The position numbers and the translations under genes were made by a program. The notes under the pieces are model-generated. The model did not search any database, had not been told where the DNA came from, and was given only the letters and a program-made list of their open reading frames with translations. Source: a virus (taxonomy: Duplodnaviria; Caudoviricetes). Taken from it: a stretch of 64,000 bases of DNA. Every line of letters begins with the position of its first letter. The first letter of the stretch is position 1. This document shows, one piece after another, positions 1 through 64,000 of this stretch. Location: the IMG/VR virus record IMGVR_UViG_3300034166_000463, positions 6,642 to 70,641 of that record. One strand, written 5' to 3'.

Positions 1-24
1 TGGCTTGCGTGATTTATCCTCTCC

Positions 25-140
25 CGAACGATTAAATCCTCCTGCAGCCCGTGAACGCCACTCCGCCACTCCCTGAGCCTCCTAGCCACGCCACCGCTGA
101 ACTGCGGGGCGGTGGGCATAGGTCTAGCGACTTGTTCGCC
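25..140 (-). mobile_element. attC-like site A (degenerate/composite)
   Basis: Left end CGAAC-GATTAA (25-35); right arm GGGCATAGGTCTAGC-GACTT-GTTCGCC ends at 140. The arms pair poorly, but GTTCGCCA is the exact reverse complement of TGGCGAAC (283-290) at the far end of this cassette. Confidence 0.6.
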
Positions 141-296
141 ATTGTCGCCAAATGGAGGAAAGATGCCGAGATGCACCGCAACTCATGCCGACTTCAAGAG
201 CAGGCAGGCAGGCGAGACAAAGCCGACAGGCACTATCAACGAAGCCTAGACCTCGACGCCTGTGCAAAGTGCATTGAGGATTTGGCGAACGCCTAG
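51..296 (+). CDS. cassette-borne hypothetical protein
   Basis: 81-aa ORF that starts inside attC-like site A. Its stop TAG is supplied by the next site (AAC GCC TAG). Confidence 0.6.
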   Translation: MNATPPLPEPPSHATAELRGGGHRSSDLFAIVAKWRKDAEMHRNSCRLQEQAGRRDKADRHYQRSLDLDACAKCIEDLANA

Positions 297-415
297 CTCT
301 GGCACCCTCACCACTAACTACGAAAAAACTATGCAAACCGAAAACGATACATCGAAGCCCGAAGACTCACCCCGACAAGAGACTGGTGAGGGTTGCTCAG
401 GAGCGACTTGTTCGC
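285..415 (-). mobile_element. attC-like site B
   Basis: GCGAAC-GCCTA-GCTCTGGCACCCTCACCA pairs with TGGTGAGGG-T-TGC-T-CA-G-GAGC-GACTT-GTTCGC, giving R box, unpaired spacer, L box and extrahelical G/T. The reverse complement reads like a canonical attC (AAC AAGTC GCTCC...GAGC TAGGC GTT). Confidence 0.85.
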
Positions 416-675
416 GTCTCTTCCGAGTGCAAGTGACCTTCGACACGGTGATCTACGCCGAAGACGAAAAGGCCGCAAAGCAAAAGGTGAAATACGGCAC
501 GGGCGAAATCGACGACATGCCCATATCGGTGCTGGCGATGCCGATAGAATCCCGCGACGGGCTACCCGCAGGATGGAACGCGGGATGCCTGCCGTGGGGT
601 GATGCTCCCGAAAACACGACCATCGGGGAAATTCTTAACGCGAACTTATTGTTCGGTTTTTCATATCCCTCTTAA
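331..675 (+). CDS. cassette-borne hypothetical protein
   Basis: ATG 331 lies in the loop of site B after an A-rich leader. The ORF reads through the cassette end (ACGCGAAC 638-645) into flanking DNA. Confidence 0.7.
   Translation: MQTENDTSKPEDSPRQETGEGCSGATCSRLFRVQVTFDTVIYAEDEKAAKQKVKYGTGEIDDMPISVLAMPIESRDGLPAGWNAGCLPWGDAPENTTIGEILNANLLFGFSYPS
643..656 (-). other. attI-like/secondary recombination target at array boundary
   Basis: AAC-TTATT-GTTCGG: inverted AAC/GTT triplets separated by a 5-bp AT-rich spacer, exactly where cassette B ends. Confidence 0.6.
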
Positions 676-782
676 ACGGGTAGGTGTCTCCATGAATGAC
701 ATCTGTGGCTAGCTCCAGCTAATCAGCTTCCATGAGTTTACAAACAAGGAAGCAGAGCATTCAACATCAACCAACCAAAACA

Positions 783-971
783 ATGCCATCAATGTCATAC
801 TGCCGCTTCGAAAATACGCTTGAAAACCTAAACCTTTGCCACATCGGTTTACAAGAAAGGGTTCACCGCAGATCAGATTTCAGCGAATCAGAACGCAAAG
901 CCTTACAAGAACTAGTTGATGTCTGCCGCGATATTGCAGACGAATTCTCCATCGAAGTGTTTTCATCGTAA
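783..971 (+). CDS. small phage hypothetical protein (MSYCRFENT family)
   Basis: N-terminal MSYCRFENTL motif common in phage early proteins. Confidence 0.6.
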   Translation: MPSMSYCRFENTLENLNLCHIGLQERVHRRSDFSESERKALQELVDVCRDIADEFSIEVFSS

Positions 972-1080
972 TCATTTCAAATAAAGCGACGGCAGAAAAT
1001 ACTCCTGTAATCGCAGAAAGTTAGCCATATCTAGTGTTCGATTATATTTTAGCCTCAACTAAACCAAAACAAATAAACAA

Positions 1081-1671
1081 ATGCAAAAAGCAGCAGACAA
1101 ACTAAGAACAATCCAAGTTGACCTCAACGCACCAAAAAACCTTGAGAACAAGTTTGGAAATTACAAATACCGATCCGCAGAAGGAATTCTTGAAGCCCTC
1201 AAGCCATTTCTTCATGCAGTGGACGCAATCCTAACCATCAGCGATGAAATTGTTGAAGTTGGTGGGCGGGTTTACGTAAAAGCTACAGCAACATTCACTC
1301 ATGCAGGAGAAAGCATCTCCACCACAGCATTTGCTCGTGAAGCTGAAAGCAAAAAAGGTATGGATGACGCTCAAGTGACGGGCGCTTGCTCCTCCTACGC
1401 CCGTAAATACGCCCTGAACGGCTTATTCTGCATTGATGACACCAAGGATGCAGACGCCACGGAAACCCACGGAAAGGGCAATTCTGATCAAAGTAAAGCC
1501 ACCTCGCAAAAAAGTGACGGAATGATGGACAAAATCATCAAATCCTTTAAGATCCAAAAATCCTTAGAGGATCTAAATGCCAAAATGGAAAAAGCCAGAA
1601 ACACTCCCTATGGGAAAGAACCACTCGTAGTCGCAGCTTATTCAGAATGCGCTTCAGTTTTCATTAAGTAA
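1081..1671 (+). CDS. ERF-family single-strand annealing protein
   Basis: APK...NKFGNYKYRSAEGILEALKP and AQVTGACSSYARKYALNGLF motifs. Confidence 0.9.
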   Translation: MQKAADKLRTIQVDLNAPKNLENKFGNYKYRSAEGILEALKPFLHAVDAILTISDEIVEVGGRVYVKATATFTHAGESISTTAFAREAESKKGMDDAQVTGACSSYARKYALNGLFCIDDTKDADATETHGKGNSDQSKATSQKSDGMMDKIIKSFKIQKSLEDLNAKMEKARNTPYGKEPLVVAAYSECASVFIK

Positions 1672-1699
1672 ACAACAAACAAACAAGAAAAACAAAAAT

Positions 1700-1993
1700 A
1701 TGGGACTTATTATTAGCGCCAGCATCAAAAAAGAAGACATCGCAAAACTCACCGAAGATCAAATGATCAAAGGTAAAACCGCCACATTCATTCCTTTGTC
1801 CATTTTTGTCGATGACAAGAATGACAATTATGGAAATAACGTATCCGTTCAGCTTTCTCAAAGCCAAGAAGATCGCGAAGCAAAGAAAACCAAAACCTAT
1901 CTAGGTAATGGTAAGGTTGTGTTTTCAAAAGGTGACATCAAAACAGCAAAAGAAATTGCAGCAAATAGCGGCAGTTCAGACGAAGCATTCTAA
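1700..1993 (+). CDS. small putative ssDNA-binding protein
   Basis: D-x-YGN...SQ...RE...YLGNGK pattern, acidic tail ending DEAF, and position after ERF. Confidence 0.5.
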   Translation: MGLIISASIKKEDIAKLTEDQMIKGKTATFIPLSIFVDDKNDNYGNNVSVQLSQSQEDREAKKTKTYLGNGKVVFSKGDIKTAKEIAANSGSSDEAF

Positions 1994-2464
1994 ATGAGCA
2001 CTCTCCACCAAGTAGCCTCGGCCAAAGATGGAGAGACATTCATTTCAATTGGCCCAGTAACCATTCACAAGCAGTTCAATCCCAAAACAGCAAAGAACAA
2101 TAAAATCTTCTCATCCGTAGTATTGAAAAGCGGATCAGACGAAATGTTCATGACAATGTGGGAAACAGCCGCTGAATGGAAACTACCACTAGGAGAAACA
2201 CTGACACTGCGAGGAAGGTTTACAAAAAACACCTTCAATGGATCAGCAAGTCTTAATTGTGATGAGCTATCAAAACCTGAAGGAGCAGTCGCAGTTAAGC
2301 CTGAAGACATCCAAAAGCCAGTTGAGAAGCCAACAATCAAAGAATGTCTTGAAACTGGACTGAGAGCAGCCGATTACATGATTCGCAAAGAACGCCCTGA
2401 ACTTTCAGAAGCAGCATTCACTTTCGCTGCCAATGCAATGCTTCAAGGCGCAAAAGCAGAATGA
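1994..2464 (+). CDS. putative OB-fold nucleic-acid-binding protein
   Basis: Beta-rich N-terminal half (MTMWE...GETLTLRG...FNG), in the recombination cluster. Confidence 0.45.
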   Translation: MSTLHQVASAKDGETFISIGPVTIHKQFNPKTAKNNKIFSSVVLKSGSDEMFMTMWETAAEWKLPLGETLTLRGRFTKNTFNGSASLNCDELSKPEGAVAVKPEDIQKPVEKPTIKECLETGLRAADYMIRKERPELSEAAFTFAANAMLQGAKAE

Positions 2465-3110
2465 TCTCTTGCTGTTGTGTTAACCGTGCAGCAGATAGAA
2501 CCAAGAGACTACGGTAAAACGAAAATACGAATAAATACCTAGAGTTGCATGGTGCTCTAAGGATTGAAACGGAACCGACGGAGCGTAATGCCGTCCCAGT
2601 AAACGGTAAGCTGGAAAATTTCTGCGTCGTCCCTGTATAAGCTCCCTTAGGATCATAAACAGTTACGCATAGCCGCAACGAGACGGAAGGCACGGCTCCA
2701 AAGCAAGTTTTGGTAAACGCGGAGAAACCAATTCTCCAGTAGCTTGTGTAAAATTGGGACACAACGGAAAGACGTTGCCTTAAGCATAAACTAAGAAACC
2801 CTCTGAGATATGTGGTATTTATGAAACCGCTAGTAGCGTCAAGCTAGCCCTGCATACGGTAAGCAGGAATCTTTACAGCAAATTCAGAAAGAGTCTTTCT
2901 GTCACCACAAGCAAGATGCTGACGCAACTGGTGAACTCATAAGCACATCTGCCCGTGGATGGTAGACTCACGCGGGAACCTTTCCCTGATGACAGCAAAG
3001 CTGAATCAGAAAACGTGCATACGGACTTCCAGCGCCTTGCGCCTAGCTCACTAGCTGAGTCGGACGGAACCGCTACAACGTCATGGTAGCGCCGGACAGG
3101 TAACTGGCTT
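2465..3110 (+). ncRNA. large structured non-coding RNA candidate 1
   Basis: About 650 nt with no credible ORF and many stems: 2465-2471/2502-2508, long-range 2531-2539/2814-2822, repeated GGTAA-loop hairpins at 2596, 2849 and 3091; followed by a T-tract. Confidence 0.6.
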
Positions 3111-3126
3111 TACTTTTTATTTAGGT

Positions 3127-3384
3127 ATGACTAAAACAAAACCACATCCACTCTGCGCAATGAATAAACCATGGGGAGTGATTCGCTTCATTCATTTCAA
3201 AGATGGCTCTGAACGCAAGTTCTACACCATGATCAACCAGATGAGCGGAAGTAGAATAAGCGCTTTTAATAATGATCCTCCGAGCACTGATGACTCTTTG
3301 CCATGGATTAAATCAGTGTTCAAAGACATCCGCAAAAAAGCAACCAAGGTTTTAGAATACCAAGGAACCAAGCACTTTGAATAA
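3127..3384 (+). CDS. hypothetical protein
   Basis: ORF in the co-directional gene run. Confidence 0.55.
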   Translation: MTKTKPHPLCAMNKPWGVIRFIHFKDGSERKFYTMINQMSGSRISAFNNDPPSTDDSLPWIKSVFKDIRKKATKVLEYQGTKHFE

Positions 3385-3607
3385 TTATCTATTAACTCAT
3401 CAAGTATCAATGTTCATTCCTATTAAAATCGTAAATAATAAATGGCAAAGCGACTTAGTTCATTTGCGTTCTATCTTCAGGCAACTAAGAAATGAAGCAG
3501 GACTTTCCGATAACAAGCCAGACCCGGAAGATGCCTACGATAAAATTCTGCAAATCGCAGGAAAATACAATTTGGGACTAGAAACTAACGTCTCGGAAAA
3601 CAACTAA
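3377..3607 (+). CDS. hypothetical protein
   Basis: ORF filling the gap in the gene run; start uncertain. Confidence 0.45.
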   Translation: MNNYLLTHQVSMFIPIKIVNNKWQSDLVHLRSIFRQLRNEAGLSDNKPDPEDAYDKILQIAGKYNLGLETNVSENN

Positions 3608-3615
3608 TTTTAGTC

Positions 3616-4029
3616 ATGGCTAAAAAATCGACAAAAAAAAGAACCAACATCGAACGACCTTACTGCAATGGAGAATGGACAGAAGCCAGATATACAAGCT
3701 TTATCAAAAGCGCCTTGCGAGGAGCTAGGTGGCCCGAAAAATACCGAGCCATCAACCTTGCCTTCGTCGAGCACGGAATCAACCCCGCCACTGGGCGCAA
3801 ATGCAAGCTACACAAATGCTCCGTATGCGGAAATCTATTCCCCCAAAACGCTGTTCAAGCGGATCATATTATCCCAGTTGTCGGATCAGAAGGATTCGTC
3901 TCATGGGATCGGTTTATTCAGAGGCTGTTTTGTCCCGCAGAAGGATTTCGTGTCGTCTGCAAAAAGTGCCACGGCGAAATAACAGCGCAAGAACGTATCG
4001 GAAGACAGTTTAACAAGCTGCTTTCATAA
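3616..4029 (+). CDS. HNH endonuclease
   Basis: CSVC...QADHIIPV...CKKCH Zn/HNH motifs. Confidence 0.85.
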   Translation: MAKKSTKKRTNIERPYCNGEWTEARYTSFIKSALRGARWPEKYRAINLAFVEHGINPATGRKCKLHKCSVCGNLFPQNAVQADHIIPVVGSEGFVSWDRFIQRLFCPAEGFRVVCKKCHGEITAQERIGRQFNKLLS

Positions 4030-4052
4030 AGCCCTTCGGGCTGGAGGTATTT

Positions 4053-4271
4053 ATGAATGAACTACATCTTCCTAATCATCTATCTTCAGAAGCACATGCT
4101 TTGTTCAGAGCATATCAAGAAATTTGGAGCATTTACGAACCCATCACACAACGCTTAGGCGAACCTTACTGGCAAGTAGCTAGAGCAGGAATTCACTCTA
4201 TCCTAGAAGCTATAATCATGCTAGATGATCCGGAAATAGGAAAACAAATAAAAAACAAACACTCTCAATAA
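4053..4271 (+). CDS. hypothetical protein
   Basis: ORF preceded by GGAGG. Confidence 0.6.
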   Translation: MNELHLPNHLSSEAHALFRAYQEIWSIYEPITQRLGEPYWQVARAGIHSILEAIIMLDDPEIGKQIKNKHSQ

Positions 4272-4298
4272 CAACAACCAAGAAAAAAACAAACGACA

Positions 4299-5306
4299 AT
4301 GAGCCACAATATAACTGAACGCGACATTCAAGCAGCATCTACACAAGCTTGGCACGGACTAACTACCATTGTAGATACGGTAACACGGGAAAACTCCATG
4401 CCATTCGACGTGGTAGAAAGCCCTATCTACTACAAAGTGCAAAAGCCACACGACACAATTCCTGACTTTTATCAGGACGTGATGATCGAATCCCCTGAGT
4501 TCAAGCAACTCATTGCTAATGACGACTTCCTCCCAATCGGAGAACCGTATGGTAGCAGCTACCACCCCTCCACGGTGGAGACGTTCTGGAGCGTCATCGC
4601 TAAAGGAATGGAGGAAATTCCGTTCGAGATTGCTTCCGCTGGCACGGTAGACAACCGCTGCAAGCTATTTGCCTCTCTTAAAGTAACAGATGGATTCAAG
4701 ATCGGTGATCGTGAGTTCAACGACTTTATCACAGTAATCGACTCCTACGACAAAAGCACCAGCTTCCAAGCCCGCTACACCAATATCTGCGTAGTTTGCG
4801 CCAATACGTTCGCAGCATCCATGCAAACCGGACAGACCATCGGTAAAGCCAAGCACACACTCAACCTTGATGTAAACATCGAACGGCTTGTTGTAGCCAT
4901 GAAAAACTTCATGGGAACAAGTAAAGTTTACCAAGAAGTCTTGAGTCAGGCTGATCGCACGGTATGCTCACCAGACGAAGCTCGCGCATGGCTCACTGGT
5001 ATCGAAGGGCGGAATACTGAAAATCTCTCCAACGGACTCAAACAAAAAGGAGCAAGAATGATGGAACTGTTCACTGGTGGACGAGGAAACGTAGGACGCA
5101 CACGCCTTGACGCATTCTCAGCGCTCACAGAGTTCCATAGTCATGAATCTTCCAACCGCAAAAGCAATGGCTCTCAATACTACTCCTCAGAGTGGGGAAC
5201 ATCGGCTCAAGTGAAAACGCTTGCTATTACCGCACTGGAGAAAGACTGGACACGCCATGTAAGACATGGTGAAAAGCTCCTTACCGAAGAAATGCTAACC
5301 GTTTAA
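4299..5306 (+). CDS. DUF932/DUF945-family protein
   Basis: MSHNI...AWHGL, SYDKST...VVCANT, KHT and TRLDAFSALTEF motifs. Confidence 0.85.
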   Translation: MSHNITERDIQAASTQAWHGLTTIVDTVTRENSMPFDVVESPIYYKVQKPHDTIPDFYQDVMIESPEFKQLIANDDFLPIGEPYGSSYHPSTVETFWSVIAKGMEEIPFEIASAGTVDNRCKLFASLKVTDGFKIGDREFNDFITVIDSYDKSTSFQARYTNICVVCANTFAASMQTGQTIGKAKHTLNLDVNIERLVVAMKNFMGTSKVYQEVLSQADRTVCSPDEARAWLTGIEGRNTENLSNGLKQKGARMMELFTGGRGNVGRTRLDAFSALTEFHSHESSNRKSNGSQYYSSEWGTSAQVKTLAITALEKDWTRHVRHGEKLLTEEMLTV

Positions 5307-5309
5307 ATC

Positions 5310-5579
5310 ATGAAGAAAAAAAAAGAATTTCCATGCGCTGATCTTCTTGGAGAAGCGAGACTAGACGGATATGATTTAATTCATGACTTATCGTTTATCA
5401 CAGCAAGTCTTCGCAATGCGTATAAAGCTGGCGATTTTGATAACAATGAAGAATTGTGTTTAAAAGAAGCTAAAGCCTCAAAAGAAGCAATCTGCACAAT
5501 GATTAACTCTTTAATGAAGATTAGAGACAAAATCACATTTTTTCAGGCATGGGCTGAAGACAACTCGCCACTTAAATAA
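5310..5579 (+). CDS. hypothetical protein
   Basis: Tightly packed ORF. Confidence 0.6.
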   Translation: MKKKKEFPCADLLGEARLDGYDLIHDLSFITASLRNAYKAGDFDNNEELCLKEAKASKEAICTMINSLMKIRDKITFFQAWAEDNSPLK

Positions 5580-5581
5580 TC

Positions 5582-5710
5582 ATGAGGCCACCAACCAACT
5601 GGGCAGCCATCAAAGCTTGGTGCATCGAAAACAACGCCTCAATATGGGACATCCTAGACTGGCGACCTGTTGATGGGGTGTATCGCTTAGCCACTAAACA
5701 AAAGCCATGA
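5582..5710 (+). CDS. small hypothetical protein (42 aa)
   Basis: MRPPTNWAAIKAW...; its TGA overlaps ATG 5707 (ATGA coupling). Confidence 0.5.
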   Translation: MRPPTNWAAIKAWCIENNASIWDILDWRPVDGVYRLATKQKP

Positions 5711-5715
5711 AAACC

Positions 5716-5832
5716 AACGCCTAGCTCTGGCACCGCGCCGGAAGCGCGTGCCGCAACTCACAAATCTATGAACCAAAATCAAGACTCCGACAACACAGCA
5801 AGCGCGGTTGCTCCAGCAGCGCCTTGTTCATC
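5716..5832 (-). mobile_element. attC-like site C
   Basis: AAC-GCCTA-GCTCTGGCACCGCGC...GCGCGG-T-TGCTCCAGCAGC-GCCTT-GTTCATC; left half nearly identical to site E. Confidence 0.85.
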
Positions 5833-6046
5833 CATTACGGTCCGATTCGTCGACGACACCCAAACTGGCAGATGCTGGTTCGAGGAAAAGCTCACAAATG
5901 GCCAGTGGGCGATGATCCCAGAAACCAAGATGACCTGCGAAGGCAACTCTCGGCACTCCCTCGCGGAAGTGATCGAGCGTCGTCGCCAGCAACGCCTGAT
6001 GATATTCCGCAACGTCGGCAAGGAGGAGGTCATTCCCATTCGATGA
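5768..6046 (+). CDS. cassette-borne hypothetical protein
   Basis: ATG in the loop of site C; GC-rich; ends at GATGAAC, the complement of GTTCATC. Confidence 0.75.
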   Translation: MNQNQDSDNTASAVAPAAPCSSITVRFVDDTQTGRCWFEEKLTNGQWAMIPETKMTCEGNSRHSLAEVIERRRQQRLMIFRNVGKEEVIPIR

Positions 6047-6169
6047 ACGATCAAATCCAGCCATGAGCCTTCCCAAAATCTGCACGTGCCCCACGGTCCC
6101 ATCTGCGGACTGCCCGTTCCACCACCAAGAAGCTCGTGGCTCATTGGCTGCGATGCCGGGTTCAGCTTC
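6046..6169 (-). mobile_element. attC-like site D
   Basis: AAC-GATCAA-ATC-CAGCCA-TGAGCC pairs with GGCTCA-T-TGGCTG-C-GAT-GCCGG-GTT, a clean stem with two extrahelical bases. Confidence 0.9.
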
Positions 6170-6587
6170 GGTTGACGCCATTTTGTCCAGCGACAGTGGC
6201 GACAGTTCGCTGATCCACAACCTCGCAACTCGTGCCCGCGAAATGGAGGCGCTTGCCACCACGCTGATGCGGACATGCTACGACGAAGCGAACAGGCTCG
6301 CGAACCACGGCAGCAGCGGACTTGAAAACAGGGTTATGTCTCAACTCTACGACGCCGCCAACGACGCGAAGAAGAAGCTGAACTTTATGTTCGACGTAGC
6401 TTTCACGGTCGAAGGACCTTGGGAGCTTCCTGAGGATGTCCCAGCAATCCAATTAATTGCTGGACTTCAAAAAAGAATTACAGATTTGACATTAGCCCAT
6501 GCAAATAAGTCAGAAGACATTACCGAAGCGTTTGGGTATTGCGATTCTTATAAAGTCGATGAACCCCCAGAAGTAAAATTCTTTTAG
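6063..6587 (+). CDS. chimeric ORF: cassette D protein fused in frame to the interrupted resident gene
   Basis: GC-rich part ends at GAAGCTGAAC (6374-6383). The remainder (FMFDVAFTVEG...) continues the orphan start ATG AAA ACC AAC at 5707. Confidence 0.75.
   Translation: MSLPKICTCPTVPSADCPFHHQEARGSLAAMPGSASVDAILSSDSGDSSLIHNLATRAREMEALATTLMRTCYDEANRLANHGSSGLENRVMSQLYDAANDAKKKLNFMFDVAFTVEGPWELPEDVPAIQLIAGLQKRITDLTLAHANKSEDITEAFGYCDSYKVDEPPEVKFF
6381..6394 (-). other. attI-like/secondary recombination target at array boundary
   Basis: AAC-TTTAT-GTTCGA, the same architecture as 643-656. Confidence 0.65.
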
Positions 6588-6601
6588 CCTTGACTAAAAA
6601 T

Positions 6602-6823
6602 ATGAGCAATACCATTACACTCCTCCCTCACATCATCGTAGATGGCTACTGGGTAGACGACCGCACCAAGTTCGAGGGGTATGTCATATCCCAATCCAAT
6701 GACATCGAAGAAGATGACGACAGCATCTTCTTCTACGGGTTAACCGAGTCCGAAATCGCTGAGTCACTTGGCAAAGAAACAAGTGAGGACTTTGTAATCA
6801 CCCATTATGAAATCGACAACTAA
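6602..6823 (+). CDS. small acidic hypothetical protein
   Basis: DGYW-DD...DDSIFFYGL pattern; very acidic. Confidence 0.65.
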   Translation: MSNTITLLPHIIVDGYWVDDRTKFEGYVISQSNDIEEDDDSIFFYGLTESEIAESLGKETSEDFVITHYEIDN

Positions 6824-6874
6824 ACAAACTGGTCAATGCCATATTGACCGTTTTTATTCTCACCAAAATAACAA

Positions 6875-7885
6875 ATGAACAAACCACTATATTACCAAAA
6901 CTGCCTTATCCAACCAGAAGATTTTTCCGATCTTTCAGAAAGATTCCGTGTTCCTTACGACACTGTTGCTGAAGTCATTGAGCAAATGCAAGAAGACGGA
7001 TTCCCAAATTGGGCTTCATACACAGGAACCATCCGACAAAGAATCGGCCAAATGGTAGATAACATTTCTCTTGAGCCAGAAAAGCCCTCTGAGGAAGCTC
7101 AAGAAGAGTCCGTGGTAGAAAGCCCCAAAGAAGAGCAAGAAAGCCTAGAACCGCTCCCTGTAAGCGAAGAAGACGACATTGTTGAACACGCTGCAATTTC
7201 TTTGATGCAAGCCATGTCCGAAACCAAAACTGGAAGCTTCATTATTACCGAAGATGGAATTTGCACAATTAACAAAAGCTCACCTCCTTCACTTATTGAG
7301 TCATACGAAGTAGTTGCAAACGTCTTGAAGCTACGCGACCTAGCTCCTAAAATGGAAGACAAGACCTCATGGATGCTTGGATCAATCATTGATGAGCTTG
7401 AAAATCTGCATGGAGAAAACTTCGAAGTAGGACAAGTAGCAGAAACCACAGACAAATCCTTGAATACCATCTGGACAACCGTTAGCGTCTATCGTGCATT
7501 CAAGAAAAAGCGTTACAAGCTGTCATTCTCATCCCACAAAGAAGCATTCCATCAAAAGATTCCAGATGAATCAAAGCATCTAATTCTTCACAAAGCAGAA
7601 GTGTTCAAGCTTGGACCAAAACCAATTCGCCACCTAGCCTGCATCGTCAAGACTATGGGAGACGATCAGGTGATTAAAAACATCCGAAGCAAGCAACAAG
7701 CAGAAGACCTTATTCTAGCGCACAAATCAAACAAAGTAACCTATCTTGTTTTTGATGATGGTTGGAGACGCATTAGCGGAACCGCATCATCTATCCCGCA
7801 AGGTAAAGTTGTAATCGACTTGAAGAACTGGACGGCAAGAGCAAATAACGGAGAACCTGTAGAAATCAAAAAAAGCAAAGCTTAA
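6875..7885 (+). CDS. putative DNA-binding protein (LmbU-like motif)
   Basis: WMLG...TIWTTVSVYRAF...R...LSFSSHKE resembles the LmbU-type pattern. Confidence 0.4.
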   Translation: MNKPLYYQNCLIQPEDFSDLSERFRVPYDTVAEVIEQMQEDGFPNWASYTGTIRQRIGQMVDNISLEPEKPSEEAQEESVVESPKEEQESLEPLPVSEEDDIVEHAAISLMQAMSETKTGSFIITEDGICTINKSSPPSLIESYEVVANVLKLRDLAPKMEDKTSWMLGSIIDELENLHGENFEVGQVAETTDKSLNTIWTTVSVYRAFKKKRYKLSFSSHKEAFHQKIPDESKHLILHKAEVFKLGPKPIRHLACIVKTMGDDQVIKNIRSKQQAEDLILAHKSNKVTYLVFDDGWRRISGTASSIPQGKVVIDLKNWTARANNGEPVEIKKSKA

Positions 7886-7891
7886 TTTCAA

Positions 7892-8251
7892 ATGTCAGAA
7901 TACATTCAAGAAGCTAATAAAAATGAAAGCTTTGAGGAAATGATGTTTGGAATGACGCAATTTACTCAAGCTATACAAAATGAAATTGCTATAGCTTTAG
8001 TGATGAGTCCAAAAATTAGGACTCGGATAGAAAAAATAATCAATAAGCCAGACCATGAAATCGTAGAAAGCTTAAATAAAAGCGTAAGAGATTTTATTGT
8101 TTCTATGGCTATAGCTGAAAGCTATGGAGTAAACATCATAATGAATGTAATTGCCACACATTCATCAATAACAGGCAATCCTACGCTCGCTGATTCAATG
8201 GTTATTGTAGGCGAGAAAATTCAACAAATCAACAACTCAACACATGAATGA
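7892..8251 (+). CDS. hypothetical protein
   Basis: ORF overlapping the primase start. Confidence 0.6.
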   Translation: MSEYIQEANKNESFEEMMFGMTQFTQAIQNEIAIALVMSPKIRTRIEKIINKPDHEIVESLNKSVRDFIVSMAIAESYGVNIIMNVIATHSSITGNPTLADSMVIVGEKIQQINNSTHE

Positions 8252-10079
8252 ACAAGAAGGTCGCTTCTACGACTTAGAAGAAATCAAAAGCGCATTAGCT
8301 AGCAGGATAGATGAATTTGTTCTTACCATTTACCCTAATGCAAAACGAGAAAGCCAAGGGTATCGAATTGGTAATATAAACGGTGAAAAGGGTGACTCAA
8401 TGCTTATTAGCACACGAGCTAATAATGCTGGTTACTTCATTGATTTCGCTACAGGGGAAAAAGGAAAAGCATGGAGACTTGTATCACTCAACAAGTCAAT
8501 GTCTTTCAAAGAAGGACTTCAATGGCTTGCTAACTTCCTTAACATCAAACCAATTCAATCCTTTGGAACTGTAAGTAAATCAAAAGACCCAGAAAAATTA
8601 GCTAAGGATATACGCACCTTGTCCCCATCTTGTATTGAATATGCAAAGAATCGCGGGATCAGTGAAGAAACATTGCTTAAGTATGGAGTAGGCACAGATG
8701 CTCAAGGGAAAATCTCATTTCCATATTATGACGCTTATGGAAGGCTTGGCATGATTAAGCATTGGGGACTTACGTTGAAACCAGATGGCAAAAAAGATAC
8801 ATGGACAAGCTCCGATCCTATTATGTCTTTGTTTGGAAAAGATGTTTGCGATCCAGATACCGGCATTCAGAAGCTAGTAATTACTGAAGGCGAATGGGAT
8901 GCAATGGCTTGTTGGGAAATGGGCATTCCAGCGGTAAGCATACCAATGGGTTGTTCTAATACACAATGGATCACAGAAGACTATCAATTTCTTTCTCATT
9001 ACGATGAGATTGTATTGTTGTTTGATAACGATCAAGCAGGTAAGAAAGCAGCAAAAGATGCAGCAGCAAGGCTCGGTCAAGAACGATGCCTTATTGTTAC
9101 ACTACCACTCAAGGATGCAAATGATATGATCCGCGCTGGCAGGGGTAAAGAAATTGCTACAGTGATCGAAAACACTGCACCAGAACCAATTGCTGAAATT
9201 GTTGATCCAACATCAATGCGAGAAGGTGTTCGCTCTTACATGAAGGGAGACCATCTTGTTGATGGCGATCCATTCTTCTTGCCTAATTTTGACCTATCAT
9301 TCAGAAAGCATGAGATTACTTTGTGGTTTGGTTTTTCTTTCCATGGTAAATCTGTTGCTGTGGCTAATCAAGTTGCATCACTTGCAGCGAAAGGAAAGCA
9401 AGTATGCGTTGCTTCATTTGAGCAACCACCTGAGCTTACCTTCTCTCAAATACTTACACAGTTCACAGCTTATCCCAATCTCCCATATACGGATGACTTT
9501 GAGTTGGCTTATGATCACCTGAGTAATTTAGTGTTCATGTATAAAAGCATGGAAAGGGCTGACCCAAAGCACCTAATATCAACATTCATCCATGCTCATA
9601 AACGTTATGGAGTCGATACATTTGTAATCGACAACGTAATGACAATGAACATTGACCGTGGTGATAATACAGCTCAAGCAGAAGCAATTGACGGACTGCG
9701 TGTATTTGTTTCCAAGTATCCAGTTCATTTAATGATTGTAGCTCATCCACGCAAGCCTCCCGAAAATACATCCAAACCACCCGGAATGGCAGAAATTCGA
9801 GGAGCATCAGAGTGGGGCGATATGCCACATAATATTATCACAGTATGGCGCGACATGGCAAAAAGTGAACGCATGGCTGAAATGACTGACAGTGACTTTG
9901 ACAGTTCTGATATTGAAAGATTCTTTGAGTCTACTCCATGCGGAAAATTAATTGTAAGAAAGCAAAGAACTACAGGAGAAACACCATTGACTAATTTTTG
10001 GTTTCACAAAGAAACAAAAAGGTTTACATCAAAACCATCTGGTCCAATGCCAATGTATTCTGAATGTCCTTGGAAATAA
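8244..10079 (+). CDS. T7-like DNA primase/helicase (Toprim + SF4 helicase)
   Basis: ITEGEWDAMA and LFDNDQAG (Toprim); GFSFHGKS Walker A, VIDN, AHPRK and IRGAS (SF4). Confidence 0.93.
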   Translation: MNEQEGRFYDLEEIKSALASRIDEFVLTIYPNAKRESQGYRIGNINGEKGDSMLISTRANNAGYFIDFATGEKGKAWRLVSLNKSMSFKEGLQWLANFLNIKPIQSFGTVSKSKDPEKLAKDIRTLSPSCIEYAKNRGISEETLLKYGVGTDAQGKISFPYYDAYGRLGMIKHWGLTLKPDGKKDTWTSSDPIMSLFGKDVCDPDTGIQKLVITEGEWDAMACWEMGIPAVSIPMGCSNTQWITEDYQFLSHYDEIVLLFDNDQAGKKAAKDAAARLGQERCLIVTLPLKDANDMIRAGRGKEIATVIENTAPEPIAEIVDPTSMREGVRSYMKGDHLVDGDPFFLPNFDLSFRKHEITLWFGFSFHGKSVAVANQVASLAAKGKQVCVASFEQPPELTFSQILTQFTAYPNLPYTDDFELAYDHLSNLVFMYKSMERADPKHLISTFIHAHKRYGVDTFVIDNVMTMNIDRGDNTAQAEAIDGLRVFVSKYPVHLMIVAHPRKPPENTSKPPGMAEIRGASEWGDMPHNIITVWRDMAKSERMAEMTDSDFDSSDIERFFESTPCGKLIVRKQRTTGETPLTNFWFHKETKRFTSKPSGPMPMYSECPWK

Positions 10080-10094
10080 AAAAAACAAAACTAT

Positions 10095-10292
10095 ATGGAA
10101 CCATACTACTACGTATTCAAATCAAGTGGACACCCGCCAAGCAAACGGCATGAATCGCTTGAATCCGCCCGCATCGAGTCATTACGCCTAGCCGCCCTGC
10201 ATCCAGGACAGTCGTTTGAAATCCTCTTGTGCATCGGGATAACTCAAGCCGCGAAAGCATCAACATTCTGGATGGACGGAATAGAACCATAA
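10095..10292 (+). CDS. small phage protein
   Basis: P-x-KRHESLESARIESLRLAALHPGQSF motif typical of small phage proteins. Confidence 0.65.
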   Translation: MEPYYYVFKSSGHPPSKRHESLESARIESLRLAALHPGQSFEILLCIGITQAAKASTFWMDGIEP

Positions 10293-10389
10293 ACAATTTC
10301 CTCGCGGATCGGGAGAACCCGACGAGCAGGGGCAAAGGGGGAGAACGCATCCCAAAAAACGTTCACCAATTTACTATAGAAACCAATCT

Positions 10390-10614
10390 ATGAGAACAAC
10401 AGTCACAATAATCCGAGAGGTTGAAATTGAAGTCGAGGCTCACTATGCCTCTGGCACACCTGCAACCCACTTGCAGCCGGAGGAACACGCTAACGTCGAA
10501 ATCATTGGGGCACACGTTGACGGCGATAGAATCGAGTTGACCGACGATGAGCGTGACGAGGTATACGAGATGATTATCCAAGACCCACCGCAGCGCGACT
10601 ACTACGACGATTAA
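10390..10614 (+). CDS. acidic hypothetical protein
   Basis: ORF in the gene run. Confidence 0.65.
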   Translation: MRTTVTIIREVEIEVEAHYASGTPATHLQPEEHANVEIIGAHVDGDRIELTDDERDEVYEMIIQDPPQRDYYDD

Positions 10615-10643
10615 AAGTATAACCAATTTCATTATCAATTAAA

Positions 10644-10868
10644 ATGAAACCAGAGAATAATATCAAGCGACCTGTAGGAAGGATTCCCGCTGATACAAAA
10701 GCATGGTTAGAAGTAAATGAAAAATGGACTGGTTCAGAAATTGCTATTTGCCTTTGTGGTAAATGGTATCATAAGATGGATCATCTTGCTCCGTATCACA
10801 CAGAAATGAACTGGTGTAAAAAATGCGGATACCAATGCCCCCCAGAAAGCAAAAATAACAATGACTAA
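10644..10868 (+). CDS. Cys-rich hypothetical protein
   Basis: CLCG and CKKCG motifs. Confidence 0.55.
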   Translation: MKPENNIKRPVGRIPADTKAWLEVNEKWTGSEIAICLCGKWYHKMDHLAPYHTEMNWCKKCGYQCPPESKNNND

Positions 10869-11118
10869 AAAAGAAAAGCATCAAAAGTTAAAAGCTTTAA
10901 TTAGTGAAATTCATTATCAAGCATACGAAGGAATTTCAACATGGGGTTATTGTGAAAAGAAATGTGGCAATAGCGCTCGCGGTAGCAATATTTGTTTAAG
11001 TTGTTTATCTCTTGAGCTTGAAAAGCTTGTAGGAATAAAAAACTCAGACAATTATGTATGCGCTTTAACAACTGCAAAAAAACTAGAAAACGAATTTAAT
11101 CAAAAATATGTTAAGTAA
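10861..11118 (+). CDS. hypothetical protein
   Basis: Overlaps its neighbours; CxxxC/CxxC motifs. Confidence 0.55.
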   Translation: MTKKEKHQKLKALISEIHYQAYEGISTWGYCEKKCGNSARGSNICLSCLSLELEKLVGIKNSDNYVCALTTAKKLENEFNQKYVK

Positions 11119-11557
11119 AACACACAACCTAGTCGAATCCATGACATACGCTTTAGGGCCTTTGTTTCATGAAGAGCCTGATTATAAAACTATCCAACAA
11201 GCAATAGGGCTAGTAATAGCTCGTATAGCAATGGCAACACCAAACCGTGGAAAAGAATTCTTAGAACTTTCTATCATACATGAATACTCCCAAAAAGCTC
11301 TCGAAGAACTTCTCAACATTGAAGCAGAGCAAGCAGCACAAAAAGCCCTCGTGGAACAAGGCATTGGGGGATTTGCTAAACTCTTCAGCCCAAGCGACGA
11401 AGAAACAGAAAAAGACCTCAAGGACTACTACCAAGACAGATGCACACTTGAAGACTTGCAAGCAAGACACGAGCGCAGAGCAGCGTTACATGACATTGAA
11501 ATCATCAAGGCCGAAGAAGCGAAGCAAGCCCACCTCGACACTTACAAGGAAAATTAG
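11108..11557 (+). CDS. hypothetical protein
   Basis: Helical ORF in the gene run. Confidence 0.6.
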   Translation: MLSKTHNLVESMTYALGPLFHEEPDYKTIQQAIGLVIARIAMATPNRGKEFLELSIIHEYSQKALEELLNIEAEQAAQKALVEQGIGGFAKLFSPSDEETEKDLKDYYQDRCTLEDLQARHERRAALHDIEIIKAEEAKQAHLDTYKEN

Positions 11558-11909
11558 CGATGCCGCTTGTAGGAGAGCCAAACTTGAATCCAATTACAGG
11601 GCAAGTGGTGCGCTGCTACCAACTGAAGCCATTTGTGCCGTCTGCGGGGTTAAAGCCCAGTCCTCCACAATGGAGCGCCATCACCCAGCGGGACGACGTA
11701 AAACGGCGTTCTGCTTCACCGTGCTGCTCCACAGCCAATGTCACCGCAAAGTCCATGAAGACCCCCTGTGGGCTCAAGAAAAAGGCCTCCTATGGAAAGG
11801 ACGCAATAGCAAAGTCTTCACCGAAGCAGACGCAGTGGGGTTGGTAGCTATGTGGCCTTTTCCATGCTCCTATCCTCTCATAATCCTAAAACAATTTAGC
11901 CCTGACTAA
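11490..11909 (+). CDS. HNH-like nuclease
   Basis: CAVCG...ERHHPAGR...CHRKVHEDPLWAQEKGLL; start inferred. Confidence 0.65.
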   Translation: MTLKSSRPKKRSKPTSTLTRKISDAACRRAKLESNYRASGALLPTEAICAVCGVKAQSSTMERHHPAGRRKTAFCFTVLLHSQCHRKVHEDPLWAQEKGLLWKGRNSKVFTEADAVGLVAMWPFPCSYPLIILKQFSPD

Positions 11910-12166
11910 TGAAAATCCTAAAAGATAAATGGACATGGATATTGCCTTATGGCGGGTATCTTGAATGGGACAATACAGTTTGCCCCTTTGTTTCCCCCGG
12001 TGCTGATTACGTAGGTCAAAATGACGGGTTTACCGTTTCGTTCCGCTACTTCGCCAGCAAAGGAGACTTTGGAGATCGCCGCTTCAAAAAGAAGTTCAGA
12101 ACTTGGAACGAAGCTCATCAAGCTGGAGAACGAGCCCTTCGGTTCATAAATAGAATCAAGCCATGA
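11909..12166 (+). CDS. hypothetical protein
   Basis: TAATG-coupled ORF. Confidence 0.6.
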   Translation: MKILKDKWTWILPYGGYLEWDNTVCPFVSPGADYVGQNDGFTVSFRYFASKGDFGDRRFKKKFRTWNEAHQAGERALRFINRIKP

Positions 12167-12420
12167 AATACGAAGGACCCCTCTACGGCAAAATCGGGAA
12201 GAAATACATCAAACTCAAGCTCTCCTCCGTGGAAGTGGATGAGATGGAAGCAGTGCATTCCCGTTGCTGGGAGTGGCTGCACATGTCAGACAGCGAGTTA
12301 CGTCTCCGAATGGGGGAACTCACCGCACAGGAAATCCGCAACTGCCGAGCTATGCTGAGGCCGATTATAGGATCACGCGCTTATCTCAAAAACGGAATAG
12401 AAACCAACCAGCAATTATGA
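12163..12420 (+). CDS. hypothetical protein
   Basis: ATGA-coupled ORF; LYGKIGKKY and LRLRMGELTAQEIR modules. Confidence 0.6.
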   Translation: MKYEGPLYGKIGKKYIKLKLSSVEVDEMEAVHSRCWEWLHMSDSELRLRMGELTAQEIRNCRAMLRPIIGSRAYLKNGIETNQQL

Positions 12421-12560
12421 AAGAATGGAACGGAATCGAATCAGTCCACTCATGGGCAGCAAGGGAGATGTTCAACTCAGACAATTGGCCTGACCAGCTA
12501 GCGCCATCACACACAAGTTTTAAATTTGACCAAATTAACCAAATAACAACAAAAACAAAA

Positions 12561-12848
12561 ATGAACACACAACAATACAAAGGAGAATGTGTAACAGAAT
12601 CCCAATCACCAGCAGAAAAAGCGTTTCGTGAAATCGACCACTCATTAACTATTCTTGCCGAAGCAGTTAATCGAATTGGAATAAAAACAGATAAAATCCG
12701 AATCACGCCCCCTGCTTATCCTACCACTGATAAAGATAAAAACCCATTAACTAATTCACAATTTGTAGAACGCCTTCTCGGAATTGCATCTGAAATCCAA
12801 CGCAATGTAGAAGACCTCAATATTTTTTCTGACGAAATCGAACTCTAA
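12561..12848 (+). CDS. hypothetical protein
   Basis: ATG after an A-rich leader. Confidence 0.6.
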   Translation: MNTQQYKGECVTESQSPAEKAFREIDHSLTILAEAVNRIGIKTDKIRITPPAYPTTDKDKNPLTNSQFVERLLGIASEIQRNVEDLNIFSDEIEL

Positions 12849-12861
12849 ACAATAAACAACA

Positions 12862-13245
12862 ATGACAACACAAGAACTAATCGAAGCCATCCGCACATGG
12901 GGTGAAGAACGTAATATTATCGGAGCTAATGCAAAAGCAACTACACAAACTCAATTTGTTAAGTTACTCGAAGAAGTCGAAGAACTCAATGTCGCGATTG
13001 CCATTCCTGACCATGATGAACTTGTAGATGCGGTCGGTGACTGCACAGTTGTTCTAATTCTACTTTCTGAATTGGCCGGAGTAAAGTTTGAAGACTGCCT
13101 CCTGAGCGCATACAATGAAATCAAAGAACGCACTGGCAAGATTGTAGATGGCGCATTTGTTAAAGACTCACCTGACGACGACTTTAATGATCCGCTTCCA
13201 GAACGCACTTGCACTGATGGTGAAGTGTGCGAATCCTGCCAGTAG
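12862..13245 (+). CDS. MazG-like nucleotide pyrophosphohydrolase
   Basis: WGEERNI...KLLEEVEEL...DAVGD...AYNEIKERTGKIVDGAFVKD. Confidence 0.88.
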   Translation: MTTQELIEAIRTWGEERNIIGANAKATTQTQFVKLLEEVEELNVAIAIPDHDELVDAVGDCTVVLILLSELAGVKFEDCLLSAYNEIKERTGKIVDGAFVKDSPDDDFNDPLPERTCTDGEVCESCQ

Positions 13246-13270
13246 TTTAAGGTAAAAACTTTTACCTTAA

Positions 13271-13346
13271 CGTAGAATGGCTCGAAAGGTTAGGCGCTTG
13301 GCAGCAAACTAAGAATATGTCGGTTCGATTCCGGCTTCTACGTCCA
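13271..13346 (+). tRNA. tRNA-Cys (GCA), atypical A33
   Basis: Acceptor CGTAGAA/TTCTACG, discriminator T plus CCA, T-arm GTCGG-TTCGATT-CCGGC, anticodon loop CA-GCA-AA. Confidence 0.85.
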
Positions 13347-13410
13347 ATAACTAAAACAGGTTAAAAAACATTTCAGTTAAATACCAAAATCTTAATACAT
13401 ACAAATATAC

Positions 13411-14067
13411 ATGAAATTAGAATTCAAAGGATTCCCTAAAATGCCGCGTCTTTTAAGGGAAGTAATCATAAGTGAAAAAATTGATGGAACAAATGCCTCA
13501 ATTATGATTTCTAAAACAACTGTTGATGAAAAAGGTTCTGAATCTTGGAATTCCCAAGGGATTATTGCTATTGTTGGCGATTTGACTATTCGTGCCGGAA
13601 GTCGAAATAGGTGGGTCACGCCAAGTGATGACAACTTTGAATTTGCCGCATGGGTAAATCAAAACAGAGATGAACTTATCAATCTTGGAGTTGGTCAACA
13701 TTTTGGCGAATGGTGGGGCCAAGGCATCCAAAGAAAATATGGGATGAAAACAAAACGCTTCAGCCTATTCAATACACAGCGTTGGGTGTTGCATGGAACC
13801 GAACCTAAACAAATACCAACTGCTGACCCACGCATTGTAAAAATGCAAGAAGTCCTTCCAGAGTGCTGTCATTTAGTCCCAGTTCTTTATCAAGGACCGT
13901 TTGATACATATAAAGCAGAGCAATGCTTAGAGCTTCTGAAAACAAATGGAAGTGTAGCAGCACCGGGCTTTATGAAACCAGAAGGAATCATTCTATTTCA
14001 TGTAGCAGGAAACATAGGCTTCAAGGCAACACTTGAAGGAGACGAACACAAAGGAATCAAACAATAA
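13411..14067 (+). CDS. ATP-dependent RNA ligase (Rnl2-like)
   Basis: Motif I EKIDGTN, SRNR, FGEWWG, FSLFN, PVLY and PEGII. Confidence 0.88.
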   Translation: MKLEFKGFPKMPRLLREVIISEKIDGTNASIMISKTTVDEKGSESWNSQGIIAIVGDLTIRAGSRNRWVTPSDDNFEFAAWVNQNRDELINLGVGQHFGEWWGQGIQRKYGMKTKRFSLFNTQRWVLHGTEPKQIPTADPRIVKMQEVLPECCHLVPVLYQGPFDTYKAEQCLELLKTNGSVAAPGFMKPEGIILFHVAGNIGFKATLEGDEHKGIKQ

Positions 14068-14085
14068 TTCAAATAAAATAAAACA

Positions 14086-14646
14086 ATGTCAGTAAAGAAA
14101 AAAGCAATGACCAAGGCCGAATCAAACAAACGTTACCTAGCCAATAAAAAAGCTAAAAAGGAAGCAGCAATGTTTAAAGAGGTTCTTGAAACACAACCAG
14201 TAAACGAAACCATAAAAGCAGCAGATTTTCAAAGTCATGATGACGATGGAATCCATTTGCCCCCACCAACAAATAGCAACCTAGACGCAGATGAGTGGGA
14301 GCCTTATGCCCCAAAAGCAAACAACGTGCCTCTAGCGCAAGGAGAAACCCAAGAAACTGCAATTAAACCCGGATACTGGCATTCAATTGATGATATTAAG
14401 GTTGTCGAAACAGATAAAGCAGCAATGTCCCTGGAAGAGTCTGTTGCTGAAGCTGAGGATGCCTCTAAAGCCAGTTCAATTCAATTCAGCTACAATCTAC
14501 CCAAAGACTCCGTAGAGCGCCTAGAACAAGCCGTGGACGCTATTAGATGGCTATCCAGAAAAACTAAAGACCTGCCTCCTAAAACAAAAGAAATCTTAAG
14601 TCTTCGGATTCTTCGCATCGAAGAACTAATTAAATTGATAAGGTGA
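14086..14646 (+). CDS. hypothetical protein
   Basis: Basic N-terminus, acidic middle. Confidence 0.6.
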   Translation: MSVKKKAMTKAESNKRYLANKKAKKEAAMFKEVLETQPVNETIKAADFQSHDDDGIHLPPPTNSNLDADEWEPYAPKANNVPLAQGETQETAIKPGYWHSIDDIKVVETDKAAMSLEESVAEAEDASKASSIQFSYNLPKDSVERLEQAVDAIRWLSRKTKDLPPKTKEILSLRILRIEELIKLIR

Positions 14647-14954
14647 AAAAAAAATCCAATTCCAAACGAGGTTCAGTTAAAAGATTGTTTGAACTTCTTG
14701 GATCTTCAAATGAAGTAGCTCCTATCAATATGGATGAGGCTAGAATGCTAGCTGAAATGGAAGGAGTAGAAATTGAAAAACAATCAGGAGTTCGTCTCGA
14801 CAACGAATGCAACAAAATGTGCTACTCAAGTGAGTCTCACGCAAAGGCTGGAGCCAAGCATAGACTTCGCAACTCAGCTAACGTAGACAAGCTTAGGCAG
14901 TATTTTTGCGACACTTGTAAAGCGTGGCATTTAAGCAGTTCTTTCCATAGGTGA
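14643..14954 (+). CDS. small Zn-finger phage protein
   Basis: C...LRQYFCDTCKAWHLSS. Confidence 0.6.
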   Translation: MKKKSNSKRGSVKRLFELLGSSNEVAPINMDEARMLAEMEGVEIEKQSGVRLDNECNKMCYSSESHAKAGAKHRLRNSANVDKLRQYFCDTCKAWHLSSSFHR

Positions 14955-14970
14955 TTTAGCCTAAGCTAAA

Positions 14971-17900
14971 TTACTGTTTCTCGTTTTTTACTGGCTCCCG
15001 CAATCTATCTTGCATAAAGCCTCTAGACTCACGAGTTCCCGGCAACACTTCAGACATAAAATAAAGCAAGCTGTCTTTAAGCGATATTCCTTTGTTGCTA
15101 GAAGCGTAATCCGTCATGTTGTAATCAAGAAGCAATTTAGCAGCAGCAGCGTAATCATAAGCAGCCGCAGTTGGAGCGGTAAATTCAGCCGTTCCTTCCA
15201 AAAAGCCCGGACGATATTCTCTGATATTTGCGGTATTTCGTTCAACATCCATAAACAATGCCGCAGCCTCTTCAGAACCGGGATTTGTAAAAGCCTTGTC
15301 AATCAAACCACGAACAGGAGAATAACCAAATGCAACACCCGCAAGAGGAATTGCTGTAATAGATTCCTGAGCAGTTGTGTTTAATATCTCCGCTAAAGCG
15401 GATGCCTGCGCTTCATCTACTGTTCCACGGTCTTGAAACAAAGGGCGATCCTTACCAAAGATCACCGCCATTATCGCACGATGGATGACATTTGAATCTT
15501 CGTTCGGGACAATAAGATCATTTGTCACTTGTTGCGCACGTAGCACTGCCTCGTCATCGTCATCGTCACCTGCTTTGAAAACTAAATACAACACGGCTGG
15601 AAGAAGCATCTTCAGCTTCATTGGGTAAAATAGGATGTTCTGGGTAAGCGTTGTGGCTACATTCTCCATCGCCTCCCTGCGACTATCCTCCGCATCTTTC
15701 TCGCTCACGTAGTAATAGTCCATTTCAGATAAGCCCCTTTCTTGCTGCGTAAACATGGTATGAGTCAGCACAGACGTATTACTAGATGTTGAAGCAGTAT
15801 GATTGCTAAACCTAACTAAGCTTTTCCAAAAAGCATTGAGGACAGGGCTTTGGTCACGTGTTTGGAAGAACCAGCTCTTCTTAGATTGGTCAGATTGAGC
15901 CATTACATCATTGACTTTTAGCTTAGCCTGTTGAGCCAATTCTTTTGTTACATCATTCTTGCGAAGCAAAACATCATCAACTGTTTTGACGTTCATCTTC
16001 TCAGCAAGTTCTATCATGAAAATTGTCCCCGCCAACATACGCTCAGGCTTTCCAATCGTAAAACTTAACGTTTTTTCAGCAAAGCGCTCGTAAGCCCTAA
16101 GGCCTCGTCCAACTTTAGCTTTTACTTGGCCCACTCCGTATCGCTCTTGTCCACGAATCATATCCTCTGCTACATCTTGACCGTCAGATGCGCGATAGTA
16201 AACATACGGACTTGTCTTCTGAATAAAGTCCCTAACCTCATTCCTGAATTTGCTGCTAGTTAGCATTTTAGATAATGTGGAAAAATACAAACCAACAGAC
16301 TTGGGCTTGTTTGCAACCAACTTGCCTACAGTGTAGCCAAAGCTAGGACTAACTGACTGATCCCACCATTGAAGAGGAGAAGCCAAAGCTCGCATAATAT
16401 ACATCGAGCTAAGAAATCGGAGTGTTTCAGCCCCACCAGTTTGAGCTGTTCCAATGGCAGAATCGTTCTGGACAATTGTCTCAAGCTCGTAAGCTACCGC
16501 CGCAAAAGCCGTATTAGCGTCTTTTTTCCATCTGTAATGCTCATTGTTGCGGGCATTTATTTCACGGATAGTTTCAAATTCGTCTAAGTTTTCCCCGAAT
16601 GATTGTAAAGTGTCCTCCATGTCTGAGTCTGTGATTTCAATCGGACCATGAGGAGCCCTTACTTTACCTATTGAATGACGCAATATTTCGTAAGAAGGAG
16701 TGACGTTAAGGCGGTAAATGGCATCATCAACCATTGAAAGAGGGGTAGATAAACCGTTTACCATAACAGGACGATAAACCCTATTGCGCTCAAACGGCTC
16801 ACCCTTAGCAATTCCACCGAAGAAAGCAGCTTCATCCAAAGCTACAATTTCAATCGGATCAGAAATGTAACGACCCTCTCGGCCTTGCTTGCGGGCAGTT
16901 GGGTCTTTTGCGTAGCCAAGACGCATCGGGACATTTGTTGCGGTTGGTTTAAACGCTTGGATGTCTGCGTGTTTCCATTTTGTTTTCTCGTCCAGTGCAT
17001 CAACATCCCTGCCTTTCTTGGATGACAAAGCTAAAGACAAGTGCATAGCTGCATCAATGTCAGCAAAAACACTAGAAAGGGTTTTGGCGTAAGCATCCAC
17101 CTCGGACTTCTTGTTGTCCTCAATTGCATCAATCAATGCCGACTCAAGATCAGCAATCGCTTTCTCTGCTTTTTCCTCAGCTAATGGATCATTGTTCTTG
17201 ATTGAAATAACACTCGTGGCTTTTCGCATGATTGCATCAATCTCAGTTGCAAGCGGCTGATCACGGACAAGATCAAGGTGTCCTCCGCTCCAGTATTTAG
17301 AAACCTTGTTTTTACCATATTTTTTTTCCTGCGCTATTACAAAGTCTTGTGATTGGCGATGACCAAAATTCTGCTGTGTTGCCCATGTAGTGTAAGCGTG
17401 AGCCAAAGACATGCCATGAGCGTCTTTAATTCCACGGATTTGAGCCAGTAAATAGCCAATAGCATGATTCTTAGCACTGCTGCCGACTTCTTTTGCTGAA
17501 TTACCTATTTCTTCCTTTGCTATCCTGCGTGAGGTTTCATAACCTTCACGGCCACTAACCCCATCAAAACCATGGTCAAGAATGCCAACCAAATGACGAA
17601 CAGCCTGCTTTGCTGAAAAACTCTTACGAAAACGGCTACGAATACGGGCATCATGATGGTGAGCTAACCTCATCATTGTAAGATCAGTGTTACTGTCAGA
17701 TACAGTCATACCTGCAACTATGCGCTTAGCAATCAAGTCAGCTTCCAATGCGGAAAAAACCAAAGAGAAAGTTTTTTCAATCTTGAAAAGCTGCATACTT
17801 TCAGTGACCAGCTTGCCAGCGTCTTCCATTTTGAACGTAAAGCTCCGAGGCATCCCGTTCTCCCCCTTGGTATCGGTATCAATATCGTCAATCTTCGCCA

Positions 17901-20900
17901 TGAATTTCATGACTTCGCTTTTAACGTGCATGTAACGATTGCCTTCAAGCTTTCCAGAGCTGTAAGCCAAAACGATCTGACGAATCAAAGACTTCGATTG
18001 GGACATGGCCGCTTTCGTAATCCGACCATCCATCTTGATCGTTTTAGCTTTGCCGTTTGAGTGGCGGTTTCGGATGTCTCCTAGCCATTTAGTGATGCGA
18101 GCCTCAAACTCGTCGGCAAAAGCGTCGGCTACTTCGGCGCGGGTCATGTCTGGCTTTGCAAGCCTCCATTCTTCACGCTTGTTTGTCACCTCGTTAAGCT
18201 TGTCGATGGATTTGAACTTAGCGTCAGTATCCTTGTTAACTTCCTCAAAGAAATAGGATGGCGTTTGCGTTCCTTGGGATTGGTTTCCGCTAAGCGATTG
18301 AGCCGCCATGGCGACATGGGCGATCTCACTGTTCACATTTTTTCTCGTAACCGTGGGGAATGCTCTGATCATCTCATCCGCTGCCGTAGTCGGCATCAGG
18401 ATCATCGACATTCCTTCTTCCTTGTGATACATCCCAATGCGTTCAAGTCTCTCCTCAAAGTTCTGCGGAAGACGGATTAAGTTGACGGTGTTCTTTTTGC
18501 TTCTCTTGAGAAGGTTGTAGCGGTTAGCGTCTTTCGGATCGGTGAGGATTGCCACCGCATTATCCATCATTCCACGGTAATTTGCCTCCGCCGCTTCTGA
18601 CTTAGCCTGACTAAAGTAGTCATCAAGAAGCTTCATTTCAATCTTCGCCATCTCAACAGATATCTCAATGGTTCCAAGTGGATCAAATTCCACAAAGTTC
18701 TCCTCGGTGTTTCGTTGGTCACGATAGACATCTTCAAGGCGCTCCTCCGCGAATTCGCTGAGAGCCCTCACAATGGCCTCTTTTTGCGCGTAGAATGCCC
18801 TTCTCTGGGCTTTCAAGCTCGCGCTGGAAGCCTCATCCATAGAGGGCTGATCACCCGTCCACGCCTCCCGTGCAGCAACGCCTGATTCAGTCAACCCAAG
18901 ACCCTTGGCAACCAATGTAATATTCACCCCAGCCTCACGGGTCATTGGCTCAATTCCCGGAAGAATTTGATTGTTATCCTGACCAACCGCTGGAACACCA
19001 ACAACTCCACGATGGTAAGTTTTTCCAATTGGCTGACTATAGTCAGTATGGTCGATTAAATCCAATGCCGCCTGATTCGCAGCCAAGCCACGAGAAATAA
19101 CATCCAACTGAATCTCCAGCTTATTGACAAGATCACGCTGCTCAGCAGTTTGTCCCTTGTTAATGTAGGAAGGATCATCGGTAGCAAGTGAGCGATCATA
19201 CAGCGCATCCTCTTCAGCAAAAGAAAGGTAAATGCTTTCAACGTATTCAGAAAAAGGCTTTCCGTTCGGATCGGTTTTTAACCGCTCGGTCATCATATCC
19301 AAAGCGGAAGTAATCTCACTAGCCAAATCGAAATTATCAAGATCGCGCCCCTCTTCCATCCGTTGACGGACAAGCTTGATGAAGTTCTTAACTTGGGCGT
19401 TGCGCCTAGTGTCCTTACCTACTGGAATGCTTTTTTGTTTAGTCTTGCCTGAAGACTCAGCAAGCTCTTGGGCGATGCTGTCAGCGAAAGCAGCCGCAAT
19501 GGTTCTTTCGGCATGTTGCATCAACTGCCCTTTGAACTTAGCGGTGCTATCCACGCCAAAAGACCTACGACGCAAGCTGATCAAATCCTGAGGACTAATG
19601 GAATCGGGATTTCCCAGAATATAAGGCAAGCGATAACCTTTGGTGGAGCCATCAATACCAATCAAGGCCATTCCTTGCTTGGTTATACTATCCAAAACAA
19701 GGTTAACAACATCCACGTTCGCGTTGTAAGAGCGGATTAAGTCACCAATGCGCGTCTCGTTTTCTTCGGGTGAAACTATTGTGCGGAAAGGATTAGCACC
19801 GCTTTCAATTAGAACCGTGTCTTCATTTTGCTCACTAAAAATATTACGAACAAAAAGCTCACGATTAATTGTATCAAGAAGCGTAGCCATCTGGTTGAAA
19901 GAAGCCTTAAACAAAGGATCGTTACGGAACTGTCTACGGACGAAAGAAGACATTCCTTTGGCAACTTGATCAACTTTGCCTTCCTCAAAAATCACGCTCT
20001 CTTGAAGCATATCAGCTAAGCGCTGAGCAAAGCGCTGAGGGTATCCCATCATATCGCTAACTTCCTTTGTTACTTTTCCGCGAGGAAAAGAAACTCTTTT
20101 TTCTAGTGCTTCATAAAGCTCGTAATGTTTCTTGGCTTGAGCCTTTGTCATTTTACTGACGTTTTTTTCAAGTCTTGCAATTTCATCTCTAACTTCTTGC
20201 TCCGCTTGATCCATGTAACCAGCAGGAAGAATGTTGCGAAGCTCTTCAATAATATCGTCGCTCATCTCAATCTCAAGATTGATTCCCTTGAATCTCTTAA
20301 GTTGAGAATAGTCCAGCGAGCTTTTGTTGTTAGCAGCGTCGATGCGGGTTTTCTCAAGGCTCTGACGGATGGCCTCCTCAGCCTTAAGTTTAATCCGCTT
20401 CTGGACGTAAGGGGAAAGCTGGAGAACATTAGCGTTCATGTTGCTAATTCGCCTATCAGCAAATCCTTGCGTAAGCGAAGTGCGATTACCCGGAAGTGAA
20501 GGACGACCTAGGTTCTTAGCCTCACCAACGTAAATCTTTCCAGCATTCTCCTTCCATGCAACCGGAGCTACTACAGGCTGAGCCAATTCATTTCCTTTAA
20601 TCTCATCTTCATCACGAAGATATCCGGGCTTCTCAAGCATCTCGCGAGCATCACGGCTAGGCTTTAAAGGCTGAACCCCTTCACGAGCCTTCATAGCCGA
20701 GGCAATAATTGAATTAAGACTGTTAAGCAAAACAATGTCAGCATCAGAGTAGAACGCGGACTTACCGGTGAAATAAGATCCCCCACCATTAGCCATTATC
20801 ATCCCCATAATTTCAGACTTTACCTTATCGGAAAAGCCAGAGGTGACTGAGAATATTGCGTCGGTAAGATTATCCTCTTCTTCAACAACCTCAATCTCTC

Positions 20901-23900
20901 CATTCAGTCTCGCTTCCTCCTCGGCATTAGCCTGAGCTAAACGCTCAGCCCTTTCTTGCTGACCTTCCTCAAAGCCTTGAATAGCTTCTTCATCGGCATC
21001 GGAACGCTCGATTACCGAAGACTCGGAAATCCAATCCGCTTCCGTGCCTCCAAGCTCAACTTCACCGGATCGTGCAATGTCCATCACAGCATTGATCAAA
21101 CTATCTCCAACAACATCAGGAAGGAAAGACGGGGCAAGCGACTCAATGCCGGAATACGCTTGGTCAAAAAACTGCTTGGCCTTGGAATTGGAAAAGATTG
21201 TTCCAACCAAAAGAAGATTTGCAGCAAAAGTTGCATCTCCACCGAAAAGAGCGATTTGGTCAGCGGTTAACTCACCAACCTCTAATTCACGAGCAAGCTC
21301 AATGGACTTGATGAACTGAGCTTTAACTAGCTCGCGGATTCTTTTTTGTTGAGAATCAGTAAATTCAACAGGAGAACCTTGAATCAAGCGCTGGAAGTTT
21401 GCTTCAATTGCTTCATTTGAAGTGGACGTATCAATGGTAGTCTTCCTCCATTTTCCAACAGGACTTGTCTGAGATTCAATTGACTCAGCCCTAATTACAG
21501 GATTAAGCGTGGCATTTACCTTCCCAGCTAAATCGTTTACCATGTCTACAATCGAAGCGTTTTTCTTGGATTGAATAGAAAGGCTGTGAGCAATTACCAT
21601 CGTAGCCTCATCCACCATGCGCTTGTCACGCATAGATACAGACTGAGGAACGTAGATAACATTTGGATTACCGTTTCTTCCCTCAAAGATTCGGATGCCC
21701 GTATCGGAAAGCTGGTGCTTGGCGGCAGTTGCCTCATCTGGAATCACCGCAATTGTATTACCGGGAAGTGTAAGAAGAAATTGCTCAATGATCGGACCAA
21801 CCGTAGAATTAAGAAAAGTAACTTTAGAAGCGTCGATCACTTGACGGCTGTTTTCGGGCTTCATTACCTCTGAGTGAGCGAGTCTCCAGATGTTCCTTGC
21901 TTCCTCGGATGAGGCGAAGGTGTTGTTGCCTTCGTCTAGGATTGGTTTGTTTTTTTTGTTTTTGTTTTTGTTGTTGAATTGGACAAGCGCGTCATCCGAC
22001 TCAAGCAAGGTAACATCCGCATACTCAATAATGGTTTGAAGAACCATCGAAGCAACCCCCTTATCTTTGACGATAGAGCGGTCAATCATTTCTCTTTCAA
22101 AACTCGCCTTGAACGAAGCCAAATCATGCAGGAACCTTTCAGAAGAAGTAAAGTTGTAGCCGTTATTGCTTCCATATTGCTCAAGGAATCCCTTCCTGAT
22201 CTCATCAAAGAAATCCTTACGAGCAGGATTGATGTTTGGAAAAATTCCTACAAGACCACGTTCAAGCAGGGACTTGTCACGCATTACCTTGAAGTAATTC
22301 CTAAGCTGAGTTTGATCCATTGCGTTTAGGTCATCCTCACTAAATTCCTCCAGCCTTTCAACCTGATCCTCAACGTAAGTGTCTTGAGTTCCCAAAAACG
22401 GACTTCCATCATCAACTCTACGGCTAACTGTCTCCATCCTGCTATATCTAGGAGCCGTCCCCATGCGGCGGCGATCCTCCAAAACTTCCTCTACGGTCAC
22501 AAAACCATCCTCGTCAGCCTGTAATAGATCGAAGTAGAAGACGCGCCCTGCGGTGGCGCTACGCCCTGTAGGAGTGTTTGAACCTATAAGTAAGCTCCAC
22601 TGTGCAACTAAGCGCTCGCGGGCTACCTGAAGGCTACTAGCACGGCGCTTAGCTGCCTCACGTTGACTGGAAGCTGCACCAGACTTCACTTCATCCATTC
22701 CCTCAAGAAGAGGAGAATCCTCGCCAGTAAGGAAAGGACGGGAGCGAACATCATCAAAGCCAGCTTGCTGAGAACTCACTACGATTTCATTGTAGTTGGT
22801 AAGCTGAGACTGTTTTCGATAAAAATAACGACCGTCCTTGTCTTGTTTAAGCTCAGAATATTCAGGGACATTTGGATGAGTAAGCGTTCCATCTTCTTTA
22901 GTTGTGACTAAATTGGCTACACTATCAGGCAGGTAAACATCATACTCTTCGGCTTCAGTATAAACATACGGCTCATATCCCTCCCCAAAACTAAGGCGAT
23001 CAAACGCCTCCTCCATCTCAAAACCGAAGTTGGCAGAAAACTGGTAGTCGCGCTCCTTCTCGAAATACTTCATCGCAAAAGACAAGTTCTTCAACGTCCT
23101 AGGACTAAGTGCCGTATCGCGGAGCTTAATGAGCTGTTCGTATTCTGGAACGTAAGCAGCATCCGTAACTGTCCGATTGCCCTCCTTCTCCACATTGCTC
23201 CTCCACTTACGATCCATGAAAGCCTTTGTCTGCTTGCGAACCAAGTTCACAGCCTGAACAGACTCATAAAGAGAACGATCAAACATCGCTTTTTGATTAC
23301 CCTCCCCTACAACTTTAATCAAATTTTCAGCAAGATCAGTAAGCTTCTTTTTGTCCACTCCAGCTTTGAGAACAGGAAGCCCGTTGCTTAAAACAAGCGT
23401 GTCGGCGCTTTTTAGATAGGCCCTATCCATCGAGACGTTCTTAACCTCGACGTATTCCATGACTTTCAGCATCAAGGCTTCGTGCATCCTACGAATTTGC
23501 AAATCCAAGCCATTAGTCAGCGTCCCATTATCTGTTTCATTGCTGAAGGCTTGGTCAAAGATTGGAAGCGAACGCCCAGCAAGTGTCTGCATTCCGCCAA
23601 TCCTAGGCATAAACTCAGAGCCTTGATATAAGCTCCTGATCTTGGTGGACCACTGGCGCATTTCTTCTAGGTAAGAGAAGAGATCGGCAACAACTTTGAT
23701 TGGGTCTTCGTTGTTATCGCCCCTGAATCCTCTCTTAAGTCTACGAAGCCCTCCTACAAGCCTGTTGAGCTTTTGGTGATCAAAGATCGGCATGGCCTCT
23801 AGTAAGCTTTCGTAGCGCACGGAGTCATCGTCAGGATTAACTGTCTTGTCGAATGAGAATCCAGCGGTCTGAGCGTAAGTGTCGATCATTTCGACATTGC

Positions 23901-26900
23901 GAATCGCTCCAATGTTTTCAGCAACAAAAAAGTCAGCAAAAGCATTACGTCCGGAAGCCGTGAAATTTGATTCAGTATCATGTCGATACCTTTCAAGCCC
24001 TGCATTCCACTCACGCTCCGCTGGGGTAAGTCCTTCATCTCCGGGTCTTTCCCACTTAGAATTGGGATCAAGCCCAATAGCTAATCCATCAGCTTCAGTT
24101 TGACCAACGGCAGATTCAGTTCTCTGAGGATAGATGAAGCGCGAAGAATACGAATAAGGAGCATCCGCGTTTGAATTATCGTATCCGTTCTGATGCTCGT
24201 ATGGAAAAATATTGGAGTAACCAACATCCTGAACAACATCAAGCAAATCATCTACCCCAGTATCAACTGGAGGAAGAGACGAGTAAGAATTAGGGTTTTC
24301 AGATTCAGGATTAATAGCCTGAACCTTAATCGCCGTTCCGAAGCCAACCGTCCTCAAGCCAAACTCACCGATAGCACGGTTCTTAGCTGTCTTCAGGGCG
24401 TAGTTGTAATCATCCACCGCACGGGTAAAAGCGATGACAGATTTGTAGTCATCTCCTAAGGAGTCCTTTTGTTCCAGCTTTGGAAGGATGTCGGAATTAG
24501 GAAGGTTTTTGGTGTGCTGGATTCTTGCGTTGTGTGCCTTGCGAATCTCTTGGATTTCTTCAATAACGCTTTGCTCTTTTGCAACATAGGCATCAAACAA
24601 AGACTTTGCTTCACCACGTAAGCCGTTGCCAAAATCATTCTTTTGATCACTAGCAGCCATCTCATCAGACCACATAGGAAGGCGCTGAAGAAGGAGCTTC
24701 AAATGGTTTTCCATCTTAACAGCCAACTCTTCAGGGGTAATCGTAGAATCCTGATCCGCAATGTAATCACGAGTCTCCAAATCTACACCTACCAACAAAT
24801 CCCTGTTTAGCCTGACTAAATCAATACTGTGTGGATTCAGCTTCATCGCTTTACTCCATTCAATAAGCTTACGCTTACCAGCAAACGTAGAAAGGTCTAA
24901 ACCATCAAGCTCTTCCCTTGCGTGATTTTCAAGCGCTTGATGAGCCATTCTTGCTTCGATGATACGTGGTTGGACACTAGACAGCATTGCTTGCTTGATT
25001 CTTTCGCTTCCGTCGATGACTTCAGAGTGAGAAACACTCCCAGTCATATCTTCAAATAGCTTAGTGAACAGCTTCTCACGATCAATGCGGGTGATGCCCT
25101 CACGATCCGGCTTCATCGCACCAGTCCACAAATCCATATCAGAGAACTGAGCGGGAAGGGAATCACGAAGCAACTGAAGCTTCTCCCACTTCAAAAAGAC
25201 TCCTGTGCGTATCTTCTTCATCGCAGGGGTTTGGTCTTCCGAGTAGCCACCCTTTCCATTCAGTCGGTCAAACTGATCATCAAGAGCCTTCATGTCGAAC
25301 TTCTCACGCTCTAGCAAAGCCCTGAATTCAGGATGTAACCCGATCTCCATCGTTTCAGGATCATGGACAATGGCTATATCAATCGAGATGCGATTGGATG
25401 CGGCAATCCGGTTGCGAAGCTGCCTCATCGGGAACGAATTATTCCTAGCGATGATTTGAAGTTCAGACTCCAAGCTCTTATTGTAAAGCTCCTCCATCTT
25501 TGTCCGCTGAGCTATCGTATCGCTATGAGCGTTCAAAACATCCACGTTCAATCCAGATTCCTTAGTAGCGTCAATCAAGCGTCTCAACGGCTCCTGAAGG
25601 TTGCTCGGAAGCATTCCACGGTGGGTGTTGATCCAAAGGATTGTGCGCATCCTTTCGGCGTAGCGACGAACCATATGACCAATCGCCTTCAAATACTTCA
25701 CCAAGCCTCCCTTTTCCCTTGCGTTGCTCTCATCAAGGATAATTGCCTGCTGAAGCATCTTGGATAGCTGTGACTGGCGTTCTGTCGTAGTTCCCGTCAA
25801 GGCCATCTGCACAAACTTACGCAATAGCTCTCCAGAGATTTCCTGACGTTGCTTCTCGGTTGCTCCTTTCTCATTGTTTGGATCTAGGCTTTTGGTAACG
25901 CCCCTCTCCGAAGCTACCTTTTTTAACTCCTCAAAAAGCGGGTGATCCTTGATCTTGCCTTCCGCAACACCTTTCGATTCTTGCTCCGTGCGAAACTCAT
26001 TGTTCAAATCCCAAAGATTGTCATAGTAGCTAAGAAGTTCTTTTGGGGTAAACGTCCCGTAAGTAACAATGTGGATTCCCTCTTCGCTTAAGACGCTTGT
26101 AATAAGAGCCGCAGCATCATACGCCAAAAGCTCTTGGGCAAATTGATTGCCCGTGTCTGAATTAAAATAAAGAGCAACTAGCTCCTTCTTAAGCTTATCG
26201 TAATCAACAACAATAGATGATGGTTTTTTGGAGCCTTTCTCAGCAGGTTCAGCAAAAATGTAACCATCCCCGTTAATCTTCCGTTGCACAACTTTGAAGT
26301 TATTTCTTGGCGCGACAACCGAAAGAAGTTCTTTAAAAATGGTCTCTACTTCAGCAATGGTAATTTCACCATTAGAGAAGCGGGACATCATAGGCACAAT
26401 ACTCTTGATCGACCTATCGAGAATTGAGCGTGTGTATCTAGCGGAGGTTTTGCGTAGCTGATCATTTAGCGAGTTCTGATTGGCAGCATCAAAGTCAATG
26501 TTTAACGCCTCAAAAATAAGCTCGCCATCCACAACCTTTTTCAGCATCAGAACCTGCTTGTCGTTGCCAGCAATCACAACCGTATCGCCAACACCCATTG
26601 TTGAAGCCATTCCCTTAGGGGGCATGTAGCCATAGCGCTCTTTTCCATTCTCAGAAGACTTGCGTGACCATTTGGCTCCAGCTGCGTCCGTGCCGCCTTT
26701 AAGGGTGGCTTCCTCAACAATGTAGGTTGTTTCAGGATCAAGTCCGTCAGTGATGCTTGGCGCGTCAGCAATAGCCGCTGCCCGCATCGGGACATGACCG
26801 TCTTCGCTCAGCTTTTGAATCGCTTTGATTGTATTGCTAACTCGGTTGCTCGGCCTGTCTGTTTCTGTCTTTGCGTATTCAGCAGCAATAAGTTCTGGCG

Positions 26901-29900
26901 TAGCCGCAATACCATCGCGATCAAGCCGTGCTGCAATGATCTGCTCCGGGGTTTTGGGTTCCTCTTTGACTTCCTCTTCTACTTGCAGCCCTTTGGTTTC
27001 GTCCCCTTGGTTTTCGGTTTGTTTTTCATTTGGTTGTTTTGTTTGTTGTTTTTCTATTTCTGCAATCTTTGGTTCTGCTTTAGTGGATGCTGGAGCGGGT
27101 GCTTCTGTTTTAGCTTGAACTAAAGATAGGCTGGAAGTTTGAACGGTTTTTCTTTTGTCGCCAACTTTAACAAAAGCCATTTTTGCACGACCAGATAAAT
27201 CAAAAGTAGAATCATCATACCCTAGAAACTCAACTTCCGATGGAGCGCTTCCATCAGAAGGAATGTAGGTAAGTTTATCTCCCGGCGCGGCTTTTACTGC
27301 TGCTGGAGAAGGTGCACCAGCGTCTGGCTGTCGTGTCTGCTCAGTCCCGCCATCGCCTGTAGTTCTGCTATCGCGGTCATCTTGGGGCGGAGCGCTATCT
27401 CTTGGACGCGTTTCGCTGAGAGGTGCGATTTGCTTATTATCTGCATCAACTGTTGTGCTTTGTTTACTGGTTTCATTTGTCCATTCATCATATTGTTGAG
27501 CTTTTTCGTCTGGGGTTGCGTTAACGATACGCTCTAGTTGGGCGGCTTCTGTATTCCTACCGCTGTCCTTAAGTTGTTTTTGAGCTTGCGCAGGAGTCAG
27601 ATAAGCAGGCTCGGAAGCCACTTTTTTACCAAGTCCCTTCTTAGTAATCCTTACCATCTTGAACGCTACGTTATCGTTGCGCTTCCCGCTTGCATCACTG
27701 ACAGCATGAATCGGAGTGAGTTCGTAGCTTCCTTCTTTGTCCTTGTAGGTGGCCTTGCTTCCCTCAACAGTTTTAGAATCACGCGACCACTCGCGACCAG
27801 CAGGAGCCTCCTCGCCAATGCTTTGCATTACCTGACCCAGCGAACCTTTTGGATAAGCCCTCTGAGAGGCCGCTGAAGCCGCCTGTGTTGAACTAGGGGG
27901 GGTAGTGCCAGAAACGTTGGAGGGAGGCGCTTGAGTGGAGGCGGAAACCAAAGAAGAAGGCATCGCTTGATAAACACCAATACCTCTTGCTGCACGGACA
28001 AGCATTGCTGATTTTTGCTCAATGTCCTTTTGTGGATCTGAATCAAGCTCAGTAGCCATAATTTCGGAAAAGTTCATAGCCTTCCCGCTAACATCCATTA
28101 TACCATTATCTTTACTGAAATTCCCAACATTTGTCTCAATTGCCTTCCACTTGTCGCTCATCGCATTGAGAGCATCAGACTTGCCGAAAACCGATGGAGC
28201 ATTAGTAGCTGCTCCAATGCTAGCACCCATGCCGCCACCAATAGCGCCAAGAACACCCGCCTTAACATATTCTTTCCAATTCTCACCAATGTTTCCCCAG
28301 AAATCTTCTTTCCAAGTTTTGGAATCGTCGAGCATTGCGCTAATCGAATCCGAAATAATTCCGTCAGCCGCCTCTTCCACAGCCTCAGCGCCAATGTTGC
28401 CAGCAACACCAATACCTTTCAGCCCCATTTTCCTAGCCGCATCATTCATCTCCTGAGCAATGTCCCTAGCAAACTGCTTTCTAAGACCAGCGCCAGCATC
28501 ACCAGCTAAATGCTCAAGAGCATCTTGAGTGGCTTTCATTCCTTCTTTCTGAACAACCCGATTGCGAAGGTTCTGAATTAGGCTTGTTCCAACTCCCTCA
28601 TCCCCCATGCCAAGCGCCTTACCCATACCCGGAGCAACACGGTTCATTACCCCAGTGGCAATCATCACAGCAAGGCCATTAGAAATGCCTTCGATATTCG
28701 CAGCCTTTAAAGCCTCGTCACGGTTTCCAGTCCTTTCGTAAGCTTCGTTGAACGCGTTTCCAAAACCCATTCCAGTAGCTTGAAGCGATCCAATGTAAAG
28801 CTCTGGATCAGTGGCAGCAGCCTTCAGCCAACCACCCATTTTAGCAGGAATGCTAATTTTAGGCAAAGTTCCACCAGCCTTCAGCAAGTCTTTAGCCGCA
28901 GCTAAACTCGTTGCTTTTGCTGTCGCTGACTTCAAAACAAGATCACCTCCAGGTCCTGCCGCATAACGACTTGCTCCTACCGCACCAGCTTTTGCTAAGC
29001 TCTTCCCAGCCAAGGCTCCCATGCCACCCATCGCAACAAACGAACCAACCTGACCAGTAAGCTGGGTTAAGTCCCTACGAGTGATGTCTATCCCAAAAGC
29101 TGAAAACTGAGTTGTGTTACTGTAGGCCTTTGCAGTATCTTCAGCTAGTCCACCAAACGCCTCAGCAGGAGAAGTGTAATTCCCAAAACTGGCTAACCAC
29201 AAAGCACCAGTTCCAGTTGCCATCACCGCATCACGAAGAGTTCCAGCAACCTCAGAAGCCACTCCATATGAATCTTTACTGAACCTCTCCTTGCGAGCCT
29301 TGATAAACTCGTAAGCGGAGGCTCCGGGCTTGCTCATCTCTTCTGCAAATTCATCACTTAAAGGACGACTAAACATGGAGCCAATCACCCCAGCATCGGC
29401 AGCCGCAAAAGCATTTACTATTTTGCCAGCATTGGCTTCGACCTGCGAGCGATAATCACCAAGCAAAATCTTTTTATCAGCAAGAGACAACTCTTCATTT
29501 GAATTGATGGCATTTTCCATCTTATCAATCTCAGAATAGTTCATGGAATTAAGAACCCATTGACCTCCAACTTTCTGCATCATTACGTCTTCACCTAAAG
29601 TTTCAGGCGTATACAATTCACGAGCCATCCTTTGAGACCATTGTTTCTTAAGCTCCTTGTTCTCTGGATCAATCTTTGCTTCGTCGCTTTTTACATTCGA
29701 ATTTGCATACGAAACAAAATCCTCCCAAGCTAAACTAGCTGTCTCATCTTCGGTTGCGAGCGCATTCTTTTCAGACATCCAATTTTGAAGATCACTAAAA
29801 GGATCAAACTGTTTTTGCCTGTCAAGTATTGGAGATAAATGCTGAGGAGCTACGAATTCCTGATCAAACCGATCCCACTCCACGCCACCAGATTCATCTT

Positions 29901-30267
29901 CAGCAGCAGCAGCCAAGTAAGAGCGTTGTTGCTGTAACCATTCCCTACCTGTTGCCGTCCAACTTTTATCAGGATTGAGCAATGGCATATCCTTCACTTC
30001 ACCTCGCCTATTGGTCCACGTAATCTTTCTGTCAGGATTCTTTTCCGCCGATTCAATCAATCGGGTAAAAGCAAGATCAACTGTCTTTCCTCTTTGGGCA
30101 GGAGTAGCCTTCCTCCACAAATCACTCTTAACAACCCCTAACGCGCTACCGTAATCAATCTGAACTGGTTGAGTAGGGCCATCATCAAAAGAATCAGACC
30201 CTCCGTATGGAGAGTCGTATTTTAATGCCGAGTAATCTGATCCGTAGTCTTCGGTGTCGTATTTCAT
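14971..30267 (-). CDS. giant internal virion/ejection protein (5098 aa)
   Basis: 15.3-kb uninterrupted ORF at the end of the structural operon; Gly/Ala-rich N-terminal helices (GAIGGGMGA); no Cys found by eye. Confidence 0.8.
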   Translation of the reverse strand: MKYDTEDYGSDYSALKYDSPYGGSDSFDDGPTQPVQIDYGSALGVVKSDLWRKATPAQRGKTVDLAFTRLIESAEKNPDRKITWTNRRGEVKDMPLLNPDKSWTATGREWLQQQRSYLAAAAEDESGGVEWDRFDQEFVAPQHLSPILDRQKQFDPFSDLQNWMSEKNALATEDETASLAWEDFVSYANSNVKSDEAKIDPENKELKKQWSQRMARELYTPETLGEDVMMQKVGGQWVLNSMNYSEIDKMENAINSNEELSLADKKILLGDYRSQVEANAGKIVNAFAAADAGVIGSMFSRPLSDEFAEEMSKPGASAYEFIKARKERFSKDSYGVASEVAGTLRDAVMATGTGALWLASFGNYTSPAEAFGGLAEDTAKAYSNTTQFSAFGIDITRRDLTQLTGQVGSFVAMGGMGALAGKSLAKAGAVGASRYAAGPGGDLVLKSATAKATSLAAAKDLLKAGGTLPKISIPAKMGGWLKAAATDPELYIGSLQATGMGFGNAFNEAYERTGNRDEALKAANIEGISNGLAVMIATGVMNRVAPGMGKALGMGDEGVGTSLIQNLRNRVVQKEGMKATQDALEHLAGDAGAGLRKQFARDIAQEMNDAARKMGLKGIGVAGNIGAEAVEEAADGIISDSISAMLDDSKTWKEDFWGNIGENWKEYVKAGVLGAIGGGMGASIGAATNAPSVFGKSDALNAMSDKWKAIETNVGNFSKDNGIMDVSGKAMNFSEIMATELDSDPQKDIEQKSAMLVRAARGIGVYQAMPSSLVSASTQAPPSNVSGTTPPSSTQAASAASQRAYPKGSLGQVMQSIGEEAPAGREWSRDSKTVEGSKATYKDKEGSYELTPIHAVSDASGKRNDNVAFKMVRITKKGLGKKVASEPAYLTPAQAQKQLKDSGRNTEAAQLERIVNATPDEKAQQYDEWTNETSKQSTTVDADNKQIAPLSETRPRDSAPPQDDRDSRTTGDGGTEQTRQPDAGAPSPAAVKAAPGDKLTYIPSDGSAPSEVEFLGYDDSTFDLSGRAKMAFVKVGDKRKTVQTSSLSLVQAKTEAPAPASTKAEPKIAEIEKQQTKQPNEKQTENQGDETKGLQVEEEVKEEPKTPEQIIAARLDRDGIAATPELIAAEYAKTETDRPSNRVSNTIKAIQKLSEDGHVPMRAAAIADAPSITDGLDPETTYIVEEATLKGGTDAAGAKWSRKSSENGKERYGYMPPKGMASTMGVGDTVVIAGNDKQVLMLKKVVDGELIFEALNIDFDAANQNSLNDQLRKTSARYTRSILDRSIKSIVPMMSRFSNGEITIAEVETIFKELLSVVAPRNNFKVVQRKINGDGYIFAEPAEKGSKKPSSIVVDYDKLKKELVALYFNSDTGNQFAQELLAYDAAALITSVLSEEGIHIVTYGTFTPKELLSYYDNLWDLNNEFRTEQESKGVAEGKIKDHPLFEELKKVASERGVTKSLDPNNEKGATEKQRQEISGELLRKFVQMALTGTTTERQSQLSKMLQQAIILDESNAREKGGLVKYLKAIGHMVRRYAERMRTILWINTHRGMLPSNLQEPLRRLIDATKESGLNVDVLNAHSDTIAQRTKMEELYNKSLESELQIIARNNSFPMRQLRNRIAASNRISIDIAIVHDPETMEIGLHPEFRALLEREKFDMKALDDQFDRLNGKGGYSEDQTPAMKKIRTGVFLKWEKLQLLRDSLPAQFSDMDLWTGAMKPDREGITRIDREKLFTKLFEDMTGSVSHSEVIDGSERIKQAMLSSVQPRIIEARMAHQALENHAREELDGLDLSTFAGKRKLIEWSKAMKLNPHSIDLVRLNRDLLVGVDLETRDYIADQDSTITPEELAVKMENHLKLLLQRLPMWSDEMAASDQKNDFGNGLRGEAKSLFDAYVAKEQSVIEEIQEIRKAHNARIQHTKNLPNSDILPKLEQKDSLGDDYKSVIAFTRAVDDYNYALKTAKNRAIGEFGLRTVGFGTAIKVQAINPESENPNSYSSLPPVDTGVDDLLDVVQDVGYSNIFPYEHQNGYDNSNADAPYSYSSRFIYPQRTESAVGQTEADGLAIGLDPNSKWERPGDEGLTPAEREWNAGLERYRHDTESNFTASGRNAFADFFVAENIGAIRNVEMIDTYAQTAGFSFDKTVNPDDDSVRYESLLEAMPIFDHQKLNRLVGGLRRLKRGFRGDNNEDPIKVVADLFSYLEEMRQWSTKIRSLYQGSEFMPRIGGMQTLAGRSLPIFDQAFSNETDNGTLTNGLDLQIRRMHEALMLKVMEYVEVKNVSMDRAYLKSADTLVLSNGLPVLKAGVDKKKLTDLAENLIKVVGEGNQKAMFDRSLYESVQAVNLVRKQTKAFMDRKWRSNVEKEGNRTVTDAAYVPEYEQLIKLRDTALSPRTLKNLSFAMKYFEKERDYQFSANFGFEMEEAFDRLSFGEGYEPYVYTEAEEYDVYLPDSVANLVTTKEDGTLTHPNVPEYSELKQDKDGRYFYRKQSQLTNYNEIVVSSQQAGFDDVRSRPFLTGEDSPLLEGMDEVKSGAASSQREAAKRRASSLQVARERLVAQWSLLIGSNTPTGRSATAGRVFYFDLLQADEDGFVTVEEVLEDRRRMGTAPRYSRMETVSRRVDDGSPFLGTQDTYVEDQVERLEEFSEDDLNAMDQTQLRNYFKVMRDKSLLERGLVGIFPNINPARKDFFDEIRKGFLEQYGSNNGYNFTSSERFLHDLASFKASFEREMIDRSIVKDKGVASMVLQTIIEYADVTLLESDDALVQFNNKNKNKKNKPILDEGNNTFASSEEARNIWRLAHSEVMKPENSRQVIDASKVTFLNSTVGPIIEQFLLTLPGNTIAVIPDEATAAKHQLSDTGIRIFEGRNGNPNVIYVPQSVSMRDKRMVDEATMVIAHSLSIQSKKNASIVDMVNDLAGKVNATLNPVIRAESIESQTSPVGKWRKTTIDTSTSNEAIEANFQRLIQGSPVEFTDSQQKRIRELVKAQFIKSIELARELEVGELTADQIALFGGDATFAANLLLVGTIFSNSKAKQFFDQAYSGIESLAPSFLPDVVGDSLINAVMDIARSGEVELGGTEADWISESSVIERSDADEEAIQGFEEGQQERAERLAQANAEEEARLNGEIEVVEEEDNLTDAIFSVTSGFSDKVKSEIMGMIMANGGGSYFTGKSAFYSDADIVLLNSLNSIIASAMKAREGVQPLKPSRDAREMLEKPGYLRDEDEIKGNELAQPVVAPVAWKENAGKIYVGEAKNLGRPSLPGNRTSLTQGFADRRISNMNANVLQLSPYVQKRIKLKAEEAIRQSLEKTRIDAANNKSSLDYSQLKRFKGINLEIEMSDDIIEELRNILPAGYMDQAEQEVRDEIARLEKNVSKMTKAQAKKHYELYEALEKRVSFPRGKVTKEVSDMMGYPQRFAQRLADMLQESVIFEEGKVDQVAKGMSSFVRRQFRNDPLFKASFNQMATLLDTINRELFVRNIFSEQNEDTVLIESGANPFRTIVSPEENETRIGDLIRSYNANVDVVNLVLDSITKQGMALIGIDGSTKGYRLPYILGNPDSISPQDLISLRRRSFGVDSTAKFKGQLMQHAERTIAAAFADSIAQELAESSGKTKQKSIPVGKDTRRNAQVKNFIKLVRQRMEEGRDLDNFDLASEITSALDMMTERLKTDPNGKPFSEYVESIYLSFAEEDALYDRSLATDDPSYINKGQTAEQRDLVNKLEIQLDVISRGLAANQAALDLIDHTDYSQPIGKTYHRGVVGVPAVGQDNNQILPGIEPMTREAGVNITLVAKGLGLTESGVAAREAWTGDQPSMDEASSASLKAQRRAFYAQKEAIVRALSEFAEERLEDVYRDQRNTEENFVEFDPLGTIEISVEMAKIEMKLLDDYFSQAKSEAAEANYRGMMDNAVAILTDPKDANRYNLLKRSKKNTVNLIRLPQNFEERLERIGMYHKEEGMSMILMPTTAADEMIRAFPTVTRKNVNSEIAHVAMAAQSLSGNQSQGTQTPSYFFEEVNKDTDAKFKSIDKLNEVTNKREEWRLAKPDMTRAEVADAFADEFEARITKWLGDIRNRHSNGKAKTIKMDGRITKAAMSQSKSLIRQIVLAYSSGKLEGNRYMHVKSEVMKFMAKIDDIDTDTKGENGMPRSFTFKMEDAGKLVTESMQLFKIEKTFSLVFSALEADLIAKRIVAGMTVSDSNTDLTMMRLAHHHDARIRSRFRKSFSAKQAVRHLVGILDHGFDGVSGREGYETSRRIAKEEIGNSAKEVGSSAKNHAIGYLLAQIRGIKDAHGMSLAHAYTTWATQQNFGHRQSQDFVIAQEKKYGKNKVSKYWSGGHLDLVRDQPLATEIDAIMRKATSVISIKNNDPLAEEKAEKAIADLESALIDAIEDNKKSEVDAYAKTLSSVFADIDAAMHLSLALSSKKGRDVDALDEKTKWKHADIQAFKPTATNVPMRLGYAKDPTARKQGREGRYISDPIEIVALDEAAFFGGIAKGEPFERNRVYRPVMVNGLSTPLSMVDDAIYRLNVTPSYEILRHSIGKVRAPHGPIEITDSDMEDTLQSFGENLDEFETIREINARNNEHYRWKKDANTAFAAVAYELETIVQNDSAIGTAQTGGAETLRFLSSMYIMRALASPLQWWDQSVSPSFGYTVGKLVANKPKSVGLYFSTLSKMLTSSKFRNEVRDFIQKTSPYVYYRASDGQDVAEDMIRGQERYGVGQVKAKVGRGLRAYERFAEKTLSFTIGKPERMLAGTIFMIELAEKMNVKTVDDVLLRKNDVTKELAQQAKLKVNDVMAQSDQSKKSWFFQTRDQSPVLNAFWKSLVRFSNHTASTSSNTSVLTHTMFTQQERGLSEMDYYYVSEKDAEDSRREAMENVATTLTQNILFYPMKLKMLLPAVLYLVFKAGDDDDDEAVLRAQQVTNDLIVPNEDSNVIHRAIMAVIFGKDRPLFQDRGTVDEAQASALAEILNTTAQESITAIPLAGVAFGYSPVRGLIDKAFTNPGSEEAAALFMDVERNTANIREYRPGFLEGTAEFTAPTAAAYDYAAAAKLLLDYNMTDYASSNKGISLKDSLLYFMSEVLPGTRESRGFMQDRLREPVKNEKQ

Positions 30268-30286
30268 CTGATGGGGTATTTACTTA

Positions 30287-31753
30287 CTATGCGTCAGGCA
30301 AGTCAAGACCTCCGTCTTCAAAACCAGAAGCGTCTAGCGCTGTTTGAATTACCGAAAGAATCTCTTCATCTGTTTTGCCTGACATCATCTTGTCTTGCTT
30401 TACGGAAAGAATAGCCTTGAAAATAGCAAGGCTTCGTTGCTGGTCAAGCCCTTGCCTGCGAGCATCTAAAGCAAGTTGCTTGAATGCTGGGTTTTGAGCA
30501 TCGAGACGAATATCTTGAGCTAGCTTTTCGTTACTTAGGGCTTTTTTCCTCAAGTCCATAAACTTCTCATCTTGCAACATGCGTTGCTGCTTCACACTAT
30601 AAATCGAATTAATTTCAGCATTGAAAGAAGAAAGGTTTAGTTTGAGGGTTTCAAGCTTTACCATATAATCGCGCTTTACATCATGAGGTGCATCTTTGTT
30701 AGGCACTGAATCAGACAGTTGCTTGATCGCTTGCGCTATTGCGGCACGTTGCCCGTAAATACTGGAAATCTCAGCATCTTTATCCAATCCCTCTTCATAA
30801 AAAGCAATAGACCTTCGATTTTTTTTGTTGATTTCTTCATTGCTTGTGTTTGTTGGATATTGACTTTTAATCCATTCGTTAGCTTTGGCCAAAGCAATAG
30901 CTTTCTCCTCCGGTGTCCTGGCCGCATCAAGATCAATTCCCGGATTAAACTTCAATTTGTCTTTTGTTTCTTTTGCTGCCGCAATCCCATCAGAATTCAC
31001 AGACTCATAAGCAGAAGCCTTCGCATAAGACTGAGCCAAGTAATTAAACTCATTCTTAGTTTCCGCGTCCCCATCAAAAGAAAGCTTTGTCCAAGCAGTG
31101 TTTAACGCCAATGCAACTTCATCAGTCTCGGGAGTCTTTAAGGACTTTATTCCATAAAGCATTGCTCCCCATGCCTCTATTTTCTTGTTTTCATCCCCCA
31201 TGTCACCCTCCTTCAAAAGCTTGTCATTTCGCTCAATTTGAGAAAAAGCAGTTTTTGTTTGCAAGCGGCTAAGCTCTTCACGTTGTTGACGCTCAGCCTC
31301 CAAGAAAAGAATGTCTTTTGATTGACTAGCCTCTTGTTTTGCCTTGAAAACACCAGAATTAACCGCATTCATATTTGAAGCAGCAGCTAAGACATCACGA
31401 TTATGAGAAAACATTGAAGCTCCTCTTGCGGCTGTCTGAGCATTCTTTTCAGGATTGTTTGGATCATACTCATCACTCATCATGCGACTAAACTGATCTA
31501 ACTCGTCATAAGACTTTTTGGCCATAAAGTCTTCACTTATTGATTTTCTAGTAGCCATTGAATCGCTATGAAGCGAAGCTCTTGCTTGCATTAAGGCAGC
31601 TACGTTTTTGTAGTCGTTGCCCATAGAATCCATCATTGCTTCGGAGGCTGCAAATGCGGAGCCCCCGGGAGTTACTCCGGGACCAAGTTTGAATTTATCA
31701 AGCTCAGCTGCAAACTGAGAATCTGAATCGTTTGTGTATGATGGATATTCCAT
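30287..31753 (-). CDS. putative internal virion protein
   Basis: Helical, Cys-free; lies upstream of the giant protein. Confidence 0.6.
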   Translation of the reverse strand: MEYPSYTNDSDSQFAAELDKFKLGPGVTPGGSAFAASEAMMDSMGNDYKNVAALMQARASLHSDSMATRKSISEDFMAKKSYDELDQFSRMMSDEYDPNNPEKNAQTAARGASMFSHNRDVLAAASNMNAVNSGVFKAKQEASQSKDILFLEAERQQREELSRLQTKTAFSQIERNDKLLKEGDMGDENKKIEAWGAMLYGIKSLKTPETDEVALALNTAWTKLSFDGDAETKNEFNYLAQSYAKASAYESVNSDGIAAAKETKDKLKFNPGIDLDAARTPEEKAIALAKANEWIKSQYPTNTSNEEINKKNRRSIAFYEEGLDKDAEISSIYGQRAAIAQAIKQLSDSVPNKDAPHDVKRDYMVKLETLKLNLSSFNAEINSIYSVKQQRMLQDEKFMDLRKKALSNEKLAQDIRLDAQNPAFKQLALDARRQGLDQQRSLAIFKAILSVKQDKMMSGKTDEEILSVIQTALDASGFEDGGLDLPDA

Positions 31754-31768
31754 AAGATTTTAGTCAGG

Positions 31769-33436
31769 CTAAACTTCTCTTTGATCGAATGATAAGCCAA
31801 ACAAAATATTGTCAGCTCCTTTAAAGGCTTTTTCGTATGATTCTTGAATCTTTCCTGTATTGATAGATGCTTGTGAGGATAGACCCTTCTTGACTTCCGG
31901 TTTCTTTTTTTTCCCAGTTAGATAACCTCCAATCGCATCTGCAAAATTCATTGCTCTGCTCCCCTCTTTTTGTCTTGAGGACTCAAGTGTTGCTTCTAGC
32001 CTTTGCAGGGAAACTTTGTCAAGCTGTCCGCTAATTACATTCGCAACTTTATTTGCATCACCAAGAAGGCTATTGCCCCAATCTGATTCATTAATAATAT
32101 TTTGGCGATCAGCAATCACACCTCCATCATTTCTCTGAGTATCCTCAATCGGCCCAATCGGATCATCTAATGAATCCATGAATTGATTTAACGAAGGACG
32201 ATTAGCGTCCACTTTCCTGCGTTGGCTCTCTTCCGCCCACATACGACGATCCTCATCCGTAGCTTTCGCAACATCCTTACCCCCTACGAGCATTGGTTTT
32301 TCAGATAGTCTTTTTGAGCGAGCATCTTTAAATCCTTCTCTTGTGGCTGAGGCATCATCAGCTTTTTCCACGAAAGCATCAAATCTATCCAAAGAATCTT
32401 GAACTTCTCTACCTGCCCGATCCCCTTTTGCTTTTGCACTAGCAATCTTTTCTCCAGCATTTTCTTTGCCTTTTGCCAAAGCGTCTTTTTTCTGCTGAGG
32501 AGTGAGCCCTTCTAGCATTGCTTTTTGATCAGGATACTTCTCAAGAAGCTTAGCCCATTGCTTATCACTCTCCTCAAATTCCTTCTGATAAGCCTCGTTT
32601 TTTCTTCCTTTAGCTCGGCCAGCAATAGCCTCAGGAGAAAGCTCGGTTTGTCCGTCCAATGTTTCCTGTATCTGCTGAGGGGTAAGGCCAAGGGCCGTTC
32701 CACGAGCTTGAGCTTGTTCTTTTTCTTTAGAGGTCATTCCGCCCTCTTTGCGGCGAAGAGTTTCAACAGTATCAACAAACGCTTTTCTGCCAGAAGCCCT
32801 TTCTTCAAAAAAAGACTTGGGTTTTGCTGGAGCTGATGGTTGGCCTCCTGTTGTAGTAGGAGGTGCAGGGGTGGGGTCAGGCGCGGCTGGAGTAGCAGGT
32901 GCTGGAGCGGGAGGTGTGCCAGTCGCAGGAGGTGTGCCTACATTCACCCATTGGCCACCACTAGATCCCTGTGCAGCGCTTCTGGGGTTCTCTGGGGATG
33001 TCCCAGCAGCTTGCTGTGCGTCTAGTTTTGGCGTAATACTGCCATCAAGACGAGAAGGTATTTGTGCGTCCAGTCTCGGCGTGGAACTGGCATCTAGGCG
33101 AGATGTTGGTTGTGCGCCTCCTGCGGGTGGCTGTCCGGGGCCAACTCCACGATCACCCCAAAATCGTCTTTGATTAACTGCTTCAAGATAACGTGCATTT
33201 TTATCATCTACATTTTCTATCCCACGGTTTGTATAGCCAGCGCTTACCGCCGCTAAATAAGCATTAATGTCGCCATTTCTTTTTGCATCACGAGCTAATT
33301 TCCCAATGTCTCGCTCTTGATTCCGCGCAAATTTAATCGCTTCTAATTGATCATTAGTAGGTAGACCTATAGGCTTATCAAGTTTAGAACCTGCTTCATC
33401 AAAACGAGTTTTTGGTTTTTTATTTTTCTCGGACAT
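31769..33436 (-). CDS. putative internal virion protein
   Basis: Pro/Ala-rich linker and short RLD repeats; position in the ejection-protein cluster; start inferred. Confidence 0.6.
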   Translation of the reverse strand: MSEKNKKPKTRFDEAGSKLDKPIGLPTNDQLEAIKFARNQERDIGKLARDAKRNGDINAYLAAVSAGYTNRGIENVDDKNARYLEAVNQRRFWGDRGVGPGQPPAGGAQPTSRLDASSTPRLDAQIPSRLDGSITPKLDAQQAAGTSPENPRSAAQGSSGGQWVNVGTPPATGTPPAPAPATPAAPDPTPAPPTTTGGQPSAPAKPKSFFEERASGRKAFVDTVETLRRKEGGMTSKEKEQAQARGTALGLTPQQIQETLDGQTELSPEAIAGRAKGRKNEAYQKEFEESDKQWAKLLEKYPDQKAMLEGLTPQQKKDALAKGKENAGEKIASAKAKGDRAGREVQDSLDRFDAFVEKADDASATREGFKDARSKRLSEKPMLVGGKDVAKATDEDRRMWAEESQRRKVDANRPSLNQFMDSLDDPIGPIEDTQRNDGGVIADRQNIINESDWGNSLLGDANKVANVISGQLDKVSLQRLEATLESSRQKEGSRAMNFADAIGGYLTGKKKKPEVKKGLSSQASINTGKIQESYEKAFKGADNILFGLSFDQREV

Positions 33437-33440
33437 GATC

Positions 33441-34103
33441 TTACATGAATTGAGTTGGACGACGGCGTAGACTTGAGTCCATGCCGATGTGGTATTTTTT
33501 AGATCCTTCAACTTGCCTTTCGGAAAGTTGCATTAGTTGAGTAAATTTACTCCAATTGAATTGAGCTCTTTCATCATCATTCACATACTCATAACTAATT
33601 GCTATGATCGCAGCCTTCAAAGCTCCAATTGAGTGAATTGGAATAATAGTATTATGCAGAAGTGCAGGAGCTTCCAGCTTCATTAACGCGTAATAAGGTC
33701 CACCAGATATGGTAAATCCAAGAGGCATACGGTATTTCCTGCGTAAAACAAGCTGGGAATCAACAGTGATTTCAACCTGTCCCATGTCAATCAGCGACAT
33801 ATCGCCTCCATTCAATTTATTCAAATAGAGAATGCTTTGATCCATGATTGACCAACCCCTATTCTTGTTACGGAAACCAATCATTCCATCGTAAAGAGAA
33901 TCATCCAGATACAAAAACATCAAATCATCTTCATTAACAAAATCTCCATCACTAAAAGAAAGTTCGCGAATGGTGCCGGGGTAACGACCCATTTCATAAA
34001 TGCGAGTAACCGCCTCACGAATTGCATCTTCAATTTCTACCCTTGTGGAAACAAGCGGCCCAAACTGAACAATCGCTTCTTCTAATGTAATTTGCTTTGC
34101 CAT
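33441..34103 (-). CDS. putative tail adaptor/tubular protein
   Basis: Size, position and the EAVTRIY...GALKAAIIA...DERAQFNW pattern. Confidence 0.5.
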   Translation of the reverse strand: MAKQITLEEAIVQFGPLVSTRVEIEDAIREAVTRIYEMGRYPGTIRELSFSDGDFVNEDDLMFLYLDDSLYDGMIGFRNKNRGWSIMDQSILYLNKLNGGDMSLIDMGQVEITVDSQLVLRRKYRMPLGFTISGGPYYALMKLEAPALLHNTIIPIHSIGALKAAIIAISYEYVNDDERAQFNWSKFTQLMQLSERQVEGSKKYHIGMDSSLRRRPTQFM

Positions 34104-34231
34104 CTTTTGAGAAATAGTAATTACCCCTTGCTTAAAAGACAAGAGAAGATTAAAAATAATTAAAATCCAATAAAGCTTTAGGGATTGTCATCCTATTTTA
34201 TTTGTTTGCAAGAGCAGATTACGCGAGCGTG

Positions 34232-34762
34232 TCAAACAGGTGGCCCGAATGTCACATCTTCGATGGTAATCACAATCTCGCCGTTGTATTCCTCTGGATA
34301 ATCAGCCTCGGCATAAATTGACCAAAGATTGCCGCATGCCTGCCCCATCAATCCGAGATCGTTTAGATCAACCACGATTTCGATGGTTCCATCGCCCGTC
34401 AAAGTTTCTTCTTCGATTAGCACGTCGTTAATTTCGACTCTAATGGTAAAAGTTGTGCTGTCCGCCCCGGGTTTACCAAAAAGAAAAGCGGGGTTTTGAG
34501 CAACGATGGTGGCTTTCCAGACGCAACATGTCGCAAACTCAATCGTGCCTGATCCGCTTGTATGGTCGGGCGCTCCTTCGCCGTTTAGAATCCAGTAATC
34601 CCTGTCGTCACCAAGGGGATCTGGTAAGATGTCACCATCTATAAACTCGACTGTCCGCCATTTCGGGGAATAATCAGACTGCTCAAAAACGTAAGCGCCT
34701 CCCCAGTTACAGCAGTAGAGCGTCCCGTCAATGTCGATAGGCTGGATCAGGTGGTTACTCAT
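34232..34762 (-). CDS. virion-associated hypothetical protein
   Basis: Beta-rich acidic ORF coupled to the upstream gene. Confidence 0.55.
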   Translation of the reverse strand: MSNHLIQPIDIDGTLYCCNWGGAYVFEQSDYSPKWRTVEFIDGDILPDPLGDDRDYWILNGEGAPDHTSGSGTIEFATCCVWKATIVAQNPAFLFGKPGADSTTFTIRVEINDVLIEEETLTGDGTIEIVVDLNDLGLMGQACGNLWSIYAEADYPEEYNGEIVITIEDVTFGPPV

Positions 34763-35877
34763 GGCGGTGGTGTAGGTATCCCAAGGATGGTGTATTCGGT
34801 CGGTAATCCATCTATGCAGATGTTTACCGTAACCTCGTCGTATTCAACCCATTCTGGCGCGGTGCCATCATGGTGCATGACCCAGCGTTTGCCGGTATCG
34901 GGGGCAGCAGGGGCAAGCAGTAAAATCCATACCTCGGCAGTGGCGTCCCAATACAGCATATCGCCGTCTGTCTCTCCGTCCGGGATTCCGTCCGGGGTTC
35001 CGGTAGAAAAATCATACGTTGGATCTATCTCTATATTAACGGTGTCGGCGTTTTCGGTAATCGTGACGCCATCTCCGGCAGTCAAGTATCTGAACTCCCA
35101 AACCCCCGTGGATGCGTTCCACCGCTTCATCACACGCGCTTCTCCCGTGCCCGGTAATGTCGTAGTGTTTTCCAGCAGCTCTGGCTGAAAATGGTCAATG
35201 TGCCCAGTGTGGAGTTGGTTGCTAATCAATGGCGGAGGTGTTGCCGTGCTTTCAGGGTCGGCGACGATCTCAGCAATGCGGATGTGTCTCTCACCTTCCG
35301 TCCCTGACTGGTCATCGCCGCCGATAAGCTCGGGAGGCAAGTCTTCCGGCCATTCCTGACCGCTTTCAAAATCTGCGTATGTGCATTTGCCGCCTGCATC
35401 AATGGTCAATTTGACCCAGAGTTTATTCCCTGCGGCAACAGCAAGCGGCGCGTCGGGTGTCGGTAGTAATGTAATCTCGATTGGAGCGCCCGTCTCATCA
35501 CTGGCGTTATGGCGAGGCACGACATGACCGAACTCGGCATAGGCATTGTATGTAATCGGATCGTCATCAACTATGCGCAGCGTGATCCATAGCGGGGGCT
35601 TGATACCCTCGTCCAACCCGCTCCCGCCGCCGAATAGAAGGGTGTCACCTATTATTCCTTCCGGCTTAGGTGCTACGGGCGGTGGGGGGTCGAAACGCAT
35701 CTCTGTAACACGCTGCTCAAGCTGTGCAGGTTGACGGTAGTTTGTCTGGCTTGACGCTTCAACCGTAGTATTGATCGGTGGTAGTTTTTTATCCTGCTCA
35801 GCCAAGCGGCGGTTCGCTTCATCCGAGGCGGACTTCAGCGCTTCGTCTATGATTGCTTGTAAGTTTCCTGCGTCCAT
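34759..35877 (-). CDS. putative tail protein
   Basis: FRYLTAGDGVTITE and GDMLYWD motifs seen in tail-fibre-type proteins. Confidence 0.55.
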   Translation of the reverse strand: MDAGNLQAIIDEALKSASDEANRRLAEQDKKLPPINTTVEASSQTNYRQPAQLEQRVTEMRFDPPPPVAPKPEGIIGDTLLFGGGSGLDEGIKPPLWITLRIVDDDPITYNAYAEFGHVVPRHNASDETGAPIEITLLPTPDAPLAVAAGNKLWVKLTIDAGGKCTYADFESGQEWPEDLPPELIGGDDQSGTEGERHIRIAEIVADPESTATPPPLISNQLHTGHIDHFQPELLENTTTLPGTGEARVMKRWNASTGVWEFRYLTAGDGVTITENADTVNIEIDPTYDFSTGTPDGIPDGETDGDMLYWDATAEVWILLLAPAAPDTGKRWVMHHDGTAPEWVEYDEVTVNICIDGLPTEYTILGIPTPPP

Positions 35878-35881
35878 GGTG

Positions 35882-38053
35882 TTAGGGGGCTAGAACTGAG
35901 AGATCCACAACCACTGCGGTAACGCGCACCATTCCGTAGCCATAAATGCTTGCGGAACTAGATTTAATGAAGCGTCCGTATTGTATTTCTGAAGGAGATG
36001 TGGCTTCTAAAGTATTAGGTGATACAATCACTTCAGCATCAGTGGGATCAAAGTCGGTTTTGAGGGTCAAAGTGCTATCAATAGTTTCTAGCTTCGTCAG
36101 TAGGAATTGCTTTTGTAAGGGCGTTACTTCTTCCCCCGCATAAGTTGGAGGAATCGCTTCAAGAGCATCGCGGACAGCTTGAACACGCGCTTCATTGGCT
36201 GCAACAATCGCTGCCCAAGTCGCGTCTAGTAGCCCTGCTGGAGATGTGAAATCGGAGTATGTTACTTCAATTCCCAGTGTACCGTGTAGAGTTGCAGGCA
36301 GCACGCCTACATTTGTAAATGCAGAAACCGAAGAACTCTCACTGGCCGAGGCCGAATTATCCGATATGCTTTCTGAGAAAGATCGTTGCGCTCCGTTGCC
36401 AGAGATGACGATGCGAGATGAGATAGGCCGATACATTGGCCACGGTTCGGCATTTACCGCAGCCAGTATATCTCCCGGAGAAGATCCACCTAACGGTAGG
36501 AAAAACACATGAATCTCGGAAGCAACTGGCCCACTATACCCCTCTTCAATCTCGTAAGTCAGATCGGCACTGACGGCTAACGAGCTAGTGTTTGACCCGC
36601 TGTAAGAGTTACCCCATCCGTAAGAGTTGCCGTTACCTACCGAACGAGACGCTAAAACCGAAACGCTCTTTAGGACATTGGGGAGTTGGATGTTCTCCTG
36701 AGATGGCAGGGTGAGATGAATCCCGGCTAGTGCAGCTTGGACAGCGGAGCGGTTCACGGTGCGCTCCTTAGAGCGGTATTCGTCAATAGGTTCAGTGTCA
36801 CTACCCGGACTATTAGTCCCCGCAGGAACAACTTGCTCGGTAAATGGCAGGTCGATGTCGAGATCGGTGTCATACTTGGAGCCTGATAATGAAGGGAAAG
36901 AATCCATCGTCCCAACTTCCTCAATGAACTTACCTTGACCAATCGGTGTGACTTTGCTTTTGATAATGCTAAATCCACCTGCGGCATTCTTTCTTTCAGA
37001 TGCGAGTGTTTCCTCCGTAGTCAGGATTCCTCCGCCAAAAGCTGCAACCCACTCAGTCCCCGTCAAAGGGTTATCCGTGTCGATTGTCTCCGTTGTGATC
37101 TTCTTTTCGTATCGGTAATCATTGATCTTGGTTACTTGAACCTCCACCTCATCGCCGGTAGGTGTAGCGGGTGCCGGAAGGTTGTCCACGTTGGCCGCCG
37201 CGAGATCAATGGGGGTGGTGGTCTGCACTACATTCGTGCTTGCGCGGAACTTCTGTGGAGTAGGGTTTTCTCTGGCCTTACTCTTGACTTGCCCAATCGG
37301 CCAATCATCGGTGAGTGCCCCGCTAGTTTCGCGCTTGAGGGTGATCTGCTGCTCAATGACGGCAAACCAGTTATCGGAAAGCTGCTCGCCAGAGCGAGAA
37401 ATTTTGAGGTTTACTTGCATTCCCCAATAGGGGTTCTTGTCGTCGGCCACTAGTGTCTCGATAGCGACTCCGCTAACCGTCTCGCCCCGGTAATACAGGG
37501 TGGTGGTGCGGGAAAGGTTTACGCCGAGCGCTTCGTTAAAACCGTTGTCGGTGATTGTTGCCCTTTTCACATAGACGTGCGTTTCCGCGACGTAGAGAGA
37601 ATCGAGTTCCTGCTCACCGATACGAGTCTGCCGTTTCTCGGCGAGGACGTAAGCTCCAGTAAAAAGGGACTCAGGGTCGTTCGGCATAGTCGCCCCCATT
37701 GCCGGAGTGTCTGGGGTGAACGCTGAACGGAGCGTGACGTAGGTGCGAGCTACAGCGTCGAATCTCGTGCCACCGATGTCGGCCTTTGTATAAGAGAAGT
37801 TGTAGTCGTCCTGATTCTCACGCTTAGCAGCATACCACCATTGTTGTTCCGCGCTTGGATTAGAACCTTTTACAACAGGAGTAACAAAAATCAATTCATG
37901 GTCTGGATACCTAGTTTTATTAGGATGTGGATCTCCATAATTCCAATTCTCATTCCTAGGAATGTTTGAATCTTTTATTTCATAGAATAAAAGATCAGAA
38001 GGAACTGGAGTTGGAAAAGACTTAACTTGTTGCCATTCATTTACGATAGCCAT
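35882..38053 (-). CDS. putative tail structural protein
   Basis: 723-aa Thr/Ser-rich ORF in the tail module. Confidence 0.55.
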   Translation of the reverse strand: MAIVNEWQQVKSFPTPVPSDLLFYEIKDSNIPRNENWNYGDPHPNKTRYPDHELIFVTPVVKGSNPSAEQQWWYAAKRENQDDYNFSYTKADIGGTRFDAVARTYVTLRSAFTPDTPAMGATMPNDPESLFTGAYVLAEKRQTRIGEQELDSLYVAETHVYVKRATITDNGFNEALGVNLSRTTTLYYRGETVSGVAIETLVADDKNPYWGMQVNLKISRSGEQLSDNWFAVIEQQITLKRETSGALTDDWPIGQVKSKARENPTPQKFRASTNVVQTTTPIDLAAANVDNLPAPATPTGDEVEVQVTKINDYRYEKKITTETIDTDNPLTGTEWVAAFGGGILTTEETLASERKNAAGGFSIIKSKVTPIGQGKFIEEVGTMDSFPSLSGSKYDTDLDIDLPFTEQVVPAGTNSPGSDTEPIDEYRSKERTVNRSAVQAALAGIHLTLPSQENIQLPNVLKSVSVLASRSVGNGNSYGWGNSYSGSNTSSLAVSADLTYEIEEGYSGPVASEIHVFFLPLGGSSPGDILAAVNAEPWPMYRPISSRIVISGNGAQRSFSESISDNSASASESSSVSAFTNVGVLPATLHGTLGIEVTYSDFTSPAGLLDATWAAIVAANEARVQAVRDALEAIPPTYAGEEVTPLQKQFLLTKLETIDSTLTLKTDFDPTDAEVIVSPNTLEATSPSEIQYGRFIKSSSASIYGYGMVRVTAVVVDLSVLAP

Positions 38054-38112
38054 TGAATTGAATTTGTTTAAATTGTTAAATTATAATTAAATTAAATCTA
38101 ATTGAAATCAAG

Positions 38113-38343
38113 CTATTTTGCTTTTTTGTAAACATTCGCTAGCGTTCCGTTCAATGTGACTTTTCGCTTCGTCAATTCGCCGCTTTTGCACATCCTTGCT
38201 AGGCGGCAGCGAACTGACGAGTTAGTCGTCTTGGTTTTCTCCATGACCATTTCCGCCGTGAACTCGTCAGGCTCCATTTCTTGCTGGCTGAGTTGCTCAA
38301 CAATCCAGTCCATGCCGCTAACTTTCGGGATGCTTTTTGCCAT
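38113..38343 (-). CDS. small winged-HTH-like protein
   Basis: EFTAEMV...SVRCRLARMCKSGEL; coupled to the phosphoesterase. Confidence 0.5.
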   Translation of the reverse strand: MAKSIPKVSGMDWIVEQLSQQEMEPDEFTAEMVMEKTKTTNSSVRCRLARMCKSGELTKRKVTLNGTLANVYKKAK

Positions 38344-39143
38344 TATGGTATGTATTTACGTTGGTGAAATAGTGGAAGGTCGCCCTTGTCGGTCGTTCTT
38401 GCGTCTAGAATGATGCAGGAGGGCTCTACAATAGCGTCTGGGACTACTTTGTAGCCGTGGCGGGTCAAGCCCTGCCATGCGCCCGTGATAAGCGAGGCTT
38501 GGTTGCCGTCCGTCCAGATTCCATGCCGATGGCGATGCGCCCGACAAATCACCGATGGGACACGCTTGCCAACCCTAGCGCGGGTGTGGGTGATTGTCCC
38601 AAGTGCGATAGAATGCGCTCCAGCTTCAAGATACGGGCGGGAGGTAGCTGAGATATGGTGGGCGAAGTTGATAAGCGTCCCGTTGATTTCAATGTCGAGG
38701 TTGTCCCAAGCGTTTTGCCCGTTCTCTGGGTTTTTCGATGCTCCTAGAACTTTGCCCAACCGAATCTCGTCATTGCGCGTGTGGCACTCCGTTCCTTTGA
38801 TGATGTGGACTGCGGATGCCTTGCTTGTCACGGGTTCAAGAATCTGAATTACAGCGGAAGATTGATCCCCAATATCGGCACTCATCACTTGGGTCGTCCG
38901 GTGGTGGATTCCTTCAACTAGGTCTCCGTTGATTACCAACTCGTAAGGCTCATCCCCTACGGTTTTGACTATCCACTCATGGCAGTCTTTCCAGCAAGCC
39001 CACAGCCATTGCTGGAATGCGTTTTGCCCGATGGGGACTCCTTCGGTGGATACGAAATCAGATGGCCATAGCCCGACAACTGAGCCGATATGCAAGTCGG
39101 ACAAGAGGACAATGATTTTAGACTTGCTTTTCAGTGGTTTCAT
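38343..39143 (-). CDS. calcineurin-like metallophosphoesterase
   Basis: SDLHIG, NGDLVEG, GTECH, AHH and AHRH motifs. Confidence 0.85.
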   Translation of the reverse strand: MKPLKSKSKIIVLLSDLHIGSVVGLWPSDFVSTEGVPIGQNAFQQWLWACWKDCHEWIVKTVGDEPYELVINGDLVEGIHHRTTQVMSADIGDQSSAVIQILEPVTSKASAVHIIKGTECHTRNDEIRLGKVLGASKNPENGQNAWDNLDIEINGTLINFAHHISATSRPYLEAGAHSIALGTITHTRARVGKRVPSVICRAHRHRHGIWTDGNQASLITGAWQGLTRHGYKVVPDAIVEPSCIILDARTTDKGDLPLFHQRKYIP

Positions 39144-39199
39144 TTGCGTGTAATGTTGCTCAAATCAGACGGAATCCCCGCTTTTGCGCGATTGTTTGC

Positions 39200-39697
39200 T
39201 CAAACGTTAAATCGAATGCGTGAACGAATTCGGGAAATGTTTCGCTTTTTTAAATAAACACCACCGCCCTCGCGTGATCCAGCGTCGTCAGTATTTCCTT
39301 CTGCAACAGTAACATTGCCCTTCTTGTCGGGTGAGGATACCGCGATGCCGATATGGGAGAAGGTGAAGATCACAATGTCACCAGCCATAATGTCTTTGCC
39401 TGGAGACCGCCGCAACCAAGTCGTCGAGTCTTGCGCGATAGACCAGTTCTCAAAATCCCATGCGCCAGCGGTTCTCGGACGCTTGAACGTCTTTGTCTGC
39501 TTCGTGTTGGATGATGCCAACGCCTCGCGGATCACCCAGCAGACGAAAGCCGCGCACCACGGCCATCCCTTGTTTGGGTTCAGCCATGTCGCCGCCTTGT
39601 ATTCGTTCACGCGAACGCCGCAGTTTGTATTACCGACTTCACGAACGCCGACTTCCGCCTTGGCGATACGGATAATTTCTGTTATAAGGTTTTTCAT
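39200..39697 (-). CDS. CHAP-domain endolysin
   Basis: PWCAAFV, SHIGI and EGNT catalytic motifs. Confidence 0.9.
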   Translation of the reverse strand: MKNLITEIIRIAKAEVGVREVGNTNCGVRVNEYKAATWLNPNKGWPWCAAFVCWVIREALASSNTKQTKTFKRPRTAGAWDFENWSIAQDSTTWLRRSPGKDIMAGDIVIFTFSHIGIAVSSPDKKGNVTVAEGNTDDAGSREGGGVYLKKRNISRIRSRIRFNV

Positions 39698-39960
39698 TTC
39701 CAGATTTTCATTATGATTGCCAGAGCAATTCCGCCGATGAAGTTAAGTATCAGAATCCCACCAAGAAAGCGAGCTTGATTTTCCTCTAGGCTACGGACGC
39801 GGCTTGCTAAATCCTCATGCCTATCAACAGGGGCGAACTCGTTGCGGATTTTCCCAATCTCCACAAGAACCATATCCAGCTTTTCGCCATTCTTCCGCAT
39901 TTCATCACGGACGGATTGCCGCCACTCGCGGGAAAGCTCTGCTGTTTCGTTGTCGCTCAT
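39694..39960 (-). CDS. putative holin-like membrane protein
   Basis: Coiled coil plus a C-terminal TM helix, coupled to the endolysin; start inferred. Confidence 0.55.
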   Translation of the reverse strand: MSDNETAELSREWRQSVRDEMRKNGEKLDMVLVEIGKIRNEFAPVDRHEDLASRVRSLEENQARFLGGILILNFIGGIALAIIMKIWK

Positions 39961-40358
39961 TCTGGTTGGAAGTCGTCTTGTAGTTTGCTTTTCTTGTAGC
40001 CTTTCCATCCGCCAAGGCGAACGGCACGGTGGATCATACGGCGGGTCAGCCAGCCGACACCAAGGTCGTGCATCGCGTCGAGGAAGATTTGATCCGCCTC
40101 TTCACGGGTAATGTGAAACGAACTAGCTTTGGAGTAGAGATAGTCGTGAATGAGTGCGGCGGGGAAGTAAGTACCGAACGGTGAAAAGATGTTCCAGAAC
40201 ACGCGTGGGACTGACGCTCCGTCCGTCTTGAAGCCAGTAGGTAGCTCAATCCACCCGATACGGGAGTAGTATCGGAACGGCGCAGTGAGTTGAAAGATGC
40301 GTGAGTCGCCCCGCATCCCTGCGTCTTTGAAAATGGCGGTGTCGGGAAACTTGGTCAT
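39957..40358 (-). CDS. DUF1353 family protein
   Basis: GFKTDGASVPR...AALIHDYLY...ADQIF...AVRLGG. Confidence 0.9.
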   Translation of the reverse strand: MTKFPDTAIFKDAGMRGDSRIFQLTAPFRYYSRIGWIELPTGFKTDGASVPRVFWNIFSPFGTYFPAALIHDYLYSKASSFHITREEADQIFLDAMHDLGVGWLTRRMIHRAVRLGGWKGYKKSKLQDDFQPE

Positions 40359-40398
40359 GGCATTATGTTGTTACGGCTTTGATGACTACGAAGGCATT

Positions 40399-42096
40399 TC
40401 AAAGAATCGCTTCGGCAATCAGCCTAGCTCTTTGCGCTGTTATGTTTTGTGTTGCCGAGTGGTTCGCCATGTAAACAGCAACCTCTTCGTTATTTGCGAG
40501 GGAGATCATCCATGATGTGACCAACTTGGCGGCATCATTAGCGGAATTGGTGAAGGCGCGGCACTCGGTTTCAACTCTCGCAGACAAACTCCCAGCCACA
40601 CCCGCGTAAAGCATGATCCCAAGTATATCGTCATTGCTTGCGGTAGCATCTACGCTGGCATAAACCCGAAACACTCGGGTCACGCCTGACGTATTCTTGA
40701 TGGAGAAAGTGCTCGCAGCTCCGAGAGACATGTTTGAATTAACTCCGGTATCTAAAGTTCCTGCGTTTGTAAGCGGGTAGTAGGTTCCAATTACCGAAAC
40801 AGTCACGGCGGTGAAAGCTGTCATGCGGGAAATCTGACCCCTAACTAGGCTTACTTGATTAGTTCCGCCATTCGCAACGGGCAGAGTTCCAGTGACGCCA
40901 GTAGTTAGAGGCAAACCAGTGCAGCTAGTAAGCGTTCCAGAAGTGGGCGTGCCCAAGATCGGCGTGACCAAAGTCGGAGAAGTAGCCAGTGCGTTAGCTC
41001 CACTTCCTGTCGAAGTAGTCACACCAGTTCCGCCATTCGCAACGGGCAGAGTTCCAGTAACACCAGTGGTTAAAGGCAGACCAGTGCAGCTTGTGAGTGT
41101 GCCGGAAGTAGGCGTACCCAAGATTGGTGTAACTAAGGTCGGGGAGGTAGCGAAGACAAGCGCACCTGATCCTGTCTCACCTGTAACTGCCGCAGCAAGA
41201 TTCGCACTTGAAGGAGTTGCGAGGAAAGTTGCTACTCCAGTACCGAGTCCAGAAACTCCAGTGGATATGGGTAAACCAGTGCAGCTTGTGAGTGTGCCAG
41301 AAGTGGGCGTTCCTAAAATCGGTGTGACAAAAGTCGGAGAAGTAGCTAGTGCGTTGGCTCCACTTCCGGTCGAAGTAGTTACGCCAGTGCCGCCATTCGC
41401 AACGGGTAGAGTGCCAGAGACGTGAGTGGTTAGTCCTATTTTTCCGTAGGCTGGGGCTGTGCCAATACCGCCAGAAAGTAGAGCGTTACCAGTAGCAACA
41501 TCGGCAAGTTTTGACAAAGCCGTAGAGCTGCTGGCGAAGGGGATGTCTCCGATAGCGTAAGAGGACTGTCCAGTTCCGCCATTTGCTGCTGGGAGAGTCC
41601 CGGAGACGTGAGTGGTAAGTCCTACCTTTCCGTAGGCGGGGGCTACTCCTACTCCGCCGGAGAGGAGAGCGTTGCCCGTGGCGGCATCAACTATGCCCAA
41701 GGTGGATCGTGCAGACGTCGCATCAGCCTGCTTCAAGAATCCAGTAGATGCGTCCAGCATGAAAGTGGAAGACTCAATTTCCGCAACGTCCCCCGACCCT
41801 GAAGTTGGTTTGCCTAGGATAGACAAGCCTGCCACGTTCTGCATCTTGGCGAAGGTGACGGCATCGTTGGCAATGGTCGCTACGCCAGTATTCGATACAG
41901 TGACATTCCCAGTAAGAGCTACTGACGTAGGGACGTTCGAGCCATTACCGACTAGGATGTTTCCGCTGGTCAGGGTCGCCAGCTTACTAAACGCAATCGC
42001 TGCGTTGGATGCAACGGATGTATTTGTAACAGAACCTGCGGATGGCGTGCTAACGCCAACGTCGGAAATGGTTAAGGTATAGGTGTCTGATGGCAT
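40399..42096 (-). CDS. tail fibre protein with internal repeats
   Basis: Repeated GTLPVANGGTG and TPILGTPTSGTLTSCTGLP units. Confidence 0.85.
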   Translation of the reverse strand: MPSDTYTLTISDVGVSTPSAGSVTNTSVASNAAIAFSKLATLTSGNILVGNGSNVPTSVALTGNVTVSNTGVATIANDAVTFAKMQNVAGLSILGKPTSGSGDVAEIESSTFMLDASTGFLKQADATSARSTLGIVDAATGNALLSGGVGVAPAYGKVGLTTHVSGTLPAANGGTGQSSYAIGDIPFASSSTALSKLADVATGNALLSGGIGTAPAYGKIGLTTHVSGTLPVANGGTGVTTSTGSGANALATSPTFVTPILGTPTSGTLTSCTGLPISTGVSGLGTGVATFLATPSSANLAAAVTGETGSGALVFATSPTLVTPILGTPTSGTLTSCTGLPLTTGVTGTLPVANGGTGVTTSTGSGANALATSPTLVTPILGTPTSGTLTSCTGLPLTTGVTGTLPVANGGTNQVSLVRGQISRMTAFTAVTVSVIGTYYPLTNAGTLDTGVNSNMSLGAASTFSIKNTSGVTRVFRVYASVDATASNDDILGIMLYAGVAGSLSARVETECRAFTNSANDAAKLVTSWMISLANNEEVAVYMANHSATQNITAQRARLIAEAIL

Positions 42097-42100
42097 TTTA

Positions 42101-42463
42101 TTAGCTGATTGGATCTATTGGAACCCCTCTAGTTATGTTGGCTCGCGCAGTCACTGAACCATAAAGCAAACGCTCTGTCGAGCCACTTCGAATCATAAAT
42201 ATGTCATAACTGTATCTACCGTCAGGACGAAGTAATAGCGTATTTGCTTCCGTGAGGTTAAACGATACCTGTCCGTTTACTCCACTATCAAGAATAACAT
42301 AAGCAAAAGAAACAGCTTCTGTATTATTAACTAAATCACGAATGTCAGCGTAGAACGCAACACTACCAATGTTCACGGCGGTTCCAGCCTGATTCTGGAT
42401 CGTCAGCACGAACGTGTATTCGGCTGCCCGATCAATCGTGATGTTGTAGTTGGCGGCGAGCAT
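42101..42463 (-). CDS. BppU-like Ig-fold virion protein
   Basis: YNITID...FYADIR...GQVSFNL...YSYDI...RLLYG. Confidence 0.65.
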   Translation of the reverse strand: MLAANYNITIDRAAEYTFVLTIQNQAGTAVNIGSVAFYADIRDLVNNTEAVSFAYVILDSGVNGQVSFNLTEANTLLLRPDGRYSYDIFMIRSGSTERLLYGSVTARANITRGVPIDPIS

Positions 42464-42555
42464 AGGATAGGCTTCTCAGTTAAACAGTCAAACTCCCGCC
42501 AGCGAGCCTAGCAGGCTGCGGGTGTCGCGTGGGCGGGGCGGGTGTTTGGGGTGGG

Positions 42556-44358
42556 TCATGGCTTCTGCAATACCTGGCGGCCACCTGCTACGCGGTAAAG
42601 GCTACCGGAAATCAGCGCGGCGTCCGCATCGGCGGCGGCGTCGTCGGCATAGTTGGGGAGTGCGCCGAAAATGATTTTTGTTGCGGGTGTGATTATTTCT
42701 GTTGTAGTCGGTCCGCCAAGAGTCACCTGATTCGCACGGCTGGCCTGCGCCTCATACCCGAGAACCACTACGTTGGCAAAATTCAGGGTCGTGCCATCCC
42801 CGTCCGTTTGTGGGCCGGCACTCCTCCCGATGAATGTTGCCTGCGCGGCCTTGTTATATCTCCCGGCGTTGTGGCCGATGGCCAGAGTGTAGCCTCCGGT
42901 TGCCGCGATGTTTGACCCCGCGTTGTATCCGATACCGATAGATCCCGGTGATAGATCAGATGTGAGCGAAAGCGCCCCGACGCCGACTTTCTGCGCTCCG
43001 GTGATGGCTGACTTGCCCGAATCTACGCCGACATACGTGTTGTTGGTTGATGTGTTGCCTTTGCCTGCCTCATCACCGATGGCGGTCAGGCTGCCCCCCG
43101 TCGAGTTCTGCCCCGATTGGTAGCCGATTAAGGTTGACGATCCTCCAGTGTTGGATTGTCCAGCACTAGCACCTACAAGCGTGCAATTTACGCCGGTATT
43201 GTTTATTCCTGACGCATATCCTATTGATGTTAGATTGTTCGCGGTGTTGTTTTGCCCAGCAGAGTATCCAACGCATGTCGGAAAGGTGCCGGTGTTTTCC
43301 TCGCCCGCCCGCGCACCGACCGCGACGGCGTAAGATTGGGTGTTGTTTTCTAGGGCCAGCCATCCGATGCCGATAACATCCGATCCGGTGTTGCCCATGC
43401 CGGATTGAACGCCCATGAGGACGTTCTGCGTGCCGCTGGATGATCCCGCCCGCACGCCCGCGAAAATGTTTGTCCCTGCGGTGCGGAGGTTGGTGGCTTC
43501 GATGGAGTATCGCGGAGCGGTCAGATATGCCGCCGCCAAGCGTAAGCCTATGTCGGCATGTCCCGGAAGGGTGAAATGGATGTTGTCGCCATCGATTGCC
43601 GCTTCAGTGGTTGGCACGCTGACCCTCCATGGCGATCCATTTCCAATCTGGATCTGCGCGGATCGAATCGCGTTACCGTTGTAGCCGTCTGAAACGCGAG
43701 GAATCAGGACGCGGGTTTTCGCCTTGTCAAACCATGTCTCGGCGTCAAGTTGGGTGATGAGCGTTTCAAAATTGTCGACGTAAGTCGTGGAGTTGCTGTC
43801 TGCCTCTCCCTGCATCCAGATGAATGCGTCGATGGTGGATTTTGAAAGTCCGGTCAGTGTTGCGCTTGCAATCGCGCCGTCAACCAGGGCTTTCATGGCG
43901 ACGTAGCGGGCGGACGATGCGCCGCTTCCGACCCAGCCTGAAATGGCCGCGCCCGATAGACCGGAGATGACGCAGTAAACATCCCGCCCGGTGACAGCGG
44001 CGAGTTGTTCGGCTGCGCGGATGACCATCGCGCCGACGGTGGATGCGCCGTTGGTGATCCATGCGCTGCCGTTCCACGCGAAAACTTTTGCCGACTGGAT
44101 GGTGGTGGTCGTGTAGGTCGCGCTCGCCATGTTGGACTGCCCATCGCCAACCAAAAGCATCGGGGATTGGATCTGCGGAGTGGCTTGTGCCGCGATCTTC
44201 GCATCGGCTCCGGCGGGGGTTTCGGCTCCTAGTGCAGCGATCTGGGCTGCTGCATCTGCCGCCATGAGCAATGTCCGGCCTGCGGCGGTGGAGTCCGTGA
44301 TGTCGGCGGCGGTGATGTCTGCAATTGACAAAATTCCATTTTTAAGTATTAGGCTCAT
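42556..44358 (-). CDS. tail-associated SGNH (sialate O-acetylesterase-like) hydrolase with beta-helix repeats
   Basis: GQSN, WMQGEAD and DNIH motifs, followed by GxxAGxxNT repeats; GC-rich. Confidence 0.8.
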   Translation of the reverse strand: MSLILKNGILSIADITAADITDSTAAGRTLLMAADAAAQIAALGAETPAGADAKIAAQATPQIQSPMLLVGDGQSNMASATYTTTTIQSAKVFAWNGSAWITNGASTVGAMVIRAAEQLAAVTGRDVYCVISGLSGAAISGWVGSGASSARYVAMKALVDGAIASATLTGLSKSTIDAFIWMQGEADSNSTTYVDNFETLITQLDAETWFDKAKTRVLIPRVSDGYNGNAIRSAQIQIGNGSPWRVSVPTTEAAIDGDNIHFTLPGHADIGLRLAAAYLTAPRYSIEATNLRTAGTNIFAGVRAGSSSGTQNVLMGVQSGMGNTGSDVIGIGWLALENNTQSYAVAVGARAGEENTGTFPTCVGYSAGQNNTANNLTSIGYASGINNTGVNCTLVGASAGQSNTGGSSTLIGYQSGQNSTGGSLTAIGDEAGKGNTSTNNTYVGVDSGKSAITGAQKVGVGALSLTSDLSPGSIGIGYNAGSNIAATGGYTLAIGHNAGRYNKAAQATFIGRSAGPQTDGDGTTLNFANVVVLGYEAQASRANQVTLGGPTTTEIITPATKIIFGALPNYADDAAADADAALISGSLYRVAGGRQVLQKP

Positions 44359-44651
44359 TGGGCGTGACGGATAAGATTAAAAGAAGCACGAATTGAACTA
44401 CTCGTGCCGCCAGAAACAGTAAGACGAATAACTGAACCAGATGGAATCAAAGTTTTTTCTGTTTCAGCAGTCCAAGATCCACCAATAACATCATCAAAAA
44501 CACTATTGTCAACATCGCTTCGAATAGTCATAACTACTGTAGCTCCGCCAAAATTACCCTTTAAGGTAAAAAGGTAAAAATTACCAGAATCAACTTCTAT
44601 GTCATAAAAGCCATCAGCAGTAATTGGATTATTTCTGTATAAATCAGACAT
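44355..44651 (-). CDS. small virion protein
   Basis: Beta-sandwich-like GNFGGATV pattern. Confidence 0.55.
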   Translation of the reverse strand: MSDLYRNNPITADGFYDIEVDSGNFYLFTLKGNFGGATVVMTIRSDVDNSVFDDVIGGSWTAETEKTLIPSGSVIRLTVSGGTSSSIRASFNLIRHAQ

Positions 44652-44748
44652 TAGTTAATTTTTTTAGTTGTTTTAGCCCCGACTAAATAAGGAGCAATTA
44701 AAGAAAAAGTAGCTCACCCCATAAGAAATATGAGGCGAGCGTAATTAT

Positions 44749-45177
44749 TTAGGCATCATTAGACACATGATACCAACGAGTTCCGTCAGACAGCAGCCTT
44801 GCAGCTTTTGCTGTAGCAATAACAACGTTTGCTGCGTCAGCAGTGCCAGTCAGAATCACTTCAGAGCCAGAACCATCAACAGTGCAGTTTCCAGAAGCAG
44901 TGTTAAGAATGAAAACTTCACGAGGAAACGCAGCAGCAAGCGGAAGAGTTACAGTTGGAGTTGTCCCAACCACTACATTCAAACGCTTATTGATAACGTC
45001 ACCATTAGCTACAGATGAATCAACATCGCTAGCAGTGAGTTCATTAACACCATGGATATTACCCTCAGCATCTCTTGTTGCCAAAACACTGTCAACAAAA
45101 CCAAGAGCCTTGCGACCTTTGTTAATGTAACGCCATGTGGCCTTAGTTGGAAGAACGAGTGAAAGAATTGTTTTCAT
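44749..45177 (-). CDS. putative head decoration/minor capsid protein
   Basis: TVTLPLA...SDGTRWY motif, directly after the capsid gene. Confidence 0.55.
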   Translation of the reverse strand: MKTILSLVLPTKATWRYINKGRKALGFVDSVLATRDAEGNIHGVNELTASDVDSSVANGDVINKRLNVVVGTTPTVTLPLAAAFPREVFILNTASGNCTVDGSGSEVILTGTADAANVVIATAKAARLLSDGTRWYHVSNDA

Positions 45178-45199
45178 ATTTTTATCGAGTTACCCATTA

Positions 45200-45240
45200 A
45201 GAAGAAAACCCCGGCCCGAATGGGCGTTCGAACCGGGGCT
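45200..45240 (-). terminator. intrinsic terminator after the capsid gene
   Basis: GC stem CCCCGG/CCGGGG followed by TTTTCTT on the minus strand. Confidence 0.6.
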
Positions 45241-45249
45241 TAAGGTTAC

Positions 45250-46800
45250 TTACAGACCAAGAGAGTCGCCGGGATTAACTCGGCCATCTGGACTTGGAAC
45301 AGCAAGGTGACGAATAACAACACCATACTCAGGATTAAGCGGCTTAGTTCCACTTGCAAGAACAGCGCGGAATTGTCCGATGGTTCCATCAGGGTTATCC
45401 GACTTGTCATCGTAGTTAGTCCACTTAATCTCACCAGCATAGTTGACGGCATCGAATTGAGCCTTGCCAACCGAAGTGATTGGACGAGGAACTTTCGAGC
45501 AAACAACGTCTTGATGGAAGATGAAGGAATCTTCCCAAGTGCCTTCAAGCCAATCTGGATTAGGAATCCGCTTGGTTCCAGCAATGTTCATAACGAACTG
45601 AGGAATACGAAGCCATGCTTTAAAGTAGATGTCATCAGTTGCATCGTTTGCAGAGAACACTGCACCATCAGCGCGTTTAACACGATAGGTAGTAGCAGTA
45701 AGATACTTCACAACAATAAGTGGAACACCACTGTAAGTCCCCGAAGACGGAGTGATTTGACTTCCCGGGAACAGACGAGTCATGTAGGTAGTGCCAAGAA
45801 TGGTATTCAGAGTCGTTCCCGAACTAAAGCCAGAGTTGACAGTGATAACAGCCGTCTTGTTGCCAGCGTCACGAGTAATGTCGTCGATGTGACGAGTATC
45901 ATCCGCGCCAGAAGCTGCGGTATGATATTTCTCCCAACGACGAATCCGGTCATCATTGATGTGACTAAATCCGTTGTAAGTCCACTTTTGCCCCATAGGC
46001 CCAAGAAGCTTTTCATTCATGCTAGAATAACGGAAATCCTCACGGATATCGGGATCAGCCATGATGAGGCGACGGGATTGGCGAGCGGAAGTAACCAGTC
46101 CATAAACAGGACGGTTTTCAGCCATGCCAAGAGCACCCTCAGCAGCACCTTGGAAGTTCAGATATTCATAAACGGAATCAAGGAATCCATTCGTCAGAAT
46201 CGAGGAATCAGTTCCAGTTGCGGAAGGGAAGCCGTAGCTATCATAATCACCACCAGTAAGGTTGAAACCAGAATCAAGAACAATAAGGTTGTCCGAAACA
46301 CGCTCATACTCAGAACGCTTACGCTCAATCCAGAACTCACGCTCTTGCTCGGCCATAGCCTTTACGCAAGCATTCATTTGTTGGACGCGAACGAACTTGT
46401 CGCGAAGGTTGTTTGTGTTCATTGGAGGACCCCAAATAGCTTTGTGCTTCAGATTGAAGTCACGAATGGTTTGCGAATAAGCAACGAAGTCAGCGGGTGG
46501 AACACCACCAGTGCTGTCAGCAGCTTGCGAATACGCACCGTTGTTAGTGTCAGATGCAGCAGTGCTCATGTCTGCCCAATCCACAGGATCGGTAGTTGCA
46601 GCATTTGCGCCATTCTCATCTGTCAGCATTACGCGGTCGAATTGGAATGTCTTTTGCACGGAAGATTTTTCATCCTCCCACATTTCTTGACGATAGAGCG
46701 TAATCCACGGAGTGGGTTGGCTCATCATTTTTTGGTTAATATCAGTTCCGATTTGCGGAGCTTGTTCGACTAGGAAGTCGTTGATTGTTGGAGCAGGCAT
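45250..46800 (-). CDS. major capsid protein
   Basis: Follows portal and scaffold; strong codon bias; terminator downstream. Confidence 0.75.
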   Translation of the reverse strand: MPAPTINDFLVEQAPQIGTDINQKMMSQPTPWITLYRQEMWEDEKSSVQKTFQFDRVMLTDENGANAATTDPVDWADMSTAASDTNNGAYSQAADSTGGVPPADFVAYSQTIRDFNLKHKAIWGPPMNTNNLRDKFVRVQQMNACVKAMAEQEREFWIERKRSEYERVSDNLIVLDSGFNLTGGDYDSYGFPSATGTDSSILTNGFLDSVYEYLNFQGAAEGALGMAENRPVYGLVTSARQSRRLIMADPDIREDFRYSSMNEKLLGPMGQKWTYNGFSHINDDRIRRWEKYHTAASGADDTRHIDDITRDAGNKTAVITVNSGFSSGTTLNTILGTTYMTRLFPGSQITPSSGTYSGVPLIVVKYLTATTYRVKRADGAVFSANDATDDIYFKAWLRIPQFVMNIAGTKRIPNPDWLEGTWEDSFIFHQDVVCSKVPRPITSVGKAQFDAVNYAGEIKWTNYDDKSDNPDGTIGQFRAVLASGTKPLNPEYGVVIRHLAVPSPDGRVNPGDSLGL

Positions 46801-47032
46801 AATTTTATTTTAGTTAGAGTTTTGGTTTGTTAGTTAGCGTTAATATAGTGACGTATCACTACGAGGAAAACAGAGTTTGTCCCAGATGGGATTACTCAGA
46901 AAATGCTTTCAATTAGAACGCACTAACACGGCGAGCGGGTGAATCTGGTCTGCTTTTAGAACCTGCCAAATCTTAGGTTCGTAGAAACAATTGCCGAATT
47001 CACCCGCTTTGTCCAGAAAAAAATTAATTTAT

Positions 47033-48280
47033 TTAACCAGAGAAATCCATGTCTCCAAACTTCTCTACAAAGCTTCTACTATCACTTGAAGATGAAGATG
47101 CCTGACTGGAATTAATACTATTTCCAGTATTAGCCCTAGCCTTAATTGCCTTCTCATCACCAACTTCATACTCATGAAGTTTTTGACGGAGGTTGTTAAT
47201 CTCTCCAGCGAGATGTTTTACCATCACTCCAGAAAAAGAAGCAAGAGCCATGTCACGAGTCCCAGCCCTAGAGAAGTCCAAAGACATTGTTTTGTTTCGC
47301 ATCTCTTTGAATACCTCTGTTTCTTTGCCATCCTCTCCAACCAAACCCGGAATCTTCTCCTTGTATTTATCCCATAGGGTTCGGAGATGAGTTTGATAAA
47401 CCTTCCTGTTTTCTTCCAATGCTTTTTCAGTTTGCATTACACGGTCAGCTTCAATCTTCTGAATGTATTTTTCAGCATCTTGAAGCATTTCCTGACGCTT
47501 ACCAAGAAGTCTTGTAAGGTCTTGGCTAATGCGATAAACTTCAGACTTATCATAATCTGAAAACTCACTAAGATGTTCCTTGATTAGTTCATTTTGCTTC
47601 TTGCGATCACCCTCAGAAATAATAGACCACAGCACTTGGGGATCACCTTCATACAACTTAGCGAGCTCTTCGCTCTTATCATAAAGATCATCAACAGGCT
47701 TTCTGATTTCCCTTTTAAATTCTTCAGATGTTTCAACTTTAATTTTTGCGCTTTGGTTGGAAAGCTCAGCAATTTGCTGCCTCAAACCCTCAGCCTCCGA
47801 AGCTTTTAGCTCCAAGTCACTTAGTTTTTGCTGAACTTCTGGGCTTATTGTATTCTGCTTGGCTTCTTTAAGCTCATTACGCAAAGCTTTGAACTTGTCG
47901 CCAGCCTTAGCTTCCATGCCCTGCACAGCTTCTTCTGTTTCCTTATCAAATGATTCTTCGTCAAAGCCAACTTTCTCTTCAGCCTTCTCTTTAATCGGAG
48001 GGGTTTCTGCCTCTAGGAAATCGTCATCAAACTTAATATCGTTTTCTTTTGCCTCCTTTTTGCTCTCCACGGCTTCGCTAGAGGGCTTTGCTTCCTTTTC
48101 TTGAGTCTTTGTAGGCGCAAGAGCTACCTCCTTATCAGGCGGGGCTGAGGGCGCAGCATTGTCTTCCTGCTTATCAAAGAGCTTTTCAAAAGCATCATTG
48201 ATTCCTCCGATACTTGGATCGGCCCATTTTTGGCCTCCAGTCATAATTTCTTCCGACGTTTTTTCTGTTGTTGCTGACAT
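47033..48280 (-). CDS. capsid scaffolding protein
   Basis: Acidic disordered N-terminus plus coiled coil, between portal and capsid. Confidence 0.7.
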   Translation of the reverse strand: MSATTEKTSEEIMTGGQKWADPSIGGINDAFEKLFDKQEDNAAPSAPPDKEVALAPTKTQEKEAKPSSEAVESKKEAKENDIKFDDDFLEAETPPIKEKAEEKVGFDEESFDKETEEAVQGMEAKAGDKFKALRNELKEAKQNTISPEVQQKLSDLELKASEAEGLRQQIAELSNQSAKIKVETSEEFKREIRKPVDDLYDKSEELAKLYEGDPQVLWSIISEGDRKKQNELIKEHLSEFSDYDKSEVYRISQDLTRLLGKRQEMLQDAEKYIQKIEADRVMQTEKALEENRKVYQTHLRTLWDKYKEKIPGLVGEDGKETEVFKEMRNKTMSLDFSRAGTRDMALASFSGVMVKHLAGEINNLRQKLHEYEVGDEKAIKARANTGNSINSSQASSSSSDSRSFVEKFGDMDFSG

Positions 48281-48295
48281 TGTATTTTCTTTGTT

Positions 48296-48550
48296 TTACT
48301 GGCGATGGATCAATCTTTTAGGCAGGACTTGCGGGTTCGCCTTTATATCCGCATATCCAAATAGAGTTGCAATTACATCACGAGCGCCTTCTTGATAATG
48401 GAAAGCCAAGGCAGATTGCTCAATTGTTTCTGAGCCAGACTTTTTCCTGCCAATCTCCATAAGAGAAAGTTGAATGCCACGATGCAGTAGCGGAGAATTA
48501 AATAAATGAGCTAGTTGCTCTTTTTCGATTTCAGTAAATGTAAGATTCAT
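48296..48550 (-). CDS. small head-assembly protein
   Basis: FHYQEGARDVI motif; position after the portal. Confidence 0.55.
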   Translation of the reverse strand: MNLTFTEIEKEQLAHLFNSPLLHRGIQLSLMEIGRKKSGSETIEQSALAFHYQEGARDVIATLFGYADIKANPQVLPKRLIHRQ

Positions 48551-48562
48551 TTTTAGTCAGGA

Positions 48563-50899
48563 CTAAATTTGCGTGGACTTAAGACGAGTCATTTTTGCTT
48601 GTGTCTCAGCGTCTCTTGTAATAATTGAAGACATTGCTTTTTGAGCTGCTTGAACTTGCGTCTGAGCCCCTATCTCTTTAATCATCTGAAGCTTGGCTAC
48701 ATGAGCCTCCATCATTTGTTGGAGTTTTTGCTTATGAAGCATATCCTTTTCTTGAAGCTTTGCTTGCGTTGCTTTTGCTTGGGCTTGTAGAGCTGCATCA
48801 TCTGGACTCATTCCATCTTGAGCTTTCTGTGGATCTTCCATTTCACCGTCTCTAACCTTTTTCTCCATTGCTTTCATGCCATTTACGACAATCTCGCCAA
48901 TTTGCTGAACCAGTTCTTGATACTTGTTCAATTCAGGTTGAATACCCTTATAGACAGTAGTAACTGCCAATGTGTCAACGCAATGCTTGTAGAGCATTTG
49001 ATACTTCATTGTCCATTCGATCAGATCAACTTCACCAGTTTCAACGCCTTCCAAACCTGCTTCAAGAGCCGGAATGTGAGCAGATAGATGCACCATATGA
49101 TTCTCTCCATCCGTAGGAGCAATGTAATCACTCTCAAGAAGCTCCATGTTTTCAAGCTCTGCAATCTTGAAATCGTAAGGAAGACGCTTCTCATTTGGTT
49201 TCCCTGTGTATCGCTCCGCCTTATCAACTCCTAAGAGCTCAACAAGGTAATCATATTCAAAGTTGGAACGACCAACTGCATCAAATGTAGAGTATAGTTG
49301 CTGAACTTGATCAAGCAACATGATTCGACTTGCACGAGAACCCGTCCCAATAATCCGAGTTGCTTTAACTCGTTTGAAATCAATCTTACCAAAGGCGTCA
49401 GCAGGAACGCCACGAGCGACACATCGAGCCTTCATTTCATTAACCCGCTTCCTAGCTTGCTTGTCTTTCTGCCTAACAGTGAAAGCACGTTTAACTTTCT
49501 CCCTCATGATTTTATCATACGGGCCATAAAAAAGATTGATTGCAAAACTGTTTAGCTTGTTAATGTAATCTAACTGCGAACTCACTTCTAGCTTCGTCCT
49601 GCGATCTTGCTCTGGATTCATTACCATATTACCAGAAGCCAAACCACCAGTGGCGCGATTCAAAATCCTTCGACTTTCTTCAATTGCAGGAATCAATGAG
49701 TTGTTTAGGTTCTGGCTCATCTGCCGTTCTGGAATCTTCATTGTTGGAGGCAGACAAATAAAGCCGCCAGCATCAATCAATTGAGAATCCTGAAGGTCTT
49801 CAACGCTCGAAGGCTGAACAATAAGCGACGATCCAATCCTAGCATTGTCCAGAAGCTTACAGTGCATTACATCCATTGCAGTGCAAAGCTGGTAGATAAG
49901 ATAGCCAAGACCACGAACTGTATACAAAAGTCCACCATTGCCTACATTAAAGGTGAAAAGTTGAAAAGCCTCGTCAACGGAATCGTAGAAATCACGTTGC
50001 TTAAACAAAAATTCTTCTTTGCCCTTTCCTCCTTCAGCAGCGTCCAATGTGGTAATGTAAAAGCTAATTTTCCCATTGAATTCTTTTACCCAAAGGAAAA
50101 TAACCTCGACTGGTTCAGCCACAGTGGAAACATAAACCTCATTGGATTTAATGTCTCGCTGGACTTGCTCCCAGTTACCCCATGTCTGGCTTTTGATTTT
50201 GGATGTAGTGTTAACAATAGCCCTCTTTACGGCTTTTTCATTCCATCCATCAAGAGCGCCTTCTCCAATTTTCCCATACAAATCAGTTACAGTCATTGTT
50301 CCTGAAGCGGCTGCAACCTCAACGCCACTTGAAACAATACCAGTGCTTCTTGGAAATTTGAATTTATCAAGTCCAGCTACTGAGTATTGCATCGTTTGCT
50401 TATCGTCAAAGAAAGCAACTCCAACTCCATGAGTGACATAAGTGTCTGATAACTGCAAATGCAACGGAAGGCTTTTGTCATCGCTACGATCCATCGTAGT
50501 AAACTCTTCAGCCATAATTTGAGACCACGTATCAGCGTAGTTCTCATCTATTTCTTTTGAAAGAGGAATTTCCGCCAGAGTTTTTGGATTGGCGTAAATA
50601 TCAAGATAGGCTGAAACAGCTTCGTTCTTGATTGCTGGACCTTCCCCTGTAGTAATATTGAACCTATCAGACTGCCCTTTGTTCTCTAGCTCTTCTTCAT
50701 CATGCGGAGGAATGAAATCCATTAAGCCCTGAACCAACGAGCGATTAAAGGAACCTGATTCATCATCAGATTCCATCTTCCTAAAGATTCCACGAGCAGC
50801 TTCAGGAGTGCTTATTCTTTCTGGTGGCGCTTCTAGTGTTTCGTCATCAAGCAACTTGAGATCGTCCAAAGCTTGTTCCGTATCTGAAAATAGAGCCAT
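48563..50899 (-). CDS. portal protein
   Basis: 778 aa downstream of TerL; ENHMVHL motif and Gln/Ala-rich C-terminal barrel. Confidence 0.8.
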   Translation of the reverse strand: MALFSDTEQALDDLKLLDDETLEAPPERISTPEAARGIFRKMESDDESGSFNRSLVQGLMDFIPPHDEEELENKGQSDRFNITTGEGPAIKNEAVSAYLDIYANPKTLAEIPLSKEIDENYADTWSQIMAEEFTTMDRSDDKSLPLHLQLSDTYVTHGVGVAFFDDKQTMQYSVAGLDKFKFPRSTGIVSSGVEVAAASGTMTVTDLYGKIGEGALDGWNEKAVKRAIVNTTSKIKSQTWGNWEQVQRDIKSNEVYVSTVAEPVEVIFLWVKEFNGKISFYITTLDAAEGGKGKEEFLFKQRDFYDSVDEAFQLFTFNVGNGGLLYTVRGLGYLIYQLCTAMDVMHCKLLDNARIGSSLIVQPSSVEDLQDSQLIDAGGFICLPPTMKIPERQMSQNLNNSLIPAIEESRRILNRATGGLASGNMVMNPEQDRRTKLEVSSQLDYINKLNSFAINLFYGPYDKIMREKVKRAFTVRQKDKQARKRVNEMKARCVARGVPADAFGKIDFKRVKATRIIGTGSRASRIMLLDQVQQLYSTFDAVGRSNFEYDYLVELLGVDKAERYTGKPNEKRLPYDFKIAELENMELLESDYIAPTDGENHMVHLSAHIPALEAGLEGVETGEVDLIEWTMKYQMLYKHCVDTLAVTTVYKGIQPELNKYQELVQQIGEIVVNGMKAMEKKVRDGEMEDPQKAQDGMSPDDAALQAQAKATQAKLQEKDMLHKQKLQQMMEAHVAKLQMIKEIGAQTQVQAAQKAMSSIITRDAETQAKMTRLKSTQI

Positions 50900-51013
50900 T
50901 TTTCTTGTTGAATTTAATTTACCTGCCAGATGTTCTTAGAACATATTTACTAAATCAAAATTAGTAAGTTGCTGATTGAATCCCTTAATTCAACCAAGTT
51001 GTCAAGAATATCT

Positions 51014-52792
51014 TTATCCAATTCTCATTTTCCTACCACATGAACTTCCGAGAGCTCTTGTTGCTCCTGCTTTAGCCCACCCATTATTCACCATACGCGC
51101 AACTTGCTTAACTTCAGAACTATTAAAGCGCCCTAGCGTAATTGCTTTTTCTACAAGCATATTGAATACGTCAGCGCGGTCAGGACTTCTCTTTAGTCTT
51201 TTCTTTGCCTCCTCTTTGCTTTCAACCCTTAGAGCCTTTATTTCTTTTTTGTGATACTCACGTTCAATTAACTCGGCCATCGTTTCTTTGGACAATCCAC
51301 TAATCTGTCTACCTCGAATAAACTCCTTTGGCTGTATCCACAATTCACTATTCTTGTTGTAGAAAGGCGTGTTCTGCTCTCGAAACACAACTGTTCTGTC
51401 ACTAGCTTTCCCTTGGAAGTTGACTTTCTGAACGGCTGGACTCCATAGTTTATCTACAATGTGGCCAAATGCCTGACCTCCACCAGTGTTGTCCATAATA
51501 GCGTGGTTTGGATTAACTCCAAAATCCCCCGCCAGCTTCATCCATTGATCTACAATCTGGAATGTATGCGGTGTTTCTTTGTTATTTACGTCTTCTTCTA
51601 AAGCGCCCTCATAACAAAAATGCAAATGGTCAACACTGTTAACCTTACCTAATCGAGCAAAAGCGCAGAATGACCTATCCCCTTCCCTAGAAAAGCTCTC
51701 ATCCAAGGCTGTCAAAACTATTGGCCTGTCATCCCATGAAGGCTCATCTTGATCTAATACCCCATGATTCAAGAACTCTAGCTCTGAATAAATGGAATTT
51801 GTCGCACCGTCAGGACACCAGAAAGCTTTAATAAACTGGTAATAACCACGGGAATCCTTGCCGCCCCGCTCCTCCGCTACCAAATCGCACAATTCTTGAT
51901 TGGGTTGCCAGAAATACTTATGCCTACCCCTCGCATCAACCAAGTCAGGATTCATAATCCTTGGACTTTTTTCAGCATTCAACCGAATACACCTTCCATA
52001 CTTCGTCTTCCAACTCTCGTCTTCCTCTGTAATCGACTTCCAGCCATTTTCTGGCTCACTCAAATCTCCAAAAGAATCACTAATCCTATCCGGGTTACTC
52101 ATTCCACAAAAGGTTAGCCGCTCATTCGACGTAAGGTTCTGTCTGGATGTTCTCAATATCCCCTCACCCAAGTAAGCAAACTCATCCGCCGCAACCAAGA
52201 AGTTAGGATTTTTTAAGCCCTGCAAGTCCTTACAAGCCGTTGCAGCCTCTGTTCCCCCAGCCGCCATCAAAATAATACCACTATTCCGCGTCAACTGACC
52301 CTTGGCGTTAATCCCCTTAATGTATCCATCTGAATCAATCAGCTTGCCCGGACATCCTTTCTCAACAGCCTGACTCCAAAACTGATTGATACTCTTCCAT
52401 ATCCGCCCCCGCGCCGACAATTTTGTCGTGCTCATTACAATAAAGTAAGTGTCCGTTGGCCGACTCCAATAACTCATCAGCCCATACAACGCCACCGCAT
52501 CACTCTTTCCCGACGAAGAACAACCAGCCAGCGACAAAAACTGATGATTCGACCAATCCCCTATCAACTCCCTCACAATCCACTCAGTCCACTCATTCCA
52601 CACAACCTCCCTAATGCTCCCCTCACAGTTGAACGCCAAATCAACAGCCCTCTTAAAACAATCAAATCTTTGATCAGGACTTATCTCTCCCCTCGAAAAC
52701 ATCCACAAATTAGCATCTATCTCTGAACTCCCCAAAGGAAACTCCATCCCACAAACAACAGGCCCCCTCACAGCATTACTATTAACACTCAT
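51014..52792 (-). CDS. terL: terminase large subunit
   Basis: GCSSSGKS Walker A, VAADE Walker B, ALD...GD and SPDRAD nuclease motifs. Confidence 0.9.
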   Translation of the reverse strand: MSVNSNAVRGPVVCGMEFPLGSSEIDANLWMFSRGEISPDQRFDCFKRAVDLAFNCEGSIREVVWNEWTEWIVRELIGDWSNHQFLSLAGCSSSGKSDAVALYGLMSYWSRPTDTYFIVMSTTKLSARGRIWKSINQFWSQAVEKGCPGKLIDSDGYIKGINAKGQLTRNSGIILMAAGGTEAATACKDLQGLKNPNFLVAADEFAYLGEGILRTSRQNLTSNERLTFCGMSNPDRISDSFGDLSEPENGWKSITEEDESWKTKYGRCIRLNAEKSPRIMNPDLVDARGRHKYFWQPNQELCDLVAEERGGKDSRGYYQFIKAFWCPDGATNSIYSELEFLNHGVLDQDEPSWDDRPIVLTALDESFSREGDRSFCAFARLGKVNSVDHLHFCYEGALEEDVNNKETPHTFQIVDQWMKLAGDFGVNPNHAIMDNTGGGQAFGHIVDKLWSPAVQKVNFQGKASDRTVVFREQNTPFYNKNSELWIQPKEFIRGRQISGLSKETMAELIEREYHKKEIKALRVESKEEAKKRLKRSPDRADVFNMLVEKAITLGRFNSSEVKQVARMVNNGWAKAGATRALGSSCGRKMRIG

Positions 52793-52801
52793 AATTTAAA
52801 T

Positions 52802-52875
52802 TGGTTGCGCAGACGAGAATCGAACTCGTAACTCAAGCTTATGAGGCTCGCATGATACCTTTTCAACACCGCGCT
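52802..52875 (-). tRNA. tRNA-Met(CAT), initiator-like 1:72 mismatch
   Basis: Minus strand AGCGCGG...CT-CAT-AA...GTTCGATTC...CTGCGCA-A-CCA. Confidence 0.85.
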
Positions 52876-52878
52876 AAA

Positions 52879-52911
52879 ATTATATACCAATCCACAATAC
52901 CCGCCGTCAAG
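52879..52911 (-). promoter_or_regulatory. sigma70-like promoter upstream of tRNA/terL
   Basis: Minus strand TTGACG-N18-TATATAAT. Confidence 0.45.
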
Positions 52912-52943
52912 CACTCTTAATTTTTTTTCTGCTTTTTAGACAC

Positions 52944-53026
52944 TTTATTTTTTCCCGCAAGATTTTATTTTTTCCCACGAAGTTTTATTTTTTCCCTCAC
53001 AAAGTTTTATTTTTTTCCTCACAAAG
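52944..53026. repeat. four degenerate ~21-bp tandem repeats
   Basis: Units of the form AAG(T)TTTTATTTTTTCCC(N)CAC. Confidence 0.8.
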
Positions 53027-53243
53027 AACCCTTTCAGTTATGTGCGTCGAGTGAAACGAGTTGGTCAGCGCCTACCCCCCCCGTGGCCCCTCTGGAGTAT
53101 GCCTAGCTAGTGTTCATATCACTTAGTTAGTAGCATACAGCTAGAGACCAGCATCACACTCTCAGTAGTAACTGCATCACGTTGATGTAGCCTACCATCG
53201 AGCAACACAGCAGCGTAGCTCACTGCAATAGAAAGACACACAC

Positions 53244-53414
53244 ATGAAAGAAACATTGATTGAACTATGGTTCGTAGTTATGCGAATCTTCTGGTTGGCA
53301 GTTTGTGCTGCCGCCTTGGTTGGGCTTGTGCGCACTTGCGCTTGGGCAGACACGGGGATTCGTGGAGAATCACCCATCATTACTAACCCTAACCCATTTG
53401 GTAAACATGAGTGA
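53244..53414 (+). CDS. small membrane/secreted protein (56 aa)
   Basis: ACACACAC-ATG leader; hydrophobic N-terminus. Confidence 0.5.
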   Translation: MKETLIELWFVVMRIFWLAVCAAALVGLVRTCAWADTGIRGESPIITNPNPFGKHE

Positions 53415-53661
53415 GTGGCCAAGGTTGGATGATCCTGCATGGACTGACCATGCTATGTCGGTTGTTGCTGACGTAATGGTTAGTGATGAACCTCACAAGG
53501 ACTGTCCTGTATCTCCGGGGCTATTCGTAGCCAAGAGATCAGGTCGTCGTTGCTCAGTCGTCTGGGTAGCTAACTGGACTCTAGGTGTTAAATACCGAGA
53601 GGACGGGGAATGCTACACTAGGGCTATTAAGGAGTTTTTAACTCTCTACGAGCGGGTCTAA
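53407..53661 (+). CDS. hypothetical protein
   Basis: Overlaps the previous ORF; followed by a hairpin at about 53673-53705. Confidence 0.5.
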   Translation: MSEWPRLDDPAWTDHAMSVVADVMVSDEPHKDCPVSPGLFVAKRSGRRCSVVWVANWTLGVKYREDGECYTRAIKEFLTLYERV

Positions 53662-54200
53662 CACTCGAACCAAGAGCCATCGGTCGTAACTGATCGGTGG
53701 CTCTCATTCGGGAGTTAGAGAAACCTCTCACATCCCATCCCCATCATACCGGCAGATTGTTTTTCCGCACTCAATCGTTGGGTTGCCTTCGGTGATTTTG
53801 GTCTTATTGTATTTAATCTCCGTTGTGGGCTTCGCTTGATGCTTTATTAAGATAATAACAATCAAACTTTGTTATCTTATCTGATGATTCAAACACCTTT
53901 GTCACCCTCAGACGGAGAAATCTTGATGCTTTTATACCTCAGAGATGATTCTTTTGTGAGCTTTTATGTCACGAAAATGGCTTTAAGACTATTTATGGCT
54001 ACTTAAGGCTCGTTTGGGGCTCCTTTGGGGTGATTTGGGCTCATTTTGGGTGATGGTGAGCGTAGGGTTTAGCAATGGGCTAAATCTGAGGTTTGGCTAC
54101 ATATTCTATTCACTGTCTTCCTCTCTTCGATTTTAAAGAGAGGTGGAGAAAAAAGTAAAGCATAAAAGTTAAAAAAGTAACTTGAGTGGATTACTAAGGA

Positions 54201-54728
54201 TTAGATGTCGATGGTCGGGCGGGGAGAGAAGCCTTGAGTTGCAAGGATGTTAACGGTTGTAGAGCCGTTAGAGGAAGCGGAGCCTGAGGGATCAATAGCA
54301 TCTTTCATTAGCTTATTAGCGGTTGCAGCTTCAGCGAAAGTTTGTGGGACGGGTGACATGGCGAAGAAGCGAGCGAGAGCTTTCTGAGCGCCTTGATACA
54401 CTTGTTCACGAGCGTCTTGTTGCCTTGTCTCCCACAGGCCTAATACAGCGGCAGTTGCAGGATCGGAAGCAATGGTCTCGTTTTTAGTCATGGCTAAACG
54501 CTGTTTAGTGAGCCATTTCTCTTTACAGGAGCGGGCGCGGATGAGTTGGGCGGTGACACCATAGTTCTTAGCGAGCTCTCCATAGGTTACTCCCTTCTCA
54601 GCCAGAGAGCGTATGACAGGCCAGTCAGAGTCCCTTACCTTCTTGTGAGGCATACGGGACAGAAGCATTTCAGGAGCCGCTTGTGGGGCATCCTGAGGCG
54701 ATTGAGGGGGTGGTTGTTCATCGGACAT
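54201..54728 (-). CDS. terminase small subunit (HTH)
   Basis: DWPVIRSLAEKGVTYGELAKNYGV...RSCKEKW N-terminal HTH; same strand as and upstream of terL. Confidence 0.7.
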   Translation of the reverse strand: MSDEQPPPQSPQDAPQAAPEMLLSRMPHKKVRDSDWPVIRSLAEKGVTYGELAKNYGVTAQLIRARSCKEKWLTKQRLAMTKNETIASDPATAAVLGLWETRQQDAREQVYQGAQKALARFFAMSPVPQTFAEAATANKLMKDAIDPSGSASSNGSTTVNILATQGFSPRPTIDI

Positions 54729-54812
54729 GGTGGACAAATACAATTTCGACTCGTCAGAGTCAAACACGAAAGGGCTACGTGCATTTAGCCTGACTAAAAT
54801 ACACACATTGAA

Positions 54813-55304
54813 ATGAAAACACACACAGGGCTCATCACCCATTTGAACGATGATGAAGTGTTCGTCTTTGGAGCAAACCTAGATGGATTCCACGGCGCGG
54901 GCTCAGCGGGCTATGCGTCGTTTGGCGAAGCTGGCAATCTCTGGCGCAAACATAACTACGGGTCTTGGGCAAACGGAACCAAAGGCAAATGGAACGTAAA
55001 GGGCAAAACCGGACCGATGCAAGGAACCGAAGGAAAGTCCTACGGCTTACCTACGGTGACACGCTGCGGAGCGAAGAGATCGCTGGAAATCGACTTCAGT
55101 CCGCTCTTTGAATGCTGCTCCCGCAACCCACAATGGACGTTCTACTTCGCCCAAGAGGGCAAGGTTGGGCTCAACGGCTGGACACCGGAGGAAATCGCCT
55201 CATTCGCAGCCAAAGCCGGGGAATGGCCTGCCAACCTGATTCCGAGCGAGTCGTTCGCTCCATACATTTCAAGGCGCGAGTGCGTCAAGACGGGAAAGGA
55301 CTAA
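54813..55304 (+). CDS. A1S_2505-family (macrodomain-like) phage protein
   Basis: EVFVFGANLDGFHGAGSA...GKSYGLPT motifs. Confidence 0.75.
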   Translation: MKTHTGLITHLNDDEVFVFGANLDGFHGAGSAGYASFGEAGNLWRKHNYGSWANGTKGKWNVKGKTGPMQGTEGKSYGLPTVTRCGAKRSLEIDFSPLFECCSRNPQWTFYFAQEGKVGLNGWTPEEIASFAAKAGEWPANLIPSESFAPYISRRECVKTGKD

Positions 55305-55337
55305 CCCGTGTTTAGTCCAAACTAAAACATACACACT

Positions 55338-55712
55338 ATGAACACACCAAAGATAACCGTGGGGAACGTCCGTAATGGACTTCTCCCCAATCACGACATT
55401 CACCTGTATTGCGGGCGCGGTAACGCTCCTGCGGGCATGGTGAATGCAAGGCTAGGCAATCCGCACCACATGAACGGAGAGTCACAGCGACACATAGTTT
55501 GCGAACTGTATGAAGCTGATCTCGTTGATGATGCTCACCCACACTGGAAGCTCATTACAAGGATTGGAGAGAGGTTAGCAGAAGGGAAGAGCATCGCGCT
55601 CTACTGCTTTTGCGCTCCGAAACGCTGTCATTGCGACACTATCAAAAAGAAAGCGCAGATTCAGTGCGCTTTGATGCGTGATCCGATGAACCCGTTCATA
55701 CCGGCTCGCTAA
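55338..55712 (+). CDS. DUF4326 family protein
   Basis: YCGRG...LGNP...LYCFCAPKRCHCD. Confidence 0.85.
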   Translation: MNTPKITVGNVRNGLLPNHDIHLYCGRGNAPAGMVNARLGNPHHMNGESQRHIVCELYEADLVDDAHPHWKLITRIGERLAEGKSIALYCFCAPKRCHCDTIKKKAQIQCALMRDPMNPFIPAR

Positions 55713-55831
55713 ACCTAGTCCGTTCGTCTCTTGGTTTACACTGAGAGGCGATAGGACTGGGTTTCGAGCGCTTCGCGCTTGAGATACCAGCGTCCATGCG
55801 AGTGTATGGACAAAATAGAAAGGATGATAAC

Positions 55832-57559
55832 ATGACAAAATCAGTTACAACATATCCTAACGCCGCAATTGACGCTCTGGCAGAGAATAGCGTCACCCCG
55901 TATGACCTTGTATGCGAGCTTGAAGAAGCATTCGCAGCCAACTTCATTAAACCACAGCCATTCATTCAGCTTGCACCAAAAGTGCCGTTGAATGAATTGG
56001 TAGCCAACGACCCAATAATGGGGCTAATGGCTAAGCAGATGTCTGAGTTCGCTCAGTCCCGTGTATTGGCGAATGCCGTATGGCAACAAAAGCTAATGAT
56101 CTATCGCAACTTTGGCCGTTACGGGCTGGAGAAAGATGAGATTGCGCTAATTGACCGCGCCAAGGAAGGGCTTGAAAGCATCGAAGACAGACTGGCAGCA
56201 GCTTGCTATGCGGTTGAGTCCGTTAAGTCACGCAAAGCTTGGAAGAAAGAACAAGCCAAGCACCAAGACCCATCCAACTACACTAATTTAGTTCAGGCTA
56301 AAAAAGAGAAGGTTGGGGATCGCTTCCAATGGGTTGATTCGGTGATTCACGAGTTGCCACCAGCAGTTAAAGGAAAGGCACACGCTGAAGCCTACTATGC
56401 GATGAAGCTCCCAGATGGCCGTGTGGTCAACCTAGGGGCTTCGCAAGGCTCCTTGGCTCCGATACTGAACAAGTATCCGTCAAGGGCTCTTAGAAACGTC
56501 GCTACGCGCCTAGGAATCGCGCCTGTAGGTGGAGACACCGCAGTCCTCAATCAAATCCTAGAAGCACCGCTCATTGAGTGGACAAACGACAAGGGTGAGA
56601 TTGAGCAATGCTACAAGTGGCTCCCAAGCTACACATCGGCATGGCAAGGCAACGTCTGGCTGGTTTACATCGGCTGGAGGTTGAATCCAAAATGCACACC
56701 ATCTAGCTATTGGGTTGATGCGAACAACGAGCTTACACAGGACAACCCCAACAAAGGTATTCCTGAAGGACACGAGGCGTATCAGGCTCCATTAAGCCTT
56801 TCACAGCTTGATTACCACTTACTCAGCGAAAGCTCAGACTTGGCAATTGAGAACGAAAACGGCGAAGTTGTGGACTTCATGAACGAAGAAGAAGAATTCC
56901 TAACCTGCTTCCCGCAGCGTGAGGACGATCAAGTCTTCATTGATATGTCCAAGTTCGCTGAAGACGATGAAGAGCTTGAACTACTGAATGCAGTTTCTGG
57001 CGTTGTAGAACGCTCTGAAAGCGGCATCACAATTGGTGACGCGCAATCCAAAGCCTTTACGGAAGAATACCTCCACAAAGGCATTGTGAGCGCGCAAAAA
57101 ACCATCGAGCGTTGCATGAAGCAAGAGCCTAACGAGCTTAGTCAGAAAATCATCGAATGGATGGAACAAAAGATACAGCGTCTTACACGCCTTACAACGC
57201 TCCATAACGCATTCATGACAGAAGACTCATCCCACAACCTTGTAGAATACTGGTATCCCAAAGTTCACAATATGTGGACAATGGGACGCAGCGAAAACTA
57301 CGCAAAAGAGCCTGTAAAGACTCAGCCGTGTATGACAATCGCACCAGATAACAACATTGAACCTAAAACCACGTTCATCATGTCGCCATCACGCTACATG
57401 AACCGCAAAGTGATTTCATGCACCTTAGATGATGCAAAACAGCTTCGCCGTCGCAAAGCAGTAGAAAACAGCATCACTCATAACCGCTTCGGCATGCTCA
57501 TTCGTGAAAAAGCCGCAGCAAAAGAATTCGCCTCTACACTCGACGCACTCCTGAGTTAG
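55832..57559 (+). CDS. large early hypothetical protein
   Basis: 575-aa ORF flanked by two copies of a hairpin motif; no recognised domain. Confidence 0.7.
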   Translation: MTKSVTTYPNAAIDALAENSVTPYDLVCELEEAFAANFIKPQPFIQLAPKVPLNELVANDPIMGLMAKQMSEFAQSRVLANAVWQQKLMIYRNFGRYGLEKDEIALIDRAKEGLESIEDRLAAACYAVESVKSRKAWKKEQAKHQDPSNYTNLVQAKKEKVGDRFQWVDSVIHELPPAVKGKAHAEAYYAMKLPDGRVVNLGASQGSLAPILNKYPSRALRNVATRLGIAPVGGDTAVLNQILEAPLIEWTNDKGEIEQCYKWLPSYTSAWQGNVWLVYIGWRLNPKCTPSSYWVDANNELTQDNPNKGIPEGHEAYQAPLSLSQLDYHLLSESSDLAIENENGEVVDFMNEEEEFLTCFPQREDDQVFIDMSKFAEDDEELELLNAVSGVVERSESGITIGDAQSKAFTEEYLHKGIVSAQKTIERCMKQEPNELSQKIIEWMEQKIQRLTRLTTLHNAFMTEDSSHNLVEYWYPKVHNMWTMGRSENYAKEPVKTQPCMTIAPDNNIEPKTTFIMSPSRYMNRKVISCTLDDAKQLRRRKAVENSITHNRFGMLIREKAAAKEFASTLDALLS

Positions 57560-57672
57560 TCGGGAGCGCTTCGCGCTAGAGGTTAAAGTGTCTAAAGGAT
57601 ACGACATAGGACAAGCAGTGGGGTGCGACACAACGACAACGCACAATCTAAAACAAACAAAAAGGAGAAACA

Positions 57673-58125
57673 ATGAACACTGAAACTACAGAACAAATCG
57701 AAACAGCAGCCGCACCTAGCATAACCAACGCACCATTCATCGGGCTTATCAAGCCGGGCATTCACAATGCAGTGGTAATTGGTGCAGCAATGCGCCGTAA
57801 TCGCAACGGTAAGCTCCACCTTGCCCTTGATTGTGACACTGGCACACGAATCGTAAACCACGAAATGTATTGCTCGACACCACCAGCCGCGCAAAACACA
57901 GCAAAGCAAGTCAAAGAAGCATTCGGCATCGAATCCTTCAAAGACGTTGCACAAATTGTGAATCAGAAATGCGCACTACGCATCGAGCACGAAGAATACA
58001 ATGGACGCATCCAAGCAAAGGTTCGCTATGTCGGTCCAGACAACAGCACAGAAGCTGAAGACGTTGATCTTGACGAGTTGGACGCAGCTTTCACAGCACC
58101 AACATCGCTTGACGTAGCGTTCTAA
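57673..58125 (+). CDS. DUF669-like ssDNA-binding protein
   Basis: PGIHNAVV...IEHEEYNG...VRYV plus an acidic tail ending in F; AAGGAG RBS. Confidence 0.6.
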   Translation: MNTETTEQIETAAAPSITNAPFIGLIKPGIHNAVVIGAAMRRNRNGKLHLALDCDTGTRIVNHEMYCSTPPAAQNTAKQVKEAFGIESFKDVAQIVNQKCALRIEHEEYNGRIQAKVRYVGPDNSTEAEDVDLDELDAAFTAPTSLDVAF

Positions 58126-58132
58126 TCATACC

Positions 58133-58178
58133 TAGCTCCACCCTTGACAAAATCTTGGGTGGAGCTATCACTTTTTTT
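58133..58178 (+). terminator. intrinsic terminator
   Basis: TAGCTCCACCC/GGGTGGAGCTA stem followed by a T7 run. Confidence 0.7.
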
Positions 58179-58195
58179 AACCATCTCAATCTTAC

Positions 58196-58552
58196 GGGGC
58201 TGTAATGGTTTCGACACAACGCGATAGAATACATAAGCAAGTAGAGGTTGATCGGCTGGCCTCTTTAATAAGCCGCTCAAAACAAACAAATGGCAACAAC
58301 GTCATTCGCGGAAACTTCGGAAGCAACACAGTTGCTCTCGTAGCCTAAGCAAAACACGCCCTCCGAAACGCTCGCTCTACGAAGGGAAACAAAACGAGCA
58401 AAAAACGCAACTCAGCGGCGTAAAGACTGAGTGGTGGAGGATGCAAAGCGCAAGCCAAGCGTCCCTAACGATTGACTGCCATAAGTAGTCTAAGCTTGTA
58501 GAAAATGTATTTAACAGCGTTGTGAACGGGGGTTCGACTCCCCCCAGCTCCA
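58196..58552 (+). ncRNA. ssrA: tmRNA
   Basis: 5' GGGGCTGTAATGGTTTCGAC; 3' GGGGGTTCGACTCCCCCCAGCTCCA with G3:U70; tag ORF 58292-58348 GNNVIRGNFGSNTVALVA*. Confidence 0.93.
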
Positions 58553-58600
58553 GTTCCAAATTAAGACTTGCATCAAACCCTTAATCAAGTAAGTTTGAAC

Positions 58601-59140
58601 ATGTCTAAAACAAAAGAAGCAATCAGAATAGCGTTCAAGAAAGGCTATCGAGTAATGAATGATGGAAGTGTATGCAATGCAATAGGAAAAACCCGAAAAC
58701 TACAAATCACAAAATCAGGAACAGGACAAAACCCAATCCCGTATTATGTTTTCAACGTAGGAATAGGTAATTCCAAACGCTACCCAGTAAAAGTGCATCG
58801 ACTACTAGCTTTTCAGCTATTTGGCGAAGATGCTTTAAAAAATTCCATACACACAAGACATCTTGATGGGAACTCCCTAAATAACACTCCTCAAAACATC
58901 CGCTTAGGAACAGGATCGGAAAATGCAATGGATAGATGCCCAAAAGAAAGAAGACTTCACGCACAAAAAGCATCAAGATCAGCAAGCCGTCACACAGATG
59001 AAACATGGGCGGAAGTTCGAGCAGATCACAAAGCTGGACTCGGATACAAAAAACTAAAATTAAAATACGGAATTAGCCCTTCATCACTATCTTACCAATT
59101 GTCAAAAACCGGAAAATACAGAACTCTTACCAATAGGTAA
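58601..59140 (+). CDS. HNH homing endonuclease
   Basis: KVHRLLA...RHLDGNSLNN...NIRLGTGSEN and a C-terminal HTH. Confidence 0.9.
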   Translation: MSKTKEAIRIAFKKGYRVMNDGSVCNAIGKTRKLQITKSGTGQNPIPYYVFNVGIGNSKRYPVKVHRLLAFQLFGEDALKNSIHTRHLDGNSLNNTPQNIRLGTGSENAMDRCPKERRLHAQKASRSASRHTDETWAEVRADHKAGLGYKKLKLKYGISPSSLSYQLSKTGKYRTLTNR

Positions 59141-59175
59141 CTCTCCCATCTCCACTTTTTTTAAACCTATCAATC

Positions 59176-59388
59176 ATGATAAACCTAATAAAAAACAGCG
59201 ATCAAATTCAAATCAACGCAGAATGGAATCCGCCGTTCAAACAAGAAGAAACTCCCCGCGAGCGTCAAGACAGGCATGAAAAACATCAAGCCATGTTGCA
59301 AGATCACAAAGAACGCAAAGCACTTGCGCAAGAAAAGCACAAAGCTGGATGGCATAAATTCAAATTTGCTCCAAACACTTTGTTCTAA
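59176..59388 (+). CDS. hypothetical protein
   Basis: Short charged ORF. Confidence 0.5.
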   Translation: MINLIKNSDQIQINAEWNPPFKQEETPRERQDRHEKHQAMLQDHKERKALAQEKHKAGWHKFKFAPNTLF

Positions 59389-59394
59389 ACAATC

Positions 59395-60180
59395 TGGGAT
59401 AAATAAGTGAGCCTACAAAAAACATCACTTCGATTGACTGGCGTAAGCAGTCACCACATTTCAGCCTTTGCAGTAAGGGCATGACCTGACGATCTTACTT
59501 GGGGTAAAAGAGAACACTTGCCAGCCCCATTCAACCCACCTTGGCAAACTGATTAGCTATCAGTCACAACATGTAGGCAGAGGTCTGATACGTGAGCGAC
59601 CTGACCAAAGGTTGAGATGTGGTGCTTAAATGAGGTCATGGCTAAAGAGTGAGAAATATCCATGGAGTATGCGCCCTCGCAGCCACGCAAAAAATACTCC
59701 TCCCACACTGACGCTTAACAACCGTTTGAGCATAGTCGTTACGACTTGCAGCCGTAAGCTGCTATCTAAAGGTCTTTGTCAGTGAGTCAGCATCCGGTAG
59801 TCACGATACGGAGCGGGTGCAAAGAGCCAAATAAGTATGATAAGCTCTTTGGTTGCTGTGTAAAACGTAGGCGTCTCCACACGCCAATTGCTGACAAAAA
59901 CTGCCACTTTCAAAAACGTAATGAATTTTGGTTGTAAAGTGAAAACAGTAAGGGCGTATGCCAGTGAATACTAGATGGTGCAATCCCACTCTTGGAGACG
60001 TAACTTGTATAACCAAAACCCGTTTGCTTCGTAGGCAATAAGTAGACTTTAGCAGCAGTCACTAAGCCTCAGGTTGAGCCATGCTAACTAGAACATGGGC
60101 GAAGCAATCAATTTGCCGCTGGAGATGGAACGAATGAGTGAGGCGCAAGTAGCTCGCCCTCTGTCTCCAGTGGCAATCAC
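59395..60180 (+). ncRNA. large structured non-coding RNA candidate 2
   Basis: 19-bp helix 59452-59470/59606-59624 (2 G-U pairs), 17-bp helix 60113-60129/60160-60176 (3 G-U pairs), and crossing pairings 59480-87/59633-40, 59872-79/59993-60000, 59926-36/60008-18. Confidence 0.75.
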
Positions 60181-60446
60181 TTTCTCAGTGTGTGTGTAAA
60201 TGTCTCCTCTAGCAATTCGAATTCCCTAGTTACTGGGTTTTTAGCCTCGGCTAAATAAAGAATTTCTAGGGGAGACGCTTTCCCAAAACAATATAATATG
60301 ATAACTCTAACATTCGCATTAACAGGAATGCTAATACTAATACTGCAACTAATGATTGAAGATACAAAACTATTAATTCAATCAATAAAAAAAGAAATCT
60401 ACGAATCTTTTGATCACGACACAAAAATACACCAAGACTACCAACC

Positions 60447-60902
60447 ATGAACGGATTCCCCGAAGAAGATGATATGGGTCTGGCCAAAGAGCACAAACTC
60501 CAGCAAGAGATCGACCAGCAAAACAGCAAATCTGCGATCAGAATAGCCATAGCAGAAGCGTGTGGGTGGACTCGTGAATACGCCGATGTCCCAACGTGGA
60601 ACGCCTCCCTTAATAGTTACCAAGGAGGATACGAACCAGTTCAAACCCTGCTTTTTCGCAAAGAAGAAAAATGCTTCGTTGTAGAAAACTTACCCGACTA
60701 CCTCAGCGACCTCAACGCCATGCACGAGGCAGAGAAGTCATTGAACCCAAGCCTAGCAGGATGTTACGCAAGAACGCTTACATCAATAGCATGGCAATCA
60801 GAACAACCTGTTTTTGCTCCAATGACAGCAACCGCCGCCCACCGAGCAGAAGCTTACCTCCGCACGATTGGAAAGTGGACAACCAACCCGAACGAACTAT
60901 GA
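60447..60902 (+). CDS. phage ABA-sandwich-like protein, paralogue 1
   Basis: RIAIAEACGW...LPDYLSDLNAMHEAEK...ATAAHRAEA. Confidence 0.6.
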   Translation: MNGFPEEDDMGLAKEHKLQQEIDQQNSKSAIRIAIAEACGWTREYADVPTWNASLNSYQGGYEPVQTLLFRKEEKCFVVENLPDYLSDLNAMHEAEKSLNPSLAGCYARTLTSIAWQSEQPVFAPMTATAAHRAEAYLRTIGKWTTNPNEL

Positions 60903-61246
60903 ATAAAGAACAACAACGTATCGCCATTGCGGAGGCGTGTGGGTGGAAATTAGTTACGGATAATCCAGAATATGAGCCATACTGGGAAGATCCAAAAGGA
61001 AATATGGTTGCTGTTAACAACGGTGTTCATAGACTTCCCAACTACCTCAACGACCTCAACGCGATGCACGAGGCGGAAAAGGTGCTTTGGGAAATGGACT
61101 GGAGCTTCCGAAGTATTTTTAACGACCACTTAGCCAACATAATAAAAAGGCGAAAAGTAAATCGTAACGAATGGGATGCAGAAACTTTACTTGACGCAAC
61201 CGCCGCGCAACGCGCAGAAGCTTTCGTAAAAACTCTTTCCAAATAA
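60899..61246 (+). CDS. phage ABA-sandwich-like protein, paralogue 2
   Basis: The same three motifs; ATGA-coupled. Confidence 0.6.
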   Translation: MNKEQQRIAIAEACGWKLVTDNPEYEPYWEDPKGNMVAVNNGVHRLPNYLNDLNAMHEAEKVLWEMDWSFRSIFNDHLANIIKRRKVNRNEWDAETLLDATAAQRAEAFVKTLSK

Positions 61247-61268
61247 AAACAAAATAAAATCAAACAAT

Positions 61269-61727
61269 ATGAATACAACACTAATACCGCCAGACAAAAT
61301 CCAAAAAACACAACCTAAACCCACCAAATCTCAACTTATCGAAGCTTTAGTTGTAAAAGCTAAGGAAAAGTTCAACAAACAAAAAGAAGAAGCCAACATC
61401 AAACAAGAAAAAATCAGAGAAGAAATCAAAGAAAAGGCAATAATCGCTATCCCAAAGCGACTAAACGAACTTCAAGTAGAAGTAAATTACAGGGGAGACG
61501 TAAGTATCAGATTTGTTATGAATGACTCGTTGTTCAATAAACTTGGACAAAAATACCAAGAAGCTGATTCAATTGGATATTTCGATAAAAATGAAACCAA
61601 AAATAAAATTAAAGAATCATTAAAAAGTCCTAACCCATTGCTTGATAACCCAGATGTTTCAATTGCTTTAGAAAATCTATTGGAATCCATTTTCAATTCA
61701 AAAGAAAATTTAGTTATCGAAGGATAA
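61269..61727 (+). CDS. hypothetical protein
   Basis: AT-rich, Lys-rich ORF. Confidence 0.6.
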   Translation: MNTTLIPPDKIQKTQPKPTKSQLIEALVVKAKEKFNKQKEEANIKQEKIREEIKEKAIIAIPKRLNELQVEVNYRGDVSIRFVMNDSLFNKLGQKYQEADSIGYFDKNETKNKIKESLKSPNPLLDNPDVSIALENLLESIFNSKENLVIEG

Positions 61728-61749
61728 TCTCAATAAAGAGATAAAGGAG

Positions 61750-62061
61750 ATGAACGTACAACCAACACCTGAGACGGATGCTGCATGGGCTTGTTTCAAA
61801 GGCTACATGGAACCGCTGCAAGATGTTCAAGATTTAAGCCGTAAACTCGAACGCGAACGGGACGATGCACGGGAGCAGTTAGCCGCCGCCCGTGCCGAGA
61901 TTGATGAAATTCACGCAACAGGTGGGTGTAGCTACATCGAACTGCACAAAGTCACCGCACAGCGCGACAGGCTGGCGGAGGCTTTGGAGAAAGTTTACAG
62001 ATCATGGAATTATGCCGAAGTCGCTCGCGAAGCCCTCCAATCCCTAACCCATAAACCATGA
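61750..62061 (+). CDS. TPETD/KLERE coiled-coil family protein 1
   Basis: TPETDA...RKLERERD...VTAQRDRLAEAL. Confidence 0.7.
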   Translation: MNVQPTPETDAAWACFKGYMEPLQDVQDLSRKLERERDDAREQLAAARAEIDEIHATGGCSYIELHKVTAQRDRLAEALEKVYRSWNYAEVAREALQSLTHKP

Positions 62062-62615
62062 AAACTGACACACCTGAGACAGACGTATGGGAAGCATACT
62101 GCGATGAATGCTACTACCACATGTGGAGACTGCGCCGCAAAACTGACAGAGGATGGTATGATGGATTCCACATTCATACAGGGGAAGAAGCAAAAGGGCT
62201 TTGCGAGACGCTGAACAAACTCGAACGCGAACTCAACGAGGCACGGGCGGAATCAATCCGATGGATGTCCATAGCCGAAGGGCGGGGACGCTGTACATTG
62301 CGCGGCGGCCCCGACGCATGGGTTATCGGAGCGTGGGGAGACTCTATCACAGTGACCACCGCCGAAGACGTAATGCGCGAAGTGCGAGACTTCTTAGACG
62401 ATGGATGCAGGACAATCACCATCGAGCGACAAGGCGCGCCCGATAGAACGGACGGCGGATGCACGCCAATCGTTTCCGAAGATCAACTCGCCACCGTCAC
62501 CGCACAGCGCGACAGGCTGGCGGAGGTGTTGCAACAATGCCGCGAAGATTCCGTTGAATTAGTCACCGAGCGCGACCGCATCAATGCCATCATCAATACA
62601 TTCTCCAACCAATAA
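62058..62615 (+). CDS. TPETD/KLERE family protein 2
   Basis: Same motifs with unique inserts. Confidence 0.7.
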   Translation: MKTDTPETDVWEAYCDECYYHMWRLRRKTDRGWYDGFHIHTGEEAKGLCETLNKLERELNEARAESIRWMSIAEGRGRCTLRGGPDAWVIGAWGDSITVTTAEDVMREVRDFLDDGCRTITIERQGAPDRTDGGCTPIVSEDQLATVTAQRDRLAEVLQQCREDSVELVTERDRINAIINTFSNQ

Positions 62616-62619
62616 AAAC

Positions 62620-63126
62620 ATGAACGACACACCGACACCTGAGACGGATGCTCTTTACAGAGATGACCACCGCCCAAATCTTATTGAACACGCCCGTAAA
62701 CTCGAACGCGAGCGGGACGAGGCGCGGGAGTATGCAGACAAATTAGCCGAAGGGCTACCAGACGGGATGCTCCCGAAGGATGTCGAGGTGCTGCGGGAGG
62801 CGAATCTTGGGCTGGCTACCGAACTCGCCACCGTCACCGCACAGCGAGACGAAGCGCGGGAAACAATCGCCACGATGGAAATTCGTCATGCCGCTGTAAT
62901 GCTACACACTCAAAGCATTGTTGACGAAGCCAATCAATTTCGAGAGCAGCGCGACAGGCTGGCGGAGGCTCTGCGATACTGCCGCGAGGACTCAGCCGAA
63001 CTACTCGGCGAGCGCGATTGGTGGCAATCCGAGCCGAGGTGTGATTATGCTAAGAGATGGCAAGAAACCCACGATAACCTGACCCGCGCCGACGAAGCCC
63101 TCCAATCCCTAACCCTGAACGCCTAG
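62620..63126 (+). CDS. TPETD/KLERE family protein 3
   Basis: Same motifs; stop supplied by attC-like site E (AAC GCC TAG). Confidence 0.7.
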   Translation: MNDTPTPETDALYRDDHRPNLIEHARKLERERDEAREYADKLAEGLPDGMLPKDVEVLREANLGLATELATVTAQRDEARETIATMEIRHAAVMLHTQSIVDEANQFREQRDRLAEALRYCREDSAELLGERDWWQSEPRCDYAKRWQETHDNLTRADEALQSLTLNA

Positions 63127-63232
63127 CTCTGGCACCGCGCCGAGAGCGCGTGCCGCAACTCACAAATCTATGAAACCAAAATCAGACTTAAACAACACGG
63201 CGGGCGCGGTTGCTCAGGAGAGACTTGTTCGG
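63118..63232 (-). mobile_element. attC-like site E
   Basis: AAC-GCCTA-GCTCTGGCACCGCGCC...GGCGCGG-T-TGC-T-CA-G-GAGA-GACTT-GTTCGG. Confidence 0.85.
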
Positions 63233-63433
63233 GGTGTTTGGAATAACCTAGCGGCTTCGCTAATATGCACGCCCTTGCTCGGCGGAATCACCGTGTTTAC
63301 ATGCGGACTAGGCGGTCATGCCGACTTGGTTTCGTGGTGCGCTGCTGCACTCGGACTGTCCGTTGGATGGATGGCGGGTCTGTGTGGTGCGCTCGTGGTA
63401 ATTTCTTCACCGAACATCACTATCACAAAATGA
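63170..63433 (+). CDS. cassette-borne two-TM membrane protein
   Basis: ATG in the loop of site E; two hydrophobic helices; cassette ends at CCGAAC 63410-63415. Confidence 0.65.
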   Translation: MKPKSDLNNTAGAVAQERLVRGVWNNLAASLICTPLLGGITVFTCGLGGHADLVSWCAAALGLSVGWMAGLCGALVVISSPNITITK

Positions 63434-63500
63434 CAACGAAGAAAAAGACTCCCGCAAAGAAGAAAGCCCCGCCGGTTGCCGCTGCCGCGCCTTGTTCGGC
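63413..63500 (-). mobile_element. attC-like site F (left arm decayed)
   Basis: Right arm GGTTGCCGCTGCCGC-GCCTT-GTTCGGC is intact; GTTCGGC complements GCCGAAC 63552-63558. Confidence 0.6.
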
Positions 63501-63585
63501 GTCTGAGCTTGCTGACCGAATCGCCAACGAAATCGGACAAGGATTCCGTCTGCCGAACGCCTCTGTGGAGGCACGCCAAAAATAA
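63430..63585 (+). CDS. short, probably truncated cassette ORF
   Basis: MTTKKKTPAKKKAPPVAAAAPCSAS...PNASVEARQK. Confidence 0.45.
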   Translation: MTTKKKTPAKKKAPPVAAAAPCSASELADRIANEIGQGFRLPNASVEARQK

Positions 63586-63640
63586 ATCTATGAATACACC
63601 AACCAACTCCGAGGCGTTGCCTCTCACGAATTGTTCTCCG
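63556..63640 (-). mobile_element. attC-like site G
   Basis: AAC-GCCTCT-GTG-GAGGCA-CGCC pairs with GGCG-T-TGCCTC-T-CAC-GAATT-GTT; GTTCTCCG complements CGGAGAAC 63783-63790. Confidence 0.85.
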
Positions 63641-63973
63641 TCTTTTTTGTGCCGCGTGATCGGCCATCACTGGACATGTAAAAAGGTGGATGAGCAAACA
63701 TCCCCCGGATACCGGATTACGACCAAGGAAATGATCTCTCACTGCCGCCGATGTGGGATGCCGAATCCGATCTATTTTCATTCGGAGAACAGCGGCATGG
63801 GTGACGGATACTGCCCGATCTTCGATAAATTCACCGATCCTGACCACGGCAAACGCTGCACTGCATTTCAGCCGAACGTCAAAGGCCATGCGTCGCCGGA
63901 ACACGCGCCCAAAATTGATCAGACGGCTTCCTCGGCGTCGCATGTGCCGACTTGTTATCCATCTTCCGATTAG
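63590..63973 (+). CDS. cassette-borne DUF1660-like Zn-binding protein, reading through into the following remnants
   Basis: LCRVIGHHW...CRRCG; ATG in the loop of site G. Confidence 0.6.
   Translation: MNTPTNSEALPLTNCSPSFLCRVIGHHWTCKKVDEQTSPGYRITTKEMISHCRRCGMPNPIYFHSENSGMGDGYCPIFDKFTDPDHGKRCTAFQPNVKGHASPEHAPKIDQTASSASHVPTCYPSSD
63875..63960 (-). mobile_element. attC-like site I
   Basis: AAC-GTCAAA-GGC-CATGCG-TCGCCG pairs with CGGCG-T-CGCATG-T-GCC-GACTT-GTT. Confidence 0.85.
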
Positions 63974-64000
63974 TTCTCAAGCGCGTCACCTGCGCTTGAG

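Follow-up and report, generated by a model that had tools for sequence, protein, structure and literature searches.

Positions 285-415 of the DNA studied here hold an imperfect palindrome within which one open reading frame (ORF) ends and the next one begins, raising the question of what kind of element this is and how it relates to the genes at its two sides. The window, i.e., the whole stretch of 64,000 nt that was analysed, corresponds to bases 6642-70641 of a virus record of 70,641 bases rated complete (the full record is called G000 below); the window phage is a freshwater phage. Inspection of the + strand showed that GCGAAC at 285-290 is complementary to GTTCGC at 410-415. The order along this strand is GCGAAC, a spacer GCCTA, a 5' stem arm GCTCTGGCACCCTCACCA and a 70-nt loop, followed by the complementary 3' arm TGGTGAGGGTTGCTCAGGAGC, a spacer GACTT and then GTTCGC. 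The bulges of the 3' arm are, from the box inward, G, T and T, and the AAC is followed by G. The TAG at 294-296 lies within the unpaired spacer and terminates ORF 51-296 as AAC GCC TAG, and ORF 331-675 begins at the ATG of the loop (331), with the right arm translated as GCSGATCS.

Copies of the element in the window

The left arm of this element, named e2, is repeated at 5716 and 63118, and the window contains three strong copies (288-412, 5716-5828 and 63118-63229) plus several decayed ones. The strong copies are 110-125 nt long and consist of an AAC...GTT box, an unpaired spacer of 4-5 nt, a covarying stem and a variable loop; outside AAC...GTTC the flanks differ sharply among copies. In nucleotide comparisons with other contigs, the similarity of e2 begins at 284-288 and finishes at 414-419. 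A covariance model of the family (see below), run with filters off, gave five significant matches in the window, all in the + strand. The elements and the ORFs next to them are the following:

G000 (= L043) 6384-6507, just before the window: element (model E 6.8e-9) whose loop starts the ORF ending at 35
1-35, + strand: 3' end of a cassette ORF, ending AAC GAT TAA (27-35) from the next element
27-136, + strand: e1, decayed; AAC 27-29, TAA 33-35, GTG start 51, GTT 134-136
51-296, + strand: cassette ORF, 81 aa; right arm of e1 read as RSSDLF; ends with AAC GCC TAG of e2
288-412, + strand: e2; AAC 288-290, TAG 294-296, 5' arm 299-313, ATG 331, 3' arm 384-404 with three single-base bulges, spacer and GTT 410-412; model match 284-417 (128.9 bits, E 2.4e-33)
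331-675, + strand: cassette ORF, 114 aa; starts in the e2 loop
5716-5828, + strand: e3; AAC 5716-5718, TAG 5722-5724, ATG 5768, GTT 5826-5828; model match 5712-5833 (88.3 bits, E 2.9e-22)
5768-6046, + strand: cassette ORF, 92 aa; right arm read as VAPAAPCS; its TGA (6044-6046) overlaps AAC 6046-6048
6046-6162, + strand: e4, possible decayed element, recognized by eye; left end AACGATCAAATCC resembling e1, ATG 6063, GGGTT 6158-6162
6063-6587, + strand: cassette ORF, 174 aa; SLAAMPGS across the presumed right arm; no family
63118-63229, + strand: e5; AAC 63118-63120, TAG 63124-63126, ATG 63170, GTT 63227-63229; model match 63114-63234 (99.5 bits, E 2.5e-25)
63170-63433, + strand: cassette ORF, 87 aa; right arm read as VAQERLVR, in another frame than in e2
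63413-63496, + strand: e6, remnant; AAC 63413-63415 in phase with the upstream ORF, GTT 63494-63496
63430-63585, + strand: cassette ORF, 51 aa; VAAAAPCS
63556-63635, + strand: e7, short element; AAC 63556-63558, ATG 63590, GTT 63633-63635; model match 63552-63640 (26.7 bits, E 1.9e-5)
63590-63973, + strand: cassette ORF, 127 aa; LPLTNCS; reads through e8 to TAG 63971-63973
63875-63956, + strand: e8, decayed, without start codon; model match 63871-63961 (21.8 bits, E 4e-4)

The elements are distributed in three clusters: the element before the window with e1 and e2; e3 and possibly e4; and e5, the e6 remnant, e7 and e8. The TAG of e5 terminates ORF 62584-63126; the ORF upstream of e3 (5582-5710) stops 5 nt short of that element, and a mini-frame ATG AAA ACC AAC GCC TAG overlaps its left arm; a stop/start overlap ATGA (63430-63433) lies in e6; and the ORF upstream of e7 ends at TAA 63583-63585 (+27, in phase). 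The cassette blocks have a G+C content of 54-56% vs 42-43% in the adjacent phage genes. None of the ten cassette ORFs of the window gave a Pfam match above cut-off or a PHROG match. The first 60 bases of the record resemble a further right arm.

An earlier reading made from the letters alone (the sequence-only reading) had described attC-like sites that carry the stop of one ORF and the start of the next, and this observation is confirmed. The stops that it quoted (AAC GCC TAG at 288, 5716 and 63118, and AAC GAT TAA at 27) are all present, and its seven peptides (GCSGATCS, VAPAAPCS, SLAAMPGS, VAAAAPCS, LPLTNCS, AQERLVR and RSSDLF) all occur in the translations. Its weaker sites fared unevenly: e1 and e6 had only marginal model matches (50-141, E 1.5, and 63459-63501, E 0.9), and e4 at 6046-6162 had no significant match to the covariance model, the nearest being 6170-6192 with E 6.

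Anatomy and covariation of the site family

The covariance model was built from an alignment of 25 distinct copies (A2). In the consensus structure of A2 (RNAalifold), a 4-nt spacer separates the AAC/GUU box from a 16-bp stem whose three bulges all lie on the 3' arm; the five innermost pairs were compensatory, and a G.U at one pair in 13 of the 25 copies fits folding of the + strand. A larger alignment (A3) was fitted to this model, which favours the structure. Over 81 distinct aligned copies, pairing cells amounted to 95.7% vs 70.7% in shuffles, double (compensatory) changes occurred at 17 of 20 pairs, and the covariation score was 0.556 vs 0.146 when shuffled, a value reached by none of 500 shuffles, with slid partners giving 0.04-0.08. 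The AAC/GUU pairs were identical in 74-77 of 78 cells while the remaining stem covaries. In the rows fitted to the model, the 3' arm had 2-4 unpaired bases in 82 of 83 and the 5' arm none in 79 of 83, the 3' arm having more in all 83; spacer lengths were 4-5 nt for the 5' arm (75 of 83 rows) and 4 nt for the 3' arm (81 of 83 rows). The median length was 63 nt for the loop (19-86) and 114 nt for the element (53-137), and known attC sites range from ~57 to 141 nt. Single-sequence ssDNA folds of the three strong copies, in both strands, were unremarkable (z -0.1 to -1.8); such folds being uninformative, covariation was used, and the structural case rests on it.

The full 7-nt consensus RYYYAAC/GTTRRRY was not found in the three strong copies of the window, where the bases before AAC are GGCG, AACC and CCTG and those after GTT are CGC, CAT and CGG; beyond the triplets only G before AAC and C after GTT are kept, in two of the three copies. 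The consensus quoted in PMC9892861 is G|TTRRRY. Recurrence across loci (see below) together with covariation shows that the e2 family is not due to chance. The attC likeness proposed in the sequence-only reading is borne out by the AAC/GTT box, the spacer, the one-sided bulges and the covariation in both the 25- and the 81-copy alignments, and the sites are attC-like in anatomy; the reading of them as attC-like is strongly supported by their context in relatives.

Distribution in related loci

The exact 19-nt left arm is present in 23 IMG/VR loci and in six genome contigs, all six belonging to MAGs labelled Verrucomicrobiota, Verrucomicrobiae, Akkermansiaceae, Luteolibacter or Chthoniobacterales; the right arm is present in nine viral loci. 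In 307 kb of related loci the covariance model gave 99 matches at E<=0.05 in 32 loci, located on one strand per locus with one weak exception and spaced by about 300-700 nt. Arrays of nine, seven and six elements were found in G006, in G007 and in a Luteolibacter MAG contig, respectively.

Nucleotide similarity between the window phage and 27 other loci was restricted to the elements except in three cases: the e2 cassette, i.e., e2 and its ORF, shared with L021 (window 286-645, 91% identity), where the upstream gene is different; the e5 ORF (63170-63433), shared with L036 and present also in L033, with the loop ATG and the right arm kept and the left arm absent; and 165 nt (60913-61077) shared with L037. 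Among the elements themselves, e1 is 96.7% identical over 92 nt to the one that precedes a DNA methylase cassette in the viral contig G007. Near-identical arms of 19-23 nt are common to otherwise unrelated phages, and identical loop types are found also ahead of unrelated ORFs. Homogeneous sites beside unrelated genes are a known trait of chromosomal integrons.

Assembled contigs of 24 public lake or freshwater runs contain part of window 1-6700. Contigs from two other samples match e2 and diverge from the window before 286 and after 412 or 414, in agreement with the element-restricted similarity; this divergence may stem from other phages. Two joints in one public contig (5579>5688 and 5715>6381) were set aside, having only 28 letters on the shorter side, and loose ends at 5716 and 5772 in public contigs were attributed to cross-mapping of the copy at 63118.

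Integrase genes beside related arrays

In five contigs (G001, G002, G006, G007 and G011) the array lies directly upstream of, and co-oriented with, a gene matching TIGR02249, the model for integron integrases. The scores were 242 bits in G001, 225 in G002, 194 in the viral G006 and G007 and 281 in the viral G011, so that relative to the NCBIfam cut-off of 265 the G011 integrase is above and the other four array-adjacent ones are below. These matches are unbroken over model positions 2/14-314, including 181-232, where Xer-like matches skip or split. Residues 10-313 of the G011 protein align through that region with VchIntIA, IntI4 (PDB 2a3v), at E 4e-55; the XerA alignment with the same protein comes in two pieces. 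The G001 case is a 4.18-Mb Verrucomicrobiae contig with a single element, then a 94-aa ORF and then a 340-aa protein that matches TIGR02249 positions 9-313. An integrase gene of this type was found in three of the ten viral records searched. Among seven additional MAG intI loci, three likewise have an element match (E<=0.001) upstream and in the same orientation, and one of these three has leader-bearing ORFs on the intI strand. These data support a tie between the sites and IntI-family integrases in relatives.

Same-strand arrays with roughly one ORF for each interval, beside an intI and an attI, are present in the five contigs named above, and the window genome has arrays alone. The complete genome of the window phage presented no PF00589 tyrosine recombinase, no TIGR02249 IntI and no PF00239 serine recombinase, and an attI-like motif gave no matches with up to three mismatches allowed. 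The element set of this phage is therefore classed as CALIN-type, and any activity there would need an enzyme in trans.

We consider that the elements are probably (about 0.75) attC-type sites of an integron lineage that occurs in Verrucomicrobiota and their phages, of which the window phage would carry CALIN-like clusters with no integrase. This reading builds on observations: how the site is built and covaries, the occurrence of arrays next to IntI genes in relatives, and the phase rules and AAC breakpoints between near-identical phages that are described in the next sections.

Strand, crossover and the mobile unit

According to Bouvier et al. 2009 (PMC2727003), the recombinogenic bottom strand of the VCR has a 5-nt spacer per arm, its R''-L'' arm bears three extrahelical bases, G, T and T, and recombination takes place within the R' box, in which G usually comes after AAC. 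The AAC-G on the bulge-free 5' arm and the G, T, T bulges on the 3' arm of e2 thus point to the gene-sense strand as the bottom-like one. As intI is read in the same sense as the cassette genes, the attC/intI geometry would then be classical and the ORFs reversed. A bottom-like gene strand in turn predicts a crossover at AA|C, at the left boundary of the element, and the three comparisons that follow are in agreement with it.

The phase of the ORFs relative to the two boundaries was compared among copies. The upstream ORF is in phase with AAC (frame 0 longest) in 80 of 88 non-identical copies, and an open stretch of 50 codons or more is found in frame 0 in 76 copies, compared with 18 in frame 1 and 18 in frame 2. 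At the other boundary the phase is not fixed: relative to GTT, the downstream ORF is distributed over the three frames as 30, 20 and 3 copies. In six pairs of copies with shared downstream and unshared upstream flanks, the loop identity was 0.67-1.0 vs a background of 0.49 +/- 0.13, and in the single opposite pair (upstream flank shared) it was 0.40.

Recent changes can be read between G006 and G007, whose shared segments are 96.9-100% identical (four of seven at least 99.6%) and which differ in cassette order and content; for instance, one methylase cassette occupies the third place in the G006 array and the last but one in G007. The junctions (G006 11281-87, 12019-33, 12246-60, 13176 and 13854) are each a few nt from an AAC, and the common sequence resumes at the attI-like AACAGTTAATTA, about 50 nt before intI. 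Of the seven recent breakpoints, six coincide with the left boundary or the attI-like AAC. One shared segment corresponds to an element alone: both flanks differ and homology stops at GTT. The linkage of element and ORF is hence not absolute.

These exchanges could also be attributed to the arms acting as homology linkers for general or phage-encoded recombination, as proposed for the promoter/stem-loop cassettes of T4-type phages, with nothing site-specific about them. The window phage encodes an ERF-family annealing protein (1081-1671), otherwise unrelated phages share the near-identical arms mentioned above, and one exchange has breakpoints at both element boundaries. However, the G006/G007 junctions fall at AAC even in decayed elements that share little beyond AACG(C), and linkers would leave the covarying stem, the one-sided bulges and the IntI adjacency unexplained, which makes this explanation unlikely.

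Under the attC-type reading, the uniform left phase, the AAC breakpoints and the loop that follows the downstream ORF indicate that the mobile unit is the element plus its downstream ORF. With such a cassette the start and the leader remain with their own gene, and the neighbour gives only C GCC TAG. The expectation of the sequence-only reading that shuffling would create new C-termini and fusions is not supported in view of these same three lines of evidence (left phase uniform in 80 of 88, breakpoints at AAC, and loops kept with the downstream ORF in six pairs vs one).

Translation through the sites

A long in-phase upstream ORF is present in 76 copies. Its stop falls within +60 of AAC in 74 of them and exactly at +6 in 30 (29 TAG, 1 TAA), and it is in this form that the proposal that most cassette ORFs lack a stop of their own holds. 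The last cassettes of arrays end CAG AAC AGT TAA or CCG AAC AGT TAA at the attI-like site, which is thus also a stop donor ('C AGT TAA'); a neighbour element always gives 'C GCC TAG'. Regarding the starts, 53 of 88 copies have the first ATG in the frame of the downstream ORF within the loop, 14 have it downstream of the loop and 12 upstream of it; a downstream ORF of 40 codons is missing in eight copies, and an ATG in one. Counts of loop ATGs that stay open through the right arm gave 60 of 80 for the ORF frame vs 21 of 160 for the other frames (p 1.5e-21), which together with the placement of the stops upholds the view that a site holds both its neighbour's stop and the next ORF's start. We infer that translation does begin at the loop ATG. 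Some cassettes have GTG or TTG codons after the right arm.

The right arm is read in three frames, its phase being adjusted by indels of one base within the arm. What is conserved is therefore the nucleic acid, and the recurring peptide is a by-product. The N-terminal peptide that had been suggested as a search signature is a poorer handle than the DNA model, and a lipoprotein or other signal-peptide reading of the recurring '...CS' was dropped because of the three frames. Four of the ten larger cassette ORFs on the gene strand are N6_N4 DNA methylases above the Pfam cut-off, so the cassette ORFs there are real genes. A translational bypass of the T4 gene 60 type and an intron were both dropped, as the flanking ORFs recombine independently and the loop ATG is in frame.

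The intimate relation of the sites with coding raises another explanation, that the hairpins act only in mRNA (translational coupling, processing or stability) and were spread by ordinary duplication with no site-specific recombinase. In its favour, all the copies are on the sense strand of the flanking genes, G.U pairs are tolerated, the stem contains the stop and the loop the start, a competing local hairpin occurs in some loop types, and the window phage is without a recombinase. In contrast, a role confined to mRNA does not account for the arrays that abut IntI-family genes in five contigs, for the attC signature of one-arm bulges, unpaired spacer and invariant AAC/GTT, or for the cassette-sized differences between near-identical phages that break at AAC. 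The ORF of L033/L036 persists with the loop ATG and the right arm but no left arm, from which it follows that the gene does not need the hairpin, and at Rfam gathering thresholds no family fell on the elements, the only matches being a tmRNA and two tRNAs. We regard the mRNA-only explanation as quite improbable; an mRNA role additional to recombination may exist.

Classical cassettes as implied by the sequence-only reading, i.e., an ORF plus its downstream site with crossover G|TT on the right, so that each move would bring a foreign start and leader and fusions, have in their favour that an ORF with its attC behind it is the classical order, the fixed phase of the upstream ORF with the site that stops it and one recent breakpoint at GTT, but are very hard to sustain given that the ORF phase relative to GTT (30/20/3) would put the ORF body of most moves out of frame with the acquired loop ATG, that loops follow the downstream ORF, that 6/7 recent breakpoints are at the left boundary or the attI-like AAC, that in the gene strand the bulges are on the 3' arm, marking this strand as bottom-like, and that the classical order of a top-strand ORF with attC at its 3' end was not found, the ORFs being on the bottom-like strand with their start inside the site.

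Proposed mechanism

The attC-type reading can be extended to a scheme of cassette movement. The crossover would take place at AAC, the left boundary, and a cassette would comprise C GCC TAG, the loop with ATG, the right arm, the ORF body and a final ...(G)AA. The site, being at the 5' end of its own gene, would supply the start codon and a leader of 20-28 residues, and the first nine bases of a site would complete and terminate any cassette placed upstream. IntI would catalyse the exchange, and for the window phage it would presumably be provided in trans by a co-resident phage or by the host. A ribosome terminating at the TAG inside the stem might open the hairpin and in this way couple the translation of the next cassette.

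In its widest form, which we hold to be somewhat better than an even bet, the proposal is that an integron lineage native to Verrucomicrobiota and their phages has its cassettes read on the bottom strand of attC and that the sites are portable translation modules, with the start and leader in the loop and the stop in the spacer or in attI. Cassettes could then be inserted in a phage operon without a start, stop or promoter of their own; phages with IntI would shuffle counter-defence genes, e.g., orphan methylases, and phages that lack the integrase would join in through IntI acting in trans.

Comparison with known systems

The sites resemble the VCR and other attC sites of sedentary chromosomal integrons in being imperfect palindromes with AAC/GTT, an unpaired central spacer, a variable loop and 2-4 extrahelical bases on one arm; as in those integrons, sites within a lineage are far more similar than the genes they flank, and arrays are on the same strand, with the IntI gene at one end and the bottom-like strand being the intI sense strand (PMC2727003, PMC8946536). 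Unlike the VCR as described there, the ORFs are on the bottom-like strand with the site ahead of its gene, the loop has a start codon and the spacer the stop of the previous gene, RYYY/RRRY around AAC/GTT is not followed, and the arrays are in phage genomes.

Integrons, CALINs and functional attC sites in phages have already been published (Qi et al. 2023, PMC9892861). The phages of that study resemble the one described here in their integrase-less attC clusters, found there in virulent phages, and in their orphan DNA methylase cassettes; as presented in section 3.4 of that paper, they came from sporadic IntegronFinder calls of at least two sites in 21 phages of other hosts. The same section mentions no Verrucomicrobiota phages, homogeneous site family, start in the loop, stop in the spacer or reversed ORFs. 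Integrons in Verrucomicrobia, as well as 'inverted integron-integrase' integrons as in Treponema, are mentioned in Cury et al. 2016 (PMC4889954). In the Treponema layout intI and the cassette genes are co-directional, as they are here; the present arrays differ from that type in that intI is classical relative to the strand asymmetry of the site and located downstream of the array, and it is the ORFs that are reversed.

The comparison extends to modules outside the integrons. The PeSL of T4-type phages are units of a promoter plus a hairpin that are exchanged by homologous recombination, and they are not known to have an integrase, an AAC/GTT box, one-sided bulges or start/stop coding. In both systems, intergenic modules of conserved structure lie between small and variable genes of phages and are proposed as drivers of modular shuffling, but the sites described here have AAC/GTT, one-sided bulges, a start and a stop, and IntI adjacency in relatives. 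The literature searched, section 3.4 of Qi et al. included, gave no description of bottom-strand cassettes whose start codon is in the loop and whose upstream neighbour is stopped in the spacer. Integron parts in phages are thus known, and an inverted layout embedded in translation did not come up in our searches.

Significance

Integrons are usually seen as bacterial platforms in which promoterless cassettes are expressed from one promoter, with an attC trailing each gene. In the arrays described here this geometry seems to be reversed and combined with translation: the site is placed ahead of its gene, gives it its start and terminates the previous one, and it does so on phages, some with their own IntI. 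If confirmed, these would be natural recombination sites jointly constrained by the folding of the DNA, by recognition through an integrase and by coding in as many as three frames, and the mosaic 'accessory' regions of phages would have a site-specific way of arising. The covariance model would detect arrays in metagenomes where protein searches show only orphan ORFs, and closely related genome pairs would let cassette moves be read at base resolution.

Loss of the left arm in relatives

Homologues of the 87-aa cassette ORF at 63170-63433, which starts in the loop of an attC-like element of the window, were found in two related loci:

L033 585-693, minus strand, homologue of ORF 63170-63433
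L036 5901-6009, plus strand, homologue of ORF 63170-63433

Both retained the loop ATG, the leader and the right arm, and in both the left arm was replaced by A+T-rich sequence extending right up to the ATG. In L010, another related locus, the element at 1241-1343 (minus strand) has a rearranged right arm, and a tRNA-like 3' end (GGTTCGATCCCCC...) lies immediately 5' of its AAC.

Other features of the phage DNA

Three RNA genes, several ORFs and several repeated sequences were located in the window:

13271-13346, plus strand, tRNA-Cys
52802-52875, minus strand, tRNA-Met
58196-58555, plus strand, tmRNA (120 bits in Rfam; ARAGORN predicts a tag peptide)
14971-30267, minus strand, single ORF of 5098 aa within the presumed structural region
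40861-41688, tandem repeats of 165-195 nt inside a 565-aa ORF (40399-42096, minus strand)
52944-53013, three 20-nt tandem repeats, intergenic, near tRNA-Met
61750-63126, plus strand, three G+C-rich paralogous ORFs in tandem (103, 185 and 168-180 aa)
3608-3624, 6582-6598, 48551-48567, 54482-54498 and 60239-60255, 17-nt palindrome, TTTTAGTCATGGCTAAA and variants, recurrent at gene boundaries

It is curious that the phage combines a tmRNA with cassettes whose stop codon has to come from a neighbour. The tandem paralogues had sequence blocks in common and gave weak coiled-coil-like matches, and no element was found between the three. A contig from run X6 carried 30 other letters in place of window positions 2849-3608, the endpoint of this replacement being exactly the first copy of the palindrome.

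Occurrence and integron setting

Among the matches listed, positions 1-6700 of the window were wholly or partly present in 24 metagenome runs from lakes or fresh water, with dates between 2016 and 2025; at least half of the sampled words of this segment were present in eight of them, three of which may be the source sample. An integron-integrase (intI) gene adjoins a second ORF in L055, a Luteolibacter MAG contig:

L055 198-1442, plus strand, ORF of 414 aa beside intI

Its translation, read by eye, suggests a tyrosine-recombinase-like product, which in turn suggests that the L055 integron sits on an integrative element.

Follow-up and report, generated by a model that had tools for sequence, protein, structure and literature searches.

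What are the right-hand ends of the GC-rich islands in this phage genome, and why are two of them so alike? At both places GC-rich DNA stops at an AAC triplet, and GTTCG follows five nucleotides later in the adjoining phage sequence. The window analyzed here is a stretch of 64,000 nt, bases 6642-70641 of a 70,641-nt IMG/VR virus record. Coordinates refer to this window unless they are given as genome positions, which count from the start of the record. A preliminary description of the locus had proposed the two places as insertion targets with an attI-like core. Both of its strings are present as written, AACTTATTGTTCGG at 643-656 (reverse complement CGAACAATAAGTT) and AACTTTATGTTCGA at 6381-6394 (reverse complement CGAACATAAAGTT), and both are boundaries between array and phage DNA. 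We consider it fairly probable that each 14-mer marks the attI-side recombination junction of an integrase-less, CALIN-like cassette array, with three cassettes in the first array and two in the second.

GC-rich islands in the phage record

The phage background has a GC content of about 42-45% and carries early genes of the Erf, HNH and DUF932 types on the + strand. This background is interrupted by three islands of 55-58% GC. Island 1 extends from about 250 nt before window base 1 to position 645, island 2 from 5719 to 6383, and island 3 from 63121 to the end of the record, with a further piece at genome 1-193. AACTTATTGTTCGG and AACTTTATGTTCGA form the right-hand ends of islands 1 and 2, where these meet AT-rich phage DNA. 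Over 400 nt, the GC content falls sharply at both sites, from 0.56 to 0.41 at the first and from 0.58 to 0.43 at the second. The start and the end of the record both lie within array 3, the array of the third island (window 63950-64000 and genome 1-50). These ends do not join, because two 3' boxes would then fall less than 100 nt apart. Therefore, an assembly gap is probable despite the completeness estimate of 100%, and the gap probably lies inside array 3.

Searches for known relatives gave little. Among GenBank phages only Erf-like matches with 67% identity were obtained, and no relative of the region was found. In 80 loci collected as relatives on the basis of Erf, the target gene was absent and a single weak match to the upstream ORF was seen. 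An Rfam search of window 1-12000 returned no family, and a Pfam search with nine ORFs of the GC-rich regions returned no family at or above the curated cut-off. In the latter search two coiled-coil paralogs gave sub-threshold coiled-coil matches only.

Several other features of the window were observed. Three tandem paralogous GC-rich genes for coiled-coil proteins are located at 61750-63126. Their products all start with ..TPETD and end with ..EALQSLT.., and the third gene is truncated at its last codons by array 3 (..LTLN|A*). A stretch of about 650 nt (2465-3126) contains neither a long + strand ORF nor an Rfam match. In a contig from lake run X6, 30 other letters stand in place of window 2849-3608. 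Within a GC-richer segment at 10300-10616, GGGAGAAC and GGAGAAC precede a small ORF (10391-10616); the segment may be a fourth, single cassette. At the matching place the relative L005 has a cassette array.

Cassettes and attC-like hairpins

Each cassette begins directly after an AAC with an attC-like hairpin and ends with ..NNNNAAC, which complements its own GTTNNNN. Detection of attC was based on a regular expression and a 7-nt complement rule, so divergent attCs may have escaped. In arrays 1 and 2, the cassette end is an exact 7-nt complement of the cassette's own 3' box in four of five cassettes, with 6/7 positions in the other one. The latter is cassette 1a, of which the window holds the 3' part (1..29, + strand). 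Its end CCCGAAC (23-29) was compared with the complement of its 3' box GTTCGGC. Cassette 1b (30..290, + strand) has the 3' box GTTCGCC (134-140) and the end GGCGAAC (284-290). Cassette 1c (291..645, + strand) has GTTCGCG (410-416) and CGCGAAC (639-645). Its attC-like hairpin spans 285-416, the ORF starts at 331 inside the loop, and the DNA fold shows a closing stem. In array 2, cassette 2a (5719..6048, + strand) carries GTTCATC (5826-5832) and GATGAAC (6042-6048), and cassette 2b (6049..6383, + strand) carries GTTCAGC (6160-6166) and GCTGAAC (6377-6383). Array 3 (63118..64000, + strand) starts with the 19-mer AACGCCTAGCTCTGGCACC and runs off the end of the record, its other piece being the one at genome 1-193.

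The 19-mer AACGCCTAGCTCTGGCACC is found at 288, 5716 and 63118. A search with its 16-nt core gave 26 matches, located in 25 IMG/VR loci. Of these matches, 24 have an AAC (AAT once) before the core and an ATG-bearing leader after it; the other two matches, in L007 and L013, were dropped as chance matches. A conserved 3' arm, GGTTGC..CAGGAGCGACTTGTTCG, follows in 20 distinct copies outside the window that were picked by a pattern search. The consensus fold of a 22-sequence alignment contains 20 pairs, five of them with compensatory changes. It is ordered as R pairing (AAC/GTT), an unpaired spacer of 4-5 nt, a stem and then the five covarying pairs. Single-base bulges of the stem are located on the 3' arm only, opposite the AAC. 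In the 22 sequences 97.3% of the cells were paired, compared with 34-56.5% when the partners were slid. Double-change (compensatory) cells numbered 32 versus 10.5 in shuffles, and none of 500 shuffles reached as many. Translation of the conserved 3' arm uses one frame in 12/22 sequences and another in 10/22. The arm is therefore conserved as a DNA-level signal and not as protein.

According to the excerpted text of PMC5027507, the bottom strand, which is the one recombined, can be told from bulges located on the arm facing the AAC. Since the bulges described here lie opposite the recombined AAC, the + strand corresponds to the "bottom" strand. A complementary pair of cassette end and core site and an imperfect hairpin are given as defining features of attCs and cassettes in the excerpts of PMC3053210 and PMC5027507. 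Judged from sequence features, the islands are integron-type cassette arrays: we found a hairpin of R''/R' and L''/L', extrahelical bases, an AAC crossover and members of the same family beside intI genes. The textbook layout, in which a promoterless top-strand ORF is followed by the attC, was not found; instead, the cassette ORFs are on the attC bottom strand. Their starts (window 331, 5768, 6063 and 63170) fall within the attC loop, some 11-50 nt downstream of the AAC, and the frames continue through the 3' arm, an arrangement opposite to that of the textbook cassette. The ORFs run in the direction of phage transcription. In the related locus L145 (2392-3174) an ORF that starts inside an attC encodes a full N6_N4 DNA methylase (N6_N4_Mtase, E 3e-51). 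In a metagenome-assembled genome (MAG), G001, a cassette ORF points towards intI.

Array 2 interrupts a small phage gene

The left junction of array 2 is formed by the first four codons of target gene 2, ATGAAAACCAAC, at 5707..5718 (+ strand). At the right-hand junction the AAC crossover triplet occupies 6381..6383 (+ strand), as located with a lake contig and empty sites. The remainder of the gene follows at 6384..6587 (+ strand) and begins with TTTATGTTCGA (6384-6394). Three related contigs without island 2 (L004, L005 and L162) carry an uninterrupted ATGAAAACCAAC-TTTATGTTCGAC. L162 reads ATGAAAACCAAC-TTTATGTTCGACGTAGC, identical to the left flank plus the right flank of the window, and L004 and L005 have the same join apart from one or two synonymous substitutions. 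The product of the uninterrupted gene begins with MKTN|FMFD. An empty allele was also found in lake run X6, where one contig joins 5715 to 6381, skipping 5716-6380 (665 nt), with three ambiguous letters at the AAC. Array 2 is present in a second contig of the same run with 0 differences, and contigs of runs X4 and X5 cover the array junctions, again with 0 differences. Because the lake-run data are contigs, depths say little. Site 2, which comprises codons 4-9 of the gene, was empty in all four relatives seen.

Array 2 is bounded by AAC at either end, and its removal gives back the empty allele exactly. The insert lies precisely between ...AAC and TT...; this identifies the AAC as the crossover triplet and assigns the 10-11 nt behind it to the native phage. 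As a result of the insertion, ORF 6063..6587 consists of the cassette 2b ORF fused in frame to 67 codons of the target gene.

Array 1 ends in the last codons of a second gene

At site 1, the AAC crossover triplet of the right-hand (attI-side) junction is located at 643..645 (+ strand). The native phage half of the target, TTATTGTTCGG, occupies 646..656 (+ strand), with GTTCG five nucleotides after the AAC. It lies within the last codons of the interrupted gene (..N|LLFGFSYPS*). The junction was mapped with the help of cassette 1c. All 355 nt of this cassette recur with 91.3% identity in L028 (387-741), with other neighbors on both sides, and in L028 the cassette is followed by another attC instead of TTATTGTTCGG. 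The different right-hand neighbor therefore fixes the boundary at 645|646. Thus, both places were confirmed as real insertion targets, the one at 6381 by the empty site and the one at 645|646 by cassette 1c in L028.

Array 1 begins to the left of window base 1. Judging from sequence likeness, its left end is most likely the junction ..CCTACGAAC|GCAATAGG (genome 6389|6390), so that the array would start at genome 6390, 252 nt before window base 1. This position was preferred over 6417|6418 because of its likeness to the junction in L145; folding does not confirm the boundary. If the left end is placed correctly, the original target would have been ACGAAC-TTATT-GTTCGG in a gene ending ..FSPTN|LLFGFSYPS*. 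The original left half was reconstructed in this way because no empty allele of site 1 was found in viral contigs, metagenome contigs or relatives of the gene. All 31 relatives of the interrupted gene end in different C-terminal tails. A search with the 20-mer that follows the junction gave 0 matches in viral contigs and one unrelated chance match in metagenome contigs, and the gene downstream of site 1 had no relative in viral contigs. By the insertion, ORF 331..675 of cassette 1c gains 10 phage codons. In both insertions the AAC is an in-frame Asn codon, and the gene stub upstream of each array continues for 1-9 codons into the first attC before a stop.

The two target sites share a GTTCG box

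The string AACTTWWTGTTCG has two exact matches in the 64-kb window. With up to one mismatch three matches were found versus 0.42 expected, and three were reached in 1 of 100 shuffles. In the whole 70,641-nt record, GAAC-N5-GTTC occurs at these two places only. AAC-N5-GTTCG has four matches over both strands, corresponding to three loci among the 2475 AAC triplets of the record. These are 643, which reads on both strands, 6381, and 4892 on the minus strand. The third locus (4880..4892, - strand) is unoccupied and lies inside a gene for a 335-aa DUF932 protein. Between the two occupied sites the 10 nt after the AAC are identical at 8/10 positions, with an identical run of 6 nt. Among 400,000 random pairs of AAC sites of the genome, 0.07% reach 8/10 (p ~7e-4) and 0.25% reach a run of 6. 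Shared ancestry does not account for the match, since the target genes are not related to each other.

The cassettes' own 3' boxes start, in consensus, with GTTCG, and a distance of five nucleotides from the AAC is the position at which the L stem starts in this attC family. The spacing of AAC-N5-GTTC equals the R-to-L spacing of this family and of the aadA1 attC. The geometry of an integron simple site that had been noted at both places, a shared AAC, 5 nt and GTTCG, is present. One site had been thought to be inside coding sequence. In fact both are, since ORFs 262..675 and 6063..6587 read through them. On the minus strand both sites carry GTT, which agrees with the GWT found at the cleavage point of attG sites. 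The local hairpins predicted for the two sites in their occupied state are still weak (-4.5 to -4.9 kcal/mol), and before insertion no pairing beyond that of the AAC/GTT triplets is certain at either of them. After insertion, the junctions form inverted pairs, CGAAC-N5-GTTCG at 641-655 and GAAC-N5-GTTC at 6380-6392. The inverted CGAAC box of the preliminary description is indeed present at 641-645, but its CG (641-642) is part of cassette 1c, in which the end CGCGAAC is complementary to the 3' box GTTCGCG. The original site 1 target probably also had CGAAC at 641-645.

Other array ends in related phages

Arrays in related phages were compared at their ends. A third phage target was mapped, AAC|AAACAATGACC. 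It is empty in L136 and L137 (ATTCCGAAC|AAACAATGACC) and occupied in L151. This target has no right GTTCG box, and its good box is the left arm CCGAAC. It is the end of a gene homologous to the site 1 gene. The family of this gene (at genome 6169; L131-L161; ..QF-x-P-x-N) is occupied at its 3' end in G000, L145 and L151 and has very variable tails in other lineages. The 3' end of the family appears to be a recurrent insertion place. A common thread of the three mapped non-hairpin targets is one good GTTCG/CGAAC box, in the left arm, the right arm or both, which is no proof of a rule.

A different kind of end was found in at least seven arrays, which stop at a hairpin of about 57 nt, AAC|AGCYAAGATC...CGTTCACCGCATCRACCTGTTC, with different cassettes in front each time. 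These are the arrays of G000 (array 3), L145/L165/L167, L163, L164, L166 and L168, the last of which reads CAAGATC. In the record, the short hairpin site lies at genome 194-245, after the piece of array 3. This end has no GTTCG box. The hairpin may be a resident docking attC or else the last cassette of the array. A hairpin-like sequence was also observed in the X6 contig just left of window 1035, of which the window keeps only GTTCGATTATATTTT. The expectation that array boundaries of related phages would share the second box was in part contradicted, as AAC|AAACAATGACC and AAC|AGCYAAGATC are without it.

Candidate recombinases and host integrons

The phage record (70.6 kb) has no match to PF00589, TIGR02249, PF00239 or PF01797. 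We therefore infer that the recombinase came from the host or from another element. The 19-mer AACGCCTAGCTCTGGCACC is present in six genome contigs, all of them from Verrucomicrobiota MAGs. Five genomes with the 19-mer were searched; in four of them an integron integrase exceeds the TIGR02249 cut-off, and the score of the fifth is 241.9 bits. Integrases beside this attC family score 194-339 bits against a cut-off of 265, with seven genes above it. Arrays end directly upstream of an integrase gene on the same strand in G001, G002, G003, G004, G005, L025/L030 and L032, where L025/L030 are IMG/VR loci and L032 is the MAG locus of the G002 genome. A search of the host genomes with three mismatches gave matches at noise level beyond one exact site per MAG. 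The array ends of L022 and L024 look attI-like, but no IntI homolog was found in the adjoining DNA and they were not counted as attI sites.

The intI-side junctions were compared with the phage sites by eye. They read AAC|AGTGTAATTAG, AGTGTATTAAGC, AGTTAATTAGG, AGGGTGTTATAG and similar, in general form AAC|AGTGTATTA-like. All nine junctions begin with AAC|AG, compared with AAC|TT at the phage sites, and they have no GTTCG at +6. A likeness to the sites beside intI genes was not found in this comparison.

Further observations concern the integrase loci themselves. Two IMG/VR "viral" contigs, L025 (1-5987) and L030, contain an 8-cassette array ending AAC|AGTTAATTATAGG, followed by an IntI-like gene whose TIGR02249 score of 194 bits falls short of the cut-off. 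In MAG G001, the IntI-like gene lies among ParB-, exonuclease- and ASCH-type genes, so this integron may itself ride on a mobile element. In L006 (61-204, minus strand), the C-terminal 48 residues of an IntI homolog, with 60% identity to the L025 protein, directly adjoin a cassette end (..GGCAGAAC|), as if a cassette had been inserted into an integrase gene.

Comparison with known integron sites

Integron cassettes can be inserted outside the integron platform at attG sites. According to the excerpt of Loot et al. (bioRxiv 10.1101/2022.09.11.507474), the attG consensus consists of GWT plus weak flanking motifs at hot spots, and the site acts in double-stranded form. The phage insertions agree with this description in several respects. 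They lie outside an integron platform and fall inside genes, the crossover is at GTT/AAC, and the target would be double-stranded, with no stable hairpin predicted. They differ in being natural, with empty and occupied alleles in lake metagenomes, and in the several-cassette arrays that have built up at each site. Furthermore, the phage sites share a GTTCG box 5 nt away, which is absent from the consensus as given in that excerpt, and the enzyme would be a Verrucomicrobiota-type integron integrase, not IntI1-3.

The preliminary description had likened the sites to the attI1 core. We compared them with attI1 of plasmid R100 (NC_002134.1). The array-start position on the strand carrying G|TT is the same, and both have an A-rich stretch before G|TT (CCCTAAAACAAAG|TT compared with CGAACATAAAG|TT) and inverted AAC/GTT triplets. 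In contrast, AAC and GTT are 3 nt apart in attI1 (CCTAAAAC-AAA-GTTAAAC) and 5 nt apart in the phage sites. In addition, the phage sites are located inside coding sequence with no adjacent intI gene.

The simple sites of attC (1L-2L and 2R-1R; excerpts of PMC3053210) have the same order of AAC, 5-6 nt and an inverted box starting GTT(C). The aadA1 attC of R100 reads TAAC-AATTC-GTTCAAG and TTAAC-TCAAGC-GTTAGAT, and the phage sites read AAC-TTTAT-GTTCGAC and AAC-TTATT-GTTCGGT. A difference is that the attC halves work as a folded single strand with bulges, whereas each phage site is one pair of half-sites with neither a partner arm nor bulges. In sequence terms, the layout of the phage sites appears to be that of an integron simple site, closer to the aadA1 attC than to attI1. 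Contacts between IntI and attC are described in the same excerpts as largely non-specific save for the bulged bases.

Integrase-less attC clusters in phage genomes have been described by Qi et al. (2023; excerpts of PMC9892861). As in the present case, inverted GTTRRRY-like motifs were seen at some array boundaries, and DNA methylase cassettes occur, here as the N6_N4_Mtase of the related L145. The present arrays differ from those in the excerpts in that an insertion point was mapped to the base by empty alleles, that the cassette ORFs are encoded by the attC bottom strand, with starts located within the attC, and that the host phylum is Verrucomicrobiota. Among the papers searched, no title or abstract was found on base-mapped natural attG-type insertions in phage genes, or on this Verrucomicrobiota attC family.

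Origin of the insertions

We propose that double-stranded phage DNA received the arrays within two small genes of the phage, presumably through splicing by an integron-type tyrosine recombinase that the phage does not encode. This enzyme would have joined the folded + ("bottom") strand of a circular cassette to secondary, attG-like double-stranded targets. The GTTCG located 5 nt after the AAC, at the L-box position, would probably serve as a second binding place of the recombinase and would favor these two AAC triplets among about 2,500. After the first insertion, the junction would consist of the R box of the cassette (YGAAC), 5 nt and GTTCG, that is, a near-perfect inverted pair at the attI position. 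Such a junction could then take up further cassettes. The choice left by the preliminary description, between opportunistic attG-like sites and a defined target preference, is best answered by the former. The sites are possibly favored by simple-site mimicry, and a defined attI finds no support: there is no cognate intI gene adjacent and no likeness to the intI-side sites of this attC family. The likeness of the two sites suggests that the enzyme prefers such sites, although with n=2 this is no proof.

It is possible, at a lower probability, that AAC/GTT is all that is needed, and that the shared TTWWT-GTTCG reflects coincidence or phage tolerance and not recognition, the tolerated places being the AT-rich ends of small non-essential genes. 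Such minimal sites would agree with the published GWT consensus (bioRxiv 10.1101/2022.09.11.507474, excerpt). The absence of GTTCG at +6 from the other insertion places in related phages and from the intI-side sites points the same way, as do the unoccupied AAC-N5-GTTCG locus at 4892 on the minus strand and the fact that the box is common to two sites only. Against coincidence stands the 8/10 match, which is reached by just 0.07% of 400,000 random AAC pairs, and both insertions fall in a class of three loci among 2475 AAC triplets. The common 5-mer is moreover the consensus start of the cassettes' 3' boxes, at L-box distance, and the unrelated target genes leave no explanation by common descent. 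Another view would be that the sites and the short hairpin are kept up by the phage lineage itself, as attI-equivalents at which cassettes are loaded. Arrays of two, three and at least five cassettes have accumulated at these places, the 3' end of the site 1 gene family is occupied in three lineages (G000, L145 and L151), and the same hairpin of about 57 nt ends arrays in G000 and six other loci with different cassettes before it. The cassette ORFs also follow the direction of phage transcription. We nevertheless regard dedicated landing pads of this kind as unlikely, given that site 2 is merely codons 4-9 of a gene and empty in 4/4 relatives seen, that both sites are inside genes truncated by the insertion, that the phage has no integrase gene, and that the sites have no sequence likeness to intI-side junctions.

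Least probable of all, and very improbable in our view, is an arrival of the arrays with no integron integrase, by homologous or illegitimate recombination with a cassette array of the host or by an unrecognized phage enzyme. For phage CALINs, off-target homologous or illegitimate recombination at inverted GTTRRRY has been proposed (excerpts of PMC9892861), Erf-type and HNH-type genes lie nearby, and no recombination was observed here. However, both ends of array 2 fall on AAC with an exactly restored empty allele, the inserts are whole numbers of cassettes obeying the R-box rule, and target flanks and cassettes have no homology beyond the AAC. Splicing by an integron-type recombinase at attG-like targets accordingly remains the reading that we prefer.

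A broader and rather doubtful proposal goes further. Freshwater Verrucomicrobia phages might run a cassette economy of their own, in which they keep landing pads for the IntI-type loading and swapping of small genes. The pads may be simple-site mimics of the form AAC-N5-GTTCG in dispensable gene ends, together with the resident hairpin of about 57 nt. The IntI-type enzyme may be borne by the host or by a temperate phage, and the start codons may lie inside the attC, pointing along phage transcription.

Meaning for cassette exchange in phages

So far, attG insertion has been shown mainly in laboratory assays, and phage attC clusters have been described with no mapped insertion points. The window provides two natural insertions that are mapped to the base inside phage genes. 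For one of them, empty and occupied alleles coexist in lake metagenomes sampled from 2016 to 2024. The idea put forward here is that a GTTCG box 5 nt from an AAC makes an ordinary triplet a preferred site. If this holds, the landing places of cassettes in phage and bacterial genomes would become easier to predict, and the box would illustrate how a secondary site may turn into an attI-like capture site. The findings add to the evidence that Verrucomicrobiota phages trade small genes as cassettes, including DNA methylases as in a related locus. Should the cassette economy prove true, the integron would be a system for the exchange of phage accessory genes rather than a bacterial one.

Follow-up and report, generated by a model that had tools for sequence, protein, structure and literature searches.

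Probable integron-type gene cassettes on the reversed strand, with start codons inside their attC sites, in a freshwater phage

How might a phage without an integron integrase come to hold small genes bordered by what look like integron recombination sites? Integrons are bacterial gene-capture devices, in which promoterless genes lie upstream of attC sites and are expressed from one promoter beside the integrase. We examined a 64,000-nucleotide stretch (the window; w marks a position in it) of a 70.6-kb (70,641 bp) phage record present in metagenomes of lake water and freshwater. It has three arrays, each of 2-4 sites, that stand out by composition as islands (GC 0.51-0.62 vs 0.457 for the genome); both tails of the record lie in such GC-rich array sequence, and no intI occurs anywhere in the record. 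The preliminary description had claimed eight AAC...GTT hairpins in the window, and all are present on reading the sequence. They are designated E1-E8 below, together with the cassettes of arrays 1 and 2 (A-D); R1 denotes a covariance model built from 20 distinct members of the site family.

27..141, + strand: attC-like site E1, partly decayed (AAC 27-29, GTT 134-136)
C29 to A289, + strand: cassette A, opened by E1
288..417, + strand: attC site E2 (AAC 288-290, GTT 410-412), with G/T/T bulges on the 3' arm
290..644 (C290 to A644), + strand: cassette B, matching L024 382-741 at 91% identity
643..653, + strand: right end of array 1, AAC-TTATT-GTT, where R1 collapses (9.8 bits, E 0.16)
5707..5718, + strand: start of a resident phage gene, ATG AAA ACC AAC, four codons separated from the remainder by the insertion
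5716..5833, + strand: attC site E3 (AAC 5716-5718, GTT 5826-5828), containing an ATG at 5768
5718..6047, + strand: cassette C, with ORF 5768-6046 (92 aa), whose TGA overlaps the next AAC
6046..6169, + strand: attC site E4, of a second subclass (AAC 6046-6048, GTT 6160-6162)
6048..6382, + strand: cassette D, with an ORF from 6063 that has no stop of its own
6381..6391, + strand: right junction of array 2, AAC-TTTAT-GTT, identical to the relatives' empty site
63118..63234, + strand: attC site E5 (AAC 63118-63120, GTT 63227-63229)
63413..63500, + strand: attC-like site E6, decayed (AAC 63413-63415, GTT 63494-63496)
63556..63640, + strand: attC site E7 (AAC 63556-63558, GTT 63633-63635)
63875..63956, + strand: attC-like site E8 (AAC 63875-63877, GTT 63954-63956)

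Of the eight sites in the window, R1 run with filters off recovered five at E <= 4e-6: E2 (133 bits, w280-420; 11/11 L-box pairs, bulges G, T, T), E3 (94 bits, w5708-5836), E5 (102 bits, w63110-63237; 10/11 L-box pairs, bulges G, T, T), E7 (about 34 bits, 33.7; w63548-63643) and E8 (26.5 bits, E 4e-6; w63867-63964). The decayed sites scored 10.3 bits (E1; E 0.11, match w46-144) and 11.5 bits (E6; E 0.055, w63455-63504), and the E1 hairpin is 96% identical to L026 1294-1388. Site E4 was not recovered by R1 under the same settings; its fold displays an L-box stem, in a hand alignment of its arms the 3' arm has two bulges, and its boundaries are fixed by exact cassette ends in other phages. Matches to R1 are biased to one subclass because its sites were chosen by an exact 19-mer. 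Beyond the window, an extra full site lies directly upstream (genome 6380-6510, 37 bits) and a half site occupies the first bases of the record.

The attC architecture claimed for these hairpins was borne out by the consensus fold of the 20 distinct sites, which comprises an R box (AACG/TGTT), an unpaired spacer of 4-5 nt, an L box with bulges restricted to the 3' arm, and a variable loop. The AAC and GTT that bound the R box are invariant in the 20-sequence alignment, and 5/20 stem pairs show double compensatory changes. A G-3bp-T-3bp-T bulge geometry was present on the + strand of 32/99 distinct sites and on the other strand of 0/99, a rigid model that misses 67 of the 99 sites, whose spacings differ. 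Folding of the eight + strand sites as single-stranded DNA, which the preliminary description had proposed, was less telling: minimum-free-energy values were unremarkable (z from +1.15 to -2.51) and the whole hairpin was reproduced in 2/8, which makes folding weak evidence alone. Individually, the fold of E2 recovers R box, spacer and L box, that of E7 is a full hairpin (z -2.51), and the E8 hairpin is also seen. The consensus GTTRRRY for R' and RYYYAAC for R'' does not describe these sites, seven of which in the window read GTTC...; their box consists of GTT and some 5 variable nt, and some relatives carry GTTAGCC or GTTAGGC. An Rfam scan returned only the tmRNA and two tRNAs, with no family matching the hairpin sites.

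The two ends of each cassette are complementary to one another. All seven end-complementary pairs described earlier in the window are present, their coordinates confirmed by script. The E1 end GTTCGCCA (134-141) is complementary to TGGCGAAC (283-290), the ends of cassette C pair as GTTCATC with GATGAAC, the E6 end GTTCGGC pairs with GCCGAAC, and the E7 end GTTCTCCG with CGGAGAAC. Past GTT/AAC, the complementary runs measure 5, 5, 4, 7, 3, 4 and 5 nt (mean 4.71), against 2, 3, 0, 2, 1, 3 and 1 when each end is compared with the AAC of its own hairpin. When the window ends were re-paired, none of 1,854 derangements reached 4.71 (mean 1.43, maximum 2.29). For the 63 pairs of adjacent sites the run averaged 3.71 nt vs 1.07 permuted, a value reached by 0/10,000 permutations; the modal run was 5 nt (26/63) and the same-hairpin run 1.11. 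A strict GTT+5 / 5+AAC scan of the GC islands gave only four pairs, all previously known, and adds little because about 1-2 chance matches are expected there by our estimate. No additional cassettes were found in GC-rich w61750-63117.

Comparison with other genomes places the breakpoints. In two close relatives (L055 and L056) alignment uncovered an empty site, of the kind the preliminary description had suggested looking for, at the position of cassettes C and D; the flanks are collinear, and the four codons that open the resident gene continue directly into the codons seen from w6384. Both forms occur in one lake metagenome run (X6), where one contig bridges the cassettes at a depth of 15.3 and another skips w5716-6380 at a depth of 24.7, connecting w5715 to w6381 with 3 ambiguous letters. 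In the contig data the cassette-free form differs by 6 letters in the 70 nt next to the joint; it therefore represents a related strain and is not proof of in-place excision.

Cassette D recurs at 99-100% identity in three further loci (L137, L138 and L139) and at 90% in a fourth (L140), with homology confined to w6045-6383. The three share no other DNA-level match with the window, and homology stops at both AACs. Eight different right-hand contexts of cassette D were observed, the window included. Cassette B shows the same behaviour towards L024, with homology that ends at both AACs and differing flanks. At the array 1 right end, the relatives' homologous resident gene terminates at an in-frame AAC, unoccupied in L155/L156 and filled by a different array in L157; AAC-TTATT-GTT at this position would be either a remnant of the resident target or a minimal site. 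In nine pairs the hairpin and downstream gene are common and the upstream flank is different; the opposite pattern, a hairpin shared with its upstream gene, appeared in one case, a locus-end artefact. At the array insertion site in the resident gene, AAC is the sole sequence in common with the cassette. Sequence comparison narrows the junctions to the AAC common to both partners, extended by 0-2 adjacent letters, which is coarser than a single phosphodiester bond. In aggregate, breakpoints between related genomes map to AAC, in favour of the preliminary description, which had tied its reading to where they fall, and these comparisons assign the putative crossover to the AAC at each hairpin's 5' side.

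This polarity sets the genes in an unusual position. In the textbook layout a top-strand gene lies upstream of its attC; here the genes lie downstream, on the bottom strand, and start within the attC. Because the arm facing the crossover AAC is the one with the extra-helical bases, the coding strand is the bottom strand. The proposed unit of attC then gene, with the canonical attC on the minus strand, thus held up: the gene-carrying strand is the bottom strand and the hairpin travels with the downstream gene. Placement of the start codon inside the site was likewise upheld, with an ORF of at least 40 aa opened by an in-site start in 65/80 distinct sites. Among the same 80 sites, 76 have an upstream ORF, and in 67 of these AAC is in frame. 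The AAC is usually read as Asn within the gene that precedes it, and that gene usually stops 6-60 nt inside the following attC or within resident phage DNA. Coding on the + strand is supported by third-position bias; in cassette D, substitutions by codon position in the + frame number 14/13/69 (w6263-6380).

The window cassettes illustrate this joinery. In E2 the loop contains an ATG at 331, which opens the cassette B ORF (331-675, 114 aa), and its final 10 codons and stop are supplied from outside the cassette. The cassette D ORF begins at the ATG in the 5' arm of E4 (6063) and runs in frame into the resident gene, to 6587 (174 aa); the AAC-TTTAT-GTT junction (6381..6391) includes an in-frame ATG of that gene. 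The E5 cassette holds a hydrophobic-looking ORF (63170-63433, 87 aa) and the one opened by E6 an ORF of 51 aa (63430-63585). The E7 cassette extends to A63789, and its ORF (63590-63973, 127 aa) continues beyond the cassette end into E8, which has no ATG in its loop and sits within the reading frame arriving from E7. Searches of the cassette proteins against Pfam, PHROGs and the ESM Atlas yielded no function, and the cassette B ORF has no Pfam or PHROG family. Apart from sub-threshold TPR-like/coiled-coil noise, one PHROG of unknown function was seen (E 0.0085).

Taken together, we consider it very probable that the small accessory genes in this phage are genuine integron-type cassettes on the reversed strand, in a CALIN-type arrangement, with putative IntI recombination at AA|C. 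Each cassette would run from the C of one AAC through the AA of the next, as an attC site followed by one same-strand small gene. The gene strand would be the recombinogenic bottom strand, with the crossover AAC on the 5' arm and extra-helical bases on the opposite arm, and insertion would occur at the AA|C of a resident AAC-N5-GTT site. IntI from the host or a co-infecting phage would fold the bottom strand and exchange at AA|C, either between two attC sites or between attC and a genome site of the attG kind. Such a layout would permit cassette swaps in a translated phage operon with reading frames intact.

Where the recombinase might come from is suggested by the distribution of the sites. 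The record contains zero PF00589 (tyrosine recombinase) matches in its 70,641 bp, and an IntI from a MAG used as a tblastn query likewise gave zero matches; the absence of an integrase from the phage genome therefore gives a CALIN-like arrangement. The record has at least two attC sites with no integron integrase nearby, as a CALIN does, and lacks the intI and attI that adjoin the array in a complete integron. Relatives carry them: L021, L046, L047 and L049 have both intI and attI beside the array. The hairpin family is found in 23 IMG/VR loci and 6 MAG loci, and 6 MAG contig records contain the 19-mer of the site, 6/6 labelled as Verrucomicrobiota lineages. IntI (TIGR02249) exceeds its cut-off in 4/5 MAGs with the site family vs 0/14 control genomes, and R1 sites lie directly upstream of intI or intI-like genes in the same orientation. 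On this sequence evidence, we infer that IntI may act on the phage sites and that the phage may use a host integrase. The host is probably a member of Verrucomicrobiota, judged solely by the hairpin site family; the phage tmRNA matches the MAGs over only 56 nt, in 2/5 of them, and is too weak a guide. By blastn against named phages the sole match was an Erf-like gene. The phage encodes an Erf-like annealing protein, and an Erf-based search returned 80 loci, two of which (L057 and L058) were examined and are distant relatives without an R1 site.

It is possible, though less likely than not, that the mover is the IntI of community phages in co-infection or of an intI-carrying ancestor. Cassette D at 100% identity and an IntI of 354 bits occur together in one complete record of 39.4 kb that has direct terminal repeats, so the enzyme could be phage-derived as well as host-derived. 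Two IMG/VR contigs (L021 and L026) also pair arrays with an attI-like end and an IntI-like gene; the L021 array terminates in an attI-like AAC AGTTAATTA, followed by that gene. Canonical gene orientation is found in MAG arrays L048, L050, L051 and L053, and reversed cassettes may therefore be a phage pool. Against a phage-borne mover, IntI is present in 4/5 of the site-family MAGs with reversed cassettes adjoining. Some of the MAG contigs concerned could themselves derive from a phage or prophage.

Rather than recombination sites, the hairpins might be repeated regulatory elements, either promoter/terminator motifs or translation-control RNA stem-loops, between which genes are shuffled by homologous recombination in the manner of PeSLs. 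These are promoter/terminator motifs proposed to work via homology. In T4-type phages PeSLs are described as stem-loop mobile regulatory cassettes (PMC2839356, PMC4122927), and as set out there they resemble the present sites in that recurrent stem-loops flank small accessory genes in plastic regions with modular shuffling. The elements here recur between small genes and contain a start codon and the neighbour's stop, the Erf-like annealing protein could serve homologous exchange, and 8 pairs share the hairpin while both flanks differ. We nevertheless find this account improbable: it leaves unexplained the variable 5-nt complementarity of each cassette's ends, insertion into a resident gene with only AAC in common, identical cassettes whose ends coincide exactly with AAC across 8 unrelated contexts, the restriction of bulges to one arm, and sites adjoining integron integrases. 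Unlike PeSLs, the phage sites have attC geometry, variable complementary ends, single-triplet junctions and a link to IntI; exchange of the PeSL type would draw on homology, and the junctions have only AAC in common with the resident site and with the 8 unrelated contexts. An mRNA role of the hairpins could coexist with recombination.

In the sense strand of intI, class 1 and Vibrio integrons present the bottom strand. The + strand of the phage sites corresponds to the sense strand of the intI next to them, which speaks against a textbook orientation, in which the + strand would serve as top strand with the crossover at G|TT 3' of the hairpin, and each cassette would set its gene before its attC and carry the next gene's head. 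End complementarity is symmetric and compatible with either polarity, yet mapped junctions all lie at the 5' AAC, the bulges are on the 3' arm, and the hairpin moves with the downstream gene, never the upstream one, in all nine informative pairs, which makes this orientation very hard to credit. Equally implausible is a misjoin of bacterial integron DNA to a phage contig: the record does end in GC-rich arrays, repeats of a kind that break assemblies, but contigs from independent runs (X3 records 4-6, X6 record 9) cross the junctions without one difference, several further phage contigs contain cassette D, and both L055 and L056 have collinear flanks. Three readings were weighed and rejected: textbook polarity, a chimeric assembly and a repeat with a regulatory role alone.

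With integron-type cassettes as the preferred reading, we compared the arrays with known systems. The earlier label of a candidate new system proved too strong, since functional phage attC clusters without an integrase have been published; the reversed layout alone appears undescribed. Qi et al. 2023 (PMC9892861) report 17 phage CALINs, some in virulent phages, and recombination of 5/6 tested phage attC sites with attI1 under IntI1. As presented there, those CALINs likewise combine attC arrays and small genes in phages without intI, and unlike the present arrays they show the orientation of bacterial arrays or divergent sites. Bottom-strand genes, starts inside attC, frame-locked crossovers and an empty-site comparison are found here and are not described in the main text of PMC9892861. 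In the literature searched, taken without supplements such as those of Qi et al. 2023, the reversed, frame-locked layout was not found.

The sites themselves resemble attC sites of sedentary chromosomal integrons. As reported by Nivina et al. 2016 (PMC5027507), the bottom strand of attC has extra-helical bases opposite the AAC, which in VCR2 of Vibrio cholerae are G16, T20 and T24. Compared with VCR2 as portrayed in that work, the phage sites share an imperfect hairpin of ~100-140 nt with R box, central spacer and L box, extra-helical G, T and T four positions apart opposite the recombining AAC, a long variable loop, similarity among sites within a family, and crossover within AAC. They differ in that the phage gene follows its attC on the bottom strand and begins inside it, in an R' box of GTTC plus 4 nt in place of GTTRRRY, and in that phage-borne arrays interrupt resident genes. 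The putative insertion targets recall attG, the IntI genome insertion site reported with consensus GWT (bioRxiv 10.1101/2022.09.11.507474): as characterized in that report, insertion takes place outside attI/attC at a short GWT, which the phage target G|TT (complementary strand) fits. Unlike attG as given there, the candidate phage targets look like small palindromes, AAC-N5-GTT, at gene ends, one of them reused in relatives.

What these arrays mean for their carriers can be put more broadly. On balance, and with moderate confidence, we favour the view that freshwater Verrucomicrobiota phages keep an integron dialect of their own, in which attC would be remodelled as a translated gene joint and the accessory pool would be shared, IntI-pluggable and frame-preserving. 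Such a joint would hold the stop of the preceding gene, the start of the next and a crossover triplet read as Asn, and IntI could insert cassettes anywhere in the phage operon, and could also place them within the opening or closing codons of a resident gene. More speculatively, the cassette genes, which belong to no known family, are candidates for host-takeover or anti-defence functions.

Integron recombination chemistry would apparently serve a virus, with its gene grammar inverted: coding sequence runs through the recombination site, and crossover preserves the reading frame. Recombination sites in ORFs have so far been pursued, in the account of PMC7439510, with synthetic attC sites; if IntI acts on the phage sites, they would be a natural case. 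The sites and empty targets together form a tractable experimental set. Under the same condition, integron integrases would shape phage accessory genomes, and unrelated phages could exchange identical small genes.

All eight hairpins of attC architecture reported in the preliminary description are present in the window, each with AAC at its opening and GTT at its close. They open at w27, w288, w5716, w6046, w63118, w63413, w63556 and w63875 (w, window coordinate; E1–E8) and form three clusters, arrays 1–3; a further complete site immediately precedes the window, and a half site stands at the record's first bases. Folding energies by themselves are unremarkable for the window hairpins. A 19-base piece of the 5′ arm was found in 23 IMG/VR loci and in 6 genome_contigs records, all 6 of which are metagenome-assembled genomes (MAGs) labelled as Verrucomicrobiota lineages. 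AAC and GTT are invariant in an alignment of 20 distinct copies, whose consensus fold reads as follows.

R box
Unpaired spacer, 4–5 nt
L box
Inner stem
Variable loop

The L-box bulges in this fold are all on the 3′ arm, and the inner stem varies by compensatory double substitutions (5 of 20 pairs). Depending on the copy, the 3′ arm is translated in two different frames, which argues that nucleic acid, not peptide, is conserved. A covariance model built from 20 distinct family members (R1) gave 105 matches in 298 kb (window plus related loci), most of them in co-oriented arrays with a spacing of 230–900 bp. Run with filters off on the window's eight sites, R1 recovered five clearly and two weakly, the weak ones being those previously called decayed; it missed the site at w6046, a member of another subclass.

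The seven complementary pairs of unit ends quoted earlier are exact in the sequence. Past GTT/AAC, complementary runs in the window measure 5, 5, 4, 7, 3, 4 and 5 nt (mean 4.71), a mean that none of 1,854 derangements of these ends attained (maximum 2.29), and the bases flanking one single window hairpin match over 0–3 nt only. Across 63 adjacent site pairs, bases after GTT and bases before the next AAC gave a mean complementary run of 3.71 nt (mode 5, in 26 of 63), compared with 1.07 nt in permuted controls (0 of 10,000 reached 3.71) and 1.11 nt within the same hairpin. Excluded from this count were duplicate sites, locus L003 and any site whose AAC or GTT was not exact where the model places it; keeping two non-adjacent window 'pairs' makes the count conservative. 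Such complementarity would be expected if every unit had at one time been circularised at its R box.

Because end complementarity is symmetric, we tested the crossover side through the gene that each hairpin travels with. Nine pairs have the hairpin and downstream 150 nt in common and the upstream 150 nt different; the opposite pattern occurred once, where the end of a locus truncates a duplicate. Junctions in hairpin-sharing pairs map to within the shared AAC plus 0–2 neighbouring letters. In the window, cassette B (w290-644) is 91% identical to related locus L024, with homology stopping at both AACs. In two close relatives, L055 and L056, collinearity covers w3590-5579 and resumes at w6381; their gene start is uninterrupted and has AAC as codon four. 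Cassettes C and D (w5718-6047 and w6048-6382; together array 2, w5718-6382) interrupt the resident gene at this fourth codon, probably after its AA. In metagenome run X6, one contig spans the cassettes with zero differences, and in another, from a slightly different strain, w5715 is followed directly by w6381, with three ambiguous letters. Cassette D recurs at 99–100% identity in loci L137–L139 and at 90% in L140, all four with homology to the window restricted to w6045-6383; eight different sequences, the window's included, lie to the right of its closing AAC. The gene at genome 6142-6390 provides a third target, an in-frame AAC close to its stop codon; L155/L156 have no insert at this AAC, and L157 carries another R1 array there.

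A GC-rich 41-codon ORF (w5582-5706, + strand) immediately precedes the split start of the resident gene; it is absent in L055 and L056 and has no flanking hairpin, and the cassette-free X6 contig also skips w5580-5687. Elsewhere, in L047 (oriented coordinates 5783-7247), the same cassette stands twice in one array with different upstream flanks, beside an IntI-like gene, a case of duplication by cassette insertion.

The bottom-strand AAC is the triplet that recombines, between its A and C, and extra-helical bases lie opposite this triplet on the bottom strand, those of VCR2 being G16, T20 and T24 (passages of Nivina et al. 2016, PMC5027507). The consensus 3′ arm of the site family carries G, T and T bulges with three paired bases between each. 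This geometry holds with 11 of 11 pairs in E2 and 10 of 11 in E5; among 99 distinct sites, 32 have it on the + strand and none on the other. As in VCR2, the consensus bulges lie opposite AAC, and they fall at positions 16, 20 and 24 if we count from the outer end of a 7-nt R″, a numbering convention that we infer. Junctions at the 5′ AAC and bulges on the 3′ arm together identify the + (coding) strand as the bottom strand. Hairpin-downstream sharing, AAC junctions and + strand bulge geometry all back the proposed unit of attC followed by gene. Insertion polarity is normal in these phage arrays; the gene within the cassette is the turned part.

Gene grammar was counted at 80 distinct sites of the viral set; 76 of them are preceded by an open frame of 30 codons or more. 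In 67 of these 76, AAC reads as a codon of that frame, and the stop mostly follows 6–60 nt past AAC, often as the TAG of the spacer GCCTAG. The start codon had been placed inside the hairpin, and at 65 of the 80 viral sites an ATG within the site does open an ORF of at least 40 aa. MAG loci gave an in-frame AAC in 20 of 27 cases and an ORF-opening ATG inside the site in 20 of 29. Lacking its own stop, ORF D continues through the joint into the resident gene; two codons past the joint, this gene retains an in-frame ATG. In a comparison with six homologues, substitutions in D number 14, 13 and 69 at codon positions 1, 2 and 3 (counted in the part of D without a long antisense frame) and all three antisense frames contain stops, so the + frame is the coding frame. 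Cassette proteins matched no family in Pfam or PHROG.

Integron integrases (IntI; TIGR02249) scored above the curated cut-off in 4 of 5 MAGs examined versus 0 of 14 control genomes. R1 sites lie directly upstream of intI or IntI-like genes in the same orientation, and the last cassette closes with AAC followed by an AT-rich attI-like stretch. Arrays in the IMG/VR contigs L021 and L026 terminate in the same attI-like sequence as the MAG loci; in L021, a 321-aa IntI-like protein follows the array end (194 bits, below the 265 cut-off). The record of L137 (G009; 39,440 bp, direct terminal repeats, rated complete) encodes an IntI at 354 bits (cut-off 265) and a 100% identical copy of cassette D. 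Class 1 and Vibrio integrons have intI and cassettes transcribed in divergent directions; since R1 sites are co-oriented with intI, their + strand is again the bottom strand. MAG arrays L048, L050, L051 and L053 (Verrucomicrobiota) have R1-type sites with the longest ORFs on the opposite (textbook) strand, so one site family serves both gene layouts. The attI-like end recurring between last cassette and intI consists of GAAC, AG, a T-rich stretch and TTA, and precedes intI in L046, L049, L047, L041, L042 and L043.

The phage record itself yielded no tyrosine recombinase by domain search or by tblastn with MAG IntI. Its window (bases 6642-70641 of a 70,641-bp IMG/VR virus record) encodes a primase/helicase, tail-fibre proteins, an Erf-like annealing protein, a tmRNA and two tRNAs, and genes around the cassettes are on the + strand. 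Public runs with a lake-water or freshwater metagenome label have contigs that include the w4300-7900 stretch. Arrays are GC islands (0.51–0.62 versus 0.457 for the genome). Other features of the window were as follows.

w1081-1671 (+), Erf-like single-strand annealing protein gene, 430 bp downstream of array 1
w14971-30267 (-), a single 5,098-aa ORF, presumably for a giant protein that is part of the virion or injected
w58196-58552 (+), tmRNA (Rfam 120 bits; ARAGORN tag peptide end ...ALVA)
w61750-64000 plus genome 1-300, GC-rich DNA (0.50–0.62) holding both record ends

Only a 56-nt core of the phage tmRNA matches tmRNA regions of the Verrucomicrobiota MAGs (2 of 5). Erf-like annealing proteins work on single-stranded DNA, and attC sites fold in that form; a link between this protein and the attC sites is speculation. 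A right half-site occupies genome bases 1-48, and one ORF runs across the record ends when these are joined; array 3 is probably the place where the record is permuted or broken. No sites were found in the GC-rich w61750-63117.

Integrons and 17 CALINs (clusters of attC sites lacking an integron integrase) are described in phages, with phage attC sites recombining with attI1 under IntI1 (Qi et al. 2023, PMC9892861), so phage-borne attC arrays are already published. The phage cassettes described in its abstract and section 3.4 are oriented as in bacteria or have divergent sites. IntI also puts cassettes into genomic sites called attG, which share a GWT motif (preprint, bioRxiv 10.1101/2022.09.11.507474); the G/TT targets in the phage fit that motif. 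The literature searched contained no description of bottom-strand genes starting inside attC with a frame-keeping crossover. In aggregate, the preliminary observation is confirmed and its reading as attC-type cassettes with reversed genes supported. Comparative sequence support for the cassette reading is unusually clean: on this evidence, the phage, which lacks an integrase of its own, carries genuine cassettes of integron type in a reversed, frame-locked form, inserted within AAC and probably at AA/C. The reversed layout is a variant of phage CALINs and integron cassettes, with IntI as the candidate enzyme acting on its sites.

Follow-up and report, generated by a model that had tools for sequence, protein, structure and literature searches.

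Integrons are known mainly as bacterial gene-capture platforms, and few have been reported from phages. Qi et al. (2023; PMC9892861) found integron parts in 21 phages among 10,705 genomes screened (17 CALINs) and reported that attCs of virulent phages recombine with IntI1. Verrucomicrobia are among the phyla that bear integrons (Cury et al., 2016). On the attC bottom strand, the R' box reads RYYYAAC and the R'' box GTTRRRY, with crossover between A and C, while a spacer of 5-6 nt remains unpaired and extrahelical bases stand at positions 16 (G), 20 and 23/24 (T) near L'' (Nivina, 2016). As a further criterion of membership, we used a length that we take to be about 57-141 nt, with structure conserved more than sequence. 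Insertion outside attI has been described only recently: in the attG-site insertion of Loot et al. (2024), as cited in PMC12614218 and PMC12901181, attC cassettes reportedly insert outside attI at a bare GTT/AAC, with one hybrid attC junction and no duplication. Phages also harbor T4-type PeSL cassettes, which are small ORFs flanked by repeated stem-loops and shuffled in plastic regions of the genome.

The window analyzed here is a stretch of 64,000 nucleotides, bases 6642-70641 of a single 70,641-bp virus record (linear, CheckV completeness 100%), whose source we conclude to be a virulent-type lake-water phage from a metagenome. In this window, the start of a resident gene, ATG AAA ACC AAC (5707-5718, plus strand, as are all features given below), shares bases with the TGA that ends a 42-aa ORF (5582-5710), and GCC TAG comes directly after it. 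What remains of this start is a five-codon mini-ORF, MKTNA* (5707-5724), in which codons 1-4 are native and GCC TAG is contributed by the first of two inserted units, cassette C. The AAC at 5716-5718 forms the left crossover triplet and is shared with the AAC at 6381-6383, the right junction triplet and last codon of the second unit, cassette D; after it, TTT ATG TTC GAC continues in the frame of an ORF at 6063-6587. Removal of 665 bp restores the start and TTT ATG TTC GAC in one frame and thereby a 71-aa resident gene, whose body from codon 5 to the stop occupies 6384-6587 and matches intact alleles. The opposite strand of the target at the left AAC reads GTTGGTT, with six of seven matches to the GTTRRRY consensus (Nivina, 2016). 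The GC content of the insert is 0.577, compared with 0.382 (5200-5581) and 0.413 (6384-7000) in the flanks. We conclude that 5719-6383 most likely represents two integron cassettes that entered by IntI recombination at a secondary AAC/GTT site in codon 4 of the resident gene, with the catalysis itself being inferred.

Natural alleles without the insert were found in relatives. Seven related loci (L001, L002, and L049-L053) lack window positions 5719-6383, and each carries an intact gene of 63-71 aa beginning MKTNFMFD. Two of these, the viral contigs L001 and L002, were retrieved by way of the neighboring DUF932 gene, and the other five came from a metagenome scan with alignment of the small gene (50 pattern matches, 5 confirmed), which was intact in all five. 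L050 and L053 appear to duplicate the contigs L001 and L002, so that the empty alleles come from no more than five independent contigs, with four types of sequence. Homology of L001 and L002 to the window ends at 5579 and restarts at 6381, and the body of the resident gene (6384-6587) is 86-90% identical to their aligned intact alleles. In L051 and L052, both flanks are 97-98% identical to those in the window, the native start is identical, and the junction is exactly the one that had been predicted. One contig of run X16 connects 5715 directly with 6381, so that 665 bases are missing and 3 are shared, with just 28 nt on the left side of the joint; at the right junction, an X16 contig diverges after 6383. 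Since uninterrupted natural alleles exist, the observation is more than a chance one.

These results and those below confirm, at the coordinates given, all that a preliminary description, made from sequence alone, had observed at the locus. Its ATGA-coupled orphan start at 5707 held on the sequence, as did its statements that the insert is more GC-rich than the flanks and that nothing is duplicated beyond the shared AAC. Its claim that an empty site could be reconstructed held as well, given the exact junction in L051 and L052, and the full-length homologues beginning M-x-x-N-x-x-FD that it proposed to seek were found, as MKTNFMFD at the seven loci. Its proposal of conservative site-specific recombination is supported, and the identity of the sites as integron attCs, set out below, is added to it.

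An assembly chimera that joined a GC-rich element to a phage contig could in principle give the same picture. In its favor, the material is metagenomic and assemblers can be misled by attC repeats. Against it, contigs from the independent run X3 span the occupied allele at 5718, 6048, and 6383 without any difference, and both the reading frames and the AAC logic are exact. We regard a chimera as all but ruled out.

The region just upstream of the target gene differs between relatives in its own right. The slot between an 89-aa ORF and the target gene measures 125 bp in the window and 0, about 290, or about 450 bp in relatives; the 42-aa ORF that fills it here has no counterpart in L001 or L002, and other genes occupy the slot in L049 and in L051/L052. 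Because the window and L052 share homology over the last ~30 nt 5' of the target ATG, the 42-aa ORF belongs to the phage backbone and not to the insert. The slot is thus a variable one, and it is a separate difference from relatives that lies outside the cassette insertion. We also considered the 42-aa piece (5582-5706) as a third cassette and rejected it: its ends pair with no attC foot, covariance model R1 (described below) gives it only 2.0 bits, and its 3' end is homologous to L052 backbone sequence. Searches with Pfam and PHROGs of the ORFs of both cassettes, the target gene, and the neighbors gave no match except for a 335-aa neighbor ORF (DUF932 in Pfam, phrog_1221 in PHROGs), and a blastn search of 4299-7885 against a phage GenBank collection returned no match.

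The left junction led to a family of repeated sites. The 19-mer at this junction occurs at window positions 288, 5716, and 63118, and the exact 19-mer is present in 23 stretches of viral contigs that otherwise have no nucleotide similarity to the window. The sequence 5' of the AAC is unrelated in every copy. On the 3' side of the AAC lies an imperfect hairpin of 115-135 nt, with pairing of AACG to UGUU and of GCUCUGGCACC to GGU[U]GC[U]CAG[G]AGC. The AAC pairs with GTT in 18-19 of 19 aligned copies, as required of an R box, although the R-box foot reads GTTC/GAAC in most copies and not the classical GTTR/YAAC, a deviation at one position, the fourth. A central spacer of 5+5 nt is unpaired (GCCTA versus GACTT in the consensus; GATCAA(A) versus (ATG)CCGG in the attC of cassette D), in keeping with the 5-6 nt of known sites. 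Read by eye, the 3' arm GGT[T]GC[T]CAG[G]AGC-GACTT-GTTCnnn places bulged G16, T20, and T24 as counted from the 3' end, and the other stem variants retain the same three-bulge pattern. The inner stem occurs in at least five types with compensatory changes, for example GC to CG, or CG to UA in 5 of 19. The family hits are 60-147 nt long with a variable terminal structure, a further mark of attC sites. Different ORFs translate the same right-arm nucleotides in different frames, and the constraint therefore acts on the nucleic acid rather than on protein.

A covariance model of the family (R1) gave 80 hits at E<=1 in 26 sources and 67 hits at E<=0.001 in 20 sources, and these hits form same-strand arrays with a spacing of ~230-840 bp. 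In the predicted DNA fold of the cassette D site, the R box, the spacer, the L stem, and the 3'-arm bulges are visible. The minimum free energy folds of the two sites of the insert, taken alone, were not better than those of shuffled sequences (z -1.5 for cassette C and -0.4 for cassette D), and support for both rests on covariation and the family model and not on the fold energy of single sequences. The cassettes themselves provided another line of evidence. In 22 of 33 non-redundant adjacent pairs, a cassette's 3' end and its own attC foot show complementarity over at least 7 nt, compared with 7.4% of 1046 mismatched cassette pairs, and the sequence now flanking a cassette on its 5' side matches in only 1 of 32; a further count gave 45 of 59 downstream and 10 of 58 upstream. 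We conclude that a cassette is a circular permutation, with the R' half at its far end and the crossover in AAC, as expected of integron cassettes. The repeated sites are, in our judgment, likely to be integron attC hairpins, an assignment that depends on our own covariance models and reading of the structure. No curated RNA family matched when Rfam was run over 5500-6700 at E up to 10; two chance-level hits were all that was returned.

Three other readings of these motifs were tried and set aside. TGGCAC...TTGC is not a sigma-54 promoter, as the halves lie 60-90 nt apart and pair with each other. The matched AAC codons do not suit ribosomal bypass, for which 665 nt is too long, or an intron, since no ribozyme is present and the units are attC cassettes.

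Cassette C (5719-6048) is 330 bp long with a GC content of 0.567. Its attC (5710-5832, given in the bottom-strand sense) scores 95 bits with model R1 (E 3.6e-30) and 79 bits with model R2, a model built from the 67 hits, which do not include cassette D's own site, and it is 87% identical to 63118-63215. The 5' R-box half of this site is now replaced by target sequence, which makes the left junction a hybrid. The 3' end of the cassette, GATGAAC (6042-6048), is the exact reverse complement over 7 nt of GTTCATC (5826-5832), its own attC foot. The cassette encodes a 92-aa ORF (5768-6046) that has its ATG inside the attC loop and is of unknown function, with no match in Pfam or PHROGs. A protein-pattern scan of viral contigs found no relatives of the cassette, and in the Atlas an identical protein sequence was present without a usable neighbor (all TM < 0.5).

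Cassette D (6049-6383) is 335 bp long, and its attC (6040-6169) has an ATG inside the L-box stem. Model R2, which had not seen this site, matched it at 6040-6166 with 26.1 bits (E 3.5e-6). The 3' end of the cassette, GAAGCTGAAC (6374-6383), is the reverse complement over 10 nt of GTTCAGCTTC (6160-6169). A search with the cassette D ORF retrieved 14 viral loci (41 pattern matches, 14 confirmed). The segment 6045-6383 is 100% identical in L027 and L028, 98.8% in L029, and 90.3% in L030, and these copies have unrelated flanks on both sides, in at least five left and at least eight right contexts. Copies of D always break immediately after AAC, and homology to every copy stops at 6381-6383. One of the 100% identical copies sits in a viral record that bears IntI and terminal repeats. 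The division of the insert into units of 330 and 335 bp, which had been proposed beforehand, is correct, because the copies of D are bounded as a unit, the ends of the cassettes fit their own feet, and R2 finds a second attC.

The ORF at 6063-6587 is a fusion of 174 aa, in which residues 1-107 derive from cassette D and residues 108-174 are resident codons 5-71. The cassette D part has no stop of its own. Third-codon-position bias supports the D frame (0/0/3, with 6/6/21 for L030 and 14/7/43 for L031), and the proteins of the D family all end in ...KKLN and then carry unrelated variable tails. The preliminary description had held that the disrupted gene survives as an in-frame fusion to the ORF of cassette D, which proved right; end-to-end conservation of 6063-6587 as one protein, which would have refuted its reading, was looked for and not found, as coverage of the fusion does not exceed 63% in any of the 47 homologues.

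The copies of D also bear on the direction of the event. The occupied allele might be ancestral, with precise excision having emptied the site in the relatives; IntI reactions can in principle run backwards, and boundaries alone give no direction. Against this, all four sequence types among the relatives (82-98% identity to the window) are empty, the closest included, and the insert has a GC content of 0.577, whereas that of the flanks is 0.38-0.41. That D is 100% identical in unrelated records implies a recent arrival, and excision would lack an attC partner at the right junction. We find the ancestral-occupied history very hard to sustain, and insertion remains the preferred direction, on the grounds of parsimony, GC content, and the identity of D elsewhere.

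Ordinary phage mosaicism, that is, homologous or illegitimate exchange between co-infecting phages with AAC at the junctions by chance, was also weighed. The phage encodes an Erf-like annealing protein, the conserved attC of ~120 nt could act as a homology patch, and mosaicism is seen at the attC foot among copies of D, with sharing confined to 6159-6383 in L033, L034, and L037 and to the attC part in L038 and L040. However, just 3-4 nt are shared at the target junctions, and an identical boundary is repeated in at least eight different contexts. The complementarity between the end of a cassette and its own attC foot would also be unexpected from homology-driven exchange. Mosaicism is thus a very improbable account of the locus, and integron-type recombination is retained.

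In one respect the family departs from classical integrons. Its ORFs lie on the attC bottom strand, which is the one bearing the AAC crossover at the 5' side and the bulges in the 3' arm. Classical cassettes have the opposite arrangement, with the ORF on the top strand, upstream of the attC, and read away from attI, and the present ORFs do not fit that expectation. Among 35 cassettes, the plus-strand ORF was the longer in 26 and started inside the attC in 24, and in 12 the stop fell 6 nt into the next cassette (AAC GCC TAG). The caveat is that this DNA is GC-rich, and 17 of the 35 also show long minus-strand ORFs. In L030, two cassette ORFs with Pfam domains lie on the same strand (PAPS_reduct, 24 bits, and the Acb2/Tad1 hairpin, 30.7 bits). 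The polarity of the attCs relative to intI is classical, pointing away from the array, and the arrays therefore do not belong to the "inverted integrase" group as defined in Cury et al. (2016). As inferred from sequence, the orientation of the ORFs means that the arrays are read towards intI. In the literature searched, which excluded supplements (including the tables of Qi et al.), we found no account of arrays in which every ORF is on the attC bottom strand.

Integrases were sought alongside the arrays. A tyrosine recombinase is carried by five of the ten viral records examined. Those of L045 and L046 are integron integrases, scoring 347 and 354 bits against a TIGR02249 cut-off of 265, and their best PDB match is VchIntI4 (E 3e-64); that of L042 scores 194 bits, under the cut-off. 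In G007 and G001, intI lies directly downstream of such an array on the same strand. The exact 19-mer also occurs in six genome contigs, all of which are titled as Verrucomicrobiota MAGs and contain arrays, and an integron integrase above the cut-off was present in three of the four genomes searched among these six. The phage's own 70.6-kb record contains no PF00589 tyrosine recombinase, PF01797 Y1 transposase, or PF00239 serine recombinase, which suggests that the enzyme came from elsewhere. Yet the record breaks off within an array of cassettes, with attC sites found at 63112, 63550, and 63869, and intI adjoins such arrays in two IntI-bearing records, so an intI past the contig end cannot be excluded; an exact 32-mer scan of viral contigs for a continuation past the right contig end gave nothing.

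The lack of a recombinase in the phage's own record, the presence of a tyrosine recombinase in only five of the ten viral records, and the non-classical ORF polarity leave some room for a different hairpin-guided system, either an HUH/Y1 enzyme acting on single-stranded DNA or an unknown phage enzyme, with the likeness to attC arising by convergence. Arguing against such a system, the genome has no Y1_Tnp (PF01797) and hence lacks the enzyme of IS200/IS605-type transposition, while the hairpin has the attC-specific bulges at 16, 20, and 24, the 5-nt spacer, and the AAC crossover, and true integron integrases adjoin such arrays. We therefore give this alternative very little credence and favor IntI.

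The sequence of events that we propose for IntI is as follows. The integrase, for which the host or a co-resident element bearing IntI would be the source, would have recombined the folded bottom strand of an attC with a secondary AAC in the phage gene. The incoming cassette unit would consist of an attC without its 5' R-box half, then the ORF, then the missing R-box half ending in AAC. With the crossover placed inside the AAC triplet, nothing would be duplicated beyond the shared AAC. Such a reaction would leave a hybrid attC at the left end, with pairing preserved only in AAC/GTT, and a right junction that is bare; the original start would be left as MKTNA*, and the ORF of cassette D would fuse in frame with the resident gene because AAC is a codon in both partners and D is stop-less. 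The boundaries, the empty alleles, the attC architecture, the same cassette elsewhere, and the IntI genes in relatives and Verrucomicrobiota are shown. Catalysis by IntI on a folded bottom strand is inferred, as there was no recombination assay, and the same is true of the host or co-resident element as its source, of a circular intermediate, and of whether C and D arrived jointly or in succession.

Compared with the described systems, the sites share with integron attCs the imperfect hairpin, the AAC crossover, the variable terminal structure, the same-strand arrays of single-ORF cassettes, and the polarity relative to intI. They differ in their bottom-strand ORFs, the ATG within the attC, the stop often supplied by the next cassette, a fourth R-box base that is mostly C/G, and a carrier phage record without intI. 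Like the attG insertion of Loot et al. (2024), the event lies outside attI at a bare GTT/AAC with no duplication, one hybrid attC junction, and polarity kept, and it passes as a secondary-site insertion of this type. In the present case, the target is a phage gene, natural before and after alleles are available, and two cassettes and an in-frame protein fusion are involved, with the dependence on IntI being untested here. Clusters of attCs without an integrase (CALINs) in virulent phages are common to Qi et al. (2023) and this work. Their phages were isolated ones from NCBI, and no empty-site comparison, within-gene insertion, or reversed ORF polarity is mentioned; the phages here are uncultured, from lake water, and share their attC family with Verrucomicrobiota. 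In contrast to PeSL exchange, which is homology-driven via promoter stem-loops, the locus has exact AAC junctions, attC architecture, and associated integrases.

A bolder reading is that freshwater Verrucomicrobiota and their phages share a reversed-polarity integron family as exchangeable banks of small genes, which fuse into genes at an in-frame AAC. The start and first 10-25 codons of such genes would lie inside the attC, and the stop would commonly come from the next cassette (N-A-stop). Many of the ORFs are stop-less and read on, so cassettes could colonize phage genes wherever an AAC is in frame. One cassette in an IntI-adjacent array has an anti-defence domain of the Acb2/Tad1 type. We put this reading forward tentatively, and on present evidence lean slightly against it.

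The locus provides a base-exact natural before-and-after pair for the insertion of cassettes into a phage gene. The 100% identity of cassette D with a copy in an IntI-bearing viral record with terminal repeats is direct evidence that cassettes move between lake-water phages. The reversed arrangement of ORF and attC would alter how such cassettes are expressed, and it permits in-frame fusions on insertion. If general, it would affect how integron-finding software assigns genes to cassettes, and it would offer phages a route for gaining small accessory genes and reshuffling them, with anti-defence genes possibly included.

Two more GC-rich cassette islands were found in the window, one around its start and one at its end, which is also the end of the contig. 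The first contains additional attC sites at 21-140 and 282-416, and the second contains sites at 63112-63233, 63550-63639 and 63869-63960. A further site, at 6382-6506 of L026, was grouped with these, and all of the additional sites lie on the plus strand. The window cassette at 289-645 was 91% identical to positions 382-741 of L023; it ends at GCGAAC, which complements the foot of its own attC.

Immediately 5' of the terminal array, window 61750-63126 holds three paralogous GC-rich ORFs of 103, 185 and 180 aa that repeat the motifs TPETDA, ERERDEAR and QRDRLAEAL; there is no attC between the three. Just past the final cassette ORF the contig closes with an inverted repeat of 9 bp, perfect in sequence (CTCAAGCGC...GCGCTTGAG, 63963-64000), which could mark a genuine terminus, act as a terminator or reflect a break in the assembly.

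Gene boundaries in the phage backbone repeatedly carry a 17-nt palindrome of the TTTTAGYCNYGRCTAAA type (3608-3624, 6582-6598, 48551-48567, 54482-54498 and 60239-60255). The same type of motif is carried by L001 and L002, relatives with an uninterrupted target gene; it could serve in regulation or as a terminator. Most large minus-strand ORFs of the window had no PHROG match, and one had a tail-fibre match; the plus strand gave primase/helicase and Erf-like matches. A single ORF of 5098 aa occupies 14971-30267 on the minus strand.

Small genes differ among relatives in the slot that separates the target gene from the 89-aa ORF (5580-5706). L049, L051 and L052 carry equivalents of this slot, whose size across the relatives and the window is 0, about 125, about 290 or about 450 bp, and it is a second hotspot of variation that is independent of attC.

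Two cassettes of L030 (4714-5094 and 6090-7043), whose array adjoins an integron integrase gene, carry Pfam domains: one scores 30.7 bits for the Acb2/Tad1 hairpin domain (cut-off 27), and the other scores 24 bits for PAPS reductase (cut-off 22.5). Acb2/Tad1 is an anti-defence sponge family.

Finally, cassette D is itself modular: L033, L034 and L037 have in common with the window only the segment after the attC foot (6159-6383), and L038 and L040 only the attC with the N-terminal codons (6042-6171). This pattern suggests exchange at the second R-box half as well.
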